From Patescibacteria group bacterium (GTDB lineage: Bacteria; Patescibacteriota; Minisyncoccia; Phycocordibacterales; UBA9973): a stretch of DNA of 64,000 nt. How positions within the stretch are numbered: position 1 is the stretch's first letter; each line of letters starts with the position of its first letter. The notes under the pieces were generated by a model that saw nothing but the letters and a program-made list of their open reading frames with translations, ran no database searches and was not told the origin of the DNA. The translations under genes were made by a program, and so were the position numbers. The DNA is taken from contig JBBTUS010000006.1 of the NCBI GenBank assembly GCA_038063635.1, positions 13,500-77,499 of the forward strand, in the 5' to 3' direction. Shown here one piece after another: positions 1-64,000 of the stretch.

Positions 1-440
1 ATTTAATGAAAAGAATTGTTGAATTGCGAAATAAAATAAATCCAGAAACTTTACTCATCGGTAACGGAGATGTCGTAGACATTGACGACGGAAGGAGGAA
101 ATGTGAAGAATATGGTTGCGATGGAGTAATGATAGGCCGTGGAGTTTTTGGTAATCCTTGGTTTTTTCTAGAAAAAGAAAGTGCTGATATTTCAGTTGAA
201 GAAAAATTGAAAGTTCTTATAGAGCACACACAAATTTTCGAGAAAGAACTTTCAGGACCTAAACATAAAAGTTTTGCAGTTATGAAAAAACATTTCAAAG
301 CTTATGTAAATGGTTTTGCTGGCGCTAAAGAACTCCGTACAAAATTAATGAAAACAGAAAACAGCAGGGAAGTGCAGAAAATAATTAATGATTTTTTACC
401 CGCCTTCATTAAAATTTCGGCGAGGCAAGAAAAAATTTGA
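1..440 (+). CDS. dusB: tRNA-dihydrouridine synthase (DusB-like), C-terminal part; the 5' end lies outside the window
   Basis: The ORF is open to the window edge. Motifs GNGDV...GCDGVMIGRGVFGNPW are typical of the Dus family TIM barrel and of the C-terminal helical domain. Confidence 0.65.
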   Translation, partial: LMKRIVELRNKINPETLLIGNGDVVDIDDGRRKCEEYGCDGVMIGRGVFGNPWFFLEKESADISVEEKLKVLIEHTQIFEKELSGPKHKSFAVMKKHFKAYVNGFAGAKELRTKLMKTENSREVQKIINDFLPAFIKISARQEKI

Positions 441-493
441 CCTGTCCCGTAGTAAATTTTGATAAAAATTTTACTATGGGGTAAAATAAGCAA

Positions 494-1543
494 ATGCACG
501 ACTTAGCTTTATATCGCAAATATAGGCCAAAAACTTTCAATGAAGTTCTAGGACAAAACCATATTGTGGATGTGCTTGCAAGTTCCATAGATACAAATAA
601 GATTTCTCACGCTTATCTTTTTGTCGGTTCTAGAGGTACTGGAAAAACGTCGGTGGCTAGGATTTTTGCTGAACAAATGGGTGTAAAGGAAAACGACCTA
701 TATGAGATAGATGCGGCTTCAAATCGCAGTATAGACGATATTAGAGCCCTTCGTGACGGGGTAAGAGTCCTGCCATTTGATTCAAAATATAAAATATACA
801 TTATTGACGAGGTGCATATGCTTACAAAAGAAGCTTGGGGCGCATTGCTTAAAACTCTGGAAGAACCGCCAAGGCATGTTATTTTTATTTTAGCTACGAC
901 AGAATTACATAAAGTTCCGGAAACAATAATTTCCAGATGTCAGGTTTTCACTTTTAAAAAAGCGACTGATTCAATTTTGAAAAATATGATTTTGGAAGTT
1001 ACAAAAAAAGAAGGATTTGAATTAGACAATAGTTCGGCTGAACTTTTGGCAATATTGGGCGATGGCTCATATAGAGACGCGCTAGGCACTCTGCAAAAAG
1101 TTTTAAATTTTAGCAAAAGTAAAAAAATTAAAAAAGAGGATGTTGAAAAAATAACTGGCGCGCCTAAAACAACACTCGTCAATAATTTTATTTCCGCAAT
1201 CGCGGAGAAAAAACTGGAAGACGGAATAATGACAATACGAAAAGCATCGCAAGAAAATTTAGATATGAAATTGTATCTGAAACTGATTATTCAAAAATTC
1301 CGAGTAGCGATAATATTAAAATACGCTCCAAAATTGGAAGATGAAATGGCCAAAGACCTTTCTCCGGAAGATTTAACCTTTTTAAAGAAAACTGTAAAAG
1401 AAGACAAAGAGGGAATATTGCGTTCACCTGCGCTGTCTGTATTGCTTGAGGCATATCAGAATATTGACCGAGCATTTATTACCGAACTTCCGCTAGAACT
1501 TGCTTTGGTGGAGATAATAAGTAAAGATAAGAAAGTTGTTTAA
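494..1543 (+). CDS. dnaX: DNA polymerase III subunit gamma/tau (short form, 349 aa)
   Basis: YRPKTFNEVLGQNHIV...AYLFVGSRGTGKTS is a Walker A in the clamp-loader N-terminus. IIDEVHML is the Walker B with DEVH, and the ATT/SRC sensor motifs are present. Confidence 0.9.
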   Translation: MHDLALYRKYRPKTFNEVLGQNHIVDVLASSIDTNKISHAYLFVGSRGTGKTSVARIFAEQMGVKENDLYEIDAASNRSIDDIRALRDGVRVLPFDSKYKIYIIDEVHMLTKEAWGALLKTLEEPPRHVIFILATTELHKVPETIISRCQVFTFKKATDSILKNMILEVTKKEGFELDNSSAELLAILGDGSYRDALGTLQKVLNFSKSKKIKKEDVEKITGAPKTTLVNNFISAIAEKKLEDGIMTIRKASQENLDMKLYLKLIIQKFRVAIILKYAPKLEDEMAKDLSPEDLTFLKKTVKEDKEGILRSPALSVLLEAYQNIDRAFITELPLELALVEIISKDKKVV

Positions 1544-1557
1544 CAAAGACAATATAT

Positions 1558-1629
1558 TGGGGGGTCGTCTAACGGTAGGACAACAGATTTTGGATCTGTT
1601 TATCTAGGTCCGATTCCTAGTCCCCCAGC
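1558..1629 (+). tRNA. tRNA-Gln (anticodon UUG)
   Basis: A hand-folded cloverleaf fits. Acceptor TGGGGGG/TCCCCCA has a U1:A72 pair and a G73 discriminator, as in bacterial tRNA-Gln. D stem GTCT/GGAC carries a GG-containing D loop. Anticodon stem ACAGA/TCTGT has loop TTTTGGA, giving anticodon TTG at 1590-1592. T stem is CTAGG/CCTAG. CCA is not fully encoded (CC only). Confidence 0.7.
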
Positions 1630-1748
1630 CTTGATAAAACTTAGGTCATTTTCACAAAAATTAACGCGCGCTTTTTGCCACAATAACCGCAAAGGTAACC
1701 GCTAAAAAAGTTATTTTCTTTATAAATAATTACCGGACTTTTATGCTT

Positions 1749-2573
1749 TTAATAAAGCTTATTTACTCCAATAACATCGCCGGCGTTCAGGTCGCGTTTT
1801 TTCGTCTCGCCGTTCGCGGCATAGCCGTACATAGTTTCGTTAGAGCAGTTTGAGTTGTAGAGATCGCCCATACCTACCGAATGGCCGAGTTCATGCGTGG
1901 CGATATTTTCAAAATCCATTTTCCCCGGTTCACCCGCCATTGACCAATCATAGGTTGCGTCGTCGTAGACCTGATCCCATTCAACCAACTGGCGGTTGGC
2001 AGGTCGGCCACCAAAAATGCCCCAGACGATGGTTACCGCAATGGTGTTTGGGTCAGAGAGGTCAGCGAAATATACCTCATTTTGATTGTCAAGCGAAACG
2101 GTGTCGGCTACCAAAGTATCGGCAGTTTCGGCACCATTGCCTAAAATATTAAAAGCCGCGGCAGTTTCCCACTTGGCGATTCCCGCGGTTAGCGTGTCAA
2201 AAACAAAATTTGAACCAAGGCTTCTGGTATTGGCGGGATTCACTATCCATGATTCAGGAGTACCTTTCCATTTGGCGTCTGTTGCCAAAAAGCCGTAACA
2301 GGCAGTCGCACCCGTTTTGGCTTCGCTTGATTTTGCGGCTCCGTCCTTGCGGTGGATAATAGCATAACCCTCAACCTGCTTACCGCTTTTTTGATCAAAA
2401 GCCGTGCCCAAGCTATAAAGGTTGTCGGCCACTTGTACCGCGCTCGCCGGTAATTGAAACTTTGCTTTTTGGCTTTTTGCCAGAGCTATCTGCGGCTGGT
2501 ATGCCAGCAAAGCCCCGTCTGTTCCGATTAAAACCGCCACGGCGACCAAAACAACTAAAAGTTTATTTGTCAT
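1749..2573 (-). CDS. secreted zinc metalloprotease (HExxHxxGxxD motif, snapalysin/metzincin-like), with an N-terminal signal peptide
   Basis: The N-terminus is hydrophobic (LLVVLVAVAVLIGT). The C-terminal ATHELGHSVGMGDLY is a zinc-binding motif with Asp as the third ligand. The gene is visibly more GC-rich (about 50%) than the surrounding genome (about 30%). Confidence 0.65.
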   Translation of the reverse strand: MTNKLLVVLVAVAVLIGTDGALLAYQPQIALAKSQKAKFQLPASAVQVADNLYSLGTAFDQKSGKQVEGYAIIHRKDGAAKSSEAKTGATACYGFLATDAKWKGTPESWIVNPANTRSLGSNFVFDTLTAGIAKWETAAAFNILGNGAETADTLVADTVSLDNQNEVYFADLSDPNTIAVTIVWGIFGGRPANRQLVEWDQVYDDATYDWSMAGEPGKMDFENIATHELGHSVGMGDLYNSNCSNETMYGYAANGETKKRDLNAGDVIGVNKLY

Positions 2574-2880
2574 ATTGATTTTTAATTAAGTATAATTTTT
2601 CGACCTTTGTACATCTAATACCAGTATAGCATTTTCTCAACACCCGCAAATAAAGTGCCGGGTGGTTGGGTGGGGTAAATAAGGCGACCGCAGAAGAAAA
2701 CGACGCAGGCCGAATTGAAAATCGCATAGCGGTTTTTTTTAATGAGAAAGCCGTTGCGGAGAAATTTTTGCATAATAAAATTATGGCAGAGGAATATCTA
2801 GACATCTTAAACGAGAGAGGAATATAGGCGTTTATTAGATTATATAAAATAACTTTATTTCTACGACAACTTACAATATA

Positions 2881-2915
2881 AAAAAGCCTTGATATAAATC
2901 AAGGCTTTTTGTTTT
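2881..2915. terminator. bidirectional rho-independent terminator hairpin
   Basis: Stem AAAGCCTTGAT/ATCAAGGCTTT has a 4-nt loop. It is flanked by an A-run on one side and a T-run on the other, so it works on both strands. It lies immediately downstream of the minus-strand gene 2929..3573. Confidence 0.6.
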
Positions 2916-2928
2916 AGAAACTAGATTA

Positions 2929-3573
2929 TTAGCGAGATAACTGCCATCCACCGCTGGGTGTAAAAAAGACAGGACCACCTCCATAACCATTTGGAGCGTT
3001 TTTGATCATTGGATGTGAATAACCATAAGGAATAGATTTTCTTTCCATTGCTTCTTTGTCCATATTTCCACCAAGACAAAACGCTGGTTTTAAAGATGGT
3101 AGAAGAGTTGGCTTATTGTAAACCTCTGAATAAGATGGAATATTTACAGCTAGATTTTTTTTTGGAAGAGAGGATATAAAGTTATTCATTTTATTCCATT
3201 CAGATAACGTTTTCATGGTTTCTTGTAGTTCTTCTTTTTTTCTCTGTTCCTCTCTTTCTTCTATATCTCCTTGAAGCTTTTTAAAAAATTTTACACAATC
3301 AAGAGAATTAAAACCATATTTGTGAGATATAGAAGTATCTTCTGGAATATGCTTTCCAGTCCATCTTCCAGGATTGAATCCTGTAATTCCATCTTGTTTA
3401 AAAATTCCTCTTACCGCATCACGTTCATCTTGGTGGATGATGTCGTGTACAATTTTAGGAATAAGTTCTGTTGGTCCAGCTAATCTGCCAGGATGGTGGT
3501 CTTCTTCCTCATCCATACAATTTTCCATACCTGCAACATGATTCTTGCAGTGTATTGCCCAAAAATTTTTCAT
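2929..3573 (-). CDS. hypothetical protein (214 aa), with a His/Cys-rich N-terminus and a Gly-rich C-terminus
   Basis: The ORF is long and followed by the terminator. I recognise no family. Confidence 0.45.
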   Translation of the reverse strand: MKNFWAIHCKNHVAGMENCMDEEEDHHPGRLAGPTELIPKIVHDIIHQDERDAVRGIFKQDGITGFNPGRWTGKHIPEDTSISHKYGFNSLDCVKFFKKLQGDIEEREEQRKKEELQETMKTLSEWNKMNNFISSLPKKNLAVNIPSYSEVYNKPTLLPSLKPAFCLGGNMDKEAMERKSIPYGYSHPMIKNAPNGYGGGPVFFTPSGGWQLSR

Positions 3574-3821
3574 AATAATTTATTTTTTAAGTTTTCAAAT
3601 TACATATTTTGTATTCATTTTACCATATACTTAAGTTTTGTAAATAGGCGATAAATAGTAACTATTTCTACTGTAATAAAACCATAAATCCGGTAGTAGA
3701 ATTTCAAATTATTGATTAGTTCTTTCCCGTATTTATTTTTTAATGTAGTTTATGGATTATTAATAATAAAGTTTTAAGTTGTTTTTATGAATCAATAAAG
3801 GACAATTTGAAATTTCACTAA

Positions 3822-3995
3822 CCGGATGAATAAACAAAAAATTGTTTTTATAATACTTCGTTTGGTTATGGGTTTTATGTTTCTTTGGGCGTTTTTTGAT
3901 AAACTTTTTGGCTTGGGATTTGCGACAACCCCTAATCCTCTAACCCCTAACCCCCAATCCTCTAATCTCTAATTCGCGCGAATAGGCGAATAGAT
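3822..3995 (+). repeat. left copy of a direct repeat (about 170 bp, internally deleted) flanking the fic cassette; the right copy is 4966..5478
   Basis: Long identical nucleotide runs were seen by eye at both ends (the start of doxX, and the tail ending ...ttcgcgcgaataggcgaatag). Confidence 0.7.
3826..3972 (+). pseudogene. truncated duplicate of the doxX-like gene at 4970..5422 (5' 110 nt fused to the 3' tail region; 48 codons)
   Basis: Nucleotide stretch 3826-3940 is nearly identical to 4970-5084 (MNKQKIVFIILRLVMGFMFLWAFFDK versus MHKQKIVFIILRLVMGFMFLWAFFDK). It is joined to a tail resembling 5408-5478 (ccaatcctctaatctctaattcgcgcgaataggcgaatag). Confidence 0.6.
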
Positions 3996-4123
3996 AAAAT
4001 AAGAAAAATTAAGTAAAAAAATTCAACGACAGTACATATTTGATTTTAATATATAAATATGTTATAATATATAATGTGTAATACATATTTGATTGGTTTT
4101 GTTATACTTAATATAATAATAAA

Positions 4124-4336
4124 ATGTTAAAAAATCTTATAAAAAGAGACAAAAATATGTCTAGATTGGTTGATCTTCAATTAGAAGCAAGTAGGTTGCC
4201 GGATCTTTCTCATATCGAAAAAACTAAATTTGACCATCTTCTGGCTATTGATCAACTTTACTACTCAAGTAAATTAGAAGGATCTCACTTAACAAAAAGT
4301 GGGCTTGAGCAGGCTATACATGGGAAAAATATTTAG
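4124..4336 (+). CDS. Fic N-terminal segment carrying the inhibitory (S/T)xxxE(G/N) motif (SSKLEGSHLT); either a VbhA/FicA-like antitoxin or the frameshifted N-terminus of a class II Fic
   Basis: The motif SKLEG lies upstream of a Fic-motif ORF. It overlaps the next ORF by 38 nt in a different frame. An A5 run at the junction (gggaaaaat) could be a slippage or sequencing site. Confidence 0.5.
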   Translation: MLKNLIKRDKNMSRLVDLQLEASRLPDLSHIEKTKFDHLLAIDQLYYSSKLEGSHLTKSGLEQAIHGKNI

Positions 4337-4967
4337 TAGACCTAGGAACGAAAAAGAGCTGCAGGAGCGCGAAGCTGCTGGACTTTGGAGAGCACAAGCA
4401 CTTGCAAAAAGTATTGGAGAAAGTAAAGAAAAAATAACTCTTTCAGTCATTTTGCGTATACATAAAATTTTTCTAGAAGATGCTAATCCAGAAATTGCTG
4501 GAAAGTTTAGAGTAATAGGTCAAGATATTAAAAAACTTACCTGTATGATACCTCCACCCGGTTTTGTAGTGCAAGAGGAAATGTATAAATTTTGGAGAGA
4601 ACTCGATTCTCGTCTTTCAAAAGTTCCTCCTATGCTAAAAGGAAAGAAAATATCTAAAACGTCCTTAAGAAAAAGAAATGAGAAAGTTATTAATCTCGCT
4701 GCATGGACACAATATCAGATTACTCGTATTCATCCTTTCTGTGAAGGTAACGGTCGCATGGCAAGATTGATGACAAATTTTATTTTATGGCGTTATAAAT
4801 TTTTACCTACAGATATTAAATACGAAGGCGAAAACAAGCAAAAATATTTAAAATCTCTTTGTGAAATAGATTATACTGGTGATTATAGAATGTTAGTTCA
4901 GCTTATTATAAAAGGTATGACAGCATCTTATAAAAGACTTATTAAAAAGCAAAAGGGGAAATTTTAA
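4299..4967 (+). CDS. fic: Fic family protein (AMPylase/toxin core) with the canonical HPFxEGNGRxxR motif
   Basis: IHPFCEGNGRMARL matches the Fic active-site motif HxFx(D/E)GNGRxxR. Confidence 0.8.
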   Translation: MGLSRLYMGKIFSRPRNEKELQEREAAGLWRAQALAKSIGESKEKITLSVILRIHKIFLEDANPEIAGKFRVIGQDIKKLTCMIPPPGFVVQEEMYKFWRELDSRLSKVPPMLKGKKISKTSLRKRNEKVINLAAWTQYQITRIHPFCEGNGRMARLMTNFILWRYKFLPTDIKYEGENKQKYLKSLCEIDYTGDYRMLVQLIIKGMTASYKRLIKKQKGKF

Positions 4968-5478
4968 CCATGCACAAACAAAAAATAGTTTTTATAATAC
5001 TTCGTTTGGTTATGGGCTTTATGTTTCTTTGGGCATTTTTTGATAAAGTTTTTGGCTTAGGATTTGCGACAACTGCAGACAAAGCATGGATTAACGGGGT
5101 ATCGCCAACAGCTGGTTTTCTTTCTTTCGCGACAGAAGGTCCTTTCGTTAATATATTTCACGCCCTCGCCGGTGTTGCTGTTGTTGATTGGCTATTTATG
5201 CTCGGACTTTTGTTTGCAGGACTAACTCTTGTATTTAATAAATTTATAAAATGGGGATGTATTGCCGGATGTTTAATGCTATTTTTTATGTATTTGTCTT
5301 TGCTCTGGCCGGAAAATAATCCAATTATTGATGAACATATCGTTTATATTTTAGTACTTATACTAATCGCTTTTAATAATAAAAATAACATCGAACAAAA
5401 ACCCACCACCCTTAATCTTTAATCTTTAATCCCCAACCCCCAATCCTCTAATCTCTAATTCGCGCGAATAGGCGAATA
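4966..5478 (+). repeat. right (complete) copy of the direct repeat pair bracketing the fic cassette
   Basis: Its start (4971-5084) and tail (5408-5478) match 3822-3995. Confidence 0.7.
4970..5422 (+). CDS. DoxX-family small membrane protein (four TM helices)
   Basis: At 150 aa and hydrophobic, it has a DoxX-like topology. The N-terminus LRLVMGFMFLWAFFDK is typical of DoxX/DoxD-like proteins. Confidence 0.5.
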   Translation: MHKQKIVFIILRLVMGFMFLWAFFDKVFGLGFATTADKAWINGVSPTAGFLSFATEGPFVNIFHALAGVAVVDWLFMLGLLFAGLTLVFNKFIKWGCIAGCLMLFFMYLSLLWPENNPIIDEHIVYILVLILIAFNNKNNIEQKPTTLNL

Positions 5479-5508
5479 GTTATTATCTAAAGTTTAATAT
5501 AATAAAAA

Positions 5509-6237
5509 ATGAAACTCAAAATTTTATCTTGGAATATATGGGCTGGAACTTATTTAGATGGGGTAATAGAATTTTTAAAAAACATTGATGCTGATATTAT
5601 TGCTCTTCAAGAGGTAGTAGAGGATGACAGAAGAAATATAATAGAAATTATTGCAAAAAAATTAGGGTATGAATACGCTCATGCAGTTGATATGAACATG
5701 CCATTAAAATTTCTTCCTGGACAAAAAAGTGACGATAAAAGAACTATAAAATATGGTAATGCAATTTTAAGTAAATATAAAATTACAAATAGCAATATAT
5801 ATGAGTTAAGTAAAGTAAAAGAATTTAGACGATTGATAATAGAAGTTGATATTAAAATTGAAGATAAAACTCTTCATGTTTTTAGCGTTCATTTGAAGCA
5901 TAATCATCAAAAACCATCGGAAATACAAGACTTGGAAGCTGAAAATTTACTAAAACTTTTATCTGAAAAAAATACAATTGTGATGGGAGATTTTAATGCC
6001 TTGCCTGAAGACACTACAATCAAAAAAATGAGTAAGACATTAATAAACACTGAAAAAAATTCAGCTACCCCAACATGGTCAGTTTATAAAGAAGGATGTA
6101 CTGGTTGTCTTGTTGAAGATATTAAATATAAATTAGATTATATATTCACAAGTAAAGATATAAAATCAGATTTTTTTAAGGTTTATGAATCAAAAAGCTC
6201 TGACCATTTGCCCATTTCAGCTGAAATAGAAATATGA
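5509..6237 (+). CDS. endonuclease/exonuclease/phosphatase (EEP) family protein
   Basis: LKILSWNIWAG...DADIIALQEV...GDFN...SDHLPI are the conserved EEP catalytic motifs. Confidence 0.75.
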   Translation: MKLKILSWNIWAGTYLDGVIEFLKNIDADIIALQEVVEDDRRNIIEIIAKKLGYEYAHAVDMNMPLKFLPGQKSDDKRTIKYGNAILSKYKITNSNIYELSKVKEFRRLIIEVDIKIEDKTLHVFSVHLKHNHQKPSEIQDLEAENLLKLLSEKNTIVMGDFNALPEDTTIKKMSKTLINTEKNSATPTWSVYKEGCTGCLVEDIKYKLDYIFTSKDIKSDFFKVYESKSSDHLPISAEIEI

Positions 6238-6262
6238 GTAATAATTTTGCTATAATAAACTT

Positions 6263-6838
6263 ATGGAAAACAAATTAAATTGCATTATTATTCATGGATG
6301 TCCTTCAAGCAAAGAATCAACAATGAATCCGGAAACAAGGACATATGATAAGCATTGGATTCCTTGGATTAAAAAAGAATTATTGCTGAAGGGGATTAAA
6401 ACTGAAACTCCATCAATGCCAAATCCGTGGGAGCCGAATTATGAAGCTTTTAAGAAAGAATTTGGAAAATATCAAGTTTCCGAAAATACCATTTTAATAG
6501 GACATAGTTGCGGATGCGCTTTTTTGGTTCGTTGGCTAGGCGAATTAAAGCAAAAAATTAAAAAGTTGATTTTAGTCGCGCCTTGGAAAATTCCAAGTGA
6601 AAATGATATTTCTAGAGAAAATTTTTATATGTTTCCAATAGATGAAACTATTAATTCTCGCGTAGAAGGGATTGTTATATTTACATCAGATAACGAAAGG
6701 GAAGATGGAAAGAAAAGTGTAGAAATTTACAAAAAAAGCCTTAATAGTAAAATTATAGAACTAAAAGGAAAAGGGCACTATAAATACAGTGATATGGGAA
6801 CTGAAGAATTTCCAGAATTACTAGAGGAGATTAAATAA
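6263..6838 (+). CDS. alpha/beta serine hydrolase (RBBP9/YdeN-like)
   Basis: IIIHGCPSS...LIGHSCGC is the GxSxG nucleophile elbow. Its size matches YdeN-type serine hydrolases. Confidence 0.5.
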   Translation: MENKLNCIIIHGCPSSKESTMNPETRTYDKHWIPWIKKELLLKGIKTETPSMPNPWEPNYEAFKKEFGKYQVSENTILIGHSCGCAFLVRWLGELKQKIKKLILVAPWKIPSENDISRENFYMFPIDETINSRVEGIVIFTSDNEREDGKKSVEIYKKSLNSKIIELKGKGHYKYSDMGTEEFPELLEEIK

Positions 6839-6886
6839 TTTTAGCCTCGCCCGGCTCGCTCGTAGGTCTATGGCCGAGGGAAAAAT

Positions 6887-7774
6887 TTATCTATGAAATG
6901 GCAATTCAATAAAGAAAGTAGTTCCTTTATTTCTGCCTTTTGACTTGGCATATATCTTGCCATGATGTCGAGCAATAATTTGCCTTGAAAGGTTAAGCCT
7001 TATGCCCATACCGTCCGGATGAGATAATACGGCGTTTTTAGCTCGGAAAAATCGTGAAAAGATTCTTATTTTATCATGAAAGCTCAATCCCGGACCATCG
7101 TCTCTAACGCTCAAAATTAGTTTATTCTTATTAAAAATACAATCAATAAAAATTTGACCATTGGCTGGCGTGTAAATAATCGCATTTTCAATAATAGAAT
7201 CTACAACAAAAGAAATTTTTTTTAAATCAGCCGTGAGCATGGGAATATCCTTAAAAGTTGGAACTTGAAATGTCAAACTTTTTTTATTTATTTCCTCCCG
7301 ATATTTTACAATTGATTTTTCAACAATATCGCGCAGGGAAGTGGCTTGAAAAATATAGCCTGTTTTATCGTCTATATTTTTTATTCCTGCAATCAAATCC
7401 ACTATTTCAATCAATCTGCTCGTGGCGTTATTTAAACTTTGTAAATAGGTAAGTCTTTCGTTCTGAGATAAGTCTTTTTCCAATTCTTTTGAAATCCAAT
7501 TTATTCTGGTTAATGGAGTACGAAATGTATGATTTACTATTGTGGTAAATTCATGTTCAATTTGATTTTTATTTGAGTATAATTCTATATAGCTATATCC
7601 TATATATAAAATAATTATAAATACAATAAGAGGAATAAACCAAACGGGCAAATTAAATAACGCGGTAAGATACTCGTGCCGTAACGCAAGATAAAATATT
7701 ACAAATAAAAACAGTATAATGAAAAAGATTTTTACTAATTGCCGGAAGTTTTTCATATCTATATTATAACTCAT
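6887..7774 (-). CDS. sensor histidine kinase (two N-terminal TM helices, HisKA and HATPase_c domains), with no adjacent response regulator
   Basis: The H-box is NHTFRTPLTRI, the G1 is RDDGPGL, and the G2 is GMGIRLNLSRQI. Confidence 0.8.
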   Translation of the reverse strand: MSYNIDMKNFRQLVKIFFIILFLFVIFYLALRHEYLTALFNLPVWFIPLIVFIIILYIGYSYIELYSNKNQIEHEFTTIVNHTFRTPLTRINWISKELEKDLSQNERLTYLQSLNNATSRLIEIVDLIAGIKNIDDKTGYIFQATSLRDIVEKSIVKYREEINKKSLTFQVPTFKDIPMLTADLKKISFVVDSIIENAIIYTPANGQIFIDCIFNKNKLILSVRDDGPGLSFHDKIRIFSRFFRAKNAVLSHPDGMGIRLNLSRQIIARHHGKIYAKSKGRNKGTTFFIELPFHR

Positions 7775-7810
7775 TATTATTTTAACTCAAAATTATGTTA
7801 TAATATCAAT

Positions 7811-8647
7811 GTGACGAAAAAATATATCGGAATTATTTTATTTTTAATACTCTTTTTGACCCCTTTTTACTTGACTTTTGCGCAAACTTCAAATGCCGGC
7901 TTTATACCCGGAAATATTTGGTATTCTAAGGATCCTTTTGAAGAAGGAGATAAAATAAAGATATATACCTTAATCTACAATCCTGATTCAAGGCAACTGT
8001 CAGGCACAGTATTTTTTTTTGATAAAACTATATTTTTAGGAAGCAAAAGTTTTACTGTTGCAGGAAAGGGAATTCAAGATGTTTCCATAGATTGGACAGC
8101 GACAATTGGCGACCATACAATCTTTGGACAAATTCAAGACGCAAAATTTTTAACGGCAAATAATATTTATCAAAACGCATCCTTATCTGAAACAAAAACA
8201 TCGGAAAGCAAGCGCAGTGTTTCAAAAAAAATAACTTTAAACACAATTGGAGAAAATATAAGTGATTCAAATACCGTTTCAAATATTCAAAATTTTGTAA
8301 AAGAAAATACTCCAGAAGTTGTTTCCAAAACAATAGACACAACTGTAAGCTCGGTTGAAGAATTTCGAGAAAAAATAGGAACTTTTTCAGAAAATAAAAA
8401 AGAAGAAGTGAAAAAAGAGATAAAAATCATAGAAGATAGTAAAATTACGCAAAATTCTGATGCAACAAAAAAAGATACTGAAATTAATCCAATAAATCAA
8501 AATACATTTTTAAAACCATTTAAATATGCAGAACTTTTCGCTTTGACTGTATTTTCAGCTGTTTTCAACAATAAATACATATTTTATGGCCTAATAGTTC
8601 TAATCATTTTCTTTGTTATACGCTATATTATACGCAAGATTTTTTAA
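7811..8647 (+). CDS. hypothetical exported/membrane-anchored protein
   Basis: The ORF track starts at 7739 and overlaps the kinase. The GTG at 7811 gives MTKKYIGIILFLILFLTPFYLTFAQT, a signal-peptide-like start, and is preceded by a TTATAAT -10 box. The C-terminus has a TM helix. Confidence 0.45.
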   Translation: MTKKYIGIILFLILFLTPFYLTFAQTSNAGFIPGNIWYSKDPFEEGDKIKIYTLIYNPDSRQLSGTVFFFDKTIFLGSKSFTVAGKGIQDVSIDWTATIGDHTIFGQIQDAKFLTANNIYQNASLSETKTSESKRSVSKKITLNTIGENISDSNTVSNIQNFVKENTPEVVSKTIDTTVSSVEEFREKIGTFSENKKEEVKKEIKIIEDSKITQNSDATKKDTEINPINQNTFLKPFKYAELFALTVFSAVFNNKYIFYGLIVLIIFFVIRYIIRKIF

Positions 8648-8682
8648 TTTGTAATTTTGCTTAAAATGTGTAATATAAAGCT

Positions 8683-8973
8683 ATGATGCTTCGAATTTTC
8701 GCTTCTATTTTACTTTTATTTTCAATCTTATTTTTGCCTTTTTGGGTTTCAGTTATCCTAGCTCTTTTAGGAATGCTGTATTTTTCTTTATTTTATGAAG
8801 CTGTGGTTTTATTTTTATTATCAGACTTGCTTTATGGCGCGCCAGAAGCAAGATTATTTAATATATTTTTCTTTTCATTTATTTTATCTATAATATTTTT
8901 ATTAGTTATAGAATTTTTAAAAAAGAAATTAAAATTTTATAAGAAAAATCAGCATGTCTTTAAAGATTTTTAA
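8683..8973 (+). CDS. small hydrophobic membrane protein (96 aa), possibly MreD-like given its position upstream of PBP2
   Basis: It is hydrophobic throughout and overlaps the PBP2 start. No motif was recognised. Confidence 0.4.
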   Translation: MMLRIFASILLLFSILFLPFWVSVILALLGMLYFSLFYEAVVLFLLSDLLYGAPEARLFNIFFFSFILSIIFLLVIEFLKKKLKFYKKNQHVFKDF

Positions 8974-10690
8974 AAAACATAAAATAAAAAATGTAAACTC
9001 CTTTGTGGAACCGGATGAGATATTTTTGGATTCGGAAAATTTGGAAAATTTTGACAGCCAGCAGTTTGAAGGACGAATAGAAAAACAAATACATAAAAAA
9101 ACCGTTATTTTTCTTGGTATTTTCTGTGTTTTTTTTATAGGATTATTTTTAATCCAGCTAGGACGCTTGCAAATACAAAAAGGCGAAGCCTATTTAAAAA
9201 GAAGCGAAAATAATACTTTAACAAAACAAGTTATTTTTGCCGATAGAGGAGTAATTTATGATAGAAATAATGTAAAATTAGTTTGGAATGAAAAAGGAAA
9301 AGATATTACTGCTCAAGCTACAACAACAGAAATAGCGAAAGATTTTAAAATGCCGACAAGAGAATACTTATCGCCCGGATTTTCACATATTTTGGGCTAT
9401 GTAAGCTATCCAACGCAAGATAAATCCGGAAAATTTTGGCAAACTGAATTTATTGGAATAAATGGCCTTGAAAAACAATATAATGACAAAATAAAAGGGG
9501 AGAATGGTTCAAAAACAGTGGAAATAGATGCGACGGGAAAAGTTCAATCAGAAAATGTGGTTAATTCTCCAAAACTCGGCGCGGATTTGGTAACTACACT
9601 TGATTCACGCATTCAAAAACAATTATTTTTATTTATAAAAGGATTGGCAGAAAGCCGTTCTTTCGTTGGCGGAGCCGGAGTAATAATGAATGCGCAAAAT
9701 GGAGAAATTTTAACTTCAGTCAGTTTCCCGGAATATAATTCTAAAATTTTATCTTTAGGTAAAGACACGAAAACAATAAAAAATTATTTTTCGGATAAGA
9801 GAAAAGTTTTTATGAATAGGACAATTTCCGGCTTATATACTCCCGGTTCCGTAGTAAAGCCGTTTTTTGCATTAAGCGCTTTAACTGAGGGAATAATAGA
9901 CCCTTCAAAGCAAATTCTTTCAACAGGCTCTATTTCTATTCAAAATCCGTATTTTCCAGACCAAACAACGGTTTTTAAAGACTGGAGAGTAAATGGATGG
10001 ACAGATATGAGAGAAGCTATCGCCGTATCTTCTGACGTGTATTTTTACACTATTGGCGGAGGATATCAGGGACAAAAAGGACTTGGTATCGTAAATCTTG
10101 GAAAATACGCAAGAATGTTTGGCATAGGCGCAGGGTTAACTGGCATTGATTTGTTGGGAGAAAAAGAAGGAACTATTCCAAGTATTGAATGGAAAGAGGA
10201 AAATTTTCCCGGTGACCCTTGGCGTATTGGAAACACTTATCACACATCTATCGGACAATATGGATTTCAAGTTACCTTAATGCAAATGGTTCGCGCTGTT
10301 TCTGCTTTGGCCAATAATGGCAAACTAGTCACTCCGCATTATATACTGGGAGATACTGAAAAAGAAAAACAATTTTCAATAATAGATATTAAAAAAGAAA
10401 ATTTTGATGTGGTGCACGAAGGCATGAGACAAGCTGTCACTTATGGCACAGCTATAGCGCTTGATGTGCCTTATGTAAGTGTCGCCGCTAAAACCGGTAC
10501 GGCACAATTGGGAGTTTTAAAAAATAAAGTTAACTCTTGGGTTATGGGATTTTTCCCGTATGAAAATCCTAAATACACATTTGTCATAATGATGGAATCC
10601 GGGTCTTCTACAAACAGTACGGGAGCATCAAGTGTTATGAGGCAACTATTGGATTGGATGTCTGTAAATACTCCAGAATATTTTAAATAA
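8954..10690 (+). CDS. mrdA: penicillin-binding protein 2 / peptidoglycan D,D-transpeptidase
   Basis: It has an N-terminal TM. SVVKP (SxxK), SSD (SxN) and KTGTA (KTG) are the transpeptidase motifs. Confidence 0.85.
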   Translation: MSLKIFKKHKIKNVNSFVEPDEIFLDSENLENFDSQQFEGRIEKQIHKKTVIFLGIFCVFFIGLFLIQLGRLQIQKGEAYLKRSENNTLTKQVIFADRGVIYDRNNVKLVWNEKGKDITAQATTTEIAKDFKMPTREYLSPGFSHILGYVSYPTQDKSGKFWQTEFIGINGLEKQYNDKIKGENGSKTVEIDATGKVQSENVVNSPKLGADLVTTLDSRIQKQLFLFIKGLAESRSFVGGAGVIMNAQNGEILTSVSFPEYNSKILSLGKDTKTIKNYFSDKRKVFMNRTISGLYTPGSVVKPFFALSALTEGIIDPSKQILSTGSISIQNPYFPDQTTVFKDWRVNGWTDMREAIAVSSDVYFYTIGGGYQGQKGLGIVNLGKYARMFGIGAGLTGIDLLGEKEGTIPSIEWKEENFPGDPWRIGNTYHTSIGQYGFQVTLMQMVRAVSALANNGKLVTPHYILGDTEKEKQFSIIDIKKENFDVVHEGMRQAVTYGTAIALDVPYVSVAAKTGTAQLGVLKNKVNSWVMGFFPYENPKYTFVIMMESGSSTNSTGASSVMRQLLDWMSVNTPEYFK

Positions 10691-10738
10691 AAATTTATTT
10701 GCATTTTAGACCAATCGTGAAGTATAATAATATAGTTA

Positions 10739-10992
10739 TGAAAACAGCAAGAATACTTTTAATGTTGGCGGTTTGGGTGGCAATATTGCCATACTTAGGT
10801 TTTCCATCTTCATGGAAAAATATTTTATTCACAATTACCGGCTTAGCGCTTGCCTATTTAGCTTATAGTCTATATAAAGAATATAAAATAAATACAAAAG
10901 ATATAATAAAAGAAGAAATTTTTGATAATTTTTTGGAAAATAAAGATTTTAATGAAGATAAAACAAATACAGATGAAAATAATTTCAATTAA
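10739..10992 (+). CDS. small membrane protein (two TM helices)
   Basis: The ORF starts at 10699 in the track. The ATG at 10739 (MKTARILLMLAVW...) is the more plausible start. Confidence 0.4.
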
Positions 10993-12235
10993 AAATGTAT
11001 TCAACAAAAAATTCATATATGAATTCGTAAAAAATAGAAAAAATATTTTTCTAGTTTTGCTTCTTATTCTATTCTTTGGTTTCGGTGTTTATATTGGATT
11101 TAACAATAGACCGGAAACAACTAAAATTTTAGATTTATTTAACAAAGATGGGGAAATTATAAGTCAGACGGATTTTTCGCCATTTTGGAAAGCATGGAAT
11201 GCCATCAATGAAAAATATCCCGATGCTGGCAAAACAAGCAATCAAGAAAGAATTTATGGGGCTATTTCGGGTCTGGTAAATTCATTAAATGACCCGTATA
11301 GCGTATTTTTTAATCCGGAAGATACAAAAAATTTTGAAGATGATATGTCCGGCAGTTTTAGCGGGGTAGGCATGGAAGTTGGAATTAAAGATAAAGTATT
11401 GACAGTTATTTCTCCGCTTAAAGACACTCCAGCTTATAAAGCTGGCTTAAAGGCCGGTGATAAAATTTTGAAAATAGACCAAGTCCCGACTTTTGATTTA
11501 ACAATAGAAAAAGCTATTAGATTAATTCGCGGTGAAAGGGGAACTGTCGTTGTGTTAACAATATTCAATGAAAATAATAAAAATTCAAAAGATATAAGCG
11601 TAACTAGAGATATTATAAATCTGCCTACTCTTGATACTGAATTACGGCCTGACGGCATTTTTGTCATAAAACTTTACACCTTTTCCGCCAATTCAATGGA
11701 TCTCTTTCGTAATGCAATAAAAAAATTCTATGAATCTAAATCAGATAAACTACTGCTTGATTTAAGAGGGAACCCTGGCGGATATTTAGATGCGGCTGTA
11801 AATATGGCAAGCTGGTTCTTGCCCGGAGGCAAGCCAGTTGTAATTGAAGATTTTGGCAAAAACGCCAAGAAAAAAATTCATAGGAGCGAAGGATATGATG
11901 TTTTTTCTGATAAATTAAAATTTGTAATTTTAATAAATAGCGGTTCTGCTTCAGCTTCTGAAATACTGACCGGAGCAATGCAAGATTATGGCATTGCCAA
12001 AATCGTAGGAGAACAAAGTTATGGCAAGGGTTCAGTGCAAGAAGTTGTAAATGTAACTTCTAATACCATTTTAAAAATAACGATAGCCAAATGGCTGACA
12101 CCCAAAGGTACGTCAATTGGAGATAAGGGAATTACCCCAGATTATAAAGTTGAATTTACTAAAAAAGATGAAAATAATAAAATAGATCCTCAATTAGATA
12201 AAGCGGTAGAATTGTTAAATAATTGGAAAAAATAA
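10922..12235 (+). CDS. ctpA: carboxy-terminal processing protease (S41 family, PDZ domain)
   Basis: The S41 motifs are LDLRGNPGGYLDAAV, FVILINSGSASASE and GKGSVQ. The start is probably an internal Met (10952 or 10973), because 10922 overlaps the previous ORF. Confidence 0.85.
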   Translation: MIIFWKIKILMKIKQIQMKIISIKNVFNKKFIYEFVKNRKNIFLVLLLILFFGFGVYIGFNNRPETTKILDLFNKDGEIISQTDFSPFWKAWNAINEKYPDAGKTSNQERIYGAISGLVNSLNDPYSVFFNPEDTKNFEDDMSGSFSGVGMEVGIKDKVLTVISPLKDTPAYKAGLKAGDKILKIDQVPTFDLTIEKAIRLIRGERGTVVVLTIFNENNKNSKDISVTRDIINLPTLDTELRPDGIFVIKLYTFSANSMDLFRNAIKKFYESKSDKLLLDLRGNPGGYLDAAVNMASWFLPGGKPVVIEDFGKNAKKKIHRSEGYDVFSDKLKFVILINSGSASASEILTGAMQDYGIAKIVGEQSYGKGSVQEVVNVTSNTILKITIAKWLTPKGTSIGDKGITPDYKVEFTKKDENNKIDPQLDKAVELLNNWKK

Positions 12236-12237
12236 AT

Positions 12238-12681
12238 ATGAAAGTAATTTTTTCAAAAGATGTGCCGAGAGTTGGGAAAAAAAATGATGTAAAGGAAGTT
12301 AATGATGGATATGCTATAAATTTTTTATTTCCTAACAAGCTTGCTGAGAGAGCTTCTTCAAGTTCATTAAGAGAATTGGAAAAGAGACAAAAAGAAATTT
12401 TAATTGAAAGGGAACTGGAAGAAAGTCTTTTAATAAAAAATTTAGGGGAAATAGAAGGCAAAAAGATAACCTTAAAAGGCAAGGCAAATGATAAAGGCCA
12501 CTTATTTTCGGCAATTCATAAAAAAGAAATTTTAGAAGCGATGAAAAATGAACACAAGATTGAAATTGATGAAGATTTTCTTGTTCTTGAAAAACCGATA
12601 AAAGAGATAGGGGAGTTTAATATTTCAATTAAAGTAAAGAATAAAAAATCGTTTTTAAAATTAAGAGTTGAAGAATTATAA
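12238..12681 (+). CDS. rplI: 50S ribosomal protein L9
   Basis: MKVIFSKDVPRVGKKNDVKEVNDGYAINFLFPNKLA is the canonical L9 N-terminus. Confidence 0.9.
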   Translation: MKVIFSKDVPRVGKKNDVKEVNDGYAINFLFPNKLAERASSSSLRELEKRQKEILIERELEESLLIKNLGEIEGKKITLKGKANDKGHLFSAIHKKEILEAMKNEHKIEIDEDFLVLEKPIKEIGEFNISIKVKNKKSFLKLRVEEL

Positions 12682-12687
12682 TAAAAA

Positions 12688-12713
12688 ATCCCCAAGCTAG
12701 TGGGGATTTTTTA
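12688..12713. terminator. rho-independent terminator shared by convergent rplI and rpmA
   Basis: Stem ATCCCCA/TGGGGAT has a 6-nt loop and is followed by TTTTT. An A-run lies on the other side. Confidence 0.7.
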
Positions 12714-12716
12714 TTA

Positions 12717-12989
12717 TTATATTACATTAATTATTTTTTTTACTATTGTCTTGCCATTAAAAGAAGTTTTACGTCTAGCGCCAAATTTTACTATGCCATC
12801 CTTTAAAGCGAATAGGGTATGGTCTTTCCCGACATCCACATTTTTTCCCGCCATAATAACCGTTCCGCGCTGGCGAACGATAATAGACCCAGCTTGAGCC
12901 TTTTGACCATCTGTCAGCTTAATACCTAGGTACTTTGGGTTTGAATCTCTTAAATTTTTGGCGGTACCGCCAGCTTTCCTGTGTGCCAT
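12717..12989 (-). CDS. rpmA: 50S ribosomal protein L27
   Basis: [24 protein letters not shown]...VRQRGT matches L27. Confidence 0.9.
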
Positions 12990-13076
12990 CGAATTAGTTA
13001 TCAGGTTCTAGGTTTTAGTTTCTAGTTAAAATAAAGAAAATAAAAACCATAGACTAAATATTTAATATTATTTATA

Positions 13077-13499
13077 ATGAAAACAATTATGAGTATAAAC
13101 AATTTCATGGAAAAAATCAAGCTTTTTTTAGAAAGTGAAAAGGGGAAAGATATTTTAGTTATAATGATAGTTGTATTGGTAGGCCTAGCATCATTTGAAT
13201 TAGGTAGATTATCTAAACAAGACTCAAGTAATGGCCTTAAAATTGAATATCAGGGCCAAGAGGCCAATGCAATGGGCTCTATTAGCTCAAATATGCCTAA
13301 ATTAGCCCAAAATACGGCTTTTCAGGGTAATACAGACAACTCAAATAAAGGAAGTTATTTTGCTTCTAAATTGGGTAAAAAATTTTATTCAATAACTTGT
13401 TCGGCAGGAAAAACCATTAAACAAGAAAATAGAATTTATTTTTCTTCCACGATTGAAGCAACTAATGCAGGATACGAACTTTCCAGCGCGTGCAGATAA
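13077..13499 (+). CDS. membrane-anchored protein with a C-terminal Ada-like metal-binding domain
   Basis: It has an N-terminal TM. The C-terminal FYSITCSAGKTIKQENRIYFSSTIEATNAGYELSSAC resembles the Ada Zn-binding pattern Y..C......EN...F.s..EA...GY.PC..C. Confidence 0.4.
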   Translation: MKTIMSINNFMEKIKLFLESEKGKDILVIMIVVLVGLASFELGRLSKQDSSNGLKIEYQGQEANAMGSISSNMPKLAQNTAFQGNTDNSNKGSYFASKLGKKFYSITCSAGKTIKQENRIYFSSTIEATNAGYELSSACR

Positions 13500-13594
13500 A
13501 TTGGTATAGGGAAGTGCTGTATTTAAAAGAAATACCGTGTCGCACAATATATCTTTTCCGACGCAGTATTTCTAATAACCCAATAAAATGAGCT

Positions 13595-13936
13595 TTAGGG
13601 CTTTGTACCTGTTAATGGCATTGTCGGCGCAGCTTCTTCAAAATTTGTGGGTTTTCCATCGCGAATTCTTTCCATATTTAAAATAAAAGATTTCCAAAAA
13701 ATTTCTATAAAAATATCATTCCAAAGATAAGCTACAGGTTTCTTTAAATAAGCTTGCCAAATAGTCATGCTAGTTTCTTTAACATAACTTATATTACCCT
13801 GCCCTTCCGGACTTTCTACAACAGACTTAATATCTACTTTAAAATAACTAAGAACTAAAATCAGAATGAATCCTAAAATTAAAATTCTTATTAAGCTCAT
13901 ACCGCGATTTTTTTCTTTTTTTGCGATATTTGTCAT
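13595..13936 (-). CDS. hypothetical membrane protein (113 aa)
   Basis: The ORF has an N-terminal TM. It is preceded by a possible 48-codon small hydrophobic ORF at 13944..14090 on the same strand. Confidence 0.4.
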   Translation of the reverse strand: MTNIAKKEKNRGMSLIRILILGFILILVLSYFKVDIKSVVESPEGQGNISYVKETSMTIWQAYLKKPVAYLWNDIFIEIFWKSFILNMERIRDGKPTNFEEAAPTMPLTGTKP

Positions 13937-14134
13937 AGTCTTTCAATTAATTAAAAAATATTTCTTATCGCAGATATAAACCAATCAATGAATCCTCTTA
14001 CAGTTATATGAAAATAGCTCATTAAAAAAACTGCGATTATAATAAAAATAATAAATGTTAGAAATCCACCTGTTTTATTTTTTTTAACCATATTTATATA
14101 ATACTACAATATATAACTATAAGACAACAGGTAC

Positions 14135-14182
14135 TTAGAGGCGAGGCAGGCCCGCCTTGACTTGCATTAGAGGCGAGGCAGG
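14135..14182. repeat. 16-bp direct repeat ttagaggcgaggcagg x2 (14135-14150 and 14167-14182), GC-rich; the second copy begins exactly at the stop codon of the M23 peptidase
   Basis: The repeat was seen directly in the sequence. Confidence 0.6.
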
Positions 14183-15450
14183 TAATACATCGGGTCTAAA
14201 TATGCATTTACCGGGGCTATAGGCATCGTATAAATACGTCCTCCACATGTCCTAGAAGGCCTAGATTCCATTTTTACGGCCCCTGATGCGTATAAAGACA
14301 CGTGTAAATGAGGGCCGGTTGAATATCCAGTATTCCCAGTATAACCAACAATTTCTCCTCTTGTCACTCTTTGTCCTTCATAAACTTTAATTAAAGATAA
14401 ATGCCCATAGGTGCTGGAAAGACCATTGTCATACTGTATAAATATAAATTTTCCAAAAGACGCGCCGAGACAAGTCAAATCCGTATTCCCTGTTCCTAAA
14501 ACTTTTCCATCAGCCATAGCTTTAAGCGGAGTACCAACTGAAGCTCTGAAATCAACGCCATTATGCGTACCGTTTGCATACAAGCGCTTGCCAGCTTCTG
14601 TTTTGCCAAAAAATTGGGTTATATAAATATAATCAAGCGGCCAACTTAGAACTCCAGCCCCCGGAAGCTTGGTTGGGTCAAGAATAAAACTTATTTTAGA
14701 TTCATAATCGCGAACTTCTTTTTCAAACGCTTCTTTCTTTGCCAGTCTATTCTTTAAAAGTTTTTGATAATTTATCTCGCTATTTTTAGTTTCCGCTAAT
14801 AATTTTTTCTTTTCGGTTGTATTTTGTTCTATAATTTTTTTCTGGTCGGCTAAATTTGTTTTCAATAATATTAATTCCTTTTTAGCATCAATAGTTTCTT
14901 TTCTGGTATCTTCCAATTCACTCTTTATTTCTTTTAATTCTATTATTTTATCCCGAATCTTTTCGCGAATAGTCGCCATATTGTCTATATCATTCCACGC
15001 AGTTGTAAAATCATTGTTAGATAATAGTATTTCCACTATGCTTTCATTTTCAAATTCATCGGTTTTTCTGATATAAAGTCCTAAGGAATTTATATTATTT
15101 GAAATAGAATTCTGTTCAGTGATTATTTGAGAATTTAATCCTTGAATTTTTAAATTTGTTTTATCTATTTTTTTTTGAGTTAATGCAATATCTACAGTCA
15201 ATTTTTTCTTATTTAAATCAAGTTCTTTAATAGAATTACTCAAGGATTTTTTTTGCTTTCCAACTAAATTTAACTCTGTTTGATATTGTTCAATTTCTTG
15301 TTCTAATGCGGTTATATCAATATTTTTTTGATTTATTTTACTATTTAATTCTTCTATCGTTTCGGCAAAAGAAAAAACAATGGGCATCAAAAGAGATAAT
15401 CCTATGATTATAAAACTAAATAGCCTTTTGTATTCGAGATAAGGTTTCAT
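14167..15450 (-). CDS. M23 family peptidoglycan metalloendopeptidase with a long N-terminal coiled coil (EnvC-like)
   Basis: A signal/TM is followed by about 230 aa of coiled coil. The C-terminal HNGVDF...GNTGYSTGPHLHVSLY is the M23 HxxxD/HxH motif. Confidence 0.8.
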   Translation of the reverse strand: MKPYLEYKRLFSFIIIGLSLLMPIVFSFAETIEELNSKINQKNIDITALEQEIEQYQTELNLVGKQKKSLSNSIKELDLNKKKLTVDIALTQKKIDKTNLKIQGLNSQIITEQNSISNNINSLGLYIRKTDEFENESIVEILLSNNDFTTAWNDIDNMATIREKIRDKIIELKEIKSELEDTRKETIDAKKELILLKTNLADQKKIIEQNTTEKKKLLAETKNSEINYQKLLKNRLAKKEAFEKEVRDYESKISFILDPTKLPGAGVLSWPLDYIYITQFFGKTEAGKRLYANGTHNGVDFRASVGTPLKAMADGKVLGTGNTDLTCLGASFGKFIFIQYDNGLSSTYGHLSLIKVYEGQRVTRGEIVGYTGNTGYSTGPHLHVSLYASGAVKMESRPSRTCGGRIYTMPIAPVNAYLDPMYYLPRL

Positions 15451-16879
15451 TTTTTCCTAAAATTTCAGCAATAACAAAGGGGTCTGGAGATTTATCAAGG
15501 CCAGATAAAGCAAAACGCACCGGATGCAGTAACTCTCCCCTGCTCCCCTTCTTTTCCGCAATTTTCATTAAAATATTTTTTATATTTTCTACTGTAAAAT
15601 CATTTTCATTTATTTTTTCAAGCGCCGATAAAATTTCTTTCAAATTTGATGAAATTTTATCGGCTGAAATGTTTTTGAAAATTAATTTATCTTTTGAATA
15701 TTCCGGCTGTTTATAAAAAAAATCAAGTTCTCCGTTATTTATCATTTCTTTTATATCTCCGAATTTTGAAATTCTTTCAGCAATAATAGGAATAAGTTTT
15801 TCAATTTTTAAGTTTTCCGGCAAATACTCAAAAATTTTATTTTTTAATTCTTCTTTTGGAAGTTTTTTAATATGTTCCTTGTTTATCCAATCTAATTTTT
15901 CCATATTTATTTGCGCGCCGGAATGCCCTATGCGAGAAATATCAAAAGCTTTTATCAGTTCATCTTCGGTAAAAATTTCCCTATCGTCTCCGGGATTCCA
16001 ACCTAAAAGAGCCAAAAAATTTACAAGAGCTGATGGCAAATATCCTTCATTTTTATATTCTAAAATATCTTTTGCTCCATCTCTTTTGCTTAATTTTTTC
16101 TTTCCATCTGTGGCCATAATCGGCGGCAAAGTTGCAAATAGCGGCGGTTTAATATTAAGCGCTTCATAGACAGATAAAAATTTCGGAGTTGAAGAAATAA
16201 ATTCTTGTCCGCGCATAACATGAGTCACACCCATTTCTATATCATCAATAATATGGGCAAAATTATAAGTAGGATAGCCATCGCTCTTTATTAAAATAAA
16301 GTCATCTAAGGCCTCAGGCCCTGCTGATAAACCGCCATAGACCAAATCATTCCATTTATAGCTTTTTATTTCTGGAACTTTAAAGCGAAGAGGTTTTGTG
16401 ACCCCGCCAGAGGACGGGCAGGCATCCCAGACATTAAATTTTTCTGACCCGCCCAGACTCGAGTTAGTTGAGGCTGGCCTATTTTCTCTGTATAAAAATG
16501 GTTTTCTTGCAAGTTCCGCTTTATCGCGAAAAATTCCGACTTCTTCTTCAGTATATGGGTCTGGATATGCAAAACCTTTTTCAATTAAAATTTCGGCATA
16601 TTTTTTATATAAATTTAATCTCTTTGATTGAATATATGGGGCATGTGAACCGCCTATATCAGGACCTTCATCCCAATTTATACCTAACCATTTTAAAGAT
16701 TTTATTATATGTTCTATTGAACCTTCTATTTCTCTTTCTTTGTCTGTGTCTTCAATTCTCAAAATAAAAGAACCTTTATTTTTCTTAGCCCACAGATACG
16801 CATATAATGCAGTACGAATACCCCCGACATGCATAAAACCGGTTGGTGATGGTGCAAATCGTGTTACAACTTTATTCAT
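15416..16879 (-). CDS. gltX: glutamyl-tRNA synthetase
   Basis: RFAPSPTGFMHVGGIRTALY is the HIGH region. LRIEDTD and KLSKR (KMSKS-like) are present. Confidence 0.9.
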   Translation of the reverse strand: MNKVVTRFAPSPTGFMHVGGIRTALYAYLWAKKNKGSFILRIEDTDKEREIEGSIEHIIKSLKWLGINWDEGPDIGGSHAPYIQSKRLNLYKKYAEILIEKGFAYPDPYTEEEVGIFRDKAELARKPFLYRENRPASTNSSLGGSEKFNVWDACPSSGGVTKPLRFKVPEIKSYKWNDLVYGGLSAGPEALDDFILIKSDGYPTYNFAHIIDDIEMGVTHVMRGQEFISSTPKFLSVYEALNIKPPLFATLPPIMATDGKKKLSKRDGAKDILEYKNEGYLPSALVNFLALLGWNPGDDREIFTEDELIKAFDISRIGHSGAQINMEKLDWINKEHIKKLPKEELKNKIFEYLPENLKIEKLIPIIAERISKFGDIKEMINNGELDFFYKQPEYSKDKLIFKNISADKISSNLKEILSALEKINENDFTVENIKNILMKIAEKKGSRGELLHPVRFALSGLDKSPDPFVIAEILGKNETLSRIQKAI

Positions 16880-16895
16880 TCTTCTATTTTAACAT

Positions 16896-18026
16896 TTAAA
16901 TTTCGTGAGATAAAGCCATATGCAAAAGCTCTTTGGCTATTTTTTCAGCCGCATCTTTTTTATGAAAAGCCAAAGCATTGTTTGCCATTCTGCTATAAGT
17001 GTCTTTGTCTTCCATTATTCTTTCAATTTCTGAACTTAAAATATTTGCTGTCATATTTTTTTCTTCAATCACATTGCAAGCTCCCGCGCGCGCATAACAA
17101 AAAGCATTTTTCTTTGCATGGTCGGCATTTGATTCAGTAAATGGAACTAATATTGATGGCACCCCCCAAGACGCTATTTCAAAAATTGTTGAACCTGCCC
17201 GTGAAATAATAATCGTCGCAACTCCGGAAGCCATTTTCATTTGCAGCGGATTAAGAAAAGAAAATGCAAGATATCTTGATTTATTTTCATTGTTAATAAG
17301 CACAACATCGGCTTGACTCATAACTTCTTTATAATTTCTGACTCCTGTTTGATGAATGACTCTGAAATTTTTTAAAAACCTCGGCAAGGCATCTAATACC
17401 GTATTATTTATAAGTTCTGCCCCTTGAGAACCGCCTAATACCAAAATAATCGGTAAATCTGACTCTAGTTTGAAAAAATCAAGAGCTTTATTACGATCCG
17501 CTTTTTGTTCTATTTCTACACGAATCGGCTGACCTGTCCAGGCCACACGCTCTTTAGGAAAAAATTCTGCCGCTTCTTTAAAAGAAACAGCAATTCTTTT
17601 TGCAAAACGTCCCGCCCAACTATTCACTCTTCCGGGAGCGGAATCCGACTCATGGATAAATACAGGAATATTTAAAATTTTTGCCGCTAGAATCGTTGGA
17701 AAACTGGCATATCCGCCTTTGCCAAAAACAACATCCGGATAAATAGAAAAAATTTTATAAATTGCATTTAAAACGCCAAAAAATGTTTTTATAACATCGG
17801 AAAAATTTTTAAAAGAAAAATAAGTTCTTAATTTACCGGTACTTACATTTTCATAAATAAGTCCGTTTTTAAAAAGCATTTCTTTGTCATAAGGACTATT
17901 AGAAAAATAATATAGTTTTGCTCCTATTATTTTTTCTTCATCTATTAATTTATTTATTTTTTGGGTGACGGCAATAATTGGATAAAAATGCCCCCCTGTT
18001 CCCCCTCCTGTAAAAACTATTTTCAT
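16896..18026 (-). CDS. murG: UDP-GlcNAc:lipid I N-acetylglucosaminyltransferase
   Basis: MKIVFTGGGTGGHFYP is the MurG glycine-rich N-terminal motif. It lies in a cluster with ftsW and mraY. Confidence 0.9.
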   Translation of the reverse strand: MKIVFTGGGTGGHFYPIIAVTQKINKLIDEEKIIGAKLYYFSNSPYDKEMLFKNGLIYENVSTGKLRTYFSFKNFSDVIKTFFGVLNAIYKIFSIYPDVVFGKGGYASFPTILAAKILNIPVFIHESDSAPGRVNSWAGRFAKRIAVSFKEAAEFFPKERVAWTGQPIRVEIEQKADRNKALDFFKLESDLPIILVLGGSQGAELINNTVLDALPRFLKNFRVIHQTGVRNYKEVMSQADVVLINNENKSRYLAFSFLNPLQMKMASGVATIIISRAGSTIFEIASWGVPSILVPFTESNADHAKKNAFCYARAGACNVIEEKNMTANILSSEIERIMEDKDTYSRMANNALAFHKKDAAEKIAKELLHMALSHEI

Positions 18027-18078
18027 GATTGATTTTAAACAAGCGAAGCGATTATTAAAATTATATTCGTTTCACTCG

Positions 18079-19179
18079 TTAATTTTTACTAAATTTTGAT
18101 ATTTGCAACACTATTCCTATTGACATAAGATATATCATAAGCGAAGTACCTCCATGACTCATAAAAACAAGCGGAACCCCGGTCAACGGAAAAACTCCGG
18201 TAATAGAAGCTATGTTCATAAATGACTGAGCCGTAATCAGTATAACAATTCCAGCCACTAAAAGTCTACTGAATAAATCCGGTGAATTATTTGCAATATG
18301 AAGTCCTCGCAAGGCAAATAATGCATATAAAATTATAGTGGCAACAGACCCGATAAAACCTAATTCTTCACCTAGGACGGCAAAAATAGAGTCTCCTTGC
18401 GGTTCGGGAAGATAACTAAACTTTTGAATACTTTGACCAAAACCCCGCCCAAATATTCCTCCTGAACCTATGGCAATTAAAGATTGTTGAATTTGATAAG
18501 ATGACCCTTGAGAATCTTGCGATGGGTTGATAAAAGTTTTAACTCGTTCTTGGAGATAAGGAGTGACTGCAACCAAAGAAAAAAGAGCGATGCTTACCAG
18601 AAGTCCTATTCCTAAAAGATATTTTATCGGAACATCAGAAATAAAAAGCATAGCCAACCCTGTAATTGCAATTAAAATAAAACTTTTTGTGTCCGGTTGT
18701 TTAAATAAAATAAGAGCTATTATGCCAAGCATAATAAATAAAGGAAGAATGCTAAACCTAAAACTTTTTACTCTTATTTTTGCCCAAGAAAGCCAGGCGG
18801 CAAAATAAACAATAAATCCAAATTTTAGAAATTCTACCGGTTGAAACGTGCCTAATGGCCCTAATTTAATCCATCTCTCTGCTCCCCCATGACTCCACCC
18901 CAAATACGGTATAAATACGGCAGCCGTAAGAAGAATCGACCCTAAAAAAATATAAAATGCATGCTTTTTCCAAAACTTGTAATTTATTTTTAAACAAAAA
19001 AGCATGCCAACAACACCCAAACCAAGACCTAAAACAAGTTGGCTAAAAAGAACTGAATAAAAAATTTTTGGATTTTTAGCCAATATTCCGAAAGAGGCTG
19101 AAATAAACATTGCCAGTCCAATAAAAATTAAGAGAATTACAATTGTCAAAAAAAATCTATCAATTCTTTTTTCTTTCAT
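18079..19179 (-). CDS. ftsW: SEDS-family peptidoglycan polymerase FtsW/RodA
   Basis: It is a 10-TM protein between mraY and murG. The FtsW/RodA-conserved C-terminal region is PLTGVPLVFMSHGGTS. Confidence 0.8.
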   Translation of the reverse strand: MKEKRIDRFFLTIVILLIFIGLAMFISASFGILAKNPKIFYSVLFSQLVLGLGLGVVGMLFCLKINYKFWKKHAFYIFLGSILLTAAVFIPYLGWSHGGAERWIKLGPLGTFQPVEFLKFGFIVYFAAWLSWAKIRVKSFRFSILPLFIMLGIIALILFKQPDTKSFILIAITGLAMLFISDVPIKYLLGIGLLVSIALFSLVAVTPYLQERVKTFINPSQDSQGSSYQIQQSLIAIGSGGIFGRGFGQSIQKFSYLPEPQGDSIFAVLGEELGFIGSVATIILYALFALRGLHIANNSPDLFSRLLVAGIVILITAQSFMNIASITGVFPLTGVPLVFMSHGGTSLMIYLMSIGIVLQISKFSKN

Positions 19180-20231
19180 CGGCTAATAACTGCTAAAATT
19201 ATTCCTATAATAGCGAAAATAATCGAGAAAACCCAATAACGCATCGTAACTTTATAACTTGGCCAACCAATCGCTTCAAAATGATGATGAATCGGCGCCA
19301 ATTTAAATATTCTTTTGCCTCCTCTGAATTTTTTAGAAAGAATTTGTAAAATTACCGACAATGAAGTTATAACCAACGGCAATGCAACTATTGGAAGAAT
19401 TAAAACCGAATCGGTTAAAAAAGCTAAGGTCGCCAGTGTTATGGTAAGACCCATAATTCCAGTTTCTCCCATATAAAATCTAGCTGGCGGAATATTAAAC
19501 CAAAGAAATGCCAATATGGCTCCGGTAATCACTCCTGAAAACGTGGCTAAGTTTATTTGATTATTAGCGAAAGCAATTACAGAATATGAAGCAAAAATGG
19601 AGGCGAACACTCCGCCGGAAAGTCCATCAAGGCCATCAATCACTCCTCCGGAAAATACCGCCAGCGCGACTAAAATAAAAAATGGAATAATTAAAATTCC
19701 AAAATATATCTGCCCCATAAACGGCACATGGATTGAGGTTATGCCAAGTTTATAAAAAAACCAAAGACCAATAAGCAACGAAATGAAAGTTATTATAAAA
19801 ACTTTCCATCTTCTCCAAGATTTATCATCGTGAGCAATTTTTCCTTTTCCAAAGCATTGAATTAAATCATCCCAAAGTCCTATTAAAGAACCTAAAATGA
19901 GAGTAAAAAACGGTATTAGCGTTTGGTCACGGCTCAAAAAATTTATTTTTTCTGAAAAAGCTGAAGGAAAAATTATTGCAAACAATATTGCTAAAAATGT
20001 CGTAATGAAAACTGATGCCCAAATAATTATTCCCCCAACTCGCGGGGTTTTAAGTTCTTCCTTTTCATTGTGTATTTTTTTAAAATCTTCTACTGTCGTA
20101 TCTTCGTTTCTGGAATATTTTTTCCACATTTTATATTTATAAAAAAAATGCGTTGCAACCGGCGTAATAGCCAGCCCCACAAAAAACGCTAAAGCTGTTG
20201 GAATAAAAATTTTAACCAAATTAATAAACAT
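19176..20231 (-). CDS. mraY: phospho-N-acetylmuramoyl-pentapeptide transferase
   Basis: VIDGLDGLSGG and APIHHHFE are the MraY signature motifs. Confidence 0.9.
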   Translation of the reverse strand: MFINLVKIFIPTALAFFVGLAITPVATHFFYKYKMWKKYSRNEDTTVEDFKKIHNEKEELKTPRVGGIIIWASVFITTFLAILFAIIFPSAFSEKINFLSRDQTLIPFFTLILGSLIGLWDDLIQCFGKGKIAHDDKSWRRWKVFIITFISLLIGLWFFYKLGITSIHVPFMGQIYFGILIIPFFILVALAVFSGGVIDGLDGLSGGVFASIFASYSVIAFANNQINLATFSGVITGAILAFLWFNIPPARFYMGETGIMGLTITLATLAFLTDSVLILPIVALPLVITSLSVILQILSKKFRGGKRIFKLAPIHHHFEAIGWPSYKVTMRYWVFSIIFAIIGIILAVISR

Positions 20232-21146
20232 TTATTCAGTATAACTTAATTGTAATATATTTACGAGTTTTTCCATATCGGAAAATCTTCCATTAAAAGT
20301 AGACCCCAGCACTGTAATAGCTATATCATGCTTCATTTTATCCCTAAAAATAACGGTTAAATTACCACCAGCTAGTTCAGTGTATCCGGTTTTTGAAAAT
20401 AGCGCATTGGGTATTTTATCTAAAATAATATTGGTGTTTTTTATATTATGGATAAATCCTGATTTAGATTTTAAATTTATTTCCGGCAATATTGTAGCAC
20501 CAAAAATTATCGGGTGGGCTTTCAGCCCATAGATTGCCATAATATTAGCATCTTCCGCGGAGGCAAATGCTCCAGCCTTTTTTATATCAATATCCAGTCC
20601 GGTAGAATTTAAAAATACGGTATTTTTCATACCCAATTTTCCGGCTTTATTATTCATCTTTTTTAGATATTCATGATTATTTTCAACTAGAGCATAAATG
20701 CCATCATTGGCGGAGGAAATAAGTGTAAGTTTTACAAGGTCATAAATACTCCACTTTTCATTTACAAATATTCCAAAATCTCCAGCTTGGCTAATAGCAT
20801 CTTTTGAAATAAGAATTTCTCCATCTGGCTGATAGTTATTAAGAATGATAATTATAGCCATAGTCTTGGCCAACGAAGCTATAGGCATCGGAACATTGTC
20901 ATTCTGGCCGTAAATTTTTTCACCCAAAGTCATATCATAAATAGAATACGATTTTGCTAAAATTGGCGCATCGCTTAATAAGTTTTTAATTCTTGCTAAT
21001 CTAATTTGATGATTTTTAAAATCGTTATTCAATCTATTGTTTTCAATAGTAAAAAAAATACCCTCAAGAGTAATAAAAAATAAAATAAAAATCAAAAGAT
21101 AATTTTTACTATAAATTTGCGTCATTTGGAGATTCTTTTGTCTCAA
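20232..21146 (-). CDS. dacA: D-alanyl-D-alanine carboxypeptidase (serine-type, S11/PBP5-like)
   Basis: ASLAKTM (SxxK), SSANDG (SxN) and KTGYT (KTG) are present. Confidence 0.75.
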   Translation of the reverse strand: MRQKNLQMTQIYSKNYLLIFILFFITLEGIFFTIENNRLNNDFKNHQIRLARIKNLLSDAPILAKSYSIYDMTLGEKIYGQNDNVPMPIASLAKTMAIIIILNNYQPDGEILISKDAISQAGDFGIFVNEKWSIYDLVKLTLISSANDGIYALVENNHEYLKKMNNKAGKLGMKNTVFLNSTGLDIDIKKAGAFASAEDANIMAIYGLKAHPIIFGATILPEINLKSKSGFIHNIKNTNIILDKIPNALFSKTGYTELAGGNLTVIFRDKMKHDIAITVLGSTFNGRFSDMEKLVNILQLSYTE

Positions 21147-21693
21147 TAACAGAGGGGTCTTCTAAATTTTCCACTGCGTTTTTTATAGAATTATTTATTT
21201 CGCTATATTCGGGTAATTCTTCAATAGATTTCACTCCCATATAAGCCAATAAATCAAAGCTGGGTTTATAAACATAACGCCGGTTGTCACTCGGGTCAAT
21301 AATTTTATCTATTAGTCCTCTGATTGAAAGCGCTCGTAAAATAAAACTTGAATTTACTCCTCTAATGTAATCAATTTCATGCCTATTTACTTCATTTTTA
21401 TAAAGAATTATGGCTAACGTTTCCAAACTGGCCTTGGAAAGGCCTTTATTTATTTCTTCTTTCTGTAAATCTTTAATCAGCTCTGAAAATATTGGCGCGG
21501 TGCCAAGCATTATTTCATTGTCTTTTTCAATCAGTGCCACTCCCCTATTTTTTAAATTTTCTTTAAGTTTATTTATTCCATCATTTATTTCCGTCTGGCC
21601 AGTTTTTAAAATTTCCGAAAGTCTTTTTCGCGACATTGGTTCACTTTTGAAAAAAAGTATTGCTTCAATTTTTTGTTCTGTATTCATATTCAT
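21109..21693 (-). CDS. scpB: segregation and condensation protein B
   Basis: IEAILFFKSEPMSRKRLSEIL is the ScpB N-terminal winged helix. It lies adjacent to scpA. Confidence 0.8.
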   Translation of the reverse strand: MNMNTEQKIEAILFFKSEPMSRKRLSEILKTGQTEINDGINKLKENLKNRGVALIEKDNEIMLGTAPIFSELIKDLQKEEINKGLSKASLETLAIILYKNEVNRHEIDYIRGVNSSFILRALSIRGLIDKIIDPSDNRRYVYKPSFDLLAYMGVKSIEELPEYSEINNSIKNAVENLEDPSVIETKESPNDANL

Positions 21694-21722
21694 CTTAAAT
21701 TAAAAAGATTAAAAGATTTTAA

Positions 21723-21765
21723 GAGCCGTGGGTTCCCTGTCCTAGGACTCCGAGGGCGAAGGCTC
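21723..21765. repeat. GC-rich hairpin element, family 1 (copy A), intergenic between scpA and scpB
   Basis: gagccgtgggttccctgtcctaggactccgagggcgaaggctc. The terminal inverted repeat is gagcc/ggctc. It is near-identical to copies at 36931 and 59283. Confidence 0.75.
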
Positions 21766-21793
21766 AGAAATCTTTTAATTTTCTTAATTTATT

Positions 21794-22546
21794 TTACATT
21801 GTCTCGGCTTCTTGTTTTTTAATTATAATATCCGCAAAATTATTTTCTTGCACAGCATGGAGTATTCCCTGCCTGACAAGTTCTAGCATAGCAAGAAATC
21901 CAACAATTACAACAACTCTTTCTTCTTTGGTTTCTGCTTTGCCGGAAAAATCTTTAAAATTAAATTTGAGAGAATTCTCAATTCTTTTTGTCAATCTATC
22001 TATCATTTCTTCTATGCTTATCACTTTTTTCACTTCTACTTTGGGTAAAAATACTTTTTGAGGAATTTTATCTAACGCCCCGCGAGCAAAAGTCATCATA
22101 TTTCTGGCAGTAATTTGTTCATCTGGCAAAAATGCCAAAATCTCATTTTTTCTTTCAAGCGGCGCAAAAATTATATTTTTGCCGAAATTTATTTTTATAT
22201 TATTTGCAAGCCTGGAATAAAGTTCAAAAATTTTCAGTCTATCTTCTAAATCTTTAATATCGCTTTCTTCTTCCAAAGTTAGATTTAAATTCGGCAATAA
22301 TGATTTTGATTTAATAAGTATAAGCGTAGCCGCTACAACTATAAAGCTTGCAATTTCAGCGGCTTGCCAGCCGGCAAGCCTGTTTTTATCCAACTGTAAA
22401 TTGTTCACATACTTTAAATAATCCTCTGTTACCCGAGCAAGAGATATTTCATTAATAAAAAGCTTTCGCTCTTCAATTAAATTTAAAAGAACCACAAACG
22501 GCCCTTCAAAATTCACGGTTTTTATTGTATAAGCTTGGTTTTCCAC
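21794..22546 (-). CDS. scpA: segregation and condensation protein A (kleisin)
   Basis: FEGPFVVLLNLIEERKLFINEISLARVTEDYL matches the ScpA N-terminus. Confidence 0.8.
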   Translation of the reverse strand: MENQAYTIKTVNFEGPFVVLLNLIEERKLFINEISLARVTEDYLKYVNNLQLDKNRLAGWQAAEIASFIVVAATLILIKSKSLLPNLNLTLEEESDIKDLEDRLKIFELYSRLANNIKINFGKNIIFAPLERKNEILAFLPDEQITARNMMTFARGALDKIPQKVFLPKVEVKKVISIEEMIDRLTKRIENSLKFNFKDFSGKAETKEERVVVIVGFLAMLELVRQGILHAVQENNFADIIIKKQEAETM

Positions 22547-22582
22547 TCTCTTATTTTAGCATATTAAAAAGATATATAAAAC

Positions 22583-24001
22583 TTATGATTTATAATCTTC
22601 AATCAGTTTATATAAGAGTCTAACCGGAGTACCAAGAGCGCCTTGAGCTAAAAATTCGTCAGTCATTGCCGTCATCCTTGGAGCTATGTCTATATGAGCC
22701 CATTTATAACCTTTAATAAATTGCTGCAGAAAAATTGCGCCATAAGTTGCGCCACCGTAGCGAGAATCTTTATTATGAACGTTTGACCAATCACCTAAGT
22801 TTCCTTTTATTTCATTCTCATATTCTTCCCACATGGGCAGTCGCCACATATAATCTCCCGTTTTATCTCCGATTTTTTCCAACTTAACGCATAATTCATC
22901 ATCGTCTGTAAAAATTGCCGACATGCGTTCGCCCAGCGCCACTACCGCCGCGCCTGTAAGAGTCGCAACATCAATCACAACTTCCGGATTATATTTTTTA
23001 GAATAAGTAAGCGCGTCAGCCAGAATAACTCTTCCCTCTGCGTCTGTATTTAATATTTCAATTGTCTGGCCGGACATTGAACGGATGACATCCCCGGGAC
23101 GATAACTTTTTCCGGATGGCATATTTTCAACCGAAGGAATTAATACAACTACATTTTTTTTTAATTTCATTTTTGCCACAAGAGCAATCACGTGTATGCA
23201 AGCCGCTCCGCCGGACATATCCATATTCATGCCGGAAAGCGAAGATGATGGTTTTAAATTTAATCCTCCGGTATCAAAAGTTACACCCTTGCCGACAAGA
23301 ACTATCGGTTTCTCGTTTTTTTTGCTCCGTCCCGACTTAGGTCGGGATAGACCCCAATATTCCATAATAATAAATTTTGATTCTTCGTCTGACCCGCGAC
23401 CGACAGAAAGCACCGCTTCCATGTTTAGTTTTTCCATTTCTTTTTCACCCAATACTTTAACTTTTACCGGTAAACCCCTTACAGCTTCTTTTGCTTTTTG
23501 CGCAAGTATTTGAGGTGTCATATCTCCGCCTGGAGTATTTGATAATGAGCGAGCTTTATTTACTTCTTGGGTTATAGCGTGACCTTTCAAAATTGCTTTT
23601 TTTATCTCTATTTTATTTGCGCCTGAAATTATCACTTCTTTAATAGAATTAAAACCTTCTCCAGTTAGTGTTTTATATTCTATAAATTCATAATTGGCAA
23701 AATCAAGTTGTGAACCGATTATTTCTCCGAGTTCTTCATCAGATATTTTTATATTCTTGAATTTTAAATCGTTAAAATCAAAACCTATCTTTTCTGCTTT
23801 CACTCCTTTTGCTAAAATAATCATTTTACGTACAAGTAAAAAAAGCTTTCTGGAATTCATTTTTTCTGCTTCATCACATTTTAGATAAAGAGTTTTTACT
23901 CCTTTTTCTTTAATAATTTCATCTTTATTTTTAGAACTAACAGATATAAAAAGCGTTTCTTTTTTTGCTTCTTTTAAACTGTTTTTGAAGGTTATTTTCA
24001 T
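22583..24001 (-). CDS. pepA: leucyl aminopeptidase (M17)
   Basis: VGKGVTFDTGG and NTDAEGRVILADAL are the M17 signature motifs. Confidence 0.9.
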   Translation of the reverse strand: MKITFKNSLKEAKKETLFISVSSKNKDEIIKEKGVKTLYLKCDEAEKMNSRKLFLLVRKMIILAKGVKAEKIGFDFNDLKFKNIKISDEELGEIIGSQLDFANYEFIEYKTLTGEGFNSIKEVIISGANKIEIKKAILKGHAITQEVNKARSLSNTPGGDMTPQILAQKAKEAVRGLPVKVKVLGEKEMEKLNMEAVLSVGRGSDEESKFIIMEYWGLSRPKSGRSKKNEKPIVLVGKGVTFDTGGLNLKPSSSLSGMNMDMSGGAACIHVIALVAKMKLKKNVVVLIPSVENMPSGKSYRPGDVIRSMSGQTIEILNTDAEGRVILADALTYSKKYNPEVVIDVATLTGAAVVALGERMSAIFTDDDELCVKLEKIGDKTGDYMWRLPMWEEYENEIKGNLGDWSNVHNKDSRYGGATYGAIFLQQFIKGYKWAHIDIAPRMTAMTDEFLAQGALGTPVRLLYKLIEDYKS

Positions 24002-24011
24002 GCCTAATTTA

Positions 24012-25424
24012 TTAGATTAATTTTATGCCCAATTCTTTCAATTGTTTATCGGAAATTTCCGAAGGAGAACCCATCATTAAATCTTTTCCTTCACCTGTTT
24101 TTGGGAAAGCGATAACTTCACGAATATTCGGTTCATTTTCAAGTATCATCATCAACCTATCAAAACCCCAAGCGATTCCTCCGTGTGGCGGAGTACCGGA
24201 ACGAAATGCTTCAAGCATATAAAATAAATTTTTTTCTGTTTCTTCTTTTTTAACTCCCATAATGTCATAAACAGCCAAGAGCGCTTCCGGTTCATGGTTT
24301 CTAATTGAACCGCCGCCAATTTCAAAACCATTTAAGGTTATATCATATTGATTCGTAAGAATATTCGGAATATTTCTTTTATTTAATAAATCGTCATGAA
24401 ATTTCGCCTGAGCCGCTGAAAATGGATTATGCGTAAAAGTCCATTCGCCTTCTGCTTGCGGATTATTGTCTTTGTTTGCTTTTTCAAAAAATGGAAAATC
24501 AATAACCCAGCAAAATGCCAAAAGATTTTTATTATTTTTATCTTTTCTTAAATCCGGCCTGTCGTTTCCATATTTTTCCATCGCTTCTTTATGCGAAATT
24601 TTTGGAAATGGAATTTCTTGTATTTCTTTTTCCGGATACAATTTTTGAACAATTTCTATCAATAAATTCTCGTTTAAATTCATCACTTCTTCCTTCTCTA
24701 CAAAACTCATCTCCATATCAAGCTGAGTAAATTCCGGCTGGCGATCTCCTCGCAAGTCTTCATCGCGCATACATTTTGCCATCTGAAAGTATTTTTCCAT
24801 GCCAGATGCCATTAAAAGTTGTTTATGTTGTTGAGGCGCTTGAGGTAATGCAAAAAATTTACCTTTATCAAGTCTGGAAGGAACAATAAAATCTCTAGCT
24901 CCTTCAGCTGTTGATTTTGAAAGTATTGGAGTTTCTATTTCAATGAAATTTTCCTTATCTAAATAATCACGAATAAATTTTACGACTTTATGCCTGTTGC
25001 GAATATTTTTCTGCATACGGCCTCTGCGCAAGTCAAGATATCTATATTTCATTCTGTGTTCTTCTCCTATTTCATATCCATCAGTTGATAAATCAATAGC
25101 TGAAGTTTCCGCTTTGTTAAGAATTTCAATATTTACAGCTTCAAGTTCAACATCGCCATTTAACACATCATCTTTTATATTTTTATCAGGACGCTTGTTT
25201 ACAATACCGGTAATTTTTAAAACCCATTCTGGACGAATCTCTTTCGCCATTTCTATGGCTTCAATGCGGCTTGGCAATGCTATGCATTGCGCCTTCCCTG
25301 TCATGTCGCGTATATCAAAAAAAACCATTTTGCCTTGATCGCGACGCACATCCACCCACCCCGCAATTACAATTTCTTTTCCAATATTATTTTTTAAATC
25401 TTTAATATAAATTCTATTTTTCAT
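24012..25424 (-). CDS. aspS: aspartyl-tRNA synthetase (bacterial-type catalytic core, lacks the GAD insertion domain)
   Basis: It has an N-terminal OB fold. LPQAPQQHKQLLM resembles the QSPQ motif. CMRDEDLRGDRQPEFTQLD, GGGSIRNH and GTPPHGG..GFDRL are class II AspRS motifs. Confidence 0.75.
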   Translation of the reverse strand: MKNRIYIKDLKNNIGKEIVIAGWVDVRRDQGKMVFFDIRDMTGKAQCIALPSRIEAIEMAKEIRPEWVLKITGIVNKRPDKNIKDDVLNGDVELEAVNIEILNKAETSAIDLSTDGYEIGEEHRMKYRYLDLRRGRMQKNIRNRHKVVKFIRDYLDKENFIEIETPILSKSTAEGARDFIVPSRLDKGKFFALPQAPQQHKQLLMASGMEKYFQMAKCMRDEDLRGDRQPEFTQLDMEMSFVEKEEVMNLNENLLIEIVQKLYPEKEIQEIPFPKISHKEAMEKYGNDRPDLRKDKNNKNLLAFCWVIDFPFFEKANKDNNPQAEGEWTFTHNPFSAAQAKFHDDLLNKRNIPNILTNQYDITLNGFEIGGGSIRNHEPEALLAVYDIMGVKKEETEKNLFYMLEAFRSGTPPHGGIAWGFDRLMMILENEPNIREVIAFPKTGEGKDLMMGSPSEISDKQLKELGIKLI

Positions 25425-25456
25425 GTTAAAAAGTATATCATAAAATAAGCAATAAA

Positions 25457-26464
25457 TTAAAAATAGTCAATCTTTACGGCTTTTCTTACCTCCTTTATCG
25501 TTTTATTTGCCACTATCCGCGCTTTTTCAGTTCCCTCTTTTAAAATTTCCATGACTGCTTCAGGATTTTTTGCAAGCTCTTCCCTTTTTGCGCGAATAGG
25601 CGCAATCATCTTTTCCAGAACTTCAATCAAGCGCTTTTTAATTACAACATCACCCAGCCCGCCTTTTCTGTATTGCTCTTTCAACTTTTTAATTTCTTCT
25701 TTGTCTTCATCAAAAATATCCAAATATATAAAAACAACATTACCCTCTGTTTGCCCCTTGTCATTCACGTGAATATGGTTCGGGTCAGTATACATGTCCA
25801 TAACTTTTTTAGAAATTTCTTCATAACTGTCAGAAAGGTAAATACAATTATTTAATGACTTGCTCATCTTTAAACCTCCGTCTATGCCAACCAGTCTTGG
25901 CGTATCACCTATTAAATGTTTAACTTTTTTAAAAGTTTCCCCATAAAAACGATTAAAGTCATCTACAATTTCATTGGTTTGTTCAATCATTGGCTTTTGG
26001 TCTTCGCCAACTGGAACTATGTTGCCATGACAAAATAAAATATCTGCGGCTTGCGAAACAGGATGCATTAAAAACCCGGCCGGCACATCTTCGCCATAAC
26101 CTTTATCTTTCATTTCATCTTTTACCGTGGGATTTCTTTTGAGTCGCGCTAGTGTTACTAAATTTAAAAAAAGTATTGTGAGTTCAGCAATCTCTGGAAT
26201 TTCGGATTGAATAAACATTACGGTTTTATTGGGGTCAAGTCCGCAAGCTAAATTATCTAACGCAACTTCTAAAACATTTTCTCTGACCTTGGCTGGATTA
26301 TCCGCATTGGAAGTCAAGGCCTGGATATCAGCCACCATATAAAAGCATTGATTGCCTTCATTTTGAAGTTTAACCCTGTTTTGTATAGACCCGACAAAAT
26401 GACCCAAATGGAGTTTTCCTGTCGGGCGATCACCGGTTAGCGCTATTTTTTCATCTTTTGCCAT
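25457..26464 (-). CDS. trpS: tryptophanyl-tRNA synthetase
   Basis: TGDRPTGKLHLGHFVGS is the HIGH-like region and KMSKS is present. The 335-aa size fits TrpS rather than TyrS. Confidence 0.8.
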   Translation of the reverse strand: MAKDEKIALTGDRPTGKLHLGHFVGSIQNRVKLQNEGNQCFYMVADIQALTSNADNPAKVRENVLEVALDNLACGLDPNKTVMFIQSEIPEIAELTILFLNLVTLARLKRNPTVKDEMKDKGYGEDVPAGFLMHPVSQAADILFCHGNIVPVGEDQKPMIEQTNEIVDDFNRFYGETFKKVKHLIGDTPRLVGIDGGLKMSKSLNNCIYLSDSYEEISKKVMDMYTDPNHIHVNDKGQTEGNVVFIYLDIFDEDKEEIKKLKEQYRKGGLGDVVIKKRLIEVLEKMIAPIRAKREELAKNPEAVMEILKEGTEKARIVANKTIKEVRKAVKIDYF

Positions 26465-26554
26465 GAGTTTATAATATCATAATTTTCCCCATTTTAATAA
26501 CAGATTGCGCACTTTTTGACTTTGACTATTTTTCTATCGTGCTAAAATGCGCTT

Positions 26555-27943
26555 ATGGTAAAAACAAAAAGAGACAATATTCGCATACCGCCTCAAAGCA
26601 TTGACTCAGAAAAAGCGGTATTAGGTTCTATTATGCTGCGCAAAGAAGCAATGGATGAAATAGAAGATTTAATTAATCCAGATTCTTTTTATGTAGAAAA
26701 ACATAAAATAATTTTTAGAGCAATGCTTGATCTTTCCATAAAAAATGAACCGATTGACATGCTATCGCTTTCTATAAAGTTAGGTGAACAAAAACTGCTT
26801 GATGCTATTGGTAACAATCAATACTTGGCGGAAATAGTAAATGTCGTTCCTTCATCTGTCAATGTAAAACATTACGCAGAGATTGTGCAAAAAAAATACA
26901 TCTTAAGAAGTTTAATTGAAGCGGCAGATTATGTGTCTGAACTTGCCTTTGAAGAAAATGACGACCATATGGATGAAATTTTAGACATGGCAGAGAAAAA
27001 AATATTCGGAGTTGTTTCTTCTCCTAAGAATCAAAAGTTCACGAGCATCAAAGATGCATTGCCGGAAGCATGGGAGCGATTAGAAAAACTTCATGAACAT
27101 AAAGATGCCTTGAGAGGCCTGCCTACCGGATTTAAAGATTTAGACAATCTGCTTTCTGGTTTTCAAAAATCCGACTTAATAATCTTGGCGGCGAGACCTT
27201 CTATGGGTAAAACTACATTGGCGCTTGATATTGCCCGCATGGCTGCAATTTTACATAATAAATCAGTTGGAATATTTTCTCTGGAAATGTCTTCTCAGCA
27301 ATTAGTCGACAGAATGCTATCCGCTGAATCCAGAGTGAACGCTTGGAATTTAAGAACTGGACGTATTTCAACTGATAAAGAATTTTTACAACTTAGAGAT
27401 TCACTTGATAAATTATCAAAAGCAAAAATATATATTGATGACTATCCTGGAAACTCAATAATCAGGATGAAGGCCGTATCTCGCCGACTTAAAGCAGAAA
27501 AAGGTCTTGACCTTATTGTTGTGGATTACTTGCAACTTATGACAACTTCTAAAAATTACGACTCAATGGTCAATCAAGTCACGGAAATTTCAAGGTCGTT
27601 AAAAAGCTTGGCCAAGGAACTTAATTTACCAGTGCTGGCGCTTTCACAGCTTTCCCGCGCAGTTGAATCTCGTGGTGGAAAACCAAGACTTTCAGACCTT
27701 CGTGACTCCGGATCTATTGAGCAAGACGCTGATGTGGTTATGTTTATACACCGTGAAGATAAAGGCAAAGATGAATCAGAAAGAACAAATATCGCTGAGA
27801 TATTAGTTGAAAAACACAGAAATGGACCAACGGGAAAAATTGAACTTTACTTTGATGAAAAAACCACAACCTTTTTAACTCTGGAAAAAAGTATCAGTGA
27901 GTTTTCAACAAAAAAAATTAGTAGTGCGCTTGATGAGTTTTAA
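26555..27943 (+). CDS. dnaB: replicative DNA helicase DnaB
   Basis: The N-terminal domain has PPQSIDSEKAVLGSIM. GKTTLALD is the Walker A and IVVDYLQLM is the RecA-like core. Confidence 0.9.
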   Translation: MVKTKRDNIRIPPQSIDSEKAVLGSIMLRKEAMDEIEDLINPDSFYVEKHKIIFRAMLDLSIKNEPIDMLSLSIKLGEQKLLDAIGNNQYLAEIVNVVPSSVNVKHYAEIVQKKYILRSLIEAADYVSELAFEENDDHMDEILDMAEKKIFGVVSSPKNQKFTSIKDALPEAWERLEKLHEHKDALRGLPTGFKDLDNLLSGFQKSDLIILAARPSMGKTTLALDIARMAAILHNKSVGIFSLEMSSQQLVDRMLSAESRVNAWNLRTGRISTDKEFLQLRDSLDKLSKAKIYIDDYPGNSIIRMKAVSRRLKAEKGLDLIVVDYLQLMTTSKNYDSMVNQVTEISRSLKSLAKELNLPVLALSQLSRAVESRGGKPRLSDLRDSGSIEQDADVVMFIHREDKGKDESERTNIAEILVEKHRNGPTGKIELYFDEKTTTFLTLEKSISEFSTKKISSALDEF

Positions 27944-27956
27944 GTGAAAATCAATC

Positions 27957-28622
27957 ATGGATATAATAGAAAAATTAACTGAGATATTTAAAGAATTTCC
28001 GGGCATTGGCGAGCGACAAGCAAAACGCTTTGTATATTTTTTAATGTCTAAAAATCCCGCTTATGCGAAAAATCTATCTCTTTTGGTTTCGGATTTAAAA
28101 AAAGAAATAGCTCAATGTAAAGAATGTTTCAGATTTTTTATCTTGCCTGCTTCGCCGAGTCAAGGCGAGAATTCTAAAAAAGAAAAATTGTGCGACATTT
28201 GCGCTAACCTAAATACAGATTCTTCAATGCTAATGATTGTAGAGAAAGATTCTGATTTAGAAAGTGTCAGAAAAAGCAAAGTTTATTATGGAAAATATTT
28301 TATTTTAGGAGGACTTGTGCCTATTGTTGAAAAAAATACTAAAAATAAAATACGCATAAAAGAACTTATTGAAAGGATATCCGCCAAAGGCGGATCCGCC
28401 TCTGGCGGAAAAAACAACGGTAGTCTTAAAGAAATAATCTTGGGATTTTCTTTAAGTCCGCAAGGCGACCATACGGATTTTTATATTAAAAATGAAATAA
28501 AAGATTTAGCAGAATCTTTAAATATAAAAATTTCATCTTTAGGCCGTGGATTATCTACCGGAACCGAACTTGAATATTCTGACAACGACACCATAAAAAA
28601 TGCTCTAAAAAATAGGCAATAA
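27957..28622 (+). CDS. recR: recombination protein RecR
   Basis: FPGIGERQAKRFVYFL is the HhH. The C4 zinc finger CKEC...CDIC is present, and the size fits a Toprim region. Confidence 0.8.
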   Translation: MDIIEKLTEIFKEFPGIGERQAKRFVYFLMSKNPAYAKNLSLLVSDLKKEIAQCKECFRFFILPASPSQGENSKKEKLCDICANLNTDSSMLMIVEKDSDLESVRKSKVYYGKYFILGGLVPIVEKNTKNKIRIKELIERISAKGGSASGGKNNGSLKEIILGFSLSPQGDHTDFYIKNEIKDLAESLNIKISSLGRGLSTGTELEYSDNDTIKNALKNRQ

Positions 28623-28655
28623 TTCTTCCCCTTGGTAGTCCTACTGCCAAGTTTC

Positions 28656-28973
28656 TTATTTTATAGAAGTAATTTTTACTTTGATATATGGCTGACGATG
28701 ACCATTTCGGCGAAGATAACGAGATTTTTGTTTATATTTCATAACGAGAATTTTACGAGCTCGGCCAATTTCCACAACTTCAGAATCAACTTTAGCGCCA
28801 GTAATAAAAGGCGTGCCAATCGTGGTATTTTTGCCATCATCAACCAAAAGAACTTTATCAAAAGAAATTTTATCCCCTTTTTTAAATTCCCCTTTGATTT
28901 TTTCAACAGAAATAAAAGTCCCTAAAGAGACCTTATATTGCTTTCCGCCTGTTTTTATGACTGCAAATTCCAT
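28656..28973 (-). CDS. rplU: 50S ribosomal protein L21
   Basis: MEFAVIKTGGKQYKVSLGTFISVEKI matches the L21 N-terminus. The start was taken at the internal Met of the track ORF 28656..29009. Confidence 0.85.
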   Translation of the reverse strand: MEFAVIKTGGKQYKVSLGTFISVEKIKGEFKKGDKISFDKVLLVDDGKNTTIGTPFITGAKVDSEVVEIGRARKILVMKYKQKSRYLRRNGHRQPYIKVKITSIK

Positions 28974-29065
28974 AAAATCCATATTATCTGAAATTATCTG
29001 AAAACGCAAGTCCTTATAATATATTTTATTTACGGCTTGTCTAAATTTTGTTATACTAAGTCAGT

Positions 29066-30073
29066 ATGCAAACAAAAACATTTGAGAGGTATTTTTTGTT
29101 AAGTCTTTTATTTATAACGTTTATTTTTACTTTTTTCATTTTTCGCCCTTTTTGGATAGTACTCATTTTGGGAGCTTGTTTTGCCGTAGTGCTGCAACCC
29201 ATACATAAGTGGCTAAATAAAATTAAAATACCTAATTCTATTTCGGCATTTATTACTGTTATTTTATTTTTCATCGTTCTTTGTGTTCCAGTATTTAGCA
29301 TAAGTTCTATAATCTTTAATCAATCTCAAAATGTTTATCAAGGAATTGTGGCCAATGGAAACGTAGGGTCATTTTTAGGTTCAATTGGAGATAAAATAAA
29401 TTTAGCCTTGCCCCAAGGAGTAGTTTTTAATACAAATGAAATAGCTTCAAACTTTGTTTCTTTTATAACAAACAATATTACAAAAATATTCAATACTTCT
29501 CTTTCTGCTTTAATTTCATTAATCCTGCTTTTTTTAGCTACATTTTATTTTTTAAAAGACGGTCAGGAGTGGAAAAAGAAAATTATTTTATTAAGTCCTC
29601 TTTCAGACGATAATGATGAAAAAATAATCAATAAACTTTCAAAAACCATAAATGGAGTGATGGTAGGATATATGTTGATTGCTTTAATTCAGGGAATGTT
29701 GATGTGGATTGGATTGTCATTGTTTGGCGTGCCAAACCCAGCTTTTTGGGGATTGGTGGCAGCCATAGCCGCTCTTATCCCGCCATTTGGCACTAGCCTT
29801 GTTTCTGTTCCAGCAATAATTTTTCTCTTTGCAACAGGACATACGTTGCCTGCCATTGGTCTTCTAGTCTGGGCTATAGTTATGGTTGGAATGATAGATA
29901 ATTTTTTAAATCCGTTTATTATCGGTAAAAAAATAGAAATATCTCCATTTTTAATACTTTTTTCTGTGTTGGGTGGCATTGCCCTCTTGGGGCCTGTGGG
30001 AATTTTAATCGGTCCGCTGGCTGTAACCATGCTTAATACTCTCTTTTTAATTTATAGAAATGAATCAATCTAA
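29066..30073 (+). CDS. AI-2E family transporter (UPF0118 / PerM-like)
   Basis: The topology is about 8 TM. The typical central motif is FYFLKDG...LIALIQGML. Confidence 0.55.
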   Translation: MQTKTFERYFLLSLLFITFIFTFFIFRPFWIVLILGACFAVVLQPIHKWLNKIKIPNSISAFITVILFFIVLCVPVFSISSIIFNQSQNVYQGIVANGNVGSFLGSIGDKINLALPQGVVFNTNEIASNFVSFITNNITKIFNTSLSALISLILLFLATFYFLKDGQEWKKKIILLSPLSDDNDEKIINKLSKTINGVMVGYMLIALIQGMLMWIGLSLFGVPNPAFWGLVAAIAALIPPFGTSLVSVPAIIFLFATGHTLPAIGLLVWAIVMVGMIDNFLNPFIIGKKIEISPFLILFSVLGGIALLGPVGILIGPLAVTMLNTLFLIYRNESI

Positions 30074-31469
30074 AATAAAACTTTATAACACTCTGAGTAG
30101 AAAAAAAGAAGAATTTACGCCGATAAATGAACTGGAAGTCCGCATGTACACCTGCGGACCGACAGTTTATAACTACACACACATAGGCAATCTGCGTTCT
30201 TATATTTTTGCCGATATATTATGCCGTACCCTCAAATATAGCGGATTAAAAGTAAAACAAGTAATAAACATTACAGATATCGGACATCTTTCCAGTGATG
30301 CTGATTCTGGCGACGATAAAATGACCAAGGGACTTTTGCGCGAAGGAAAAGAATTAAGCTTAAAAAATATGCGCGAACTTGCGGAATTTTATACAGAAAG
30401 TTTTAAAGAAGATTTAAAAATACTTAATGTTGAAAAACCTAACGGAATGTATTTTGCCAGTGATTATATAAAAGAAGATATTGATTTAATAAAAAAATTA
30501 GAAAAAAAGGGATACACATATAAAACAAGTGATGGAATTTATTTTAATATCTCTAAAATGTCTGATTATGGAATATTGTCTGGTGGAAAAAAAAATTGGA
30601 ATAAAGAAGGAGCCAGAATAGCCGAAAATTCCGAGAAAAAAAATCCGGAAGATTTTGCATTATGGAAATTTAATAATGAGATTGGTTTTAAATCTCCTTT
30701 TGGAAAAGGTTTCCCGGGATGGCACATAGAATGTTCGGCAATGAGTATGAAATTTTTAGGCGAACAGTTTGATATTCATACCGGTGGAATTGATTTAATC
30801 CCAATACATCATACAAATGAAATTGCCCAATCGGAATGCGCAACTGGCAAAAAACCTTTTGTAAAATTTTGGATGCATAGTGAGCATGTAGATACAGGAG
30901 GAGAGAGAATGGCAAAATCAGTCGGCAATTTTCTAAAAATTCAAAGTTTAATAGAAAAAGGCATAAATCCTATAACCTACCGTTTTTGGCTTTTAATGGC
31001 TAATTACAGAACTAAGGTGAACTTCGTTTGGGAAGCCCTGGAGGGCGCAGAAACAGCCCTTAAACGCCTTTATCGGCTTTATTTGAACCTTGGAGAAGAG
31101 GTTGGAGACATAAACAAGAATTATCAAAAAAAGTTTAAAGAGTGTTTGAAAGACGACCTAGATACTTCAAAAGCTCTTGCTCTTCTTTGGGATTTGTTAA
31201 AAGACCTGCCCGCCGATAAGGAGAGTGAGAAAATTTTAAACAAAGATAAAAAAGCTACAATATTGGATTTTGATAAAGTTTTAGGCTTAGGTTTTCTAAA
31301 TTTAAAAGAAGAAGATATTCCAAAAAAAATTACAAAATTAGCGGAAGAGCGCGAACTCGCCCGTAAAAATAAAGATTGGAACACAGCTGATGAAATTCGC
31401 GAGAAAATATCAGAAATGGGATACGATACAGACGACACTTCTTCCGGTCCAAGAATACGTAAAGTTTAA
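30060..31469 (+). CDS. cysS: cysteinyl-tRNA synthetase
   Basis: MYTCGPTVYNYTHIGNLRSY is the HIGH region. GWHIECSAMS and KMSKS (RMAKSVGN) are present. Confidence 0.9.
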   Translation: MNQSKIKLYNTLSRKKEEFTPINELEVRMYTCGPTVYNYTHIGNLRSYIFADILCRTLKYSGLKVKQVINITDIGHLSSDADSGDDKMTKGLLREGKELSLKNMRELAEFYTESFKEDLKILNVEKPNGMYFASDYIKEDIDLIKKLEKKGYTYKTSDGIYFNISKMSDYGILSGGKKNWNKEGARIAENSEKKNPEDFALWKFNNEIGFKSPFGKGFPGWHIECSAMSMKFLGEQFDIHTGGIDLIPIHHTNEIAQSECATGKKPFVKFWMHSEHVDTGGERMAKSVGNFLKIQSLIEKGINPITYRFWLLMANYRTKVNFVWEALEGAETALKRLYRLYLNLGEEVGDINKNYQKKFKECLKDDLDTSKALALLWDLLKDLPADKESEKILNKDKKATILDFDKVLGLGFLNLKEEDIPKKITKLAEERELARKNKDWNTADEIREKISEMGYDTDDTSSGPRIRKV

Positions 31470-31474
31470 TTTAC

Positions 31475-32419
31475 TTATTTCTCCCAAGGAAAATCAGGCC
31501 TTCCAAAATGACCCCATTGTGAAGTTTCGGCAAATTTAATATTCTCTAAATTTAATAATTTTTTTATTCCTTTTGGAGTTAAATTATATCCTTCTATGAT
31601 AGTTTCCTTTCCATCTAATACTGCAATAGCCATAACTGGTTCTGGCTTCCCTATTGCATAGGCAAGTTTTACAAAAACTTCTTTTGCTTTATACATTTTT
31701 ATAAAATCTATTGCAATTTTTCGAGCTATATATGCTCCGCTTCTATCCACTTTTGTGCAGTCTTTCCCGGAAAAAGACCCTCCCCCAATCGGTATTTCTG
31801 GACCGTAATTATCTACCACTAATTTTCTGCCTGACAAGCCGGCATCCGCGTCAAACCCGCCCATCGTCCAATCTCCAGCCGGATTAATTAAATATTTCTC
31901 GGCAGAAATTATGCTTTTTACTAGCGGTAATAAGTCTGTGTTTTTAGAACTTTGAAAACTTACTACGACTGTTTTTATTTTATCCCCGTCTAGCGTAACT
32001 TGCACTTTACCGTCATATGGATATTTTTCATAAATTTTCATACAAAGATTTCTAGCTAATTCATATTCTAATGGCATTAAATTTCTTGTTTCAGCAGTGG
32101 CATATCCTTTCATAATTCCTTGGTCTCCTGCGCCTCCAATATCTACTCCTTGAGCAATCTCTGGACTTTGTTTGGATAAATTAACAATAACTTTATAATT
32201 TTCTCCGACAATTCTTTTTATTAAAAACTCTAAATTCGGCGATGCTTTGCTCGTAACTTCTCCGTTGACAGTGATAAGATTATGGCCACCCATTACTTCT
32301 ATGCCTACGCGACTTTCTTTGTCATTTTCCAAATAGGCATCTAGTATAGAATCCGCGATAAAATCACAAATTTTATCTGGATGACCGGGACTTACAAATT
32401 CTGCTGTTTTTATACTCAT
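31475..32419 (-). CDS. metK: S-adenosylmethionine synthetase (compact 314-aa form)
   Basis: GHPDKICD, GAGDQG and GGGSFSGKDCTKVDRS are MetK motifs. Confidence 0.85.
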   Translation of the reverse strand: MSIKTAEFVSPGHPDKICDFIADSILDAYLENDKESRVGIEVMGGHNLITVNGEVTSKASPNLEFLIKRIVGENYKVIVNLSKQSPEIAQGVDIGGAGDQGIMKGYATAETRNLMPLEYELARNLCMKIYEKYPYDGKVQVTLDGDKIKTVVVSFQSSKNTDLLPLVKSIISAEKYLINPAGDWTMGGFDADAGLSGRKLVVDNYGPEIPIGGGSFSGKDCTKVDRSGAYIARKIAIDFIKMYKAKEVFVKLAYAIGKPEPVMAIAVLDGKETIIEGYNLTPKGIKKLLNLENIKFAETSQWGHFGRPDFPWEK

Positions 32420-32513
32420 ATTTTTTAAAATAAAAGGTATTAAACCTTTTAATTCGACGTCGACTCGGACGTCGTGAACGAGATTACTCGTTCACACGCT
32501 CCTCGCTCGTCGA

Positions 32514-32712
32514 AATAAAAAATCCTCTAATTGAGGAAAGATTTTTACGTTGACTGGACGTACTTATCTCTCCTAATATTGCTTTTGCAATATTGGTTGG
32601 ATTTAGCACCTTGCCAAATAAATTCTAACAGGTTGCTGAGCGACTCGAGCCAAATCTCGTTCTCCATCCGCAGTTTTAACGAAGGAGGATCATCGCTACT
32701 CTTGATACAAAC
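32514..32712 (-). ncRNA. SAM-I (S-box) riboswitch with a terminator expression platform in the metK leader
   Basis: The minus strand reads ...TATCAAGAG...CAGCAACC...AAGGTGCTAAATCC...GAGAGATAAG in the order of the conserved S-box segments. The P3 pairing is AGCA(A)CC/GGTGCT and the P4 hairpin is CAATATTGC-AAAA-GCAATATTG. A TCCTC-AATTA-GAGGA hairpin plus TTTTTTATTT follows. The element sits directly upstream of metK. Confidence 0.6.
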
Positions 32713-32833
32713 TATTTAGTTATAAATACATAATAGCAAATATATACTTTTATGCAAATATATTTTAAAAAGTAAAATATTGCTTAATTTCTTTACTTAT
32801 AATAGTATTTACTATATATTTAATTAATAAATT

Positions 32834-33730
32834 ATGATGGTAGACTCAATTATTAGTGCAAAAAAAATAAACGAATCAGATGTCGTTATTCTGCTGGCCG
32901 GTTATGAAAAAACTGTTTCGTCAAAAAAGGGCGCATCAAAAGGTCCTAAAAAAGTTTTAGAAATGCTTGACTCAAAAATTGAGTTTTTTGACCGTACTTA
33001 TAAAACAATTCCTAGTAATAAAATTAAAATTGGAGAAAAAAATCTTGGTATTATGAAGTTTTTTTCTCCAGAAAAAGTTTATAAAAAAATAACATTGGAG
33101 TGCGAAAAATTACTTAAAAATAATAAATTTATATTCTTACTAGGAGGAGAACATTCCGTCTCATTAGGACATTTAAAGGCTTTAACAACAAAAATAAATC
33201 CGAAAGAAGTTACAATAGTGCAAATAGATGCTCATTGCGACTTACGTGATAACGATAGCGACTATAGTAAAAAACCATCAAAATTTGCGCATTCATGTGT
33301 GGCGCGTCGCGCTCATGAATTAGGATATAATCTTATTCAAATTGGTATTCGTACTTATTCCATTGATGAATATAATTATTTTTCTGATCCACAAAATAAT
33401 ATTACGGTTTTTGAATGGGGTGTTGGCAAAAAAATTCCAACCATAGAAGAAATAATTGGGTCTATTAAAACAAAATATGTTTATATTACTATAGATATAG
33501 ACGGATTTGACCCAAAATATATGCCTGGAACCGGCACTCCCGTACAGGGTGGCCTTGATTGGTGGTATGGAATAGAGCTTATAGAAAATATTATAGATAA
33601 AAAAGACATGATAGGAGCAGATATAGTAGAAGTATCCCCTGTTAAAGATTCAGTTCTAACTGAATACGGAGCTGCTCAACTTTGTTATACAATGATAGCT
33701 CATAAATTTAGGGATAAATTAATTTCTTAA
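32834..33730 (+). CDS. arginase/agmatinase-family ureohydrolase (agmatinase-like)
   Basis: GGEHSVS, QIDAHCDLRD and ITIDIDGFDP are the ureohydrolase Mn-binding motifs. Confidence 0.75.
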   Translation: MMVDSIISAKKINESDVVILLAGYEKTVSSKKGASKGPKKVLEMLDSKIEFFDRTYKTIPSNKIKIGEKNLGIMKFFSPEKVYKKITLECEKLLKNNKFIFLLGGEHSVSLGHLKALTTKINPKEVTIVQIDAHCDLRDNDSDYSKKPSKFAHSCVARRAHELGYNLIQIGIRTYSIDEYNYFSDPQNNITVFEWGVGKKIPTIEEIIGSIKTKYVYITIDIDGFDPKYMPGTGTPVQGGLDWWYGIELIENIIDKKDMIGADIVEVSPVKDSVLTEYGAAQLCYTMIAHKFRDKLIS

Positions 33731-34298
33731 AAATTTTTTTTCTATAAATACAAAATACTATAATCAAATTTATTATTATAAAATAGACGCCAAAAGAGTA
33801 TATTGAAAAAATCCAATTTTTTATAATTAACAAGCCTATAATATTATTTACTATTCCAGAAAGATATAAAATCCCTGTTTCTGTGTGCGGAAACTTCCAA
33901 GATTTTATGATGGTTGGAAAGGCTGCTAGACCATCGCTTAATATTGCAAAAAGAATTGAAACTCCCAAATTCTTAGTTAAAATATATATTGCGAGAGCAA
34001 TTAATGATAAAAAACCACAAAACATATCAAATTTTGTGATTTTCCAATAACCATTTTTCACAATTAAAGAAGCGACCAATACAATCAAGGGGCCAAAACC
34101 AGCAATAAATACCGGTAGCACAGAAAGTCCTGCTCCCGCTTTCAGCTGAAAAAATACGCCAATAAATGGCGCAAGCATCCAAATAAACCAAGAAACCAGA
34201 TTGGGTCTTGTTTCTCCAAAAAACATATTCTTAAAATAAAAATAATAACCTATTACGGTTGAAAGTATAATTAGATATCCAAATTGTTCAGGAAGCAT
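33708..34298 (-). CDS. hypothetical polytopic membrane protein (about 6 TM)
   Basis: Hydrophobicity pattern only. Confidence 0.4.
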   Translation of the reverse strand: MLPEQFGYLIILSTVIGYYFYFKNMFFGETRPNLVSWFIWMLAPFIGVFFQLKAGAGLSVLPVFIAGFGPLIVLVASLIVKNGYWKITKFDMFCGFLSLIALAIYILTKNLGVSILFAILSDGLAAFPTIIKSWKFPHTETGILYLSGIVNNIIGLLIIKNWIFSIYSFGVYFIIINLIIVFCIYRKKIFKKLIYP

Positions 34299-34325
34299 TC
34301 TAAAATTATATCATATTACTCCAGT

Positions 34326-35081
34326 AAACAAGGTTCAACCTTGTTAAAATCTTGTTAAAATTCTTTTCTGAAATTTAACCAGTCACTTATAAAATCCTTA
34401 AACTCTTTACGGTATTTAAAGTATTGTGGAAAATTTTCCATATCCAAAATAGATTTTTCTTTTCTATTAAAACCACAATGATCTAAAAAGCTTGAGAACT
34501 TATAATTAAACAAAAAAATTTTTACCCTTATTAAATTTTTAATTCCCTCTTCTTTCCAATTTTTCTCTATTAATTTTACTGGGTTTAATCCAATATAAGC
34601 GAACAAATACTTTAAATAATTATCCTTTTGAACATGACTGCCTTTAAATCTACCTTGAAAGAGGGTGCCATTTCTATTGTATTTCTTATTGAAATACATA
34701 GTATAAGCAGTCATTAATTTTTGCATAAACAAACTAATTCCACCTTCACTTTTTTCATTGATTAAAATATGAAAGTGATTAGGCATCAAACAATAAGCAC
34801 CAATTTCAACCAATGTTTCGTTTCTCTCTAAATTCAAAAGTTCTGACAAGGTCTGACCTTGTCTTAAATAGTCTCCTAAATCTACTTTCAAATTACTATT
34901 GCATAAATATAAAAGAATTAAAAATCTATAATAATCACTTGTTTCATTAAAAATAATTCTTTTATCGGTACCTCTGTTATAAATATGATAAAACTCGCCG
35001 ATAGAAAATTCTATATTTCTACTCATTAATATATTTTAGCAAAGAATACACAGAAGACAAGGTTCAACCTTGTCTTCTGTG
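34326..35081 (-). mobile_element. REP-associated tyrosine transposase (RAYT) / IS200-like unit: a HUH-Y1 transposase gene flanked by palindromes with the shared core acaaggttcaaccttgt
   Basis: The left hairpin is aacaaggttcaaccttgtt (34326-34344). The right is a perfect 33-bp palindrome cacagaagacaaggttcaaccttgtcttctgtg (35049-35081). Confidence 0.7.
34355..35026 (-). CDS. HUH Y1 transposase (IS200/IS605 TnpA-like / RAYT family)
   Basis: CLMPNHFHILI is the HuH motif. YIGLNPVKL matches the catalytic Tyr context YI..NPVK. Confidence 0.7.
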   Translation of the reverse strand: MSRNIEFSIGEFYHIYNRGTDKRIIFNETSDYYRFLILLYLCNSNLKVDLGDYLRQGQTLSELLNLERNETLVEIGAYCLMPNHFHILINEKSEGGISLFMQKLMTAYTMYFNKKYNRNGTLFQGRFKGSHVQKDNYLKYLFAYIGLNPVKLIEKNWKEEGIKNLIRVKIFLFNYKFSSFLDHCGFNRKEKSILDMENFPQYFKYRKEFKDFISDWLNFRKEF

Positions 35082-35103
35082 TTGTTTGTATTAAAAATGA
35101 AAC

Positions 35104-35700
35104 CTAAGAAGCAAGAGGTGATCTAGATTCTAGTATTACTCTTAAGCTTTGAATTTTATCAAGTGCCTCTTTCAGCATATTAACACCTTGTTCATGTAAA
35201 GTATTTTTCTCTTGTTCAGAATAATCTTTATATTTTGTGTCTGCCAATTTAGCTTCGGGGTCTATAAGATAATTTCCTTGTTTCTCTTTAAACAACGGGT
35301 CTTCGGCTTTAATTATTAAATCATAAATTTTTTCGAGCTTTTCATCAAATACCTTAATGGGTTCATACGAATATATTTCATCTTTATTTTTTGGATAAAA
35401 ATACCCGCCGTAACTCTCTTGAGCACACTTAAGATATAATTGGGCAAGTTCGTCAAAAGAATTTTCAAGGTCAAGTGCTAATGATTGATCTACATTATAA
35501 TTTTTATTATAAGGAGGTAAATATTGATCAATACGTCCTGAAACGTGTTTAATTCGAGCTAAAATTGCTTCATGAAGTTTATCATAATGTTTCTCCCTGA
35601 CTTTTGGTCCCCATATGCCAGGTGCTGCATTGGGGAAGGATTTGTATTTAATACTTTTTCTTTCCTCAACTGTTGGTTTAATATCCATTGATTTATTCAT
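35104..35700 (-). CDS. hypothetical protein (198 aa)
   Basis: The ORF is long. I recognise no family. Confidence 0.4.
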   Translation of the reverse strand: MNKSMDIKPTVEERKSIKYKSFPNAAPGIWGPKVREKHYDKLHEAILARIKHVSGRIDQYLPPYNKNYNVDQSLALDLENSFDELAQLYLKCAQESYGGYFYPKNKDEIYSYEPIKVFDEKLEKIYDLIIKAEDPLFKEKQGNYLIDPEAKLADTKYKDYSEQEKNTLHEQGVNMLKEALDKIQSLRVILESRSPLAS

Positions 35701-35778
35701 AAAATTTTTGAATTTGATTTAATTTATAATATTTAGATTACACTACTTTAACATTTAAAGTCAAAATTTTTAGCTATT

Positions 35779-36873
35779 TTATATTCCTTCTTTTTTAAGC
35801 TGTTCTATAATCTCACGAGATTTGTGAGAAAGCTTGTTGGGAAGTTTAATATTTAATTTAATCAATAAATCTCCACGTTTTGTTTTTGAAACAGGCACAC
35901 CTTTGCCGCGCACGCGAAGTATTTCATTTATGGAAACACCTTCTGGAATGGTAACTTTTATTTCTCCATCTAAAGTTTGAATTGGATACTCCGTGCCAAG
36001 CAGCGCTTCAGAAAGTTTTAAATTTAGATTCATTACAAGGTCATTTCCATCTCTCTTAAATATTGAATGTGGCACAACATTTATTTTTATATAAAGATCC
36101 CCGATTGTTCCATTTTTTACAGCTTCTCCCATGCCACTCATGCGAATCATTTCTCCGTTACGAATTCCGGCAGGTATTGAAATTGATATTTCTTCTTCGC
36201 GACGCAATACTCCTGCGCCCTTGCAATGAGAACAAATTTCTTTTGGAATTTCTCCCACGCCTAAGCATTCATTGCAGAGTTTTGTACTTGAAATATTTCC
36301 AAAAATAGTTCTTTTTGCTTCGCGAATTTTTCCTTGTCCATTGCAAGTTTTGCAAGTTTGCGTTTTTGTACCTTCCTTGGCTCCGGAACCGCCACAAATA
36401 CTGCACTTAGATATTTTAGTAATTAAAACTTTTCTAGTAACGCCAAAGATGGAATCAGAAAAAGAAATTTGAATCTCCGTTGAAATATCGCGTCCACGAC
36501 GTGTTTCATATCTTTGTTCTCCGTTTCCTCCAGTAAAGAAATCGCTAAAAATGTCATTTAAATTTCCAAAATCAAATTCTGAACCAGAACCATTTTGAAA
36601 ACCGCTGAAATCAAAACCGCCGAATCCGCCTTGTTGGTATCTAGCGCCTCCGCCTTGATTTATATTTTTAAACCCAGCTCCAAATTGGTCATATTTTGAA
36701 CGCTTAGAGTCATCAGAAAGCACCTGATAAGCTTCATTTGTTTCTTTAAACTTAGCTTCGTTGCCACCTTTCTTGTCTGGATGATATTTGTGCGCTAACT
36801 TATAAAAAGCCTTTTTGATTTCATCTTTTGACGCATTTTTATTTACACCCAATGTATTATAATAATCTTTCAT
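35779..36873 (-). CDS. dnaJ: chaperone DnaJ
   Basis: The J domain is DYYNTLGV...HPDK. A G/F region follows, then four CxxCxGxG zinc-finger repeats and a C-terminal domain. Confidence 0.9.
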   Translation of the reverse strand: MKDYYNTLGVNKNASKDEIKKAFYKLAHKYHPDKKGGNEAKFKETNEAYQVLSDDSKRSKYDQFGAGFKNINQGGGARYQQGGFGGFDFSGFQNGSGSEFDFGNLNDIFSDFFTGGNGEQRYETRRGRDISTEIQISFSDSIFGVTRKVLITKISKCSICGGSGAKEGTKTQTCKTCNGQGKIREAKRTIFGNISSTKLCNECLGVGEIPKEICSHCKGAGVLRREEEISISIPAGIRNGEMIRMSGMGEAVKNGTIGDLYIKINVVPHSIFKRDGNDLVMNLNLKLSEALLGTEYPIQTLDGEIKVTIPEGVSINEILRVRGKGVPVSKTKRGDLLIKLNIKLPNKLSHKSREIIEQLKKEGI

Positions 36874-36930
36874 AATGTTTAAAGAAGCATTATATCATAT
36901 ATTATGTAAACATTTCAATAAAAATTTAAA

Positions 36931-36972
36931 GCGTCGTGGGTTCCTTGTCCTATATCTCCGAGGGCGAAGGCG
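36931..36972. repeat. GC-rich hairpin element, family 1 (copy B), between ATPase-1 and dnaJ
   Basis: gcgtcgtgggttccttgtcctatatctccgagggcgaaggcgc. The terminal arms gcgtc/ggcgc give a G-U wobble if transcribed. Confidence 0.75.
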
Positions 36973-36997
36973 CTAAAATTTCTATTGGAATGTTTAT

Positions 36998-38524
36998 TTA
37001 TATCATGGGTTCTGCTTCCTGTGAAGCTTTATTTGCCTTCAACGCTTCTTTTGAAACACCTGATTCAACCTCATCGGTTCTTTCTTCGTCTTCTTCGTAT
37101 TCCTCTTGCACTTTTCTCTTTGTTTTTCCTTCAATTATCGTCTTTTCTTCCGCGCTTCTTATAATTGTTGCTTCTTCTTCAGCGATAAGTCTAGCTGCAT
37201 CATGTTTTGATATAGAATATTTTCTGTGAGATGCAGAAATAATATCTTCTCGATAAGAAGGATGCGTAGGCGGTAGTACTCTCAAAGTTTCCGCGGAAAA
37301 TGGGTCATATGATTCTCCGTCAATCGTCATTTTTACATAAATTTCTCCAACCGCTAGATTGATTAAATCTTTTATGTCAAAAACTGGAGCAAATTCCGGT
37401 TTCATTTTAATCGCATCTTCTCCGCCAATTCTAAAAGCAATAATACTGCCACAGTTACCAAGCACTGCTTGATGTACTTTAGTAATAATCTGACCGACAT
37501 ACTGATGCGCTATAGTTAAATTTAGCGCATATTTTCTAGCTTCTGATAAAATATTTTCAAAAGTTTGCGTAACTACATTTTGAAACTCGTCTACATATAA
37601 GTAAAAATCCGTACGGTCTTTTTCCGGAATAGCCGCGCGCTCCATTCCTGCTTGTTTTATTTTAGTCAGGAATATTGAACCAAGAAAACTGGAATTTTCT
37701 TCCCCAAGGCGGCCCTTGGAAAGATTAATCAGAATTATTTTTTCTTCGTTCATTAATTTACTTATATCTATTTTATTTTGTTTCTGTCCAAAGATATTTC
37801 TAAGCAATGGGTCGGATAAAAATTGTCCGAGTTTATTTACAAGCGGAATAATAGCATCAGTATCAAATTTTTCAGACCAATCGGCGAATTCAATAGCGAA
37901 GAATCTTTTAACCATGTCGTCTGTAATATATTCAACAACTTTTTGCCTATAATTTCTGTCTGTCAGCATTGAAATCATCCCGCGCATGGTTGCATGCGGA
38001 TAATCAAGCAAGGCTAAACACGTAAAACGAAAAACGTGTTCAAGACGAGGTGTCCAATTGGCTCCGAATTGTTTTTGAAAAACCTCAATAAGACCTTGAG
38101 TAAGTTGAAACTTAAACATCGGGTCCACGTTCGCCAGTGGATTAAATGAAGCTGGATATTCAAGGTCTGTAGGGTCAATAATGCACACGTCTTCAACGCG
38201 TTCTTTTGGTATGTAGTCTAAAATAGCATCAATAACGTCTCCGTGCGGATCAATAAAACACAAGCCATGATTATATGTTATGTCTTGACGCATAAAAAGT
38301 TCAAGTAGTTTACTTTTTCCTACACCGGATTTTCCAATAACATAAAGATGTCTTCTGCGGTCAATACGCTTTATGCCGAAAATAAATTTCTTTTCTTCCA
38401 GAGCTGCCACATAATTCGTACGGCCAATAAAAGAAACCTCCTCTGGATTAACTTTTCCAAAAACAGGAAGTTCTGGCGGAGGAGGAGCATATTTAATTAT
38501 CTGCACTCGATTTGGCTTTGGCAT
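36998..38524 (-). CDS. soluble TraD/TrwB/VirD4-like P-loop ATPase (FtsK/HerA superfamily; paralog 1)
   Basis: GKSGVGKS is the Walker A, followed by IDPHGD. YLYVDEFQN is the Walker B and LTIAHQY is present. It has no N-terminal TM. It is a paralog of 42514..44763. Confidence 0.65.
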   Translation of the reverse strand: MPKPNRVQIIKYAPPPPELPVFGKVNPEEVSFIGRTNYVAALEEKKFIFGIKRIDRRRHLYVIGKSGVGKSKLLELFMRQDITYNHGLCFIDPHGDVIDAILDYIPKERVEDVCIIDPTDLEYPASFNPLANVDPMFKFQLTQGLIEVFQKQFGANWTPRLEHVFRFTCLALLDYPHATMRGMISMLTDRNYRQKVVEYITDDMVKRFFAIEFADWSEKFDTDAIIPLVNKLGQFLSDPLLRNIFGQKQNKIDISKLMNEEKIILINLSKGRLGEENSSFLGSIFLTKIKQAGMERAAIPEKDRTDFYLYVDEFQNVVTQTFENILSEARKYALNLTIAHQYVGQIITKVHQAVLGNCGSIIAFRIGGEDAIKMKPEFAPVFDIKDLINLAVGEIYVKMTIDGESYDPFSAETLRVLPPTHPSYREDIISASHRKYSISKHDAARLIAEEEATIIRSAEEKTIIEGKTKRKVQEEYEEDEERTDEVESGVSKEALKANKASQEAEPMI

Positions 38525-38565
38525 ATTATTTTGTTATTTTACTACAATTTTGGCTTATTTTCAAC

Positions 38566-38593
38566 CTGTTTCTGTTTCCCCTAAGTCCGACTT
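38566..38593. repeat. perfect 12-bp-stem palindrome tttcccctaagtc-cg-acttaggggaaa, sharing the core ccgacttagg with a palindrome inside pepA (23318-23342)
   Basis: Seen directly in the sequence. It is intergenic between Cys-rich paralog 1 and ATPase-1, and no T-tract follows. Confidence 0.6.
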
Positions 38594-38603
38594 AGGGGAA
38601 ACT

Positions 38604-40343
38604 TTAATACACTTCCTGTTGATAACACTTTTCACAATATATTATTTCGGGTCGGTTGGGAGCGTAGGATGTTTCAAATTCTACACTGCATTTTCCTTTA
38701 TGTTCATGGTTTTCTTTATCGCACATGCAAGACCTATGCCAAAGTTTCATTGGATTTCGTTGTTTTAATCTTTGATAATGTCTGCAGTTTGGGCAAAATC
38801 TTGGTAAAGCAATATTATTTTTTCTCAAAAAATTTAATTCATCTTTTATGATGCGATAAGCTTGCGTACATAAAGTTAACTCACTGCCATTATTGGGACA
38901 AGCTATAGTTTCATTTAGAATATCTTCTTTTACATCTTGAATATGATTTGGCAAATCGTTTGATTTTAACGTAGTTTTATATTCTTTCTTTAGAGGTTCT
39001 CTAAAAAAATATCCTTCTTCCGTTATTTCTTTTTTGGTTTTTGGAAAATATTCTTGGGCAATTGTTTCATTGTAGGAGAATGGAGATAATTCGCTTGGGA
39101 AAAATTCACCATATTTATATACTCTGCCTTTACTATCTACATAAGGCATATCGTTCATATGTTTTATTATTTTAGGAACTAATTCTTCATATTCTTCTTT
39201 TGTATATTTTTTATTCAAAATACAATATTCCCCTTTTCTTATTCCAATACAACCAAATAAATTTTTCGAGTTATAACACATATAAGTATAATTGGTATCC
39301 AAACAACTGTGGGTTAATATTGAAAAATGTTGATTAAACGCTTTTATTCCCGTATCAACCCCCTCATACAACAAAGAAGCGCTAGCCCCAAAACCATAAC
39401 AATCATAATTATTTTCTGCCCAACCTCCGTGAGCTGAAAATTTTGTATCCTTGTTGTCTCCATAAATATCAAAAGATTGTTTGGTATTTTTTGAATTCAT
39501 AATATTATCTCCGGTACTATCTGAAGATTTTATTATATTGACATATTTATTAGGAAATTTTAAAACAAAGTCAGTATATTTATTTTTAAAATCAGATAAA
39601 ATTTTATAATTTCCAAAATCTAGATTCTTTTTTATTTTTAAATACTCTTCTTTGGAATATTGTTTGTTAAAAACACAGTATTTTTTGTTATGTAAATTAA
39701 TACAACCTATGCAATCTTGGCAATTCACGCAATTTTTCAAAAAATAACAGTTTATAGATTGACCTGAATTATAAGAAAAATGAGTTTGAAACAAAGAATC
39801 AGAAAGTATGTCTTCATAACATAATTCGGATTTTACAATAGAATATGTGTCAACGCAGTTTTTTAAACTAGATGCGCCTTGAGAATAAAGAACGTCTTCA
39901 TTTAAATAGGAAGCATAAACAAGATAACAATTTTTACAATCAGCATTATGATTGCCATATGGAAAATTTACACAATTAGTATTGCCAACATTGGCTAAAG
40001 GCACTTTTAATAATAATTCTTTATATTGTTCGAAGAATGGCTTACTAAAATCATAATCTTTTCCATAAGAAGCAGCGTCCCAATCATCTCCCCACCAAAT
40101 ATCATGATCATAAACTTTTCCCTTAAATTCAGGGTTAAACATCGCTATTATTGATTTATTTGTTTTGTCACAAGTTCTTTTAAAGAGAGCTCTTTCATTT
40201 CTCCAAGTTAGCCTTCTTATCATCCTGCATTCCGGACAAAAAGTCGGAGGCGGAACTTTTATTTTCTCATAGAAATTAAAATCTTCCGGCTCTATTATAA
40301 AGTCTTTTTGGCAATTTTGACATTGTTGAATTTTTTTTTGCAT
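38604..40343 (-). CDS. large cysteine-rich zinc-ribbon-containing protein (family not recognised; paralog 1 of 3)
   Basis: At 579 aa it has more than 40 Cys. The N-terminus is CQNCQKDFIIEPEDFNFYEKIKVPPPTFCPECR. The C-terminus LPRFCPNCRHYQRLKQRNPMKLWHRSCMC...YCEKCYQQEVY is related to it. Internal repeats are YC[VI][FL]NK[QK]Y[ST]KEEY. Confidence 0.6.
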   Translation of the reverse strand: MQKKIQQCQNCQKDFIIEPEDFNFYEKIKVPPPTFCPECRMIRRLTWRNERALFKRTCDKTNKSIIAMFNPEFKGKVYDHDIWWGDDWDAASYGKDYDFSKPFFEQYKELLLKVPLANVGNTNCVNFPYGNHNADCKNCYLVYASYLNEDVLYSQGASSLKNCVDTYSIVKSELCYEDILSDSLFQTHFSYNSGQSINCYFLKNCVNCQDCIGCINLHNKKYCVFNKQYSKEEYLKIKKNLDFGNYKILSDFKNKYTDFVLKFPNKYVNIIKSSDSTGDNIMNSKNTKQSFDIYGDNKDTKFSAHGGWAENNYDCYGFGASASLLYEGVDTGIKAFNQHFSILTHSCLDTNYTYMCYNSKNLFGCIGIRKGEYCILNKKYTKEEYEELVPKIIKHMNDMPYVDSKGRVYKYGEFFPSELSPFSYNETIAQEYFPKTKKEITEEGYFFREPLKKEYKTTLKSNDLPNHIQDVKEDILNETIACPNNGSELTLCTQAYRIIKDELNFLRKNNIALPRFCPNCRHYQRLKQRNPMKLWHRSCMCDKENHEHKGKCSVEFETSYAPNRPEIIYCEKCYQQEVY

Positions 40344-40448
40344 ATGTTTAAAAATTTTTATGCTTCCAAATTTTAACTCGAAATTTTATAGTTTTCCATA
40401 TAATTGATAAGGTGTATATAAAATATTCTAGTTTTAATTTTATTTTTT

Positions 40449-42224
40449 TCATAGAAATTCAGCTTGATAACATTTTTCGCAATATACAATTTCTTTTCGG
40501 TTATTATTAATCGCTGTTTCAAATTCATTTTGGCATGGATTTTCTGCGTGAAAATGCCCAATGGTATTTTTATATTCTTTATTTTCTGATTCTACACCAT
40601 TACACATGCATTTTCTATGCCAGAGTTTTGGCGGATTAACCATTTTTAACCGTTCATAATACCGGCAATTAGGACATAAATGGGGCAAAGCTAGCCTCAT
40701 AGATTGATAAAATTTTAACTCGTCTGGTAAAATACGAAAAGCTGTCGTGCATTGTTCATTGCAATTACCTTTATGTTCACATTCAATAACTTCATTTAAT
40801 ATGGACTCGGTAACATCGTTAATATGATCAGGTAAATTTTCTGGTTGAATGGTTATTTTATAATCTCTTGTAATTGAATCACGCCAATAAAATCCTTGTT
40901 TTAACGCCTCTTCTTTTGTAAGAGGAAAATATTTATTTGCCCATGTTTCATTATATGCCCATAAAGAAAGTTCAGACGGATAAAATTCTCCATACTTATA
41001 GATTCTTCCCTTTTTATCAACATAAGGCATATCGTTCATATGTTTTTTAATTTTAGGAATTAATTTTTCGTATTCTTCTTTTGTATATTGTTTGTTTAAA
41101 ATACAGTATTTTTTTTGCTTTAGCCTAACACAGCCAAAAAGATTAGCGCCACCATAAATATTCTCGGAATATTCAACATCTATAACATTATTGCTCCCAC
41201 GACAAAAAAAACTTCGCTGTGATTGAGTGCTTCCATTTACTTCGTATAAAAGCTCTGAGGTATCCCCTCCAAAAGTAATATCATAACTATCTTTTAATAA
41301 AAGCCCGCAAGTAAAAATATTTTTGCAATTTTCTACACCTTCAAGAGTAATAAAACAGTTTTTACAATTTTTAGTATTTTGAAGACCATCACCGCTTACA
41401 TTATATGAGTTTATGACAATAGAAAATCGTCTTGGTGTCTTATAATAAAGTTCCATAAATTTTTCTTTCGCTTTTTGTATAACTTTATAGCTTCCTAAAT
41501 CCCATTTAGCTATTTGTTTCTTATATTCTTCTTTTGTATATTGAACATTAAAAATATTGTGTTTTTGATTTCTTAAATTTATACAGCCAAAGCAATTTGA
41601 ACATCCTATACAATAAAAAAGGAAAGATGAGTCAAGACACTCATCCGAAAAATAAGTAAATTTTGTATTATAGACTCCAGTTGAGTTTATGGTATTGTAT
41701 ACATGATCAGCATTCCAAATAACATCAGAATCCATAGAATCGCGAGAAAAAAGTGGAGCTTGACAATAATAAGAATTAATAGATTGAAAACCGCCAAAAA
41801 CAAAAGTGCAGTTTTTGCAACGAACATTTCCATGGCAATATTTATTATTAGTACAATTTCTTGAATTTGTCCCCTGTGACGGAACAATTTTTTGTAGTTC
41901 ATATAATTGTTGGAAAAATGGCTTATTAAAATCATAATCTCTACCATATAGAGTTCCATCCCAATCATCTTTCCACCAACACGGAGAACAATAAACGACA
42001 AAAGGAGTTTCAGGAGCAAATAAACTTACAATATTTTCTCCACATTTATCACACTTATCTTTATATAAAGCACGTTCTTCACGATAAGCTAAACGTCGAA
42101 TTAGTCTGCACTCCGGACAAAAAGTCGGTGGCGGAACCTTTATTTTTTCATAAAATAAAAAATCGTCTGGCTCGATTATAAAGTCTTTTTGGCAATTCTG
42201 ACAGTTTCTAGTTTCATTTTTCAT
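40449..42224 (-). CDS. large cysteine-rich zinc-ribbon-containing protein (paralog 2 of 3)
   Basis: At 591 aa its N-terminal 70 aa are about 70% identical to paralog 1. The C-terminus is LPHLCPNCRYYERLKMVNPPKLWHRKCMC...YCEKCYQAEFL. Confidence 0.6.
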   Translation of the reverse strand: MKNETRNCQNCQKDFIIEPDDFLFYEKIKVPPPTFCPECRLIRRLAYREERALYKDKCDKCGENIVSLFAPETPFVVYCSPCWWKDDWDGTLYGRDYDFNKPFFQQLYELQKIVPSQGTNSRNCTNNKYCHGNVRCKNCTFVFGGFQSINSYYCQAPLFSRDSMDSDVIWNADHVYNTINSTGVYNTKFTYFSDECLDSSFLFYCIGCSNCFGCINLRNQKHNIFNVQYTKEEYKKQIAKWDLGSYKVIQKAKEKFMELYYKTPRRFSIVINSYNVSGDGLQNTKNCKNCFITLEGVENCKNIFTCGLLLKDSYDITFGGDTSELLYEVNGSTQSQRSFFCRGSNNVIDVEYSENIYGGANLFGCVRLKQKKYCILNKQYTKEEYEKLIPKIKKHMNDMPYVDKKGRIYKYGEFYPSELSLWAYNETWANKYFPLTKEEALKQGFYWRDSITRDYKITIQPENLPDHINDVTESILNEVIECEHKGNCNEQCTTAFRILPDELKFYQSMRLALPHLCPNCRYYERLKMVNPPKLWHRKCMCNGVESENKEYKNTIGHFHAENPCQNEFETAINNNRKEIVYCEKCYQAEFL

Positions 42225-42232
42225 TTCTTAAT

Positions 42233-42475
42233 CTAAAAAAAGTCGTCTATCCACTTAAAAATTTTTGGTTCTACTTTTTTATATTTTTTCCATAATTTAT
42301 TTGGTAATTTTTCCAAATCTGGAAATTTATATTCATCTCTTAAAATCGGATAAAAAAAACAAATAAGTATTATCAGTATGGTAAGCGGTATACACCAAAG
42401 AAATATAGTAAAACCCAAAAAACGAATTATTAAAATAGCTACGATTATTGCAAATATTAAAGTTCCATTATGCAT
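42233..42475 (-). CDS. small membrane protein (two TM, 80 aa)
   Basis: It is hydrophobic and tightly packed between ATPase-2 and Cys-rich paralog 2. Confidence 0.4.
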   Translation of the reverse strand: MHNGTLIFAIIVAILIIRFLGFTIFLWCIPLTILIILICFFYPILRDEYKFPDLEKLPNKLWKKYKKVEPKIFKWIDDFF

Positions 42476-42513
42476 ATTTAATTTATATAAAAATTTTTAA
42501 ATTAATAAGTATA

Positions 42514-44763
42514 TTACTCTAGTATTTTTTTTAATACATCTTCCGGCACTTCACGAATTGTTCCCGAAGAAGAAATAGGGTTTTGTGTTTTTGGGTTTTC
42601 TTCTTTTTTGATAGGTATTTCTTCTTTCTTTTTTATCTCTTCCTTTACTTCTTTGGAAACTTCAGGCGATTCAGCTCCGTTAGATTTAGCTGAAATGAAA
42701 TTTTTTAATTTATCCATATCTTCCCTGCTTGCAGATCTATCTTTTGACGGAGAACTGGATGTTGGTTGCGTATTTTTTAATTCATTTAGAGAGATTGAAG
42801 GCGTTTCTTTTTCTATAGGTTTTTCTTCTTTATTTGTTTGAGAAGATGAAAAAACCTTATTTTCAGAAAGAGTTTTGTTTAAAATTTCTCTTAAAGCTAT
42901 ATTTTCTTTGGGTTTTTCCCCGCCTGCCTGCCCGACACGTTGACGCGAGTCATGCGGGCGGGCATTAGCTGTGCTAAAAGCATTGCGGTCAGGTTTTTGC
43001 GTTTGATTTACAAATTTATTTTTAATTGGTGCATATTGCTGTTTATCTCTTGGTTGTGGATTTGAAAATGAAGCTTTTTTATCAAAAACTCTTTTAATCG
43101 CCGAAAATATTCCCGGTCTTCTTATTGCTTCGTCCGGATGTTGGATATGTATATCAACTCTTTCTGGATATCTTTCTTCTCGGGCTCTTTCTATATTATT
43201 GGTATAAACTTCTTTTTTTTCAAATTCTATTCCTAAATCAGATAATGGCTTATAAAACTTTACTTCATCTTGTCTTACTTGGCTCATTGACCCTTTTATA
43301 GGCTTTAATTCTCCAGATTTCATTTTTGCTATGCAATCCCTGCAATACACTGGACGTCCTTTTTCTGGCTTAAAAGGCACAGTTGTTTCTTTTTTACAAA
43401 TAGAACATTCAGCGGGAAATTTTTCTACCTCACTAGCTTCATTTTCATTTCCAAGAGACATTCCACTCCAATTGTTTATTTCTCGTTCTACAACTTCTTT
43501 TGATCTGCAATATAAATCACGAGAAGATTTTATAACTTCTTCCTCTGTTTCTTTATTGCCTTTTGCCATTGGAGGTATTGTTCTAGCTGAAAAAGGTCTT
43601 GAAGTTACACCGTCTATCATTAATTTTAAATATATTTTATAGTTTGGAAGATTAACAATATCTTGAGGAGTAAATTCCGGGTCAAATTCTTTTTCTAAAA
43701 ATTCCGCATCATCGGCGCCGCAACGAAAAACTATCATCGTGCCAACGTTGCCAAAAACAGCATCACGAACTGCAGAACTTTTATCCGAAACAAGCTGGGC
43801 GGTATATTGATGAGCAACCGTCAGATTTAATCTGTATTTTCTGGCTTCAGATAAAATACCGGCAAAAGCGTCCGTCACAAAATTTTGAAATTCATCCACA
43901 TAAAGATAAAAATCTTTTCTTTCATCTTCTGGAATACGCACACGTTCCATCGCCGCAAGTTGAATTTTAGTAATAATCATACCACCCAAAAGCGAAGAAT
44001 TGTCTTCACCGATGCGCCCTTTGGAAACATTTACAAGAAAAATTTTTCCCTCATTCATTATGTCAAAAATGTTTATTGTGCTTTTTGACTGCCCTACAAC
44101 ATTTCGAATAATGGAAGTAGAAAGAAATTGACCTACTTTATTTTGGATAGGAGCAATAGCTTCATTTCTAAATTTGTCTTGCCAAGCCTCATATTCGTGA
44201 ATCCAAAAAGCTTTAATAACTGGGTCTTTTAGATTTGAAATTATTTTTTGGCGATAATCTTTGTCCACTAGCATTCTAGGTATGCCAAGAAGCGTAGTCC
44301 CAGGAGTATCTAGAAGAGCTAAAATAGCATTATTTAAAATGTATTCCATTCGAGCGCTCCAAGCATTGGCCCAAATTTTGGTAAATATTCCCATAAGACC
44401 TGAAGCGACCAAATGCTTGTATTTAGGGTCAATAAGTTCTAGAACATTAAAACCAACATGATATTCTGTGTCTGCCGGATTAAAATAAACAACATCTTTC
44501 ATGCGATTTGGAGGAATTGAAGAAAGAATTGCTTCAACATTTTCTCCGTGCGGGTCAACCATACATACACCATCGCCATTTTTGATGTTCTGAATAATCA
44601 TATTAAACATGAGCACAGATTTACCTGTTCCTGATTTTCCAAGAATATAAACATGCTGGCGCCTATCTTTGCGCTTTATGCCAAAAAGCTGATTTTTATC
44701 TCTATAAGTAGAATACCCAATATATGTAATATCTTTATTTAAAGGCAAATCTAAGGCGTTCAT
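42514..44763 (-). CDS. soluble TraD/TrwB/VirD4-like P-loop ATPase (paralog 2) with a 300-aa low-complexity C-terminal extension containing a CxxC...CxxC zinc ribbon
   Basis: GKSGTGKS, VDPHGE, YLYVDEFQN and LTVAHQY are present. The tail is Lys/Glu-rich and carries the family-2 repeat insertion. Confidence 0.65.
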   Translation of the reverse strand: MNALDLPLNKDITYIGYSTYRDKNQLFGIKRKDRRQHVYILGKSGTGKSVLMFNMIIQNIKNGDGVCMVDPHGENVEAILSSIPPNRMKDVVYFNPADTEYHVGFNVLELIDPKYKHLVASGLMGIFTKIWANAWSARMEYILNNAILALLDTPGTTLLGIPRMLVDKDYRQKIISNLKDPVIKAFWIHEYEAWQDKFRNEAIAPIQNKVGQFLSTSIIRNVVGQSKSTINIFDIMNEGKIFLVNVSKGRIGEDNSSLLGGMIITKIQLAAMERVRIPEDERKDFYLYVDEFQNFVTDAFAGILSEARKYRLNLTVAHQYTAQLVSDKSSAVRDAVFGNVGTMIVFRCGADDAEFLEKEFDPEFTPQDIVNLPNYKIYLKLMIDGVTSRPFSARTIPPMAKGNKETEEEVIKSSRDLYCRSKEVVEREINNWSGMSLGNENEASEVEKFPAECSICKKETTVPFKPEKGRPVYCRDCIAKMKSGELKPIKGSMSQVRQDEVKFYKPLSDLGIEFEKKEVYTNNIERAREERYPERVDIHIQHPDEAIRRPGIFSAIKRVFDKKASFSNPQPRDKQQYAPIKNKFVNQTQKPDRNAFSTANARPHDSRQRVGQAGGEKPKENIALREILNKTLSENKVFSSSQTNKEEKPIEKETPSISLNELKNTQPTSSSPSKDRSASREDMDKLKNFISAKSNGAESPEVSKEVKEEIKKKEEIPIKKEENPKTQNPISSSGTIREVPEDVLKKILE
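42913..42997. repeat. GC-rich palindromic element, family 2 (copy 1), in-frame inside the C-terminal tail of ATPase-2
   Basis: It is about 88% identical over about 85 nt to 50265-50349. The termini CCTGCCCG...CGGGCAGG form an inverted repeat. It encodes NAFSTANARPHDSRQRVGQAGGEK. Confidence 0.75.
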
Positions 44764-44851
44764 ATGTTAAATTATAACACTCTATAATAGATTTTAGCAA
44801 AAAATTTTAAGGGTTTTTATGTTTTTGGACCTGCTCCATAGTGAGTTTGCT

Positions 44852-46792
44852 TTATTTTTTAGGAGCTTCCTCTTCCGGCTTTTCTTTTGCCTCGTCTGTA
44901 GACGGACCTTCTTTATATTCTGCATCGCGAACTTTAGAATCTTTTTCTTCAGAAGTTGCTTGTTCTGATTTTGCTGAAGAACTGGTTTCATCTACTTTTG
45001 CCATAGCTTCGCCAATTTTAGACATCTCACTGGAAAGTTCTTCGGTGGCTTTTTTAATTGCTTCAGAATCCGTTCCGTCTTTTACTTCTTTCAAAGAAGT
45101 TATTTTAGCATTTACCCCATCCTTAATATCCGATGGGATTTTTGCTTCGTTATCTTTCAATGCTTTTTCCGCAGTGTAAATAATCATTTCCGCGGTATTT
45201 TTTATATCAACAATTTCTTTTTTCTTTTTATCTTCCTCTGCATGAAGTTCAGCATCGGCCTGCATTTTCTTAATATCTTCTTCTTTTAATCCAGAACTTG
45301 CTTCAATTTTAATTGATTGAGCTTTTCCGGAAGCTTTATCTTTTGCCGTAACATTTAAAATTCCATTTGCATCAACATCAAAAGTAACTTCAACTTGTGG
45401 AATACCGCGAGGTGCTGGCGGAATTCCATCTAATATAAATCTTCCTAAACTCTTGTTATCGGAAACCATTGGACGTTCTCCTTGCACAATATGAATTTCA
45501 ACAGAAGTTTGATTGTCGGCTGCAGTTGAAAAAATTTGAGATTTAGAAGATGGAATAGTTGTGTTTCTTTCAATTAATTTTGTAGAAACTCCTCCAAGCG
45601 TTTCAATACCGAGTGAAAGAGGTATAACGTCCAAAAGCAACACATCACGAACTTCACCGGCCAAAACTCCAGCTTGAACCGCAGCTCCTAAAGCCACAAC
45701 TTCATCGGGATTTATAGACATATTCGGTGTTTTTCCAAAAAGATTTTTCACCGCATCAACAATCGCCGGCATTCTTGTTTGTCCGCCAACCATTATAATT
45801 TCGTTTATTTCATTCATTTTAAACGGCGATGCTTCAAGAGCTTTTTTTGTTATTTCAATTGAACGGTCAATATATTCTTTTGTTAATGATTCCAGAGTTG
45901 CTCGAGACATTTTTAAAAGCAAATGTTTTGGTCCGGAAGAATCAGAAGTGATAAATGGAACATTTATTTCCGTTTCCATTGTTGTAGAAAGTTCATGCTT
46001 TGCTTTTTCCGCAGCTTCTTTTAATCTCTGATGAGCCAGCGGGTCTTTTCTGACATCAATGCCAGATTCTTTTTTATATTCCTCGGCTATCCAAGTAATA
46101 ATTTTTCTATCAATATCGCCTCCACCCATATGTGAATCTCCGTCAGTTGATTTTACTTCAATAATATCATCTCCAATTTCTAAAACTGAAACATCAAAAG
46201 TTCCGCCGCCAAAATCATAGACAACTATTTTTTCATTTTTCTTTTTATCAAATCCATAAGCCAGAGCTGCGGCTGTAGGCTCGTTTATAATACGTTTCAC
46301 GTCAAGTCCGGCAATCTGACCGGCATCTTTGGTTGCTTTTCTTTGAGCATCATTAAAATAAGCGGGAACAGTAATAACTGCTTCTGTTATTTTCTCGCCT
46401 AATTTTGTTTCAACATCTGTTTTAATTTTTTGCAAAATCATCGCTGAAATTTCTTCCGGACGATAAAATTTATCCAGCATTTTAACTTTTACGCCGCCAC
46501 TTTCACCAGCTTCAATTTTAAATGACGCAGTAACTTTATCTTTTTGCACTTCCGGGTCGTCGTATCTATGACCCATATAGCGTTTTATTTCTGAAATTGT
46601 ATTTTCCGGATTAGTAACTGCTTGCCTCTTTGAGAGAAGTCCGGTAATACGGTCACCATTTTTTGTAGTGGCTACTACAGAAGGCGTGGTGCGGTTGCCT
46701 TCTACGTTTTCAATAATTTTCGGTGCGCCTCCTTCAATAATTGCTACAGCCGAATTTGTTGTACCCAAATCTATACCTATTATTTTTGACAT
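44852..46792 (-). CDS. dnaK: chaperone DnaK (Hsp70)
   Basis: [23 protein letters not shown] and the rest of the Hsp70 signature set are present. Confidence 0.95.
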
Positions 46793-46809
46793 AATATTTT
46801 ATTTAATTT

Positions 46810-46839
46810 CCGCCTGAGGCGGATCAGCCCTTTGGCTGA
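46810..46839 (-). promoter_or_regulatory. two short GC hairpins in the dnaK 5' leader (ccgcctgaggcgg and tcagccctttggctga); no CIRCE consensus was seen
   Basis: Inverted repeats lie 18-47 nt upstream of the dnaK start codon. Confidence 0.35.
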
Positions 46840-46953
46840 AATTATTAATAATCTTATTTATACAACCATTATATACGAAACAAATATTTTTAGCAAGTTT
46901 TTAGTGACCGCGAAATACTTGTCAAAAGACAGTATATATTATAATATATAGCT

Positions 46954-47475
46954 ATGTCAAGAAAAATGGATTATTCTAATAAGATATTAAAGATTTTGGC
47001 CGAAAAACCAGTTGTTTCAGTTGAATCAATAAAAAGTGAGGATCCTAAGAAAAATTATGCTTTTGCTCGTTCAATAAAAAATTTAGTTGAATCAGGATGC
47101 ATTGAAATGCTTCAGTCTGATAATCAAACTTATTTAAAAATAACTAAAAAAGGTAAAGGCAAATTAAATTGTATAAAACTAGAGGGTGAAGAAGCGCTTG
47201 TGTCTAATACTTGGGATGGATTTTGGAGAATTATAATTTTAGATATTCCCGAAAACAGAAAACCGGAACGCGAAGCATTGCGTTATCTTTTAAAGAAAGC
47301 GAATTTTATTTGCGTAAAAAATACCGTATGGATTTCTCCTTATCCTTACGAAAATCTTTTTACAAACATTAAAAAAGATTTAGGTTTGGGAACTGAACTA
47401 ATGATTATAGTGACAAACAAGCTGGATTCAGAAACAAATTCAGCATTTTTAAAAAATGTAAATAAAATTCAGTAA
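46954..47475 (+). CDS. putative transcriptional regulator (small PaaX-like: wHTH plus a PaaX_C-like domain), divergent from dnaK
   Basis: DGFWRIIILDIPENRKPEREALRYLLKKANFICVKNTVWISPYP resembles the PaaX C-terminal domain pattern. A TTGTCA-N17-TATATTATAAT promoter is upstream. Confidence 0.4.
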   Translation: MSRKMDYSNKILKILAEKPVVSVESIKSEDPKKNYAFARSIKNLVESGCIEMLQSDNQTYLKITKKGKGKLNCIKLEGEEALVSNTWDGFWRIIILDIPENRKPEREALRYLLKKANFICVKNTVWISPYPYENLFTNIKKDLGLGTELMIIVTNKLDSETNSAFLKNVNKIQ

Positions 47476-49160
47476 ATTTCTTTATTGTAACAACTTTCGC
47501 AATAAATTATTTCTTTTCGGTCTGGAGAATAACTTGTTTCAAATTCATTAGAACAACCTTCTTTCATGCATTTTCGGTGCCAAAGTTTGCGAGGCAGACG
47601 AATTGCAAAACGTTTTTTATATCTGCATTCTGGACAAAAATGCGGTAATGGAATATTTTCTTTTTTATAAAATGCTAATTCGTCTTTTGTTATATTATAA
47701 TTTTTTTTACATTTATCACACGCTAAAACAGCCATTAAAATTTCATCATTAATATCTTTAATATCATCTGGGATATTTTCTAGTTTAACGGTTTCTTTTC
47801 CAAAAATTCCCGGAATCTTATCTTCCCATTTCCACCCGCGAGAAAGAATAGTTTCTTTCTCTTCCGGCATATAATAATTTCCCTGAGTTTCGTTATAACA
47901 AACAGGAGAAATAGATGGTGGAAAAAATTCTCCATACTCCCCTGTTTTCTTCATATGTTCTATTATTTTTTCTTTCAATTCCAAATATTCTTCTTTTGAA
48001 TATTTTTTATTAAAAATCATATACTCCCCTTTTTTAATTGAAATACACCCAAAAAGGTTTTGACAATTCTGACAAGAGTCCGAATATTCTATATCTCTAT
48101 TGTCATAACAAAGATGACAAAATTTACTGTTATATAAACCTTTGCATCCGTGAATTTCATACGACAATTCCGTACCCCAACCCACATGATACAAATCCAT
48201 TGAAGATTTTAAGGAAACAGATGCGTAAATATTTTTTGTATCTTCAAGCATTTCCACATCAAAACTATTTATTGAATTCTTACTATTAAATATCATATTG
48301 CCGGTACAATTAATATTGCGTTCGCTTATCACGTAGCGATGAATAGAATCCTTAATCATTAAATCAAAAAATTCTTGTTTTAACTTCTCACGAACATTAT
48401 AAGAACCTAAATTATATTCTTTTATTTTTTCTAAATAAGCCTCACGAGAATATTGTTTATTTTTAAAAACATATTTTTTATTGCGCAAATTAGACGATAA
48501 AAAACAATCATTGCAGTTACGACAATCGTAACAATAATAGCAATTTACGCAATTTTCCAATAAAAAACCAAATTGGCATTGATATGATTTTCTTGAATCA
48601 ATACATTCATAAAGTTTTTCTCCGCTGTCATATATATAACTGCAATCCATGCAGTTTCTAGATTTCATTATCCAAGTTGAATAAAGTACATCTTCAGTAT
48701 TGAAACAGCTAAAAGATAAATAAGCATTTTTGTCATCTCCGGAATGATTGGCATAATCCGAATTAATGCTATTTTTACTCAAAAGGGCTACACGAGGAAC
48801 TTCAAGCTGTAATTCATGATATTGTTCAAAAAATGACCTGGAAAAATCAAAATCACGTCCATAAACAGCAGGGTCCCAGTTATCTCCCCACCAGCATTTC
48901 AAACAATAAACTTTTAATAATTTATTTGGAGAATAAACGGTAACAATGCTTTTATTGCACAAGTCGCAGTCTCGCCTATATAAAGTTCTTTCGTTTCGCC
49001 AAGCATAACGACGTTGTTGACGACAATTCGGACACCACAAAGGCGGTGGAACTTTTATTTTTTCATAAAAATCAAAATCTTCAGGTTCTATTGTAAAATC
49101 TTTTTTGCAATTCTGGCAATTTTTATTTTTCTGTTGTTGGCTCATTATATTCAAAGACAT
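47469..49160 (-). CDS. large cysteine-rich zinc-ribbon-containing protein (paralog 3 of 3), translationally coupled to grpE
   Basis: At 563 aa its N-terminus is CQNCKKDFTIEPEDFDFYEKIKVPPPLWCPNCR and its C-terminus is LPHFCPECRYKKRFAIRLPRKLWHRKCM...YCESCYNKEIY. Its start overlaps the grpE 3' end by 38 nt. Confidence 0.6.
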   Translation of the reverse strand: MSLNIMSQQQKNKNCQNCKKDFTIEPEDFDFYEKIKVPPPLWCPNCRQQRRYAWRNERTLYRRDCDLCNKSIVTVYSPNKLLKVYCLKCWWGDNWDPAVYGRDFDFSRSFFEQYHELQLEVPRVALLSKNSINSDYANHSGDDKNAYLSFSCFNTEDVLYSTWIMKSRNCMDCSYIYDSGEKLYECIDSRKSYQCQFGFLLENCVNCYYCYDCRNCNDCFLSSNLRNKKYVFKNKQYSREAYLEKIKEYNLGSYNVREKLKQEFFDLMIKDSIHRYVISERNINCTGNMIFNSKNSINSFDVEMLEDTKNIYASVSLKSSMDLYHVGWGTELSYEIHGCKGLYNSKFCHLCYDNRDIEYSDSCQNCQNLFGCISIKKGEYMIFNKKYSKEEYLELKEKIIEHMKKTGEYGEFFPPSISPVCYNETQGNYYMPEEKETILSRGWKWEDKIPGIFGKETVKLENIPDDIKDINDEILMAVLACDKCKKNYNITKDELAFYKKENIPLPHFCPECRYKKRFAIRLPRKLWHRKCMKEGCSNEFETSYSPDRKEIIYCESCYNKEIY

Positions 49161-49731
49161 TTACTTGAGCAACACGTATCACGTGATTATCAAGTTTATA
49201 TCCTTTTTGAACAACTTCACAAACTTTATGGTCTTCTTCTTTTTTATCAGTCGGTATTGCCTTTATTGATTGGTGAATATTAGGGTCAAAATTCTCACCT
49301 GCCTCGCCTATCGGTTTTACTCCATATTCTTCAAAGATTGTATTTATTTGAGTATAAATATGTTCAACTCCCCTTCTCCAACTTTCATCTACTTTTTCCC
49401 AAGCTTCTTTGTTTGAAAACGCCATATTAAAACTGTCTAAAACACTCAAAAAACTAAAAAGAATACGCTCGCGCACTGCTTCTGAAAAATTTATTTTTCT
49501 ATCTTCTTCTTGTTTTTTATAATTGGTAAATTCTGCTCGCTCTTTTTGCCAGCCAGTCAAATATTCTTCTTTCTCAGTCTTGCACGCTTTTAAATCAACC
49601 CTCAATTTTTTAAGGGTTTTCTTTAAATCTTCCTCTCCGTTTTCATTAAATTCAAATTCAAGAACTTCAGATTCGTTTTTTTCTTCCGTTGGTTCCGAAA
49701 CTTCAGATTTTTCTTCTTCATTATCTGCCAT
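49123..49731 (-). CDS. grpE: nucleotide exchange factor GrpE
   Basis: A coiled coil is followed by the GrpE motif RAEFTNYKKQ and the C-terminal beta domain. Confidence 0.85.
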   Translation of the reverse strand: MADNEEEKSEVSEPTEEKNESEVLEFEFNENGEEDLKKTLKKLRVDLKACKTEKEEYLTGWQKERAEFTNYKKQEEDRKINFSEAVRERILFSFLSVLDSFNMAFSNKEAWEKVDESWRRGVEHIYTQINTIFEEYGVKPIGEAGENFDPNIHQSIKAIPTDKKEEDHKVCEVVQKGYKLDNHVIRVAQVNVFEYNEPTTEK

Positions 49732-49880
49732 AAATATATATTATCATAAATCTAATAAAAATAATGTTTTTAAGGGGTTTGCCGAGTGACGACGAGGCAA
49801 TTTCAGGATTTTTTAAGCTTCAAAAAATCCGTACCGACAAAAACATTATTCTTGATTTTTATTTTTAAAAACACAACTAA

Positions 49881-50387
49881 CTAACGTTTGCTCCATTGTG
49901 GGGCTTTTCTTGCCTTTTTAAGTCCGAATTTTCTTCGCTCTTTAGCCCTTCCATCACGCTTTAAAAATCCTAATGTTTTTAATTTTGCGCGAAGTTCGCC
50001 ATCTGATTCCACTAAAGCTCTAGTAAGCCCATGGCGTACTGCTTCAGATTGAGAGTGAATTCCACCTCCAGAAACTCTTGCTTCAATGCTCCATTTTGAC
50101 CCAGGCTTACCCTTAGTAATCGGGTCTGTAATCAAGCGACGCTGTTCTTCTGTTTTAAAATAATCTTTTGCATCTTTTCCATTTACAACAAAACTTGTTT
50201 TAGCAGATTCATAAATACGAACTCTGGCCGTAGAAGTTTTTCTTCTGCCTATTGCTTCAATATATTTTTCCCCGCCTGCCTGCCCGACACGCTGACGCGA
50301 GTCATATGGGCGAGCATCAGCTATGCTGAAAGCATTGCGGGCAGGTTTTGTTGTTGTTTTGTTGTCATCTATCATAATATTATTCAT
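49881..50387 (-). CDS. rpsI: 30S ribosomal protein S9 with a 40-aa N-terminal extension
   Basis: The core from YIEAIGRRKTSTARV to the C-terminal KKARKAPQWSKR is canonical S9. The extension contains the family-2 repeat. Confidence 0.9.
   Translation of the reverse strand: MNNIMIDDNKTTTKPARNAFSIADARPYDSRQRVGQAGGEKYIEAIGRRKTSTARVRIYESAKTSFVVNGKDAKDYFKTEEQRRLITDPITKGKPGSKWSIEARVSGGGIHSQSEAVRHGLTRALVESDGELRAKLKTLGFLKRDGRAKERRKFGLKKARKAPQWSKR
50265..50349. repeat. GC-rich palindromic element, family 2 (copy 2), in-frame at the 5' end of rpsI
   Basis: It encodes NAFSIADARPYDSRQRVGQAGGEK, the same peptide frame as copy 1. No in-frame start codon exists between the element and the conserved S9 core. 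Confidence 0.75.
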
Positions 50388-50743
50388 TAATTTTCTATTT
50401 TTAAATTTTTCATCATTTCTCTTCTTATTTTATTTCCTGGAAGCATTTGAAAAACAGCGTGCTTTAATAATTCACTCATTCCTTTTTTTTCAACAGTTTC
50501 TGTACCTTTTAATAGACGAAGTCCTCCTCTGTGACCTGAATATCTTTTATGGACAATGCTGTCTAATTTTTTTGCCGTTATTTTAATTTTTGATACATTT
50601 ATAACTTTAACTGGAACGCCAGAATAAACATTTCTTTCAAATGTTACTTTTGTTTTACCCATCAAAGACATTGCTGCCACGGAAGCCACTCTTCCTAGTG
50701 TCATATCTTGCGCGTCTATTATTTTTGTATCATTTTTTACCAT
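50387..50743 (-). CDS. rplM: 50S ribosomal protein L13
   Basis: LGRVASVAAMSLMGK...RYSGHRGGL is the L13 pattern. Confidence 0.85.
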   Translation of the reverse strand: MVKNDTKIIDAQDMTLGRVASVAAMSLMGKTKVTFERNVYSGVPVKVINVSKIKITAKKLDSIVHKRYSGHRGGLRLLKGTETVEKKGMSELLKHAVFQMLPGNKIRREMMKNLKIEN

Positions 50744-50841
50744 ATATTTTTATCCGCCTAAATTTTAAATATTTTTTCTTTTTTATTATTCTACTTAATT
50801 TTTGTAAAAAATTTTGGCGGATGAATTAAAATAATTATTTT

Positions 50842-51195
50842 CTAAACAAATTCAATAATTGCCATTTTGGCTCCATCTGACTTTCTAACTCCCATTTTTA
50901 TAATTCTGGTGTATCCTCCTTTTTTATCTTTATATTTAGGCGCAATAACATCAAAAAGTTTTTTTACTTCTTTCTTGCGATTTGAAAGTTTTGAAACTAT
51001 CAACTTTTTACTTTCCAGATTATTTCTTTTTGCGGAAGTTATAATCTTTTCAATAAAAGGTCGCAATTCTTTTGCTTTTGGCTCAGTTGTTTTTATTTTT
51101 TCTCGTATAATTAAGTTAAGCGCTAAAGAATTAATCAAAGCATTTCTTTGATTCTTCCTTCTACCAAATTTTCTTTTAGAATTATGATGTCGCAT
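50842..51195 (-). CDS. rplQ: 50S ribosomal protein L17
   Basis: MRHHNSKRKFGRRKNQRNAL...TTEPKAKELRPFIEKIIT matches L17. Confidence 0.9.
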   Translation of the reverse strand: MRHHNSKRKFGRRKNQRNALINSLALNLIIREKIKTTEPKAKELRPFIEKIITSAKRNNLESKKLIVSKLSNRKKEVKKLFDVIAPKYKDKKGGYTRIIKMGVRKSDGAKMAIIEFV

Positions 51196-51206
51196 ATATT
51201 ATAAAA

Positions 51207-52184
51207 TTATTCTTTCAAATTAAGACCAAACTTGCCAAGCACTTTTTTAATTTCAGCAATCCCCTTTTCTCCCATGCCTTCAACCTCAAGCAAATCTTCT
51301 CGCTTCTTTCTAGCTAGACCCCCAAGAGTTCTAATGTTTGCAAAAGTAAGAGCGTTTAAAGTCCTTGTTGAAAGTTCAAGATTGTCTATACGAGTTTTTA
51401 AAACATCAATAAAACTATCTTCTTTCTTTTCATTTTCCTCTTTTTTATCTTCAATTTTTACAACTTTTTTATCAATAATTAATTCTTCTTCAGGCTCTAT
51501 ATAATCAACAATGGCCTTCAGCTGATTAATCATTATTTCAATAGAATTTGAAAGAGCTTCGCGGGGAGTCAATGTGCCATCTGTTTCTATCACTATTCTT
51601 AAACGATTATGGTTAGTTTTTTCGCCAACACGCATATTTTCAACTTCATAAGAAACCCTGCGAACTGGAGTAAATATAGCGTCAACAGCAATAGTGCCTA
51701 TGTCAACTTTTTCTTTTCGTAAAACTTCTTTCGGAACAAAACCAAGGCCTTTTTCAAGTCTCATTTCAATATTTAAATTTATTTTTCCTGTAATTTCTGC
51801 AATATAAAGTTCTGGATTTAATATTTCAACTTGTCCGCCAATTTTTATGTCTCCGGCAGTAACCTGTTTTGGACCCTTAACTAATAAATTAACTGTTTGA
51901 GGTTCATCAGAAATCATTTTAAAATGAGTCTTTTTTAAATTTAAAATAATCGCGATTACGTCTTCTTTGACTCCATCTATGGTTGCAAATTCATGAGAAA
52001 CACCGTCTATTTTTATCGATACTACACTAGTACCCGGTAAAGAAGAAAGAATTATTCTTCTAAGACTATTTCCTAAAGTATGACCATATCCAGGATATAA
52101 ACCATCTATTTCAAATATTCCCTTGTTGCCTTCTTCTAAAACTACACGAGGCTTTGAAGGCATAATTATTTTATATTCAGGCAT
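51207..52184 (-). CDS. rpoA: DNA-directed RNA polymerase subunit alpha
   Basis: The NTD has GYGHTLGNSLRRILLSS-like GHTLGNSLRRIILSSLPG. The C-terminal alphaCTD has LELSTRTLNAL. It sits in the S13-S11-S4-rpoA-L17 context. Confidence 0.9.
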   Translation of the reverse strand: MPEYKIIMPSKPRVVLEEGNKGIFEIDGLYPGYGHTLGNSLRRIILSSLPGTSVVSIKIDGVSHEFATIDGVKEDVIAIILNLKKTHFKMISDEPQTVNLLVKGPKQVTAGDIKIGGQVEILNPELYIAEITGKINLNIEMRLEKGLGFVPKEVLRKEKVDIGTIAVDAIFTPVRRVSYEVENMRVGEKTNHNRLRIVIETDGTLTPREALSNSIEIMINQLKAIVDYIEPEEELIIDKKVVKIEDKKEENEKKEDSFIDVLKTRIDNLELSTRTLNALTFANIRTLGGLARKKREDLLEVEGMGEKGIAEIKKVLGKFGLNLKE

Positions 52185-52255
52185 ATTTTTATATAAAAAT
52201 TACTGTTAGTTTTAATAATACTTGTCCCGCTAACAGCGGGGAATAAATAATAATG

Positions 52256-52858
52256 TTAACGACTATAAAATTCTAAGACGACATTTAAATCAAGAAAAGT
52301 TTCTGTATTTTTGGGCTTATCTAAAATTTTTCCTTCAATCTTTGCAATATCAAATGAAATCCAATCCGGCGCTTTATATTCTTTTAATCTTTCAGCTAAA
52401 TTATCAAAAATTTTCTTTGCCTTTGATCCTTCACGAATTTTTATAATATCTCCAATTTTAACCTGATATGAAGGAATAGTAACCCTACGGTCATTTACTA
52501 AAAAGTGCCCATGAGAAACCATCTGTCTGGCTGCGCGGCGGCTATTTCCTAAACCCATGCGATAAACAACATTATCCAGACGTGACTCAAGTTCTTCATG
52601 AAATTTTTCAGCTGTACGGGCGCCTTTTACCAGAAAAGCTTTTTTCACATAATTTGAAAGTTGTCTTTCGGTTATACCATAAGAAAATCGGATTTTTTGT
52701 TTTTCATTAAGCTGAGTTCCATATTCTGAAAGGGCTTTTGGACGACGAGCGCCTGGCTTAAAACTTGCGGCTGCAACAGTAAATTTATTAGTCTGACATT
52801 TATCGAAGACTCCTGCGCCTAATCTTTTACAAATTTTAAATTTTGGTTTTGATATCAT
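52256..52858 (-). CDS. rpsD: 30S ribosomal protein S4
   Basis: The N-terminus is KICKRLGAGVF, the S4 domain is RLDNVVYRMGL, and the gene is in the conserved order. Confidence 0.9.
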   Translation of the reverse strand: MISKPKFKICKRLGAGVFDKCQTNKFTVAAASFKPGARRPKALSEYGTQLNEKQKIRFSYGITERQLSNYVKKAFLVKGARTAEKFHEELESRLDNVVYRMGLGNSRRAARQMVSHGHFLVNDRRVTIPSYQVKIGDIIKIREGSKAKKIFDNLAERLKEYKAPDWISFDIAKIEGKILDKPKNTETFLDLNVVLEFYSR

Positions 52859-52872
52859 GTTTTAAAAAAAAA

Positions 52873-53310
52873 TTATACTCTTCTTGGTTTCTTTGGTTTT
52901 GGACCATTATGCGGTACAGGAGTAACATCTTTTATGGAAGTGATTTCAATTCCATAAGCCATAAAAGCCCTAATTGCGGGTTCACGGCCAGAACCAACGC
53001 CTTTTACAATAACATCAGCATCTTTTACTCCAAGCGTGATTGCTTTATTTCCAATAACATCACCAACTTTTGAAGCGGCAAAAGGAGTTCCCTTTTTTGC
53101 TCCTCTAAAACCCATAGCTCCAGCGCTAGATGCAAATAATACGTTACCTTTCTTGTCAGAAAATAAAATTTTAGTATTGTTGAAAGTAGCGTCAATATGA
53201 ATAATGCCAGAACTTATTTTCTTTTTAGGAAGCCTGGATGAAATTGCTTTTACTTCTTCCGCTTTTTTAATTTCTGTATTTGATTCTTTTGTAATTTTTG
53301 TTTTTCCCAT
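52873..53310 (-). CDS. rpsK: 30S ribosomal protein S11
   Basis: GIIHIDATFNNTKILFSDKKGNVLFASSAGAMGFRGAKKGTPFAA matches S11. Confidence 0.9.
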   Translation of the reverse strand: MGKTKITKESNTEIKKAEEVKAISSRLPKKKISSGIIHIDATFNNTKILFSDKKGNVLFASSAGAMGFRGAKKGTPFAASKVGDVIGNKAITLGVKDADVIVKGVGSGREPAIRAFMAYGIEITSIKDVTPVPHNGPKPKKPRRV

Positions 53311-53393
53311 TTTTATCCGCCTAAATTTTTTAATAATACTTTAACACTTTACCCACCTTATTTTTTCAAAAAAATTTTGGTGGATAAAATTAA

Positions 53394-53774
53394 TTATGTT
53401 TTGCTTTCTTTTCTTTTACCTGATGCCATTGTTTTTCGAACATTTCCCCTTATAGTTCTTGAATTGGTCTTAGTTCTTTGCCCGCGTACCGGCAATCTTC
53501 TCATATGGCGAACACCTTTATATGCCTTTATGTCTTTTAGTCTTTTTATATTAGCAGAAACTTCTCTCTTTAAATTTCCTTCTATATTCATTCCTTCTAT
53601 AATTGCGCGTATTTTATTTTCTTCATCAGGAATTAAATCTTTGGCATGTTTGCCGCGCTCTATGCCAACTTTATCTAGAATTTTACGAGCAGATGAAATA
53701 CCTATGCCGTATATATAAGTTAAGCCAATCTCAAGTCTCTTTTCATCTGGTACTGTTATTCCAAGAATTCTCAT
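53394..53774 (-). CDS. rpsM: 30S ribosomal protein S13
   Basis: MRILGITVPDEKRLEIGLTYIYGIG matches S13. Confidence 0.9.
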   Translation of the reverse strand: MRILGITVPDEKRLEIGLTYIYGIGISSARKILDKVGIERGKHAKDLIPDEENKIRAIIEGMNIEGNLKREVSANIKRLKDIKAYKGVRHMRRLPVRGQRTKTNSRTIRGNVRKTMASGKRKESKT

Positions 53775-53777
53775 AAA

Positions 53778-53888
53778 TTATTGTTTTTGTTTGTGTTTGG
53801 GATTTGAACAAATAATCCTTAAATGCCTTTGGCGTTTAATCATTTTACATTTATCACAAATTTTTTTGACTGATGCTTTTATTTTCAT
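53778..53888 (-). CDS. rpmJ: 50S ribosomal protein L36 (36 aa; below the ORF-track cutoff)
   Basis: The minus-strand translation is [36 protein letters not shown]. The CxxC...C...H zinc ribbon of L36 is present, and the gene lies between infA and rpsM. Confidence 0.85.
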
Positions 53889-53997
53889 AAAAATAGTTCT
53901 ACCCAAAACAAAACAAAAACAAAGGGGAAACCCTTATTTTTAAATGTTTATAATCTTTTTAAACTGTACTTTCCATAATACACCATTATCAAAAAAT

Positions 53998-54249
53998 TTA
54001 CAACCTTTTTACAATTCTTCCTTTTCCGCCATATGGATCTAATACCACTTCAACAGAATCTCCAATTAAAACCTTAATTCGGTGCATTCTCATTTTTCCC
54101 GAAAGATATGCAAGAATTTCTCTATCATCTCCGTTTGCTCTCTCTTGAGAGCCGGCAGGTTCTAATTTTACCTTAAATAAAGTACTAGGCAACGCTTCGG
54201 TAACAAAACCGCGCACTGTTAATATTTTTTCGTTTTTTGGATCACTCAT
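53998..54249 (-). CDS. infA: translation initiation factor IF-1 (with an insertion of about 13 aa)
   Basis: The S1-like fold signature is ILTVRGFVTEALPSTLFKVKLE...ILAYLSGKMRMHRIKVLIGDSVEV. Confidence 0.85.
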   Translation of the reverse strand: MSDPKNEKILTVRGFVTEALPSTLFKVKLEPAGSQERANGDDREILAYLSGKMRMHRIKVLIGDSVEVVLDPYGGKGRIVKRL

Positions 54250-54348
54250 TAAGATACCTAATCCTACTAAATTTATAACTTTAAGTCAACTCAAAATAAG
54301 TTTTCAAAATTTTCTTTACTTGTCGACGCGGCAGGTTGACAAGTTTTT

Positions 54349-55620
54349 CTATTTTGGATAATTTACGATAACTTTTATGTTTTTGCTTTTTTCTGGAAAA
54401 GATAATTTCCAGATTGGCCTAATAGACAATGAAGCTGAATCTATATTTTGATACTGGGATAATATTTGATTAAAATCTTTTTTATTTTTACCCGGAAGCT
54501 CAGAAACTAATTTTGTTGAGTCAAATTTATAAACAACTTTTTGTACGCCATAAATATTAAAATCTATGCTTGTCACATCATTAAAAATGATGCCTTCCTT
54601 ATTAGAAAGAGCAAATGTTAAATCTTTAATATTTGATATATAAACTTCACTTCCATCATAATCTGGAATAAAAAATTCAACAATTTTTTTGGTTAATTTC
54701 TTTTCATTAAAAATAAATCCATAAAGCGTGCCTTGAACATTGATTGTTATAGATCCATCTGGAGACGTTGGACTAATATCACTGTCATCAATATTAAAAA
54801 AAGTAGCATCTTTAAACAATACAAATCCTTCTGGAATTTGACTCACAACTTTATTAAAAAGTTTATTTTCTAAACTAGTTTTTAATTCTTTTTCTGCTAT
54901 TGTTTTTTGTATATCGGTAATTTGGCGGGATTTACCGATAAATCCACCTGTTATATCCCCCACTGATCTGCCGTCAAACTTTGAATATTTGGACGTTCCT
55001 TTAAAACCAAATATTTTAAAATCTAGCGGAATGCTATTATATTCCTCTCCTGGGGCTAAAGCATAAATATCAACGCTTACTTTTCCGGGAGTGCCGTCTT
55101 TATTCATTCCGGGAATTACTGTCTTTGTTTTTGTTTTATAAATTTTACTATTTGATCCTTCAAGTCGCGTATTTATCAAAAGCAACTGAGGCGAAGAGCT
55201 AAATTTATTGTAAAGAAGGACCTTACCTTTTGCGCTTTCTTTCAAATCTTTTTCTTCTCCGCCTTTAATTAATCTGGATTCTTGGTCGGAAAGCACTACA
55301 AGGTCAAAGGATAGTTTGTCGGTGTTTGAATCTTTTACGGCAGATAAATTCTGATTTAATGATAAAGTTTTTATTTTTGGATTAATTGTAACTGTAGCTT
55401 TGGAAAACAAAAATGATAAAGCAAAAAAAAGAAAAATCAAAGAGATTAGCGCTACAATCCAAAGCGTATAACGAGAACCTTTTATTTTTTGTTCTTCATT
55501 ATTATTAATATTCGCCTCATTAATTTTAGATACGGCAGGAATATATTTATTAAGAATTTTATTTCTTTTAGTTGTTTCTATTTTTTTTATATCTTGAAGT
55601 AAATTTCTAGGCATAAGCAT
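54349..55620 (-). CDS. hypothetical single-pass membrane protein (423 aa), a possible partner of the upstream actin-like ATPase
   Basis: One TM lies at about residues 52-73, and the large domain is probably extracytoplasmic. It is tightly linked (4 nt) to 55624..56796. Confidence 0.4.
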   Translation of the reverse strand: MLMPRNLLQDIKKIETTKRNKILNKYIPAVSKINEANINNNEEQKIKGSRYTLWIVALISLIFLFFALSFLFSKATVTINPKIKTLSLNQNLSAVKDSNTDKLSFDLVVLSDQESRLIKGGEEKDLKESAKGKVLLYNKFSSSPQLLLINTRLEGSNSKIYKTKTKTVIPGMNKDGTPGKVSVDIYALAPGEEYNSIPLDFKIFGFKGTSKYSKFDGRSVGDITGGFIGKSRQITDIQKTIAEKELKTSLENKLFNKVVSQIPEGFVLFKDATFFNIDDSDISPTSPDGSITINVQGTLYGFIFNEKKLTKKIVEFFIPDYDGSEVYISNIKDLTFALSNKEGIIFNDVTSIDFNIYGVQKVVYKFDSTKLVSELPGKNKKDFNQILSQYQNIDSASLSIRPIWKLSFPEKSKNIKVIVNYPK

Positions 55621-55623
55621 GTT

Positions 55624-56796
55624 TTATACTAAAAAACGATTGATAAAAATAGATTCAATGGTAATAAATGAATCGTGTTTCACGTCTTTTTTATATTCTG
55701 CGATACCGTGAAGCATTTGGGTGCTTAAGTATATAACTCTGAATTTTGATTCAGAAAAAGCATATTGATTAAATTGTTCATTTACGATTGTTTCTGAAAA
55801 GAATTCTGCCAATTCTTCGTCAATAGTCATGAAAATAGTGGAAGGAACAAAAAGGTTATTCGACAAAAAAACAAAAGATTCTTGAAATTTATCAAGCCAA
55901 TTTGATTTTAACTTCTCAATAATCGGTTTTAATTTATTTTCCACAGCAACTGATGCATGATTATCTTTATAAAGAGAAATGTAAGATTTTGCCTCATCTA
56001 GTGAACATTTTAAACTAGACGACAATCCTCGCACAATATAGTTGTATCCGATTGGAAAAGAAGCGGATGAACTTAATGCATCTTTTTTAACTAAAGAAAT
56101 TTCTGTAATTTCTCCACCGATATCAATTAAAGCAAAATTATCTTGGTGTATAAACATATCACGAGCAACAGTAAAAGATGCTAAAGCAAAAGAAGAAAAC
56201 TTGACATTTTTCTGATGAAAATGTTTGTCTACAACATTTTCTATCCTACTTAATACTTCTTTTGGGCTCATTGATATAAAAATAGCCATCTCTACCTCTC
56301 TTGTTTTTTGATTTAAAGGCTTATTTGTTATATAACCATTCAACATAGTCCTCATATTTTTAAGTTCTATTAAACAAACTTTATTTTTACTTGGTGAATT
56401 TTTAAGATATTCTTCTTTAAAAAGAAAGCTTTCTTTTTGGATTAATTCATTGGCAAGTTTTGAAGTAAAAATAAAAGAAATATTCTTTTTAAGAGAAATA
56501 ATCCTAACTTGAGAAGAATACCAAGGTGAGGAAAGCACGCAGAAAAACTTAGTTGGAGCGCCTAAACCTTTAGCGCTTATTTTCCTTATTACTATTTCAA
56601 GTGTTTTTATGGTTGAAGACAATAATTCATCAAAATCAATTTTTTCTTTAAGTTCTATAGATTCACGAACAGATAAAATTATTTTAGGAGTTCCTAGTTT
56701 TTGCATTTCAAAAAGAGCGCCTCCGATAGAAGAAGACCCAATATCAAAAACCAATGCTAATTCTTTTTTATCTTTTAACTCAAAAAAAATTCCCAT
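55624..56796 (-). CDS. actin-fold ATPase of the FtsA/PilM type
   Basis: Two phosphate-binding motifs are LVFDIGSSSIGGALF and FALIDIGGEITEISLV. Confidence 0.45.
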   Translation of the reverse strand: MGIFFELKDKKELALVFDIGSSSIGGALFEMQKLGTPKIILSVRESIELKEKIDFDELLSSTIKTLEIVIRKISAKGLGAPTKFFCVLSSPWYSSQVRIISLKKNISFIFTSKLANELIQKESFLFKEEYLKNSPSKNKVCLIELKNMRTMLNGYITNKPLNQKTREVEMAIFISMSPKEVLSRIENVVDKHFHQKNVKFSSFALASFTVARDMFIHQDNFALIDIGGEITEISLVKKDALSSSASFPIGYNYIVRGLSSSLKCSLDEAKSYISLYKDNHASVAVENKLKPIIEKLKSNWLDKFQESFVFLSNNLFVPSTIFMTIDEELAEFFSETIVNEQFNQYAFSESKFRVIYLSTQMLHGIAEYKKDVKHDSFITIESIFINRFLV

Positions 56797-56814
56797 GGAT
56801 ATTATTGTATTATA

Positions 56815-58479
56815 TCACAAAAGTACGGCTTTGATACGCCTGACACCTGCTGATATAGCTTCCTCTTTTTGAATTTTAAAATGCTTGGGTGCCTCTTTAT
56901 CGGTGCCAGCCAATTCGGAAATATTTTTCACATGTGGTCCCCCGCAAAATTCCCTGCTAAAGTATCCTGTATTTTTATCTCCTATAGAATAAACCTTTAC
57001 AATATCACCATACTTTTCATTGAAAGAATGCGTCGCAATTTTTTCTGCTTCTTCTTTTGGCATTTCTACAAAACCAACGGGCAATTTTTCGTTAATTTTA
57101 TCATTTACAATTTTCTCAACCATCTTTTTTTCTTCTTCAGTCATTTTTTGCGTATGAGTAAAATCAAAACGCAAGCGTTCAGCTGTAATATTGCTTCCCT
57201 TTTGCATAATATGATTGCCAAGAACTTGCCGAAGAGCGGCATTTAATAAATGCGTTGCCGTATGTAACTTTTTAGTTTCTTCACTACTATCTGATAAACC
57301 TCCTTTGAACATGCCGGCGGAAGATGTCTGTGATAGTTTTTGGTGTTCTGCCATTTTCTTTTTAAAATCTTCTAAATCTATTTCTATACCTTTTTGCTCC
57401 GCTAATTCAAGAGTTAATTCAATCGGGAAACCATAAGTCGTAAATAAAACAAATGGATCTGCGTTTTTTTCAAATTCTTTTAAACCATGTTCAAGTGTCT
57501 GACGAAATTTATTTTCTTCTTTTTGAATTTCTCCCTTGTCTTGAAGATTGTATATTTCTTGATATATTTTCTTATTTCTTTCAATTATTTCTTCTAATGA
57601 TTTTTTGGAAAATCTGACTGCTCGACGAATTAATCGTCTGGGAATATATCCTGCTCCAGTGTTTGAAGGAACTACGCCATCTGAAATAATAAAAAGAGAT
57701 GCTCTTGTATGGTCAGTTACAATTCTTTCTTCTCTTGTTTTTTCATTATTAAATAAATCCGTCTCATAAACACTTTCTTTTTCTTGCACTATAGAAACTA
57801 ATCTTTCTAATCCCATTCCAGTATCAATACCCAGTGTGTCTAATTTTTTAAGAGTTGCTTCGCCTTTATCCAATTTTTCACGAGAACCATCGCAAAAATA
57901 TTCGTTAAAAACAATATTCCAAATTTCCACATCTTCATTATTTACATTCTTGCAATAAATTTCTGTCGTTGGACCGCATGGGCCAGAATCTCCAGTCGGA
58001 CCCCAAAAAACATCTTCTCCTTCTTCTTTTATTTTTTCAATTCCGAGTTCTTTCCAAATTTTTTCTGATTCTTCGTCTTTTGGAACATTTTTACTTCTCT
58101 TGTAAATTGTAACATAAGAAATTTTCAATCCCATTTCTTTTGTAATAAATTCATAAGCATATTCTATCGCTTTTTTTCTTCCATATCCGCCAAAAGAAAA
58201 ATTACCTAACATTTCAAAGAATGTCAGGTGGGTAGAATCTCCAACTTCGTCTATGTCTCCGGTACGCACGCATTTTTGAACAGTAACTACATTCAAACCG
58301 CCAAAATCTTTTTCCGCTTCTTTGGGATTGGTATAATATTTTTTAAATTGTTGCATTCCAGCAGTTGTAAAAAGCACCGATTTATCATTTTCTGGAACAA
58401 GAGAAGAAGAAGGGATTATTTTATGCCCTCTTTCTTCAAAGAATTTTAAAAATCTTAATCTTACTTCGCTTGCTTGCAT
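56815..58479 (-). CDS. alaS: alanyl-tRNA synthetase (compact 554-aa form: catalytic domain plus editing domain, no C-Ala domain)
   Basis: The N-terminus is FLKFFEERGHKIIPSSSLVPENDKSVLFTTAGMQQFK...HLTFFEMLGNFSFGGY. The editing-domain motifs are HTATHLLNAALRQ and CGGPH. Confidence 0.85.
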   Translation of the reverse strand: MQASEVRLRFLKFFEERGHKIIPSSSLVPENDKSVLFTTAGMQQFKKYYTNPKEAEKDFGGLNVVTVQKCVRTGDIDEVGDSTHLTFFEMLGNFSFGGYGRKKAIEYAYEFITKEMGLKISYVTIYKRSKNVPKDEESEKIWKELGIEKIKEEGEDVFWGPTGDSGPCGPTTEIYCKNVNNEDVEIWNIVFNEYFCDGSREKLDKGEATLKKLDTLGIDTGMGLERLVSIVQEKESVYETDLFNNEKTREERIVTDHTRASLFIISDGVVPSNTGAGYIPRRLIRRAVRFSKKSLEEIIERNKKIYQEIYNLQDKGEIQKEENKFRQTLEHGLKEFEKNADPFVLFTTYGFPIELTLELAEQKGIEIDLEDFKKKMAEHQKLSQTSSAGMFKGGLSDSSEETKKLHTATHLLNAALRQVLGNHIMQKGSNITAERLRFDFTHTQKMTEEEKKMVEKIVNDKINEKLPVGFVEMPKEEAEKIATHSFNEKYGDIVKVYSIGDKNTGYFSREFCGGPHVKNISELAGTDKEAPKHFKIQKEEAISAGVRRIKAVLL

Positions 58480-58480
58480 A

Positions 58481-58963
58481 TCATATTTCTATTTTATCGG
58501 AATCATTAAGTTTATCGTTAGATATTTTCAGTAACGGTCTTTCAATTAAATTCATCACAACAAGGATTATCAAAACAAGAACAGTTGAAATAATAGCAAG
58601 ACTAAAAAGTCCGAATCCTGCCGCCATACCAATACCTGCCGTAACCCAAAGCCCGCCGGCTGTCGTAAGTCCTTTTAAGCGAGTACCTGAAAAAATTATA
58701 GAACCTGCTCCTAAAAATCCAATACCAACAATTATATTTGATGCCATTATTCCGGGATTATAACCGGCTTTTTCCGCGTATAGCACCGACAAATATTCAG
58801 AAATAATAATAAAAAGAGCTGAACCTAAAGAAACGAGAGAGTGAGTTTTCAAACCAGCCTCTTTGTGCACTAAAAAACGCTCAGCCCCAATAATCATACC
58901 CAAACCTATTGCTACCGCTAATCTTAAAATAATTTGACTATTTTGCGTAAAAAATTGTTCCAT
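58481..58963 (-). CDS. MgtC/SapB family membrane protein
   Basis: ILRLAVAIGLGMIIGAERFLVHKEAGLKTHSLVSLGSALF matches the MgtC N-terminal domain. Confidence 0.7.
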   Translation of the reverse strand: MEQFFTQNSQIILRLAVAIGLGMIIGAERFLVHKEAGLKTHSLVSLGSALFIIISEYLSVLYAEKAGYNPGIMASNIIVGIGFLGAGSIIFSGTRLKGLTTAGGLWVTAGIGMAAGFGLFSLAIISTVLVLIILVVMNLIERPLLKISNDKLNDSDKIEI

Positions 58964-59014
58964 ATCTGTATATTATATCAAAAAATGAGGAGTACAAGCA
59001 AATTTAGATATTAG

Positions 59015-60319
59015 TTATTTTATAACTCCCCCTCCTAAAACAACATTTTTATCATATATAACGCAAGACTGTCCTTTATCAACTAAAACAGGCTTATTAA
59101 AGCTGACTTTCGCGCTTTTTTTATTTATTATCTTAATTTTACATGGCAAAAATTCACCATGATAACGAATTTGCGCTTGGTAATTCTTGCCGTTTTTTGG
59201 AATTTCAGACCTGTTCCTGAATTGGCGGGCAGGAATCCAATTTGTATTCTTTATTTCTAAATGGAAACCTGAAAAATTTAAAGCGTCGCGGGTTCCCTGT
59301 TCTATGTCTCCGAGGACGAAGACGCTGGAATTTTTTAGATTTTCATTTTTAAAATTTTTATCTTGAGAAACTATTAAAATATTTTTCTTAATATTTTTAT
59401 CTATTATGTAATATGGGCCGTCATTCGGACTTTTTTGGGTAATCGTAAAACCATGCCGTTCTCCCAAGGTATAAAAAACCACTCCATTGTGATAACCTAT
59501 TTCTTCCCTTTTTTCATTAAGCGTTTTCCCTTTTTTTTCTTTTATATAATGTCTTAAAAATTCCTTTAAATCTACCGCGCCTAAAAAACATATTCCTTGA
59601 CTGTCTTTTTTTTCTGCAACCGGCAAATTGAATTTTTTTGCCAGTTTGCGAACTTCTGTTTTTTTGAGATGGCCTATTGGAAACAAAATTTTCTTCAATT
59701 GTTCTTGCTTTAATGTCCAAAGAAAATAACTTTGATCTTTGGATGGATCTAGTCCAACTTTTAGCTCATAGCTTTTAGCTTTTAGCTTGTGATTTCCTCT
59801 ATCAGCTATCAGCCATAAGCTATCAGCTATTCTGGCATAGTGTCCCGTTGCCACAAAATCAGCTCCCATTGAAATCGCTTCTTTAAAAAATGCGCCAAAT
59901 TTTACTTCCTTATTGCACATCACATCAGGGTTTGGCGTCCTGCCGGCTCTATATTCAGAAATCATATAATCTGCAACCTCTTTTTTATACACATCTTCAA
60001 AATCAAAAGTTAAAAATGGAATATCTAAAAAGGCGGCAACACGCATTGCGTCATGACGCTCTTCTTCTTCATTGCACTCTAAAAAATCCGGATGCCAAGT
60101 TTTAATAAAAACTCCAACAACTTCATATCCACTAAACCCCTTCGGGGTCGGGCGACCAAAAAATTTTAAAAAATTTTTTGGTGTAGCCTGTTTTAAAAGT
60201 GCTGCCGAAACAGCGCTATCTACTCCTCCCGAAAGTCCTACAAAAACTGTTTTTTTATTACTTTTCATAGAATTAAAATGTCTTTTAAAAAGCATTGCGC
60301 AGGCTGACGAGCCGAGCAT
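59015..60319 (-). CDS. mnmA: tRNA-specific 2-thiouridylase MnmA (carries an in-frame repeat insertion in the C-terminal region)
   Basis: The PP-loop is VFVGLSGGVDSAV, plus DPSKDQSYFL and catalytic cysteines. The family-1 element is translated as SVFVLGDIEQGTRDA. Confidence 0.85.
   Translation of the reverse strand: MLGSSACAMLFKRHFNSMKSNKKTVFVGLSGGVDSAVSAALLKQATPKNFLKFFGRPTPKGFSGYEVVGVFIKTWHPDFLECNEEEERHDAMRVAAFLDIPFLTFDFEDVYKKEVADYMISEYRAGRTPNPDVMCNKEVKFGAFFKEAISMGADFVATGHYARIADSLWLIADRGNHKLKAKSYELKVGLDPSKDQSYFLWTLKQEQLKKILFPIGHLKKTEVRKLAKKFNLPVAEKKDSQGICFLGAVDLKEFLRHYIKEKKGKTLNEKREEIGYHNGVVFYTLGERHGFTITQKSPNDGPYYIIDKNIKKNILIVSQDKNFKNENLKNSSVFVLGDIEQGTRDALNFSGFHLEIKNTNWIPARQFRNRSEIPKNGKNYQAQIRYHGEFLPCKIKIINKKSAKVSFNKPVLVDKGQSCVIYDKNVVLGGGVIK
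59283..59325. repeat. GC-rich hairpin element, family 1 (copy C), in-frame inside mnmA
   Basis: gcgtcgcgggttccctgttctatgtctccgaggacgaagacgc. The arms are gcgtc/gacgc, and the flanks aatttaaa..aat are shared with copy B. Confidence 0.75.
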
Positions 60320-60370
60320 AGCAATCCGCCAGCAGGCGGATATGCGCGGTTTTTAAAAGATATTTTGATT

Positions 60371-60898
60371 CTATAAGGACATCAGCTTTTTGTAAAGCTC
60401 AAAAGTTGCGTAAGCGTCCGAAAGAGCGCTGTGGGGATGTTCGTTTTTTATATCAAAATGCTTGCATAATTCACGCAGAGAAAAACGGTCAATATCCGGA
60501 TTGTCATGAAATTTAGCCCAAGCTATGGAAATCGTATCCAGCTTGTGATAATGCATATTATTTTTAAATTCAGCTTTGGCAAAAGCATATTCCAAAAATC
60601 CTGAATCAAAAGACACATTTTGCCCAATCATTATACAATCTTTGACTTTTTTAGAAAAAATTTTCATTGCATTTCTGAGCGTATAAGCAAGCACCCAGTT
60701 TACTGAATCATAATGATTAATTTTAAGAGCCACCGGGTCAGCATTTTCTATATGTTCTGGTTTTATTTTTAATTCAAATTTTTCAATTATTTCAAGTTTT
60801 GGTGTGGTTATTACACAACCAATTTCAATAATCTCATGTTTTGTGATATCAAGTCCGGTAGTTTCTATATCTATAAAAGCTAAATTATGTTTTCTCAT
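60371..60898 (-). CDS. DEDDh 3'-5' exonuclease (DnaQ/epsilon-like)
   Basis: Exo I is FIDIETTGLD, and exo II/III regions with H..SD...A are near the C-terminus. Confidence 0.75.
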   Translation of the reverse strand: MRKHNLAFIDIETTGLDITKHEIIEIGCVITTPKLEIIEKFELKIKPEHIENADPVALKINHYDSVNWVLAYTLRNAMKIFSKKVKDCIMIGQNVSFDSGFLEYAFAKAEFKNNMHYHKLDTISIAWAKFHDNPDIDRFSLRELCKHFDIKNEHPHSALSDAYATFELYKKLMSL

Positions 60899-60937
60899 GA
60901 TTAATTTTTAAGGAGTGAAACAACTATAAAAATCGTC

Positions 60938-61042
60938 ACCCCGCACATAACTCTACATTGTTCATAATTATTATAATAATTTCTTTTATTGATTTTAATA
61001 AACATATATTTTAAAAATTAAATATAAAGTTATGTGCGGGGT
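60938..61042. repeat. 15-bp perfect inverted repeat (accccgcacataact / agttatgtgcggggt) enclosing 75 nt of AT-rich sequence
   Basis: Seen directly. It is intergenic between the mltG stop and the exonuclease start. The loop contains TATAAT-like boxes. Confidence 0.6.
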
Positions 61043-61065
61043 AAGGAAAATCATATTCGCTATGC

Positions 61066-62019
61066 TCATTGATTTTCACTTAAATACTTTCTTATGTTCG
61101 TCTGATGCTCTGCAAAAGTCCTGGCATAATGAATTAATCCATTTTTATCATGCAAGTAATAAAGGTATTGGGAACTGATTGGATTTATTGATGCTTTTAT
61201 AGCTTCAATTCCAGGATTAGAAATTGGATTTTGAGGCAAGCCTCTTGTCTTGTAAGTTTCTGGCGCTGCATCCACCTGCAACGGCATTTTTTTAGAAATT
61301 CTATTCCATAAAATTCCTGAGATAATTCCCCTATCGTTGTCTCCCTTGGCTTCTCTTTCTATAATAGACGCCATTATTATAATCTCATTCTGATTTTTAC
61401 CCGATGATACAATATCACGCTCAAATGGTTTTATTTTTTTATTAAAATTATCGCTCATATATTTTATTACATCTTCATCATTATCGGTAGTAAGGAAAAA
61501 ATATGTATCCGGGAAAAGATACCCTTCCTTGTTTTTTACGAGCAATAAAAAATTATCTTTATTAAAGTTTTTTAATTTAAGAGAAAATGCTTCCGCTATT
61601 TGCAGTCTGTCAAAACCTTCCGGAATTGTAACTTTAACCGGCGCCAAGTGGCGATCTCTTTTTACCATTCTTCTGGCAACTTCAAAAACTGGTAATTTAT
61701 TTTCAAATAAATAATCACCTTCCCCTATATGATTTTCACCGCCATAAATTATGACAAAAGTTTCAAATAAGACTTTTGAACGAATAATGTGTTTTTCTTT
61801 TAAATCTTCTGAAATGCTTTTTAAGGTCGCTCCTTTTTCAATGTTAACAATAATTTGATTTGGGAAGGCATCCGGCGCGCTAAAAAATAAAAAATAAATA
61901 AACACAAAAAATAAAACAATACTAGCAACAATAATAATTGCTCCTTTAAAAAATAAATTATATTTAGAAGAATTATCCGTAAATTCAACTCTGTTTTTTG
62001 GTGAAGATAAATTTTCCAT
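61066..62019 (-). CDS. mltG: endolytic murein transglycosylase MltG (YceG-like)
   Basis: It has an N-terminal TM. TIPEGFDRLQIAE and the C-terminal RGLPQNPISNPG are YceG-family motifs. Confidence 0.8.
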   Translation of the reverse strand: MENLSSPKNRVEFTDNSSKYNLFFKGAIIIVASIVLFFVFIYFLFFSAPDAFPNQIIVNIEKGATLKSISEDLKEKHIIRSKVLFETFVIIYGGENHIGEGDYLFENKLPVFEVARRMVKRDRHLAPVKVTIPEGFDRLQIAEAFSLKLKNFNKDNFLLLVKNKEGYLFPDTYFFLTTDNDEDVIKYMSDNFNKKIKPFERDIVSSGKNQNEIIIMASIIEREAKGDNDRGIISGILWNRISKKMPLQVDAAPETYKTRGLPQNPISNPGIEAIKASINPISSQYLYYLHDKNGLIHYARTFAEHQTNIRKYLSENQ

Positions 62020-62024
62020 ATATA

Positions 62025-63335
62025 TTAAGTAGGTAAGTCAGTCGGAGGAGCCGCTTCTTTTGATTCAATGCGTTCAAGAGTTGGAACTTTAAGTATCTGA
62101 CCCGGGAAGTGCCATAAGGTGGCTAATTCCTCTACATTTAAGACAAAAGTTTCAGAATGAACAAATGGATGAAGAAGAATGGAAAAAGGCCAAAAGATAG
62201 TATGCACACTAAAAAGACGATGCCGCAATGGTTCATGAAAAAAAGAACGTTCTCTGTATTCATGAAGCATTCTATTCGCCAAAATCATAACTGTTTTAGG
62301 CGTAGCCGAAAAATATCCGCTATAAGCGTCCGCCTGAGTTGAATTAAAACGCATAAGCTGATTGGAGAAAGGATTGGCATACTGGCGAAAAATCAAACGA
62401 AGATTGCGTCGGCTGTTCATTTGAAAAGCTTCTTTTTTAGCAACATAATAAATTCTAATTCCAGTATCAAAGCCAAGCTTAGAAAGTTTTCTACCAGATC
62501 CTTTAATCATTTCATCCATAAATCCTGGAGCACGAATTTCTTGAGAAAAGCTTCCACCCATCTTATCTCCTGTTGCTCTTGCACGTGAACCAGTATATGG
62601 CACTAATTTTTTCTTTAACTGTATTTGTCCCTCTTCCACCCAATTATGTTTGCCAAAATATGTGCTTTTAGTATGATATGTCTTTTTTGAAGGCGTAATT
62701 ACAATTTGCATCCACATCTGCTCTCCTTTTTGGATAGAACCAAAAAGTTCTATAACCGAAGAAATTGGGTCAACTTTAAATTCTTCTTTGGGGTCTTTAT
62801 CTAAACCAAAATCAACATAAGTTTTTAAAGAAAATACTTCAGGTTTTTCCAATTTAAATTCACATCCCCAGCCATTCCAGGCGCTGTCTGGAGAAATTTT
62901 ATCAATCGCCAAAGTGTAATCTTCCGCTACTTTTACTTGAGCTTGAGGATACTGCGCATACATTTGCGTTTCAATCAATTCTTTCAAACGAGAAGGTGCG
63001 CGCAGAAAAAAATGCACTTGTCCGTCTATTGAGGCAATTTCCAAAGAAAACCAAAACCAAACCGCTCCCTGCCAATATTCTTCACGTCCGCCTTTCATAC
63101 TCCACTGATAAAGAGCATTGGTTAAAAATAATTCCATTGCTTTTGGAGACCTTAAAACATCTCGCGGTGGAATAATTTCAAGTAAAACCCACTCTATGCC
63201 GGAAATAAAATCCTGCTGGATATAGTGAATCCAAAGTTTCCAACCAATATACACAAGAAACACCGTCGCGAGATAAGGCAAAAGAAATAGAATTACTTCC
63301 CAAAAATAGACAAGTATTATATTAACATTAATCAT
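62025..63335 (-). CDS. hypothetical membrane-anchored protein (436 aa)
   Basis: An N-terminal hydrophobic region is followed by a Trp/Phe-rich domain. No family was recognised. Confidence 0.4.
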   Translation of the reverse strand: MINVNIILVYFWEVILFLLPYLATVFLVYIGWKLWIHYIQQDFISGIEWVLLEIIPPRDVLRSPKAMELFLTNALYQWSMKGGREEYWQGAVWFWFSLEIASIDGQVHFFLRAPSRLKELIETQMYAQYPQAQVKVAEDYTLAIDKISPDSAWNGWGCEFKLEKPEVFSLKTYVDFGLDKDPKEEFKVDPISSVIELFGSIQKGEQMWMQIVITPSKKTYHTKSTYFGKHNWVEEGQIQLKKKLVPYTGSRARATGDKMGGSFSQEIRAPGFMDEMIKGSGRKLSKLGFDTGIRIYYVAKKEAFQMNSRRNLRLIFRQYANPFSNQLMRFNSTQADAYSGYFSATPKTVMILANRMLHEYRERSFFHEPLRHRLFSVHTIFWPFSILLHPFVHSETFVLNVEELATLWHFPGQILKVPTLERIESKEAAPPTDLPT

Positions 63336-63388
63336 TATCTATATTTTAATATAAAAACCTTAAAATAAGAAGCAATTTTGTGGAAAGA

Positions 63389-63994
63389 TTAAACTAGAGT
63401 GTAAAGCCCGTCTTTATTTTTTTTGAAATATTTTGAATTAGCTAGATTCACTAAAATAGTATTTTTTTTAAAATATCTCTCTTTCATTACTTTTTCCGCC
63501 ACTTGTTCTTTGGTAAGCGGTCCTTCTCTTTTTAAAATATCCCGAATTACCTCTCGCGCAATGCCCGCTTTATACCCCCATTCAGAGAGAGCATACATTC
63601 CGCGTCCGACTAAAACAAAACGAGGGTCTTTAATAAGTTCATTATGGCAAGTTGCATAATGTATTTTCTTGCCAAAAATTTTCGTTATTGCATCAGCCAC
63701 TTCTCTAAAATGCATCGGGGAACCATGGCGTCTCATAACCAAAAATGCATAATCTTTAACTCCGCGTGTTCTAATATTGGGTGAAGTTGATTTTCCCCAC
63801 TCTCCAAGAGGATTCTTAGAAATTGTCTTGGACATAGCTAGCCATCTTTTTGCAATTTCTTCATTCTTATATTGCTCGGAAACATCTTTCATTTCATTAA
63901 AAAACTTTTTTATCATTTCTGCTTCTAAAATAATATCTTCATCATTTAAGCTTGAATAAAGTTTTTTTAGAGAGTCATGAACACGAGATGCCAT
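63389..63994 (-). CDS. hypothetical protein; the ORF is open toward the window edge, so the true start may lie beyond 64000
   Basis: No stop is seen upstream within the window. No family was recognised. Confidence 0.35.
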   Translation of the reverse strand: MASRVHDSLKKLYSSLNDEDIILEAEMIKKFFNEMKDVSEQYKNEEIAKRWLAMSKTISKNPLGEWGKSTSPNIRTRGVKDYAFLVMRRHGSPMHFREVADAITKIFGKKIHYATCHNELIKDPRFVLVGRGMYALSEWGYKAGIAREVIRDILKREGPLTKEQVAEKVMKERYFKKNTILVNLANSKYFKKNKDGLYTLV

Positions 63995-64000
63995 TTCATC

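Follow-up and report, generated by a model that had tools for sequence, protein, structure and literature searches.

The closest described relatives of the proteins analysed here are small zinc-finger proteins that combine zf_Tbcl (PF13451) with zf_Tbcl_2 (PF23477 / TIGR04272). They are stand-alone proteins of <100 aa with unknown function, exemplified by a 93-aa ORF on MT837064.1 and by the small zinc-binding proteins of M. mazei, whose CxxC-x17-CxxC domain has been shown experimentally to bind zinc and for which a role in transcription was put forward as a starting hypothesis (PMC12704099). A second point of comparison is provided by the VirD4/TraD P-loop ATPases and their substrates. In Patescibacteria, where T4SS are widespread, 5,713 VirD4-like homologues have been found in 2,918 genomes, of which 148 are located near virB4; exaptation of these homologues has been suggested, with no partner known, and the homologue of the type IV coupling protein (T4CP) in Ca. 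S. epibionticum is not essential for epibiotic growth (PMC12102498).

The window (the whole stretch of 64,000 nucleotides that was analysed) contains three paralogous Cys-rich ORFs, all on the minus strand and located as the initial annotation had given them (Table 1). They can be aligned end to end, with paralogs B and C 46-47% identical to A (40-46% for all pairs by tblastn), and no fourth copy or fragment was found in the window by tblastn. The N- and C-terminal motifs described earlier are present in all three with minor deviations, such as EPDDF in paralog B, and RRY and a variant C-terminal motif in paralog C. Cys makes up 5.2-6.2% of their residues, compared to 1.17% over all ORFs in the window that reach 150 aa, and no other ORF of the window is as rich in Cys. 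Their totals of 30, 35 and 35 Cys leave 16, 17 and 19 between the terminal modules, where more than 30 had been claimed. We rate the family as new and never characterised, with zinc-finger heads flanking a narrow beta-helix.

Table 1. Features of the Cys-rich paralogs and of the surrounding dnaK cassette (positions in the window).
Feature	Position	Strand	Remarks
Paralog A	38604..40343	-	579 aa; second N-terminal finger degenerate
N-terminal head, paralog A aa 1-82	40098..40343	-	hhalign to zf_Tbcl + zf_Tbcl_2 protein
Acidic helical linker, paralog A aa 83-115	39999..40097	-	conserved; WWxDxWD, YGxDYDFxxPFFxQ
Predicted beta-helix unit 1 + helical cap, paralog A aa 116-262	39558..39998	-	periodicity, hhalign, DSSP
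Predicted beta-helix unit 2 + helical cap, paralog A aa 263-399	39147..39557	-	homologous to unit 1
Acidic alpha/beta domain, paralog A aa 400-478	38910..39146	-	conserved; YGEFFPxxxSPFxYNETxAxxYFP
C-terminal head, paralog A aa 479-579	38607..38909	-	duplicate of N-terminal head (hhalign)
Paralog B	40449..42224	-	591 aa; four terminal zinc fingers all intact
Paralog C	47469..49160	-	563 aa; all four fingers intact
dnaJ	35779..36873	-	cassette flank, downstream
Downstream VirD4/TraD-like ATPase	36998..38524	-	508 aa; Pfam/NCBIfam; soluble
ORF with two transmembrane helices	42233..42475	-	80 aa; between 749-aa ATPase and paralog B
Upstream VirD4/TraD/HerA-like ATPase	42514..44763	-	749 aa; Pfam/NCBIfam; soluble; recurrent array neighbour
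dnaK	44852..46792	-	cassette flank, upstream
PaaX_M-domain putative regulator	46954..47475	+	conserved between grpE-side copy and dnaK
grpE	49123..49731	-	directly upstream of paralog C, overlapping

The most informative fact on the family, missed in the initial annotation, is its coupling to two VirD4-like ATPases in the dnaK operon. The ATPases match TrwB_AAD_bind and T4SS-DNA_transf, and weakly CedD, and contain Walker A and B motifs as well as a TraG-D_C region. They are 44% identical to each other, and no transmembrane segment was detected in either (maximum Kyte-Doolittle 19-residue hydropathy <1.2). The 749-aa ATPase has a zf_Tbcl_2 finger of its own (aa 448-482), present at every locus for which a Pfam annotation was returned, and a long low-complexity tail. 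The 508-aa ATPase is 80-91% identical to the corresponding proteins at the loci that were fetched; with a median of 83%, against 87% for DnaK and 50% for the best Cys-rich match, its conservation is on a par with that of DnaK. That the ATPases are much more conserved than the Cys-rich proteins would fit adaptors or cargo, and would equally fit unrelated genes at a shared insertion hotspot.

Arrays of the family are preferentially located within a dnaK–ATPase–[array]–ATPase–dnaJ cassette. A VirD4-like ATPase is encoded at most ~8 kb away in 42 of the 80 loci found via the Cys-rich protein, and where both ATPase genes are present (20 loci) they enclose 0 to 5 Cys-rich genes, most commonly 2. Any other neighbour is shared by 7 loci at most. 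As the loci were mostly gathered with the family itself as bait, these frequencies are biased. Three loci were collected from the ATPase side; two of them have Cys-rich genes within ~9 kb, flanked by the two ATPase genes at one locus and located upstream of dnaK at the other. Locus L087 carries dnaK–ATPase–ATPase–dnaJ, and its surroundings out to 9 kb are free of family members. At many loci, the flank that was fetched around an array contains no ATPase gene. The association is a preference and not a strict rule.

The position of the arrays between conserved ATPase genes in the dnaK operon makes the family good candidate partners of these ATPases. We tentatively favour the possibility, to which we give rather less than an even chance, that the paralogs are stabilised by zinc and serve the flanking pair as adaptors or cargo. 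They would act together with two soluble, VirD4/TraD-like hexameric ATPases, the conserved heads serving as a common handle that could dock on the ATPase and/or on nucleic acid, and one candidate docking ATPase bears the same finger type as the heads. The variable beta-helix would confer specificity on each paralog, and an array might offer one conserved motor a choice of exchangeable adaptors or cargo. Similar to VirD4/TraD and their substrates, the genes adjoin those of P-loop ATPases and several diverged candidate clients are found per motor. In contrast to T4CP systems, the ATPases of the window are soluble and form a conserved pair in the dnaK operon, not with virB4 or a relaxase, and the candidate clients carry no recognisable T4SS signal.

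Both heads are divergent zf_Tbcl + zf_Tbcl_2 (CxxC-x17-CxxC) finger pairs, with the two fingers in the same order as in the small proteins and, likewise, an Arg/Lys-rich segment behind the second knuckle of finger 1. Unlike the small proteins, the paralogs carry the module twice, at both ends of ~580 aa. The family alignment matched the 93-aa protein (itself scoring 88.7 bits to zf_Tbcl and 72 bits to zf_Tbcl_2) with an hhalign probability of 96.6% (E 6e-10, 82 columns), and the C-terminal module matched the N-terminal one with 97.8% (E 9e-13), in agreement with the earlier suggestions that the terminal modules are zinc fingers and are related to each other. Against Pfam, the isolated N and C modules reached 16-18.5 bits, under the gathering cut-offs of 24 and 27 bits; whole paralogs gave E-values of only 0.025-0.66 for zf_Tbcl/zf_Tbcl_2, and sub-threshold zf_Tbcl matches were seen in 23 of 48 family members.

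The N head of paralog A consists of a zf_Tbcl-like finger (C8, C11, C36, C39), an Arg-rich helix with the invariant residues R40, R43, R44, R48 and R51 (counterparts in the C head: R521, R525 and R537), and a zf_Tbcl_2-like finger. In paralogs B and C the latter has the exact CxxC-x17-CxxC spacing (C58-x2-C61-x17-C79-x2-C82); paralog A has T, D and I where C61, C79 and C82 would be. Across the family these three Cys are present or absent together (phi 0.99-1.0), being lost in approximately two thirds of the paralogs, and the Cys pairs 8/11, 36/39 and 570/573 show a phi of 1.0. Each of the C-head Cys (482, 492, 517, 520, 539, 552, 570 and 573 in paralog A) is 88-99% conserved. Since the pairs co-vary in an all-or-none manner, the two ends, and these alone, behave as metal sites in the alignment, and the heads of the family probably bind zinc.

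The heads carry a net positive charge (on average +3 and +4), the rest of the protein being acidic. Together with the invariant arginines, this raises the alternative that the heads grip DNA or RNA and that the rigid beta-helix acts as a spacer in nucleic-acid binding or bridging. The paralogs would then serve the ATPases as FtsK/HerA/TraD-type DNA or RNA translocases, for example to process scavenged DNA or to handle chromosomes or RNA. The ATPases do match DNA-binding and DNA-translocating families, and the transcription hypothesis for the M. mazei proteins points in the same direction. However, the arginines may be structural, no nucleic-acid-binding family was matched, the charge of the whole protein is near neutral or negative, and up to ~19 diverged copies with variable helix surfaces are hard to explain in this manner; we regard nucleic-acid binding as the primary role as rather unlikely. 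This alternative overlaps with the adaptor or cargo model and differs from it in having nucleic acid as the ligand.

The centre of the paralogs looks like a duplicated narrow beta-helix of ~12 residues per coil with a Cys/Ser-lined core, as judged from sequence periodicity and a structural model (AF2, paralog A: pLDDT 81.5, pTM 0.85). The internal duplication noted previously (YCVFNKQYSKEEY / YCILNKKYTKEEY) is real: the repeated stretch caps each of two homologous units, ~110-140 aa long, which hhalign aligns to each other with a probability of 99.3% (E 1e-20). Autocorrelation in unit 1 peaks at lags 12 and 24, consistent with a 12-residue periodicity, and the lattice and periodicity signal of unit 2 is weaker. 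Cys are confined to residues 1 mod 3: they make up 29% of the positions on this period-3 lattice against 0.00 off it (Cys + Ser 51% against 6%; small residues 64% against 16%). In the centre, Cys and Ser replace one another freely, and the loss of one Cys does not go along with the loss of another (phi about 0). Their occurrence at every third position and their independent loss suggest that Cys and Ser line the core and do not form zinc ribbons. The picture of one long multi-zinc-ribbon protein with ribbon-type Cys in the middle is not supported, metal-site behaviour being seen at the ends. The bodies of the helices vary, in contrast to the conserved termini and helix caps, and the exposed beta-helix faces diverge strongly among paralogs. 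The acidic alpha/beta domain behind unit 2 (paralog A) did not match any known family.

A comparable coil is found in the antifreeze protein of Tenebrio molitor (1ezg), which likewise has ~12 residues per coil and a small residue, presumably pointing inward, at every third position; the ryegrass IRI protein (3ult), budworm AFP (1m8n) and curli CsgA (8c50) are other narrow beta-solenoids to which the centre can be likened, and the matches of the paralogs to all of these were not significant. The likeness concerns the fold class, not function, and ice binding is not expected of the paralogs. In contrast to the antifreeze beta-helix, the paralogs are predicted to be cytoplasmic, their helix is duplicated, the unit caps are helical and zinc fingers form the flanks. 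A disulfide ladder is not implied, as the Cys are unpaired and do not co-vary.

Unit 1 of paralog A closes with C205-x2-C208-x2-C211-x2-C214 and NLxNKxYCxFNxQYxKEEY, and in paralog C residues 204-219 contain six successive Cys at CxxC spacing. The four Cys of the C205-C214 run are 83-93% conserved but are lost independently (phi -0.05 to 0.01), which makes it unlike an obligate cluster site. A radical SAM or ferredoxin-type Fe-S protein, which would show a CxxxCxxC or CxxCxxCxxxCP motif, is not indicated: there was no Pfam or NCBIfam match, and the Cys spaced by two residues do not depend on each other. The conservation of the run could also be read in favour of structural beta-helix or metal/Fe-S storage proteins that pile up in a permissive insertion hotspot and have no functional link to the ATPases. 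In some genomes nothing separates the two ATPase genes, and arrays are found elsewhere too. Against such a passive accumulation, to which we give only a small chance, are the independent loss of the run, the proximity to ATPases at 42 of 80 loci, which is far beyond expectation for genomes of ~1 Mb, and the presence of the same finger type in the upstream ATPase.

No signal peptide or transmembrane segment was detected in the paralogs, consistent with their predicted cytoplasmic location. It is unlikely, though conceivable, that they are secreted effectors whose termini are recognised by the VirD4-like ATPases as type IV coupling proteins, to be delivered via a T4SS to a host while DnaK, DnaJ and GrpE maintain translocation competence. 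The neighbourhood does combine T4CP homologues and chaperones, some arrays adjoin an ABC exporter gene, T4SS are widespread in the phylum, and the expansion and divergence of the arrays, with their variable surfaces, are reminiscent of an effector repertoire. Yet both ATPases lack the canonical N-terminal membrane anchor of T4CPs, and the adjacent 80-aa ORF, which could encode a small membrane protein, is probably outside the system since it is not conserved in related loci. The window contains no T4SS genes, and the published figures for virB4 proximity and the dispensability of the Ca. S. epibionticum homologue likewise speak against this route. The C-terminal 100 residues of paralog A are modelled as a confidently folded zinc finger (AF2, pLDDT 86-92), not as a disordered charged signal, and the independent, unpaired Cys argue against a disulfide-stabilised extracellular protein.

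Paralog C begins within the end of grpE (38 nt overlap), and the embedding of the genes in grpE–dnaK–dnaJ, together with their high thiol content, could point to proteostasis or redox factors of a heat-shock regulon. The paralogs would work as Cys- and Zn-rich holdases or as thiol/zinc switches, much like DnaJ or Hsp33, or else would be the clients or adaptors of an ATPase serving as an unfoldase next to DnaK; ClpB is a precedent for a hexameric ATPase co-operating with DnaK. Like the DnaJ zinc finger (PF00684), whose gene is a neighbour, the paralogs are Cys-rich and predicted to bind zinc. Nevertheless, PF00684 gave no match at E <=1 (the DnaJ of the window, used as control, gave 2.2e-13), CXXCXGXG is absent, and there is no likeness to Hsp33 or any chaperone family. 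Moreover, chaperones seldom diverge so rapidly or vary in copy number as widely as seen here (0 to at least 19), and certain copies are remote from dnaK, making a chaperone-type role improbable in our view.

Searches of Pfam, NCBIfam, the PDB and by fold returned no whole-protein match, and neither a radical SAM nor a DnaJ-like finger, phage or structural protein identity, each named earlier as a potential explanation of the Cys pattern, emerged. The only PHROG match was a family of unknown function (8e-5, paralog C only). PADLOC had no match for the Cys-rich proteins, and no relative was found on IMG/VR viral contigs. The large, conserved family that had been supposed does exist: it comprises at least 4,648 clusters at 50% identity, and all named members are called "hypothetical". 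Nearly every member carries the label Patescibacteria or that of a lineage within it, taxon labels being generic or doubtful at many loci; the family belongs to the ultra-small Patescibacteria (Paceibacteria/'Parcubacteria').

The arrays, ranging from a single copy to at least 19 diverged ones, are as variable as might be expected of diversified sensors for anti-phage or anti-MGE defence, grouped around HerA/TraD-like ATPases, and the ATPases have weak PADLOC matches (mad8 5e-15, HerA 2e-8). We consider defence very improbable, given that the Cys-rich proteins have no counterpart in PADLOC or on viral contigs, and that the ATPases are core genes in a housekeeping operon, conserved as strongly as DnaK, the pair being uniform across all Paceibacteria, unlike patchy defence islands. 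In addition, each window paralog is 63-73% identical to a counterpart in another genome (up to 89% for paralog A) compared to 40-46% to its sisters. With closer counterparts elsewhere than next door, the paralog lineages appear to be old and not the product of a recent arms-race expansion. Some copies lie at a distance from dnaK, and RAAC4_OD1_1 has a lone copy amid polyamine genes.

Paralogs A, B and C are three ORFs located on the minus strand, with exactly the coordinates proposed in the initial annotation. Full-length alignment of B and C with A gives 46-47% identity and tblastn between paralog pairs 40-46%; no further copies or fragments of the family were detected in the window by tblastn. 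With 30 (A), 35 (B) and 35 (C) cysteines per protein, i.e., 5.2-6.2% against a background of 1.17% across the window ORFs of 150 aa or more, they are the top three window ORFs in cysteine content. The region between the terminal modules had been credited with more than 30 further cysteines, but contains only 16, 17 and 19.

Coordinates (window positions) of the paralogs, the VirD4-like ATPases and other features of the locus
Feature	Length	Position	Strand	Description
ATPase508	508 aa	36998..38524	-	VirD4/TraD-like paralog, between dnaK and dnaJ
Paralog A	579 aa	38604..40343	-	ORF of the family
Paralog B	591 aa	40449..42224	-	ORF of the family
ATPase749	749 aa	42514..44763	-	VirD4/TraD-like paralog, between dnaK and dnaJ
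GC-rich repeat, copy 1	~85-116 nt	42882..42997	-	In frame, in the tail of ATPase749
PaaX_M protein	173 aa	46954..47475	+	Winged-helix + PaaX_M (Cas2-like)
Paralog C	563 aa	47469..49160	-	ORF of the family
GC-rich repeat, copy 2	~85-116 nt	50234..50349	-	In frame, in the ribosomal protein S9 ORF

A 48-sequence family alignment was split into blocks, which were compared with hhalign. The N-terminal block (aa 1-112; residue numbers are those of paralog A) matches the C-terminal block (aa 476-579) with a probability of 97.8% (E 9e-13), and the central blocks (aa 113-262 and 263-402) match each other with a probability of 99.3% (E 1e-20), in agreement with the relatedness of the terminal modules and the internal duplication noted initially. 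The domain order is therefore head, acidic helical linker, two successive beta units each followed by a helical cap, acidic alpha/beta domain, and a second head. The AlphaFold2 model of A has a mean pLDDT of 81.5 and a pTM of 0.85, with pLDDT values of 84-96 for the heads, the caps and the 400-480 domain, and of 54-70 for much of the beta units. The heads, the helix caps (NLFGC…YCILNKxYxKEEY) and the YGEFFP…YNET motif are highly conserved; the helix bodies are poorly conserved. Neither a signal peptide nor a transmembrane segment was found in the family protein.

With single family sequences, the matches to zf_Tbcl, zf_Tbcl_2 and TIGR04272 ('CxxC-x17-CxxC') in Pfam and NCBIfam are only faint. 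The single weak tblastn match in a phage collection, a 93-aa ORF, is a textbook case of zf_Tbcl (88.7 bits) and zf_Tbcl_2 (72 bits) and served as a bridge to Pfam: the family N module aligns with it over both fingers (hhalign probability 96.6%, E 6e-10). Sub-threshold zf_Tbcl matches occur in 23 of 48 family members, and finger 2 of B and C has the exact CxxC-x17-CxxC spacing. These profile comparisons show that the heads are of the zinc-finger type, homologous to zf_Tbcl plus zf_Tbcl_2. The CxxC-x17-CxxC domain binds zinc in small proteins of unknown function in M. mazei (PMC12704099).

Among 199 family sequences from related loci, C8, C11, C36 and C39 of the N head are 97-98% conserved, C58 83%, and the C-head cysteines (482, 492, 517, 520, 539, 552, 570 and 573) 88-99%. 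Only 37-38% of the sequences have C61, C79 and C82, always jointly (phi 0.99-1.0), an all-or-none behavior as expected of a single metal site. Paralog A is of the type that has lost this N-head finger 2, and the loss shows only a weak trend with position. Between the fingers lies an invariant Arg-rich helix (R40, R43, R44, R48, R51), of which the C head has a counterpart. Both heads carry a net positive charge, and the remainder of the protein is acidic.

The cysteines in the center do not form zinc ribbons, as was first assumed, but belong to a lattice of Cys and Ser at every third residue, the columns of which are independent. In unit 1 (aa 118-226), Cys makes up 29% of on-lattice residues and 0.00 of off-lattice residues, Cys and Ser together 51% vs 6%, and small residues 64% vs 16%, and the hydropathy autocorrelation has its maxima at lags 12 and 24; unit 2 has the same lattice, with register shifts. 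The central Cys columns vary independently, including C205, C208, C211 and C214 (83-93% conserved; phi -0.05 to 0.01), and a lost Cys is usually replaced by Ser; on these grounds metal or disulfide sites were rejected as the general explanation. Together, the spacing, the 12/24 periodicity and the independent columns point to a narrow beta-helix with coils of about 12 residues, in which small residues face inward and the predicted lining is of thiol and hydroxyl groups. This geometry, an approximately 12-residue coil with small residues pointing inward, is shared by the beetle antifreeze repeat TCTxSxxCxxAx. Treble-clef finger pairs flanking a thiol-lined 12-residue beta-helix would be an unusual design, which structural biologists and protein engineers may find interesting.

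The family is very large. At least 7,940 proteins are significant in a word-indexed search, among 8,000 scored candidates (the upper limit of the scoring), and an exhaustive profile search of 50%-identity clusters gives 4,648 matches at E ≤1e-3 and 2,033 at E ≤1e-30; the best 150 are nearly all 530-625 aa long, and a few are shorter and partial. Members are named 'hypothetical protein' throughout and carry no precomputed Pfam domain, and the whole protein has no match above cut-off in Pfam, NCBIfam, PHROGs or PADLOC. A role as defense sensors appears very improbable. Relatives are encoded in more than 543 stretches of a one-genome-per-species collection. Among the best 80 of these, many are labeled as Patescibacteria lineages (Nomura-, Staskawicz-, Brenner-, Ryan-, Jorgensenbacteria, Paceibacterota), about one third as 'Candidatus Saccharibacteria', a doubtful label, several only as 'bacterium' or 'uncultured bacterium', and one as Burkholderiales. 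The latter label ('Burkholderiales bacterium', locus L047) is probably a binning or taxonomy error, because the locus carries a typical Paceibacteria cassette. One family member (P0391, cluster of P0270) is labeled 'Oligoflexia bacterium'. No relatives were found in IMG/VR viral contigs or in plasmids.

We conclude that this is a very large new family in Patescibacteria with a defined modular architecture. The searchable literature on Cys-rich families of CPR bacteria, on PF13451 and on VirD4 together with DnaK contains no description of it, and a survey of CPR protein families refers to Parcubacteria-enriched families merely as 'primarily hypothetical'. At the profile level the heads belong to Pfam families of unknown function, and the predicted helix to a known fold class; the whole protein, its organization in arrays and the cassette that it forms with orphan T4CP-like ATPases correspond to nothing described, and we regard them as a new family or system. 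Thousands of members exist without a name, a Pfam model, or a solved or similar structure.

Related loci contain 1 to 8 full-length copies within approximately 18 kb, and in the first 44.6 kb of JALLOO010000001.1 there are at least 19, all distinct and full-length. Patescibacteria represent a large share of bacterial diversity and have tiny genomes, one of which spends at least 19 genes (~45 kb) on this family. Divergence within a locus (median identity 42%, maximum 62%) is as great as that between copies of different genomes (median 43%). The closest relatives of the window paralogs in other genomes share 70%, 73% and 63% identity in the fetched loci (89% for the closest relative of A in the protein database), above the 40-46% (tblastn) that they share with their own sister copies. 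As relatives elsewhere are closer than sister copies, the paralog lineages are old and maintained and do not stem from recent amplification.

The gene order on the minus strand is rpoA-rplQ-rplM-rpsI-grpE-C-dnaK, with the PaaX_M gene on the opposite strand between C and dnaK, followed by ATPase749-small transmembrane ORF-B-A-ATPase508-dnaJ. Housekeeping genes (aminoacyl-tRNA synthetases, DnaB, a PBP, peptidases) make up the remainder of the window. Both ATPases are P-loop proteins of the VirD4/TraD/HerA-like type (TrwB_AAD_bind, T4SS-DNA_transf, TraG-D_C, DUF87; NCBIfam TraD, CD1115), share 44% identity and lack a membrane segment; ATPase749 also has a genuine zf_Tbcl_2 finger (49.5 bits) and a long tail of low complexity. 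The small transmembrane ORF (80 aa, two transmembrane segments) is not conserved; it was considered as membrane anchor of the ATPase (a split coupling protein) and rejected, as such an ORF lies beside only 2 of 24 homologs, on either side.

A VirD4-like ATPase is encoded within approximately 8 kb in 42 of the 80 loci found with the family, and dnaK and dnaJ are each present in 19, frequencies that are biased by the fact that the loci were mostly baited with the family itself. Twenty loci have 0 (3 loci), 1 (4), 2 (9), 3 (2), 4 (1) or 5 (1) family genes between both ATPase genes; of the three loci fetched from the ATPase side, one has two family genes between the ATPase genes, another has one upstream of dnaK, and the third has none within 9 kb. 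No other partner gene recurs in more than 7 of the 80 loci (a CutA-like protein, an ABC exporter, RsmE and a transmembrane protein were examined). The association of family and ATPases is therefore preferential, not obligatory, with the family genes lying preferentially between two ultra-conserved genes for soluble VirD4-like ATPases in the dnaK operon. We consider it very unlikely that family and ATPases have no functional link. In some genomes, the ATPase genes are directly adjacent (dnaK-ATPase-ATPase-dnaJ).

ATPase508 is 80-91% (median 83%) identical to its counterparts in the fetched loci, where the median is 87% for DnaK, 75% for DnaJ and 50% for the best family match; its conservation is comparable to that of DnaK and above that of DnaJ. 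The ATPase pair looks like a case of 'orphan' coupling-protein homologs with a core function in Paceibacteria. A 2025 survey counted 5,713 VirD4-like homologs in 2,918 Patescibacteria genomes, hardly any of them beside the T4SS and only 148 near virB4, and could do no more than raise exaptation (PMC12102498); the window pair fits this 'orphan' population of about two per genome. The dnaK-ATPase-[array]-ATPase-dnaJ cassette offers concrete, testable partners for these ATPases.

We tentatively propose that the family proteins are adaptors or cargo of the flanking ATPase pair, a possibility to which we give somewhat less than even weight. The conserved heads would provide a common handle, and the variable helix faces might act as specificity element. 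That the proteins instead serve to bridge nucleic acids seems unlikely to us. They could also be T4SS effectors, but the ATPases are soluble, the C-terminus is folded in the predicted model and the genes are far from virB4, making this rather improbable. That they are heat-shock or redox factors, in this setting of chaperone genes, is in our opinion a poor prospect. Extending the adaptor or cargo proposal, and more doubtfully, Paceibacteria may possess a previously unrecognized cytoplasmic machine, in which two exapted VirD4-like ATPases, conserved at the level of DnaK and co-operonic with DnaK, DnaJ and GrpE, would use a genome-specific library (1 to >19 copies) of zinc-finger/beta-helix proteins as specificity adaptors or as cargo. 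It might function in interaction with the host or in handling macromolecules that have been scavenged, and such a machine would yield the first candidate partners for the 'orphan' T4CP homologs of Patescibacteria.

Several other features of these loci were observed. The PaaX_M protein, encoded just upstream of dnaK, is conserved in many related loci and may act as regulator of the grpE/dnaK operon. RAAC4_OD1_1 (loci L001/L006) has a lone family copy within a polyamine-biosynthesis cluster, flanked by saccharopine-dehydrogenase-like and Orn/DAP/Arg decarboxylase genes, and followed downstream by CN_hydrolase and agmatine deiminase; dnaK-dnaJ lies 6 kb away, and the flank yielded no ATPase. A gene of the ABC exporter type (~590 aa; ABC_membrane + ABC_tran) adjoins family genes in a minority of loci (L085, 2969..4756; L086, 2205..3980; plus 6 loci).

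The window also contains a GC-rich direct repeat, 81-83% identical between its two copies, in an AT-rich genome. The copy in the low-complexity tail of ATPase749 encodes the peptide RNAFSTANARPHDSRQRVGQAGGEK, and the other forms an N-terminal extension of approximately 30 aa of ribosomal protein S9 (RNAFSIADARPYDSRQRVGQAGGEK), which a related genome (L003) lacks in its S9 of 138 aa. The repeat has no match in Rfam, its fold z-scores are only -1.5 to -2.3, and the 87 fetched loci and an exact scan of metagenome contigs gave no further copies; possibly it is a small element that is tolerated in frame. At ~12.7-14.2 kb of the window, gene orientation changes from plus (left) to minus (right) at a peak of cumulative GC skew, so that genes converge there, as at a replication terminus.

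Follow-up and report, generated by a model that had tools for sequence, protein, structure and literature searches.

Two genes of a Patescibacteria group bacterium, one for ribosomal protein S9 and one for a TraD/VirD4-like ATPase, carry nearly the same short stretch of GC-rich DNA and read it in the same frame. This raises the question of what kind of sequence can sit inside unrelated coding regions and how it came to be there. Here, we address this question for a 64,000-nt stretch of one contig (hereafter the window) and for related sequences in public data.

The repeat itself is well defined. Positions 42913-42997 and 50265-50349 align without gaps and differ at 10 of about 85 nt, in agreement with the roughly 88% identity over 85 nt reported in the original prediction. 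A 22-mer from the repeat block occurs exactly twice in the window, with none expected (100 shuffles did not give even one match). The element core has a GC content of 64% and the window of 33%, as anticipated for a GC-rich repeat in AT-rich sequence, and a scan of the other GC-rich islands of the window revealed no second family of elements. Both copies are on the minus strand, which is the coding strand, and minus-strand translation confirms that they are read in an identical frame as the shared peptide KP[D/A]RNAFS[T/I]A[N/D]ARP[H/Y]DSRQRVGQAGGEK. The 85-nt figure holds for the shared block but not for the inserted unit, which consists of 75 nt or 25 codons; the further 10 nt or so of likeness around the copies is a common A-rich target motif, CAAAA|GAAAAA. 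The features are collected in Table 1.

Table 1. Coordinates of the two element copies, their target sites, inner units, and host genes in the window.
Feature	Position	Strand	Description	Basis
Copy A	42919..42993	-	75-nt element PDRNAFSTANARPHDSRQRVGQAGG, in frame, in low-complexity C-terminal tail of TraD/VirD4-like ATPase	Alignment with copy B; ortholog empty sites
Copy B	50271..50345	-	75-nt element, 25 codons PARNAFSIADARPYDSRQRVGQAGG, in frame between Lys-14 and Glu-40 of S9	Alignment with copy A; ortholog empty site
Copy A target, downstream half	42913..42918	-	Sense GAAAAA; upstream half 42994-42998, sense CAAAA	
Copy B target, downstream half	50265..50270	-	Sense GAAAAA; upstream half 50346-50350, sense CAAAA	Same motif at copy A; uninterrupted in L080 empty site
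Copy A inner 36-nt inverted unit	42927..42962	+		Same as for copy B inner unit
Copy B inner 36-nt unit	50279..50314	+	Ends as whole element (CCTGCCCG...CG/TGGGCG); inverted, just before outer 3' terminus	Comparison with 39-, 36-, and 18-nt mini copies lacking the block; + strand CCTGCCCG positions; hairpin folds
TraD/VirD4-like ATPase, host of copy A	42514..44763	-	Treble-clef zinc finger	Pfam TrwB_AAD_bind, TraG-D_C
rpsI (S9), host of copy B	49881..50387	-	Ribosomal_S9 at residues 47-168	Pfam, E=1e-36

In the sense orientation, the element begins with CCTGCCCG and ends with CAGGCGGG, which match as reverse complements at 6 of 8 positions, or over 6 bp with a G-T pair allowed. The terminal inverted repeats first proposed, CCTGCCCG and CGGGCAGG, are correct for the 5' terminus, but CGGGCAGG belongs to the internal inverted unit and the true partner is CAGGCGGG. 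The 75-nt form looks like a composite in which a 39-nt hairpin unit carries a second, inverted 36-nt unit. The consensus fold on the sense RNA has an energy of about -32 kcal/mol, with z-scores for the folds of -1.5 to -3.4, the hairpin folds that speak for structure scoring -2.4 to -3.4. Compensatory changes are found in only 2 of 28 pairs because the copies, being 86-93% identical, are too similar to reveal much covariation. The palindromic character claimed for the element is thus moderately supported, by the predicted hairpins but with little covariation. The element encodes no protein of its own; one phase is open in each orientation and four of the six phases contain stops. Neither an E-value scan of Rfam around copy A nor a gathering-threshold scan of the whole window gave a match on the element, and a known ribozyme, riboswitch, or sRNA was therefore rejected. 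A tRNA-derived, SINE-like origin was likewise rejected, as the only tRNA detected by ARAGORN is a tRNA-Gln at 1558-1630. A diversity-generating retroelement, with its template and variable repeats, was rejected because the mismatches are not adenine-specific and the copies occur in many genes and genomes.

In rpsI, the start ATG overlaps the stop codon of rplM (TAATG), and in-frame ATG, GTG, or TTG codons are present only at residues 1 and 5, both upstream of the element. As predicted, there is no start between the element and the S9 core, and any synthesis of S9 must therefore include translation of the element. The supposed 40-residue N-terminal extension is indeed an N-terminal addition, but it consists of 25 residues inserted into a tail of about 15 residues that was already there. 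In the AlphaFold2 model the S9 core is confident (pLDDT about 90) while residues 1-33 fall below a pLDDT of 50, and the insert is accordingly predicted to be disordered with the core intact. The second host is a TrwB/TraG-type ATPase of 749 residues, whose orthologs are annotated at the source as 'CxxC-x17-CxxC domain-containing protein'. The Pfam matches and the position of copy A within its C-terminal tail bear out the assignment to the low-complexity tail of a TraD-like ATPase.

Comparison with orthologs identifies both copies as insertions. About 110 of the 120 best S9 homologs have a length of 132-138 residues and an empty site, MEQKTTK|EKYIEAIGRRK, and the closest homologs (87-88% identity) are also empty at KTTK|EKYIEAIGRRK. 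At the DNA level, the empty site in the close relative L080 reads ACGACAAAA|GAAAAATAT. The ATPase orthologs P0121, P0123, and P0124 are empty as well; P0123 and P0124 read IQK|EKPKENIALR, and P0121 is 89% identical to the window ATPase and 26 residues shorter. At four sites, the filled form exceeds the empty one by exactly 75 nt, and no flank is duplicated. Elsewhere, orthologous hosts carry the element at differing positions, as in the L007 and L067 kinases and the L014 and L015 RsmE genes, and DNA alignments of these pairs show a 75-nt insertion without duplication (72 nt in L067, which has lost 3 nt through internal deletions). The ortholog comparison, which could have exposed an ancestral domain, thus favors insertion, and the window genome appears to have received its two insertions, one in S9 and one in the ATPase tail, independently.

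The element is not confined to the window. A scan with an exact 20-mer found 13 additional unique full copies, or 15 in total with the window pair, these counts covering copies that contain the 20-mer. The additional copies come from Nomurabacteria/Paceibacterota genomes and from groundwater or lake metagenomes, whereas chance matches to the 20-mer all occur in GC-rich genomes and extend no further. The flanks of the 15 copies are unrelated, and the copies derive from at least five MAGs and several metagenomes; those from one genome have private variants in common. Twelve of the 15 lie within long ORFs that code for unrelated proteins, in many cases within a conserved domain, and the further hosts include histidine kinases, RsmE, a Mur ligase, and membrane proteins. 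Of the remaining copies, one provides the pyrG stop and two are intergenic. The frame PARNA.S.ADARPHDS.QRVGQAGG is common to 11 copies. At the protein level, a word-index search of 5.8 billion proteins with the concatenated peptide returned no candidate, a result limited by the index, as carriers were found by later searches. An exhaustive search of 1.84 billion proteins with a 30-residue peptide profile gave only two cluster representatives. The element family is thus rare in public data; the profile search serves to estimate this rarity but is a poor census. Two viral-contig scans contained no copies, so a phage vector was rejected, and full-text literature searches found no published description of the element. 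Copies with individual substitutions are present in independent NCBI, JGI, ENA, and Logan assemblies from several sites. It is hardly conceivable that the repeat reflects an ancestral domain, chance similarity, or an artefact of assembly or contamination, given the shuffles, the independently substituted copies in separate assemblies, the empty closest orthologs, and a peptide search that reveals no widespread domain.

The behavior of the copies in their hosts bears on whether the insert reaches the protein. None of the 12 full copies within ORFs has a stop in the host frame, and every in-ORF length variant is a multiple of three (75, 72, 39, 36, 18, and +33 nt). The non-coding copy L013 has gained three stops in the frame that is open elsewhere, while L084, a decayed copy with much of its GC content and structure gone, is still in frame. 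Alternatively, the element could be removed at the mRNA level or skipped by the ribosome, leaving the host proteins unchanged. Bypass of GC-rich hairpin inserts in AT-rich coding DNA is known in one system, the mitochondria of Magnusiomyces, where GC clusters inside genes are skipped by the ribosome (PMC8811140), and the element likewise has a stable sense-RNA structure. However, bypass or splicing needs no frame, and bypassed inserts would be free in frame and length, whereas the frame, the absence of stops, and the 3n length of the element are conserved although most of its phases are closed. This conservation argues for translation of the insert and makes an untranslated element very improbable. 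If the insert is translated as part of the host protein, as frame conservation suggests, junction-spanning peptides such as TTTKPARNAFSIADARPYDSR, TTTKPARNAFSIADAR, and RVGQAGGEKYIEAIGR are expected.

The insertion sites are rich in purines and in A, of the type AAAA|GAAA, and lack a target-site duplication. Across 18 insertions, position -1 is a purine in every case, and the A fraction of the target is 0.62 against a background of 0.36, a value reached in none of 2000 resamplings. In the window genes, AAA|GAA at phase 0 occurs 157 times in the sense and 8 times in the antisense orientation. The gene-associated copies that were ascertained on DNA are all (14/14) in the sense orientation relative to the host gene. 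A replication-strand cause was rejected, since two L063 copies separated by 1.2 kb lie on opposite strands, each sense to its own gene, and three host genes lie on the locally minority strand. The sense orientation and the single frame can be attributed to polar insertion at an asymmetric Lys|Glu target together with the need for an open frame; target asymmetry and frame selection together predict 82-97% sense copies. Most copies are found in genes because the host genomes are about 92% coding.

Variation among the in-ORF copies amounts to 5% at the first codon position, 11% at the second, and 10% at the third, without a third-position excess, and the element retains GC-rich codons within a 33% GC genome. 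The nucleotide identity therefore goes beyond what the peptide explains, as had been proposed, and judged from these patterns it is the nucleotide sequence that is conserved and not the peptide. In the L061/L082 pair, the element is 84% identical and the host gene 52%. Such conservation, far better than that of the host genes, and the uniform sense orientation even where the L063 hosts lie on opposite strands, would suit a functional peptide or RNA module under selection, for example a recognition tag or an mRNA-stabilizing or regulatory structure. Yet the closest orthologs of every host lack the element, which is thus dispensable, the codon-position signature of peptide selection is absent, and the copies decay to A/T and shrink. 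Moreover, the hosts and positions share only the A-rich target, and the orientation bias is covered by target asymmetry and frame selection, so that a selected module is quite improbable. Relics of 39, 36, 18, and 18 nt, all multiples of three, are found at the S9 site, and the 39-, 36-, and 18-nt mini copies lack the inner block. Old copies seem to drift to A/T and drop blocks of 3n nt, leaving these relics behind. The recurrence of inserts at this one S9 site could alternatively reflect a single old insertion followed by repeated precise loss.

Taken together, these data are best explained, with good confidence, by a family of mobile DNA elements that are short, GC-rich, non-autonomous, and able to form hairpins, and that reside in the AT-rich genomes of Paceibacteria/Nomurabacteria (Patescibacteria). 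Transposition of the element is deduced from its distribution. Insertion would be polar, with an orientation fixed relative to the asymmetric target, and as this target, within genes, corresponds in most cases to the junction of a Lys and a Glu codon (Lys|Glu) in the sense strand, surviving copies would be sense-oriented and in phase 0. After insertion, each copy would be translated within the host protein and would add 25 hydrophilic residues (PARNAFSIADARPHDSxQRVGQAGG), predicted to be disordered, to surface loops or tails. Decay would proceed through A/T-biased substitution and internal 3n deletions, and its end products would be relics of 39, 36, and 18 nt with both termini retained. Neither the window nor about 226 kb of related low-GC loci contained a longer element with the same ends, and no transposase or other mobilizing function is linked to the element, the sole transposase seen having other ends.

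This transposase bears on a mechanistic sub-hypothesis that is compatible with the mobile-family explanation, namely that the element is a REPIN-like passenger of a RAYT-like Y1 (HUH) tyrosine transposase of the same genome, moved by hairpin recognition and single-stranded peel-and-paste. The window encodes a Y1_Tnp protein of 223 residues (34355-35026, minus strand) that is 51% identical to one in L080 and matches NCBIfam REP_Tyr_transpos with E=1e-11. The element is rich in hairpins, has two inverted units as in a REPIN, and leaves no duplication on insertion; a Y1 passenger would fit the missing target duplication and the apparently precise empty sites. However, the REP_Tyr_transpos score of 44.7 is below the NCBIfam cut-off of 80, and the Y1 genes of the window and of L080 have other hairpins at their flanks, of the CAAGG...CCTTG type, that have no sequence in common with the 75-nt element. 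In the window these are the CAAGGTTGAACCTTG hairpins, and the type occurs at that locus only. The element also lacks a strict 4-5-nt left-flank target such as IS200/IS605 has, and REPs and REPINs are extragenic, with RAYTs normally flanked by cognate REPs (PMC3337134). The Y1 transposase is thus not supported as a demonstrated partner, and the passenger model is rather unlikely. A wider and similarly doubtful form of the idea is that the element is a REPIN counterpart that colonizes coding sequence and is moved in trans as single-stranded DNA by a Y1 HUH or another host enzyme, with polar recognition of AAAA|GAAA and precise, scar-free excision. Such trans-mobilization would account for the lack of duplication, for clean empty sites beside S9 orthologs that bear relics, and for the nested inverted units. 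If it is true, Patescibacteria would be the first lineage in which 'RPE-like' in-frame element movement can be worked out.

Several known systems resemble the element in part. Rickettsia palindromic elements (RPEs), which are recognized by means of HMMs derived from RPE sequences already known (PMC1166351), occur in coding and non-coding DNA, many of them in frame in unrelated genes through one permissive frame (PMC10969869, PMC1166351). Like the element, they are short non-autonomous hairpin repeats of a small AT-rich genome that lie in frame in unrelated housekeeping genes and give a conserved peptide, and a transposase is known for neither (PMC10969869, PMC1166351). In-frame insertion into unrelated ORFs with a one-frame peptide is also what the present copies display, with 12 of 15 in ORFs and 11 in one frame, so the expected RPE-like behavior of a selfish palindrome, strengthened by the 13 additional copies, stands as an analogy. 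In contrast, RPEs are about 100-150 bp long and belong to Rickettsia, whereas the element is 75 nt long, half an RPE in size, has a GC content of 64%, and comes from a Patescibacteria MAG; it is further set apart by its defined A-rich Lys|Glu-codon target without duplication, its composite nested units, and its 39-, 36-, and 18-nt relics. Homology to RPEs is unlikely because of the GC content and the host phylum, and by analogy the element is best regarded as an RPE analogue and not an RPE family member, a sequence family that is new but belongs to a known kind. The GC clusters of yeast mitochondria (GC42, var1 insertions) can insert in frame into the var1 ribosomal-protein gene, causing protein size polymorphism, and they merge or shuffle into composites with substitutions mostly in loops (PMC8811140, PMC4478555). 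They too are GC-rich palindromic mini-elements of a compact, very AT-rich genome with in-frame coding insertions, a resemblance that is functional only. The Magnusiomyces clusters share with the element the position of a GC-rich hairpin insert within protein-coding genes of an AT-rich genome. Yeast clusters are organellar, mostly intergenic, and about 30-50 nt long with AG or TAG target repeats, whereas the element is bacterial and mostly genic and has no flanking repeat, AG/TAG or other, at its AAAA|GAAA target. REPs and REPINs lie outside genes, and the RAYT gene has its own REPs on either side (PMC3337134, PMC3733652). The element shares with them the short GC-rich hairpins, the two inverted hairpin units, and a RAYT-like Y1 gene in the same genome, but 12-13 of its 15 copies lie within or overlap genes and the Y1 gene has unrelated hairpins beside it. 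As for MITEs in the classical definition, the element lacks the target-site duplication, and no related autonomous IS with the same ends turned up in the window or in the low-GC loci searched.

Reports of in-frame selfish hairpin DNA in essential genes have so far come mainly from Rickettsia and from mitochondria. The same process is now seen in the Candidate Phyla Radiation, whose genomes are likewise tiny, AT-rich, and dense in genes, and this suggests that in-frame colonization follows generally from a near absence of non-coding DNA. For annotation, the element explains GC-rich inserts and size polymorphism in Patescibacteria S9, RsmE, Mur ligases, and kinases, inserts that are otherwise open to misreading as novel domains or assembly errors. 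The element is also a natural experiment on where proteins tolerate 25 added residues. With its filled and empty pairs, its asymmetric target, and a decay series from 75 through 39/36 to 18 nt, it provides a good system for studying how such elements move and die.

The original prediction held that an 85-nt palindromic repeat, similar in behavior to the Rickettsia palindromic elements (RPEs), is inserted in frame into two genes. The repeat is real: positions 42913-42997 and 50265-50349 form a gap-free alignment of about 85 nt in which 10 positions differ, a 22-mer of the shared block occurs exactly twice in the window, and 0 of 100 dinucleotide-preserving shuffles contain any match to it (up to three mismatches allowed). 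Both copies lie in ORFs on the minus strand and, as had been claimed, are read in the same frame, and the 10 differences between copy A, in a TraD/VirD4-like ATPase, and copy B, in the ribosomal protein S9 gene (rpsI), comprise five synonymous and five non-synonymous changes. The GC content is 64% in the element core and 33% in the window. A separate cluster of islands with 50-58% GC overlaps a matrixin-like (Peptidase_M10) ORF adjoining a tRNA-Gln gene; these islands are unrelated to the element and may be foreign DNA.

The exact unit was defined by comparing orthologs with (filled) and without (empty) the insert. The closest S9 orthologs, 87-88% identical, have an empty site (MEQKTTK|EKYIEAIGRRK), and IQK|EKPKENIALR in ATPase orthologs corresponds to TQK[25 aa]EKPKENIALR in the window protein. 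At the DNA level, the empty S9 site at locus L080 is ACGACAAAA|GAAAAATAT, and the window has ACAACAAAA[75 nt]GAAAAATAT. Two kinase loci, L007 and L067, are each filled where the other is empty; L007 carries an insert of 75 nt, internal deletions totaling 3 nt bring that of L067 to 72 nt, and duplication of the flank is absent. These comparisons set the unit at 75 nt, from CCTGCCCG to CAGGCGGG. The shared block of the original prediction stands, but the mobile unit is shorter than 85 nt, and the surplus similarity belongs to a common target, CAAAA|GAAAAA. Empty sites, shuffles, and independent assemblies exclude an ancestral domain, chance, or artefact.

Features of the window and of related loci (L numbers, loci from other genomes or metagenomes)
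Feature	Location	Strand	Remark
Copy A	42919-42993	-	in TraD/VirD4-like ATPase
Copy B	50271-50345	-	in rpsI
ATPase with copy A	42514-44763	-	749 aa
rpsI	49881-50387	-	alternative start 50375
Second TraD/VirD4-like ATPase	36998-38524	-	coupling protein, 4 kb from ATPase with copy A
Cys-rich paralogs	38604-40343, 40449-42224, 47469-49160	-	563-591 aa
PaaX-like regulator	46954-47475	+	Cas2-like middle domain; between dnaK and Cys-rich gene
Y1 transposase-like gene	34355-35026	-	223 aa; Y1_Tnp/RAYT-like
Y1-locus hairpins	35058-35072, 34847-34861, 34329-34343		flanking type CAAGGTTGAACCTTG
GC islands	1749-2700		over Peptidase_M10 ORF
tRNA-Gln	1558-1630		
L080 Y1 homolog	11262-11933		
L063 mini	4150-4188		39 nt, in MurE
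L047 nested copy	1894-2005		inverted 33-nt unit inside

Copy A is located in the low-complexity C-terminal tail of an ATPase that combines TrwB_AAD_bind, T4SS-DNA_transf, and TraG-D_C domains with a treble-clef zinc finger. The tails of its orthologs P0149, P0172, and P0210 carry 11-13-aa mini versions at several other positions. Such a finger (CxxC-x17-CxxC) and a long low-complexity tail are absent from the other window ATPase of this type. Interleaved with these ATPases, DnaK, and GrpE are three paralogous Cys-rich proteins, which share an N-terminal CQNCxKDFxIEPEDFxFYEKIKVPPPxxCPxCR and a C-terminal CPNCR...CEKCY motif; of these, the protein compared with Pfam (40449-42224) gave no match. 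Copy B is located at the N-terminus of S9, where the Pfam S9 domain begins only at residue 47. In-frame ATG, GTG, or TTG codons ahead of the conserved core occur at residues 1 and 5 only, both upstream of the element; the first, an ATG, shares bases with the rplM stop (TAATG). The claim that the repeat must be translated to produce full S9 is thus correct as far as sequence can show. The public annotation of this protein in a Patescibacteria group MAG (P0001) uses the second methionine (MIDDNK...), which is also upstream of the element. In an AlphaFold2 model built with 24 homologs, the S9 core is confident (pLDDT about 90) and residues 1-33 fall below 50, which fits a tolerated, disordered addition.

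The element is a dispersed family and not a two-copy coincidence. A scan of GTDB genomes (one per species) with the 20-mer CCGCCTGCCTGCCCGACACG gave 28 matches, of which 23 were in GC-rich genomes with similarity ending at the 20-mer, and five were in low-GC Patescibacteria with similarity over the full element and unrelated flanks: two contigs of Ca. Nomurabacteria RIFCSPHIGHO2_01_FULL_36_23, Nomurabacteria MAGs from Ike-150m and Lac Pavin samples, and one Paceibacterota groundwater MAG. Eight further unique copies came from metagenome contigs searched with this 20-mer, so that 13 full copies are known beyond the window pair (n = 15). The 15 copies average 93% identity per alignment column; compared in pairs over the 54 columns that the search pattern leaves free, they are 86% identical. 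No copies were present in the viral contigs scanned, no Rfam family matches the element, and ARAGORN found no tRNA-like gene at it.

Twelve of the 15 full copies are inside long ORFs, all 12 in sense, and their hosts are unrelated to each other. Besides the window genes, these are two histidine kinases (insert before HATPase_c in one and within it in the other), two RsmE methyltransferases (between the PUA and methyltransferase domains, or within the latter), a Mur ligase (middle domain), a membrane protein (tail), and three proteins without Pfam matches. Since 92% of the window is coding, the genic share equals the expectation under unbiased insertion, and genes are not avoided. Eleven in-ORF copies share one frame, with the peptide PARNA.S.ADARPHDS.QRVGQAGG; the L041 copy is read in the +1 frame, where the variant CACAGC abolishes the stop codon. 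The L013 copy provides the last codons and stop of pyrG, its usual frame carrying three stops, and the L052 and L064 copies are intergenic. The latter lies 2 nt past the stop codon of an ortholog of the PaaX-like gene, which in the window is on the strand opposite to its neighbors. RNA excision or translational bypass, as described for GC clusters in Magnusiomyces mitochondria (PMC8811140), could spare a host protein the insert, but this is disfavored because frame, stop-free reading, and 3n length are kept in ORFs and lost in non-coding copy L013.

Inserts found in other lineages at exactly this S9 junction differ in length but have common termini, and all lengths are multiples of three: 75 nt, though with another interior (L077), 39 nt (L075), 36 nt (L078), and 18 nt, essentially CCTGCCCG-NN-CAGGCGGG (L079 and L081). 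Either the junction is an insertion hotspot, or a single old insert there has repeatedly shrunk in frame and been lost precisely. A 39-nt mini is also in frame in MurE at L063; 1.2 kb away, on the opposite strand, a neighboring Mur ligase carries the full copy. Set against the minis, the 75-nt form consists of a 39-nt unit and a second 36-nt block immediately before the 3' terminus, and this block on the opposite strand has the same termini, CCTGCCCG...CGGGCGGG. In L047, a third, inverted 33-nt unit is nested just past the 5' terminus of a full copy. We infer a composite origin of the 75-nt form, similar to the way in which yeast mitochondrial GC clusters are reported to merge and shuffle (PMC4478555). 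Three of four units tested fold as hairpins (z -1.9 to -3.1), the exception being the 33-nt unit of L047 (z = -0.2). A Y shape results for the whole element (z -2.4 for the sense DNA strand, -3.4 for antisense), and the consensus RNA fold has -32 kcal/mol. Covariation is weak owing to the strong similarity among the copies, with compensatory change in 2 of 28 pairs. The palindromic character claimed originally is thus plausible but only moderately supported.

All 14 gene-associated copies ascertained at the DNA level are in sense. The consensus has exactly one open phase per orientation (PARNAFSIADARPHDSLQRVGQAGG in sense, mean hydropathy -0.64; PACLPDTLKRVMRAGISYAESIAGR in antisense, 0.02), and therefore stop codons alone fail to explain this bias. 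Replication direction was rejected as its cause: the L063 full copy and mini, on opposite strands, are each in sense to their own gene, and three hosts are on the locally minority strand. In all 18 independent insertions, a purine occupies position -1; G or A follows at +1 in 16 of them and A at +2 in 15. The A fraction over -4 to +4 is 0.62 against a background of 0.36, a value reached by 0 of 2000 resamplings. In window genes, AAA|GAA occurs 225 times in sense (157 between codons) and 68 times in antisense (8 between codons), and AAAA|GAAA in phase 0 occurs 34 times in sense versus once in antisense. Polar insertion into an asymmetric Lys|Glu-codon target, with out-of-frame insertions then lost, would leave 82-97% sense survivors, a phase-0 bias, and a preference for Lys/Glu-rich tails and loops. 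The asymmetric target accounts for the sense-only, phase-0 pattern.

The conserved entity is DNA, not peptide. In copies within ORFs, the minor-allele frequency is 5% at first, 11% at second, and 10% at third codon positions; without an excess at the third, the nucleotide identity is more than the shared peptide explains. Retention for a selected peptide or RNA function is disfavored, as this codon-position signature is missing, the closest orthologs dispense with the element, and copies are visibly decaying. The old copy L084, in an S1-like protein, has many G/C-to-A/T changes with the frame intact, and the well-preserved GC-rich copies are therefore probably young. Orthologous hosts L061 and L082 carry elements one codon apart that are 84% identical (host gene 52% in DNA, 44% in protein). 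Yet the two elements are not mutual nearest relatives, with 80% identity between them and 96% and 93% to copies elsewhere. This pattern favors recurrent insertion or gene conversion over slow in-place evolution. Copies within one genome have private variants in common (94% identity between L007 and L027; CGCGTCA in both copy A and copy B), as expected for within-genome spread.

The element has no protein of its own. The window encodes a Y1 (HUH) transposase-like protein, 51% identical to a homolog in the close relative L080, that matches the NCBIfam REP-associated tyrosine transposase weakly (44.7 bits; cut-off 80); no other transposase-like gene was found among the window genes examined. Single-strand peel-and-paste by this protein would suit the absent target duplication, the hairpins, and the clean empty sites. 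However, the Y1 genes of the window and L080 are flanked by CAAGG...CCTTG-type hairpins without sequence in common with the element (TTGAGCAAGGC...GCCTTGCTCAA in L080); a third window hairpin, CAAGGTCAGACCTTG, is within the Y1 gene itself, and elsewhere in the window this type is absent. As the linkage that defines RAYT-REP systems is missing, we consider this protein an unlikely mover of the element.

In behavior, the element is like RPEs (PMC10969869, PMC1166351) and also like the GC clusters inserted in frame into var1, a ribosomal-protein gene of yeast mitochondria (PMC8811140). Phylum, size, composition, and absent target repeats set it apart from both, and it is not a member of either family; the likeness is an analogy. 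It also lacks the target duplication of a classical MITE and the extragenic location and RAYT linkage of REP sequences. Full-text literature searches did not turn up any report of a similar element from Patescibacteria/CPR. Empty sites, dispersed in-frame copies, and matching behavior support the RPE-like interpretation, which is of relevance to CPR genomes and to selfish DNA.
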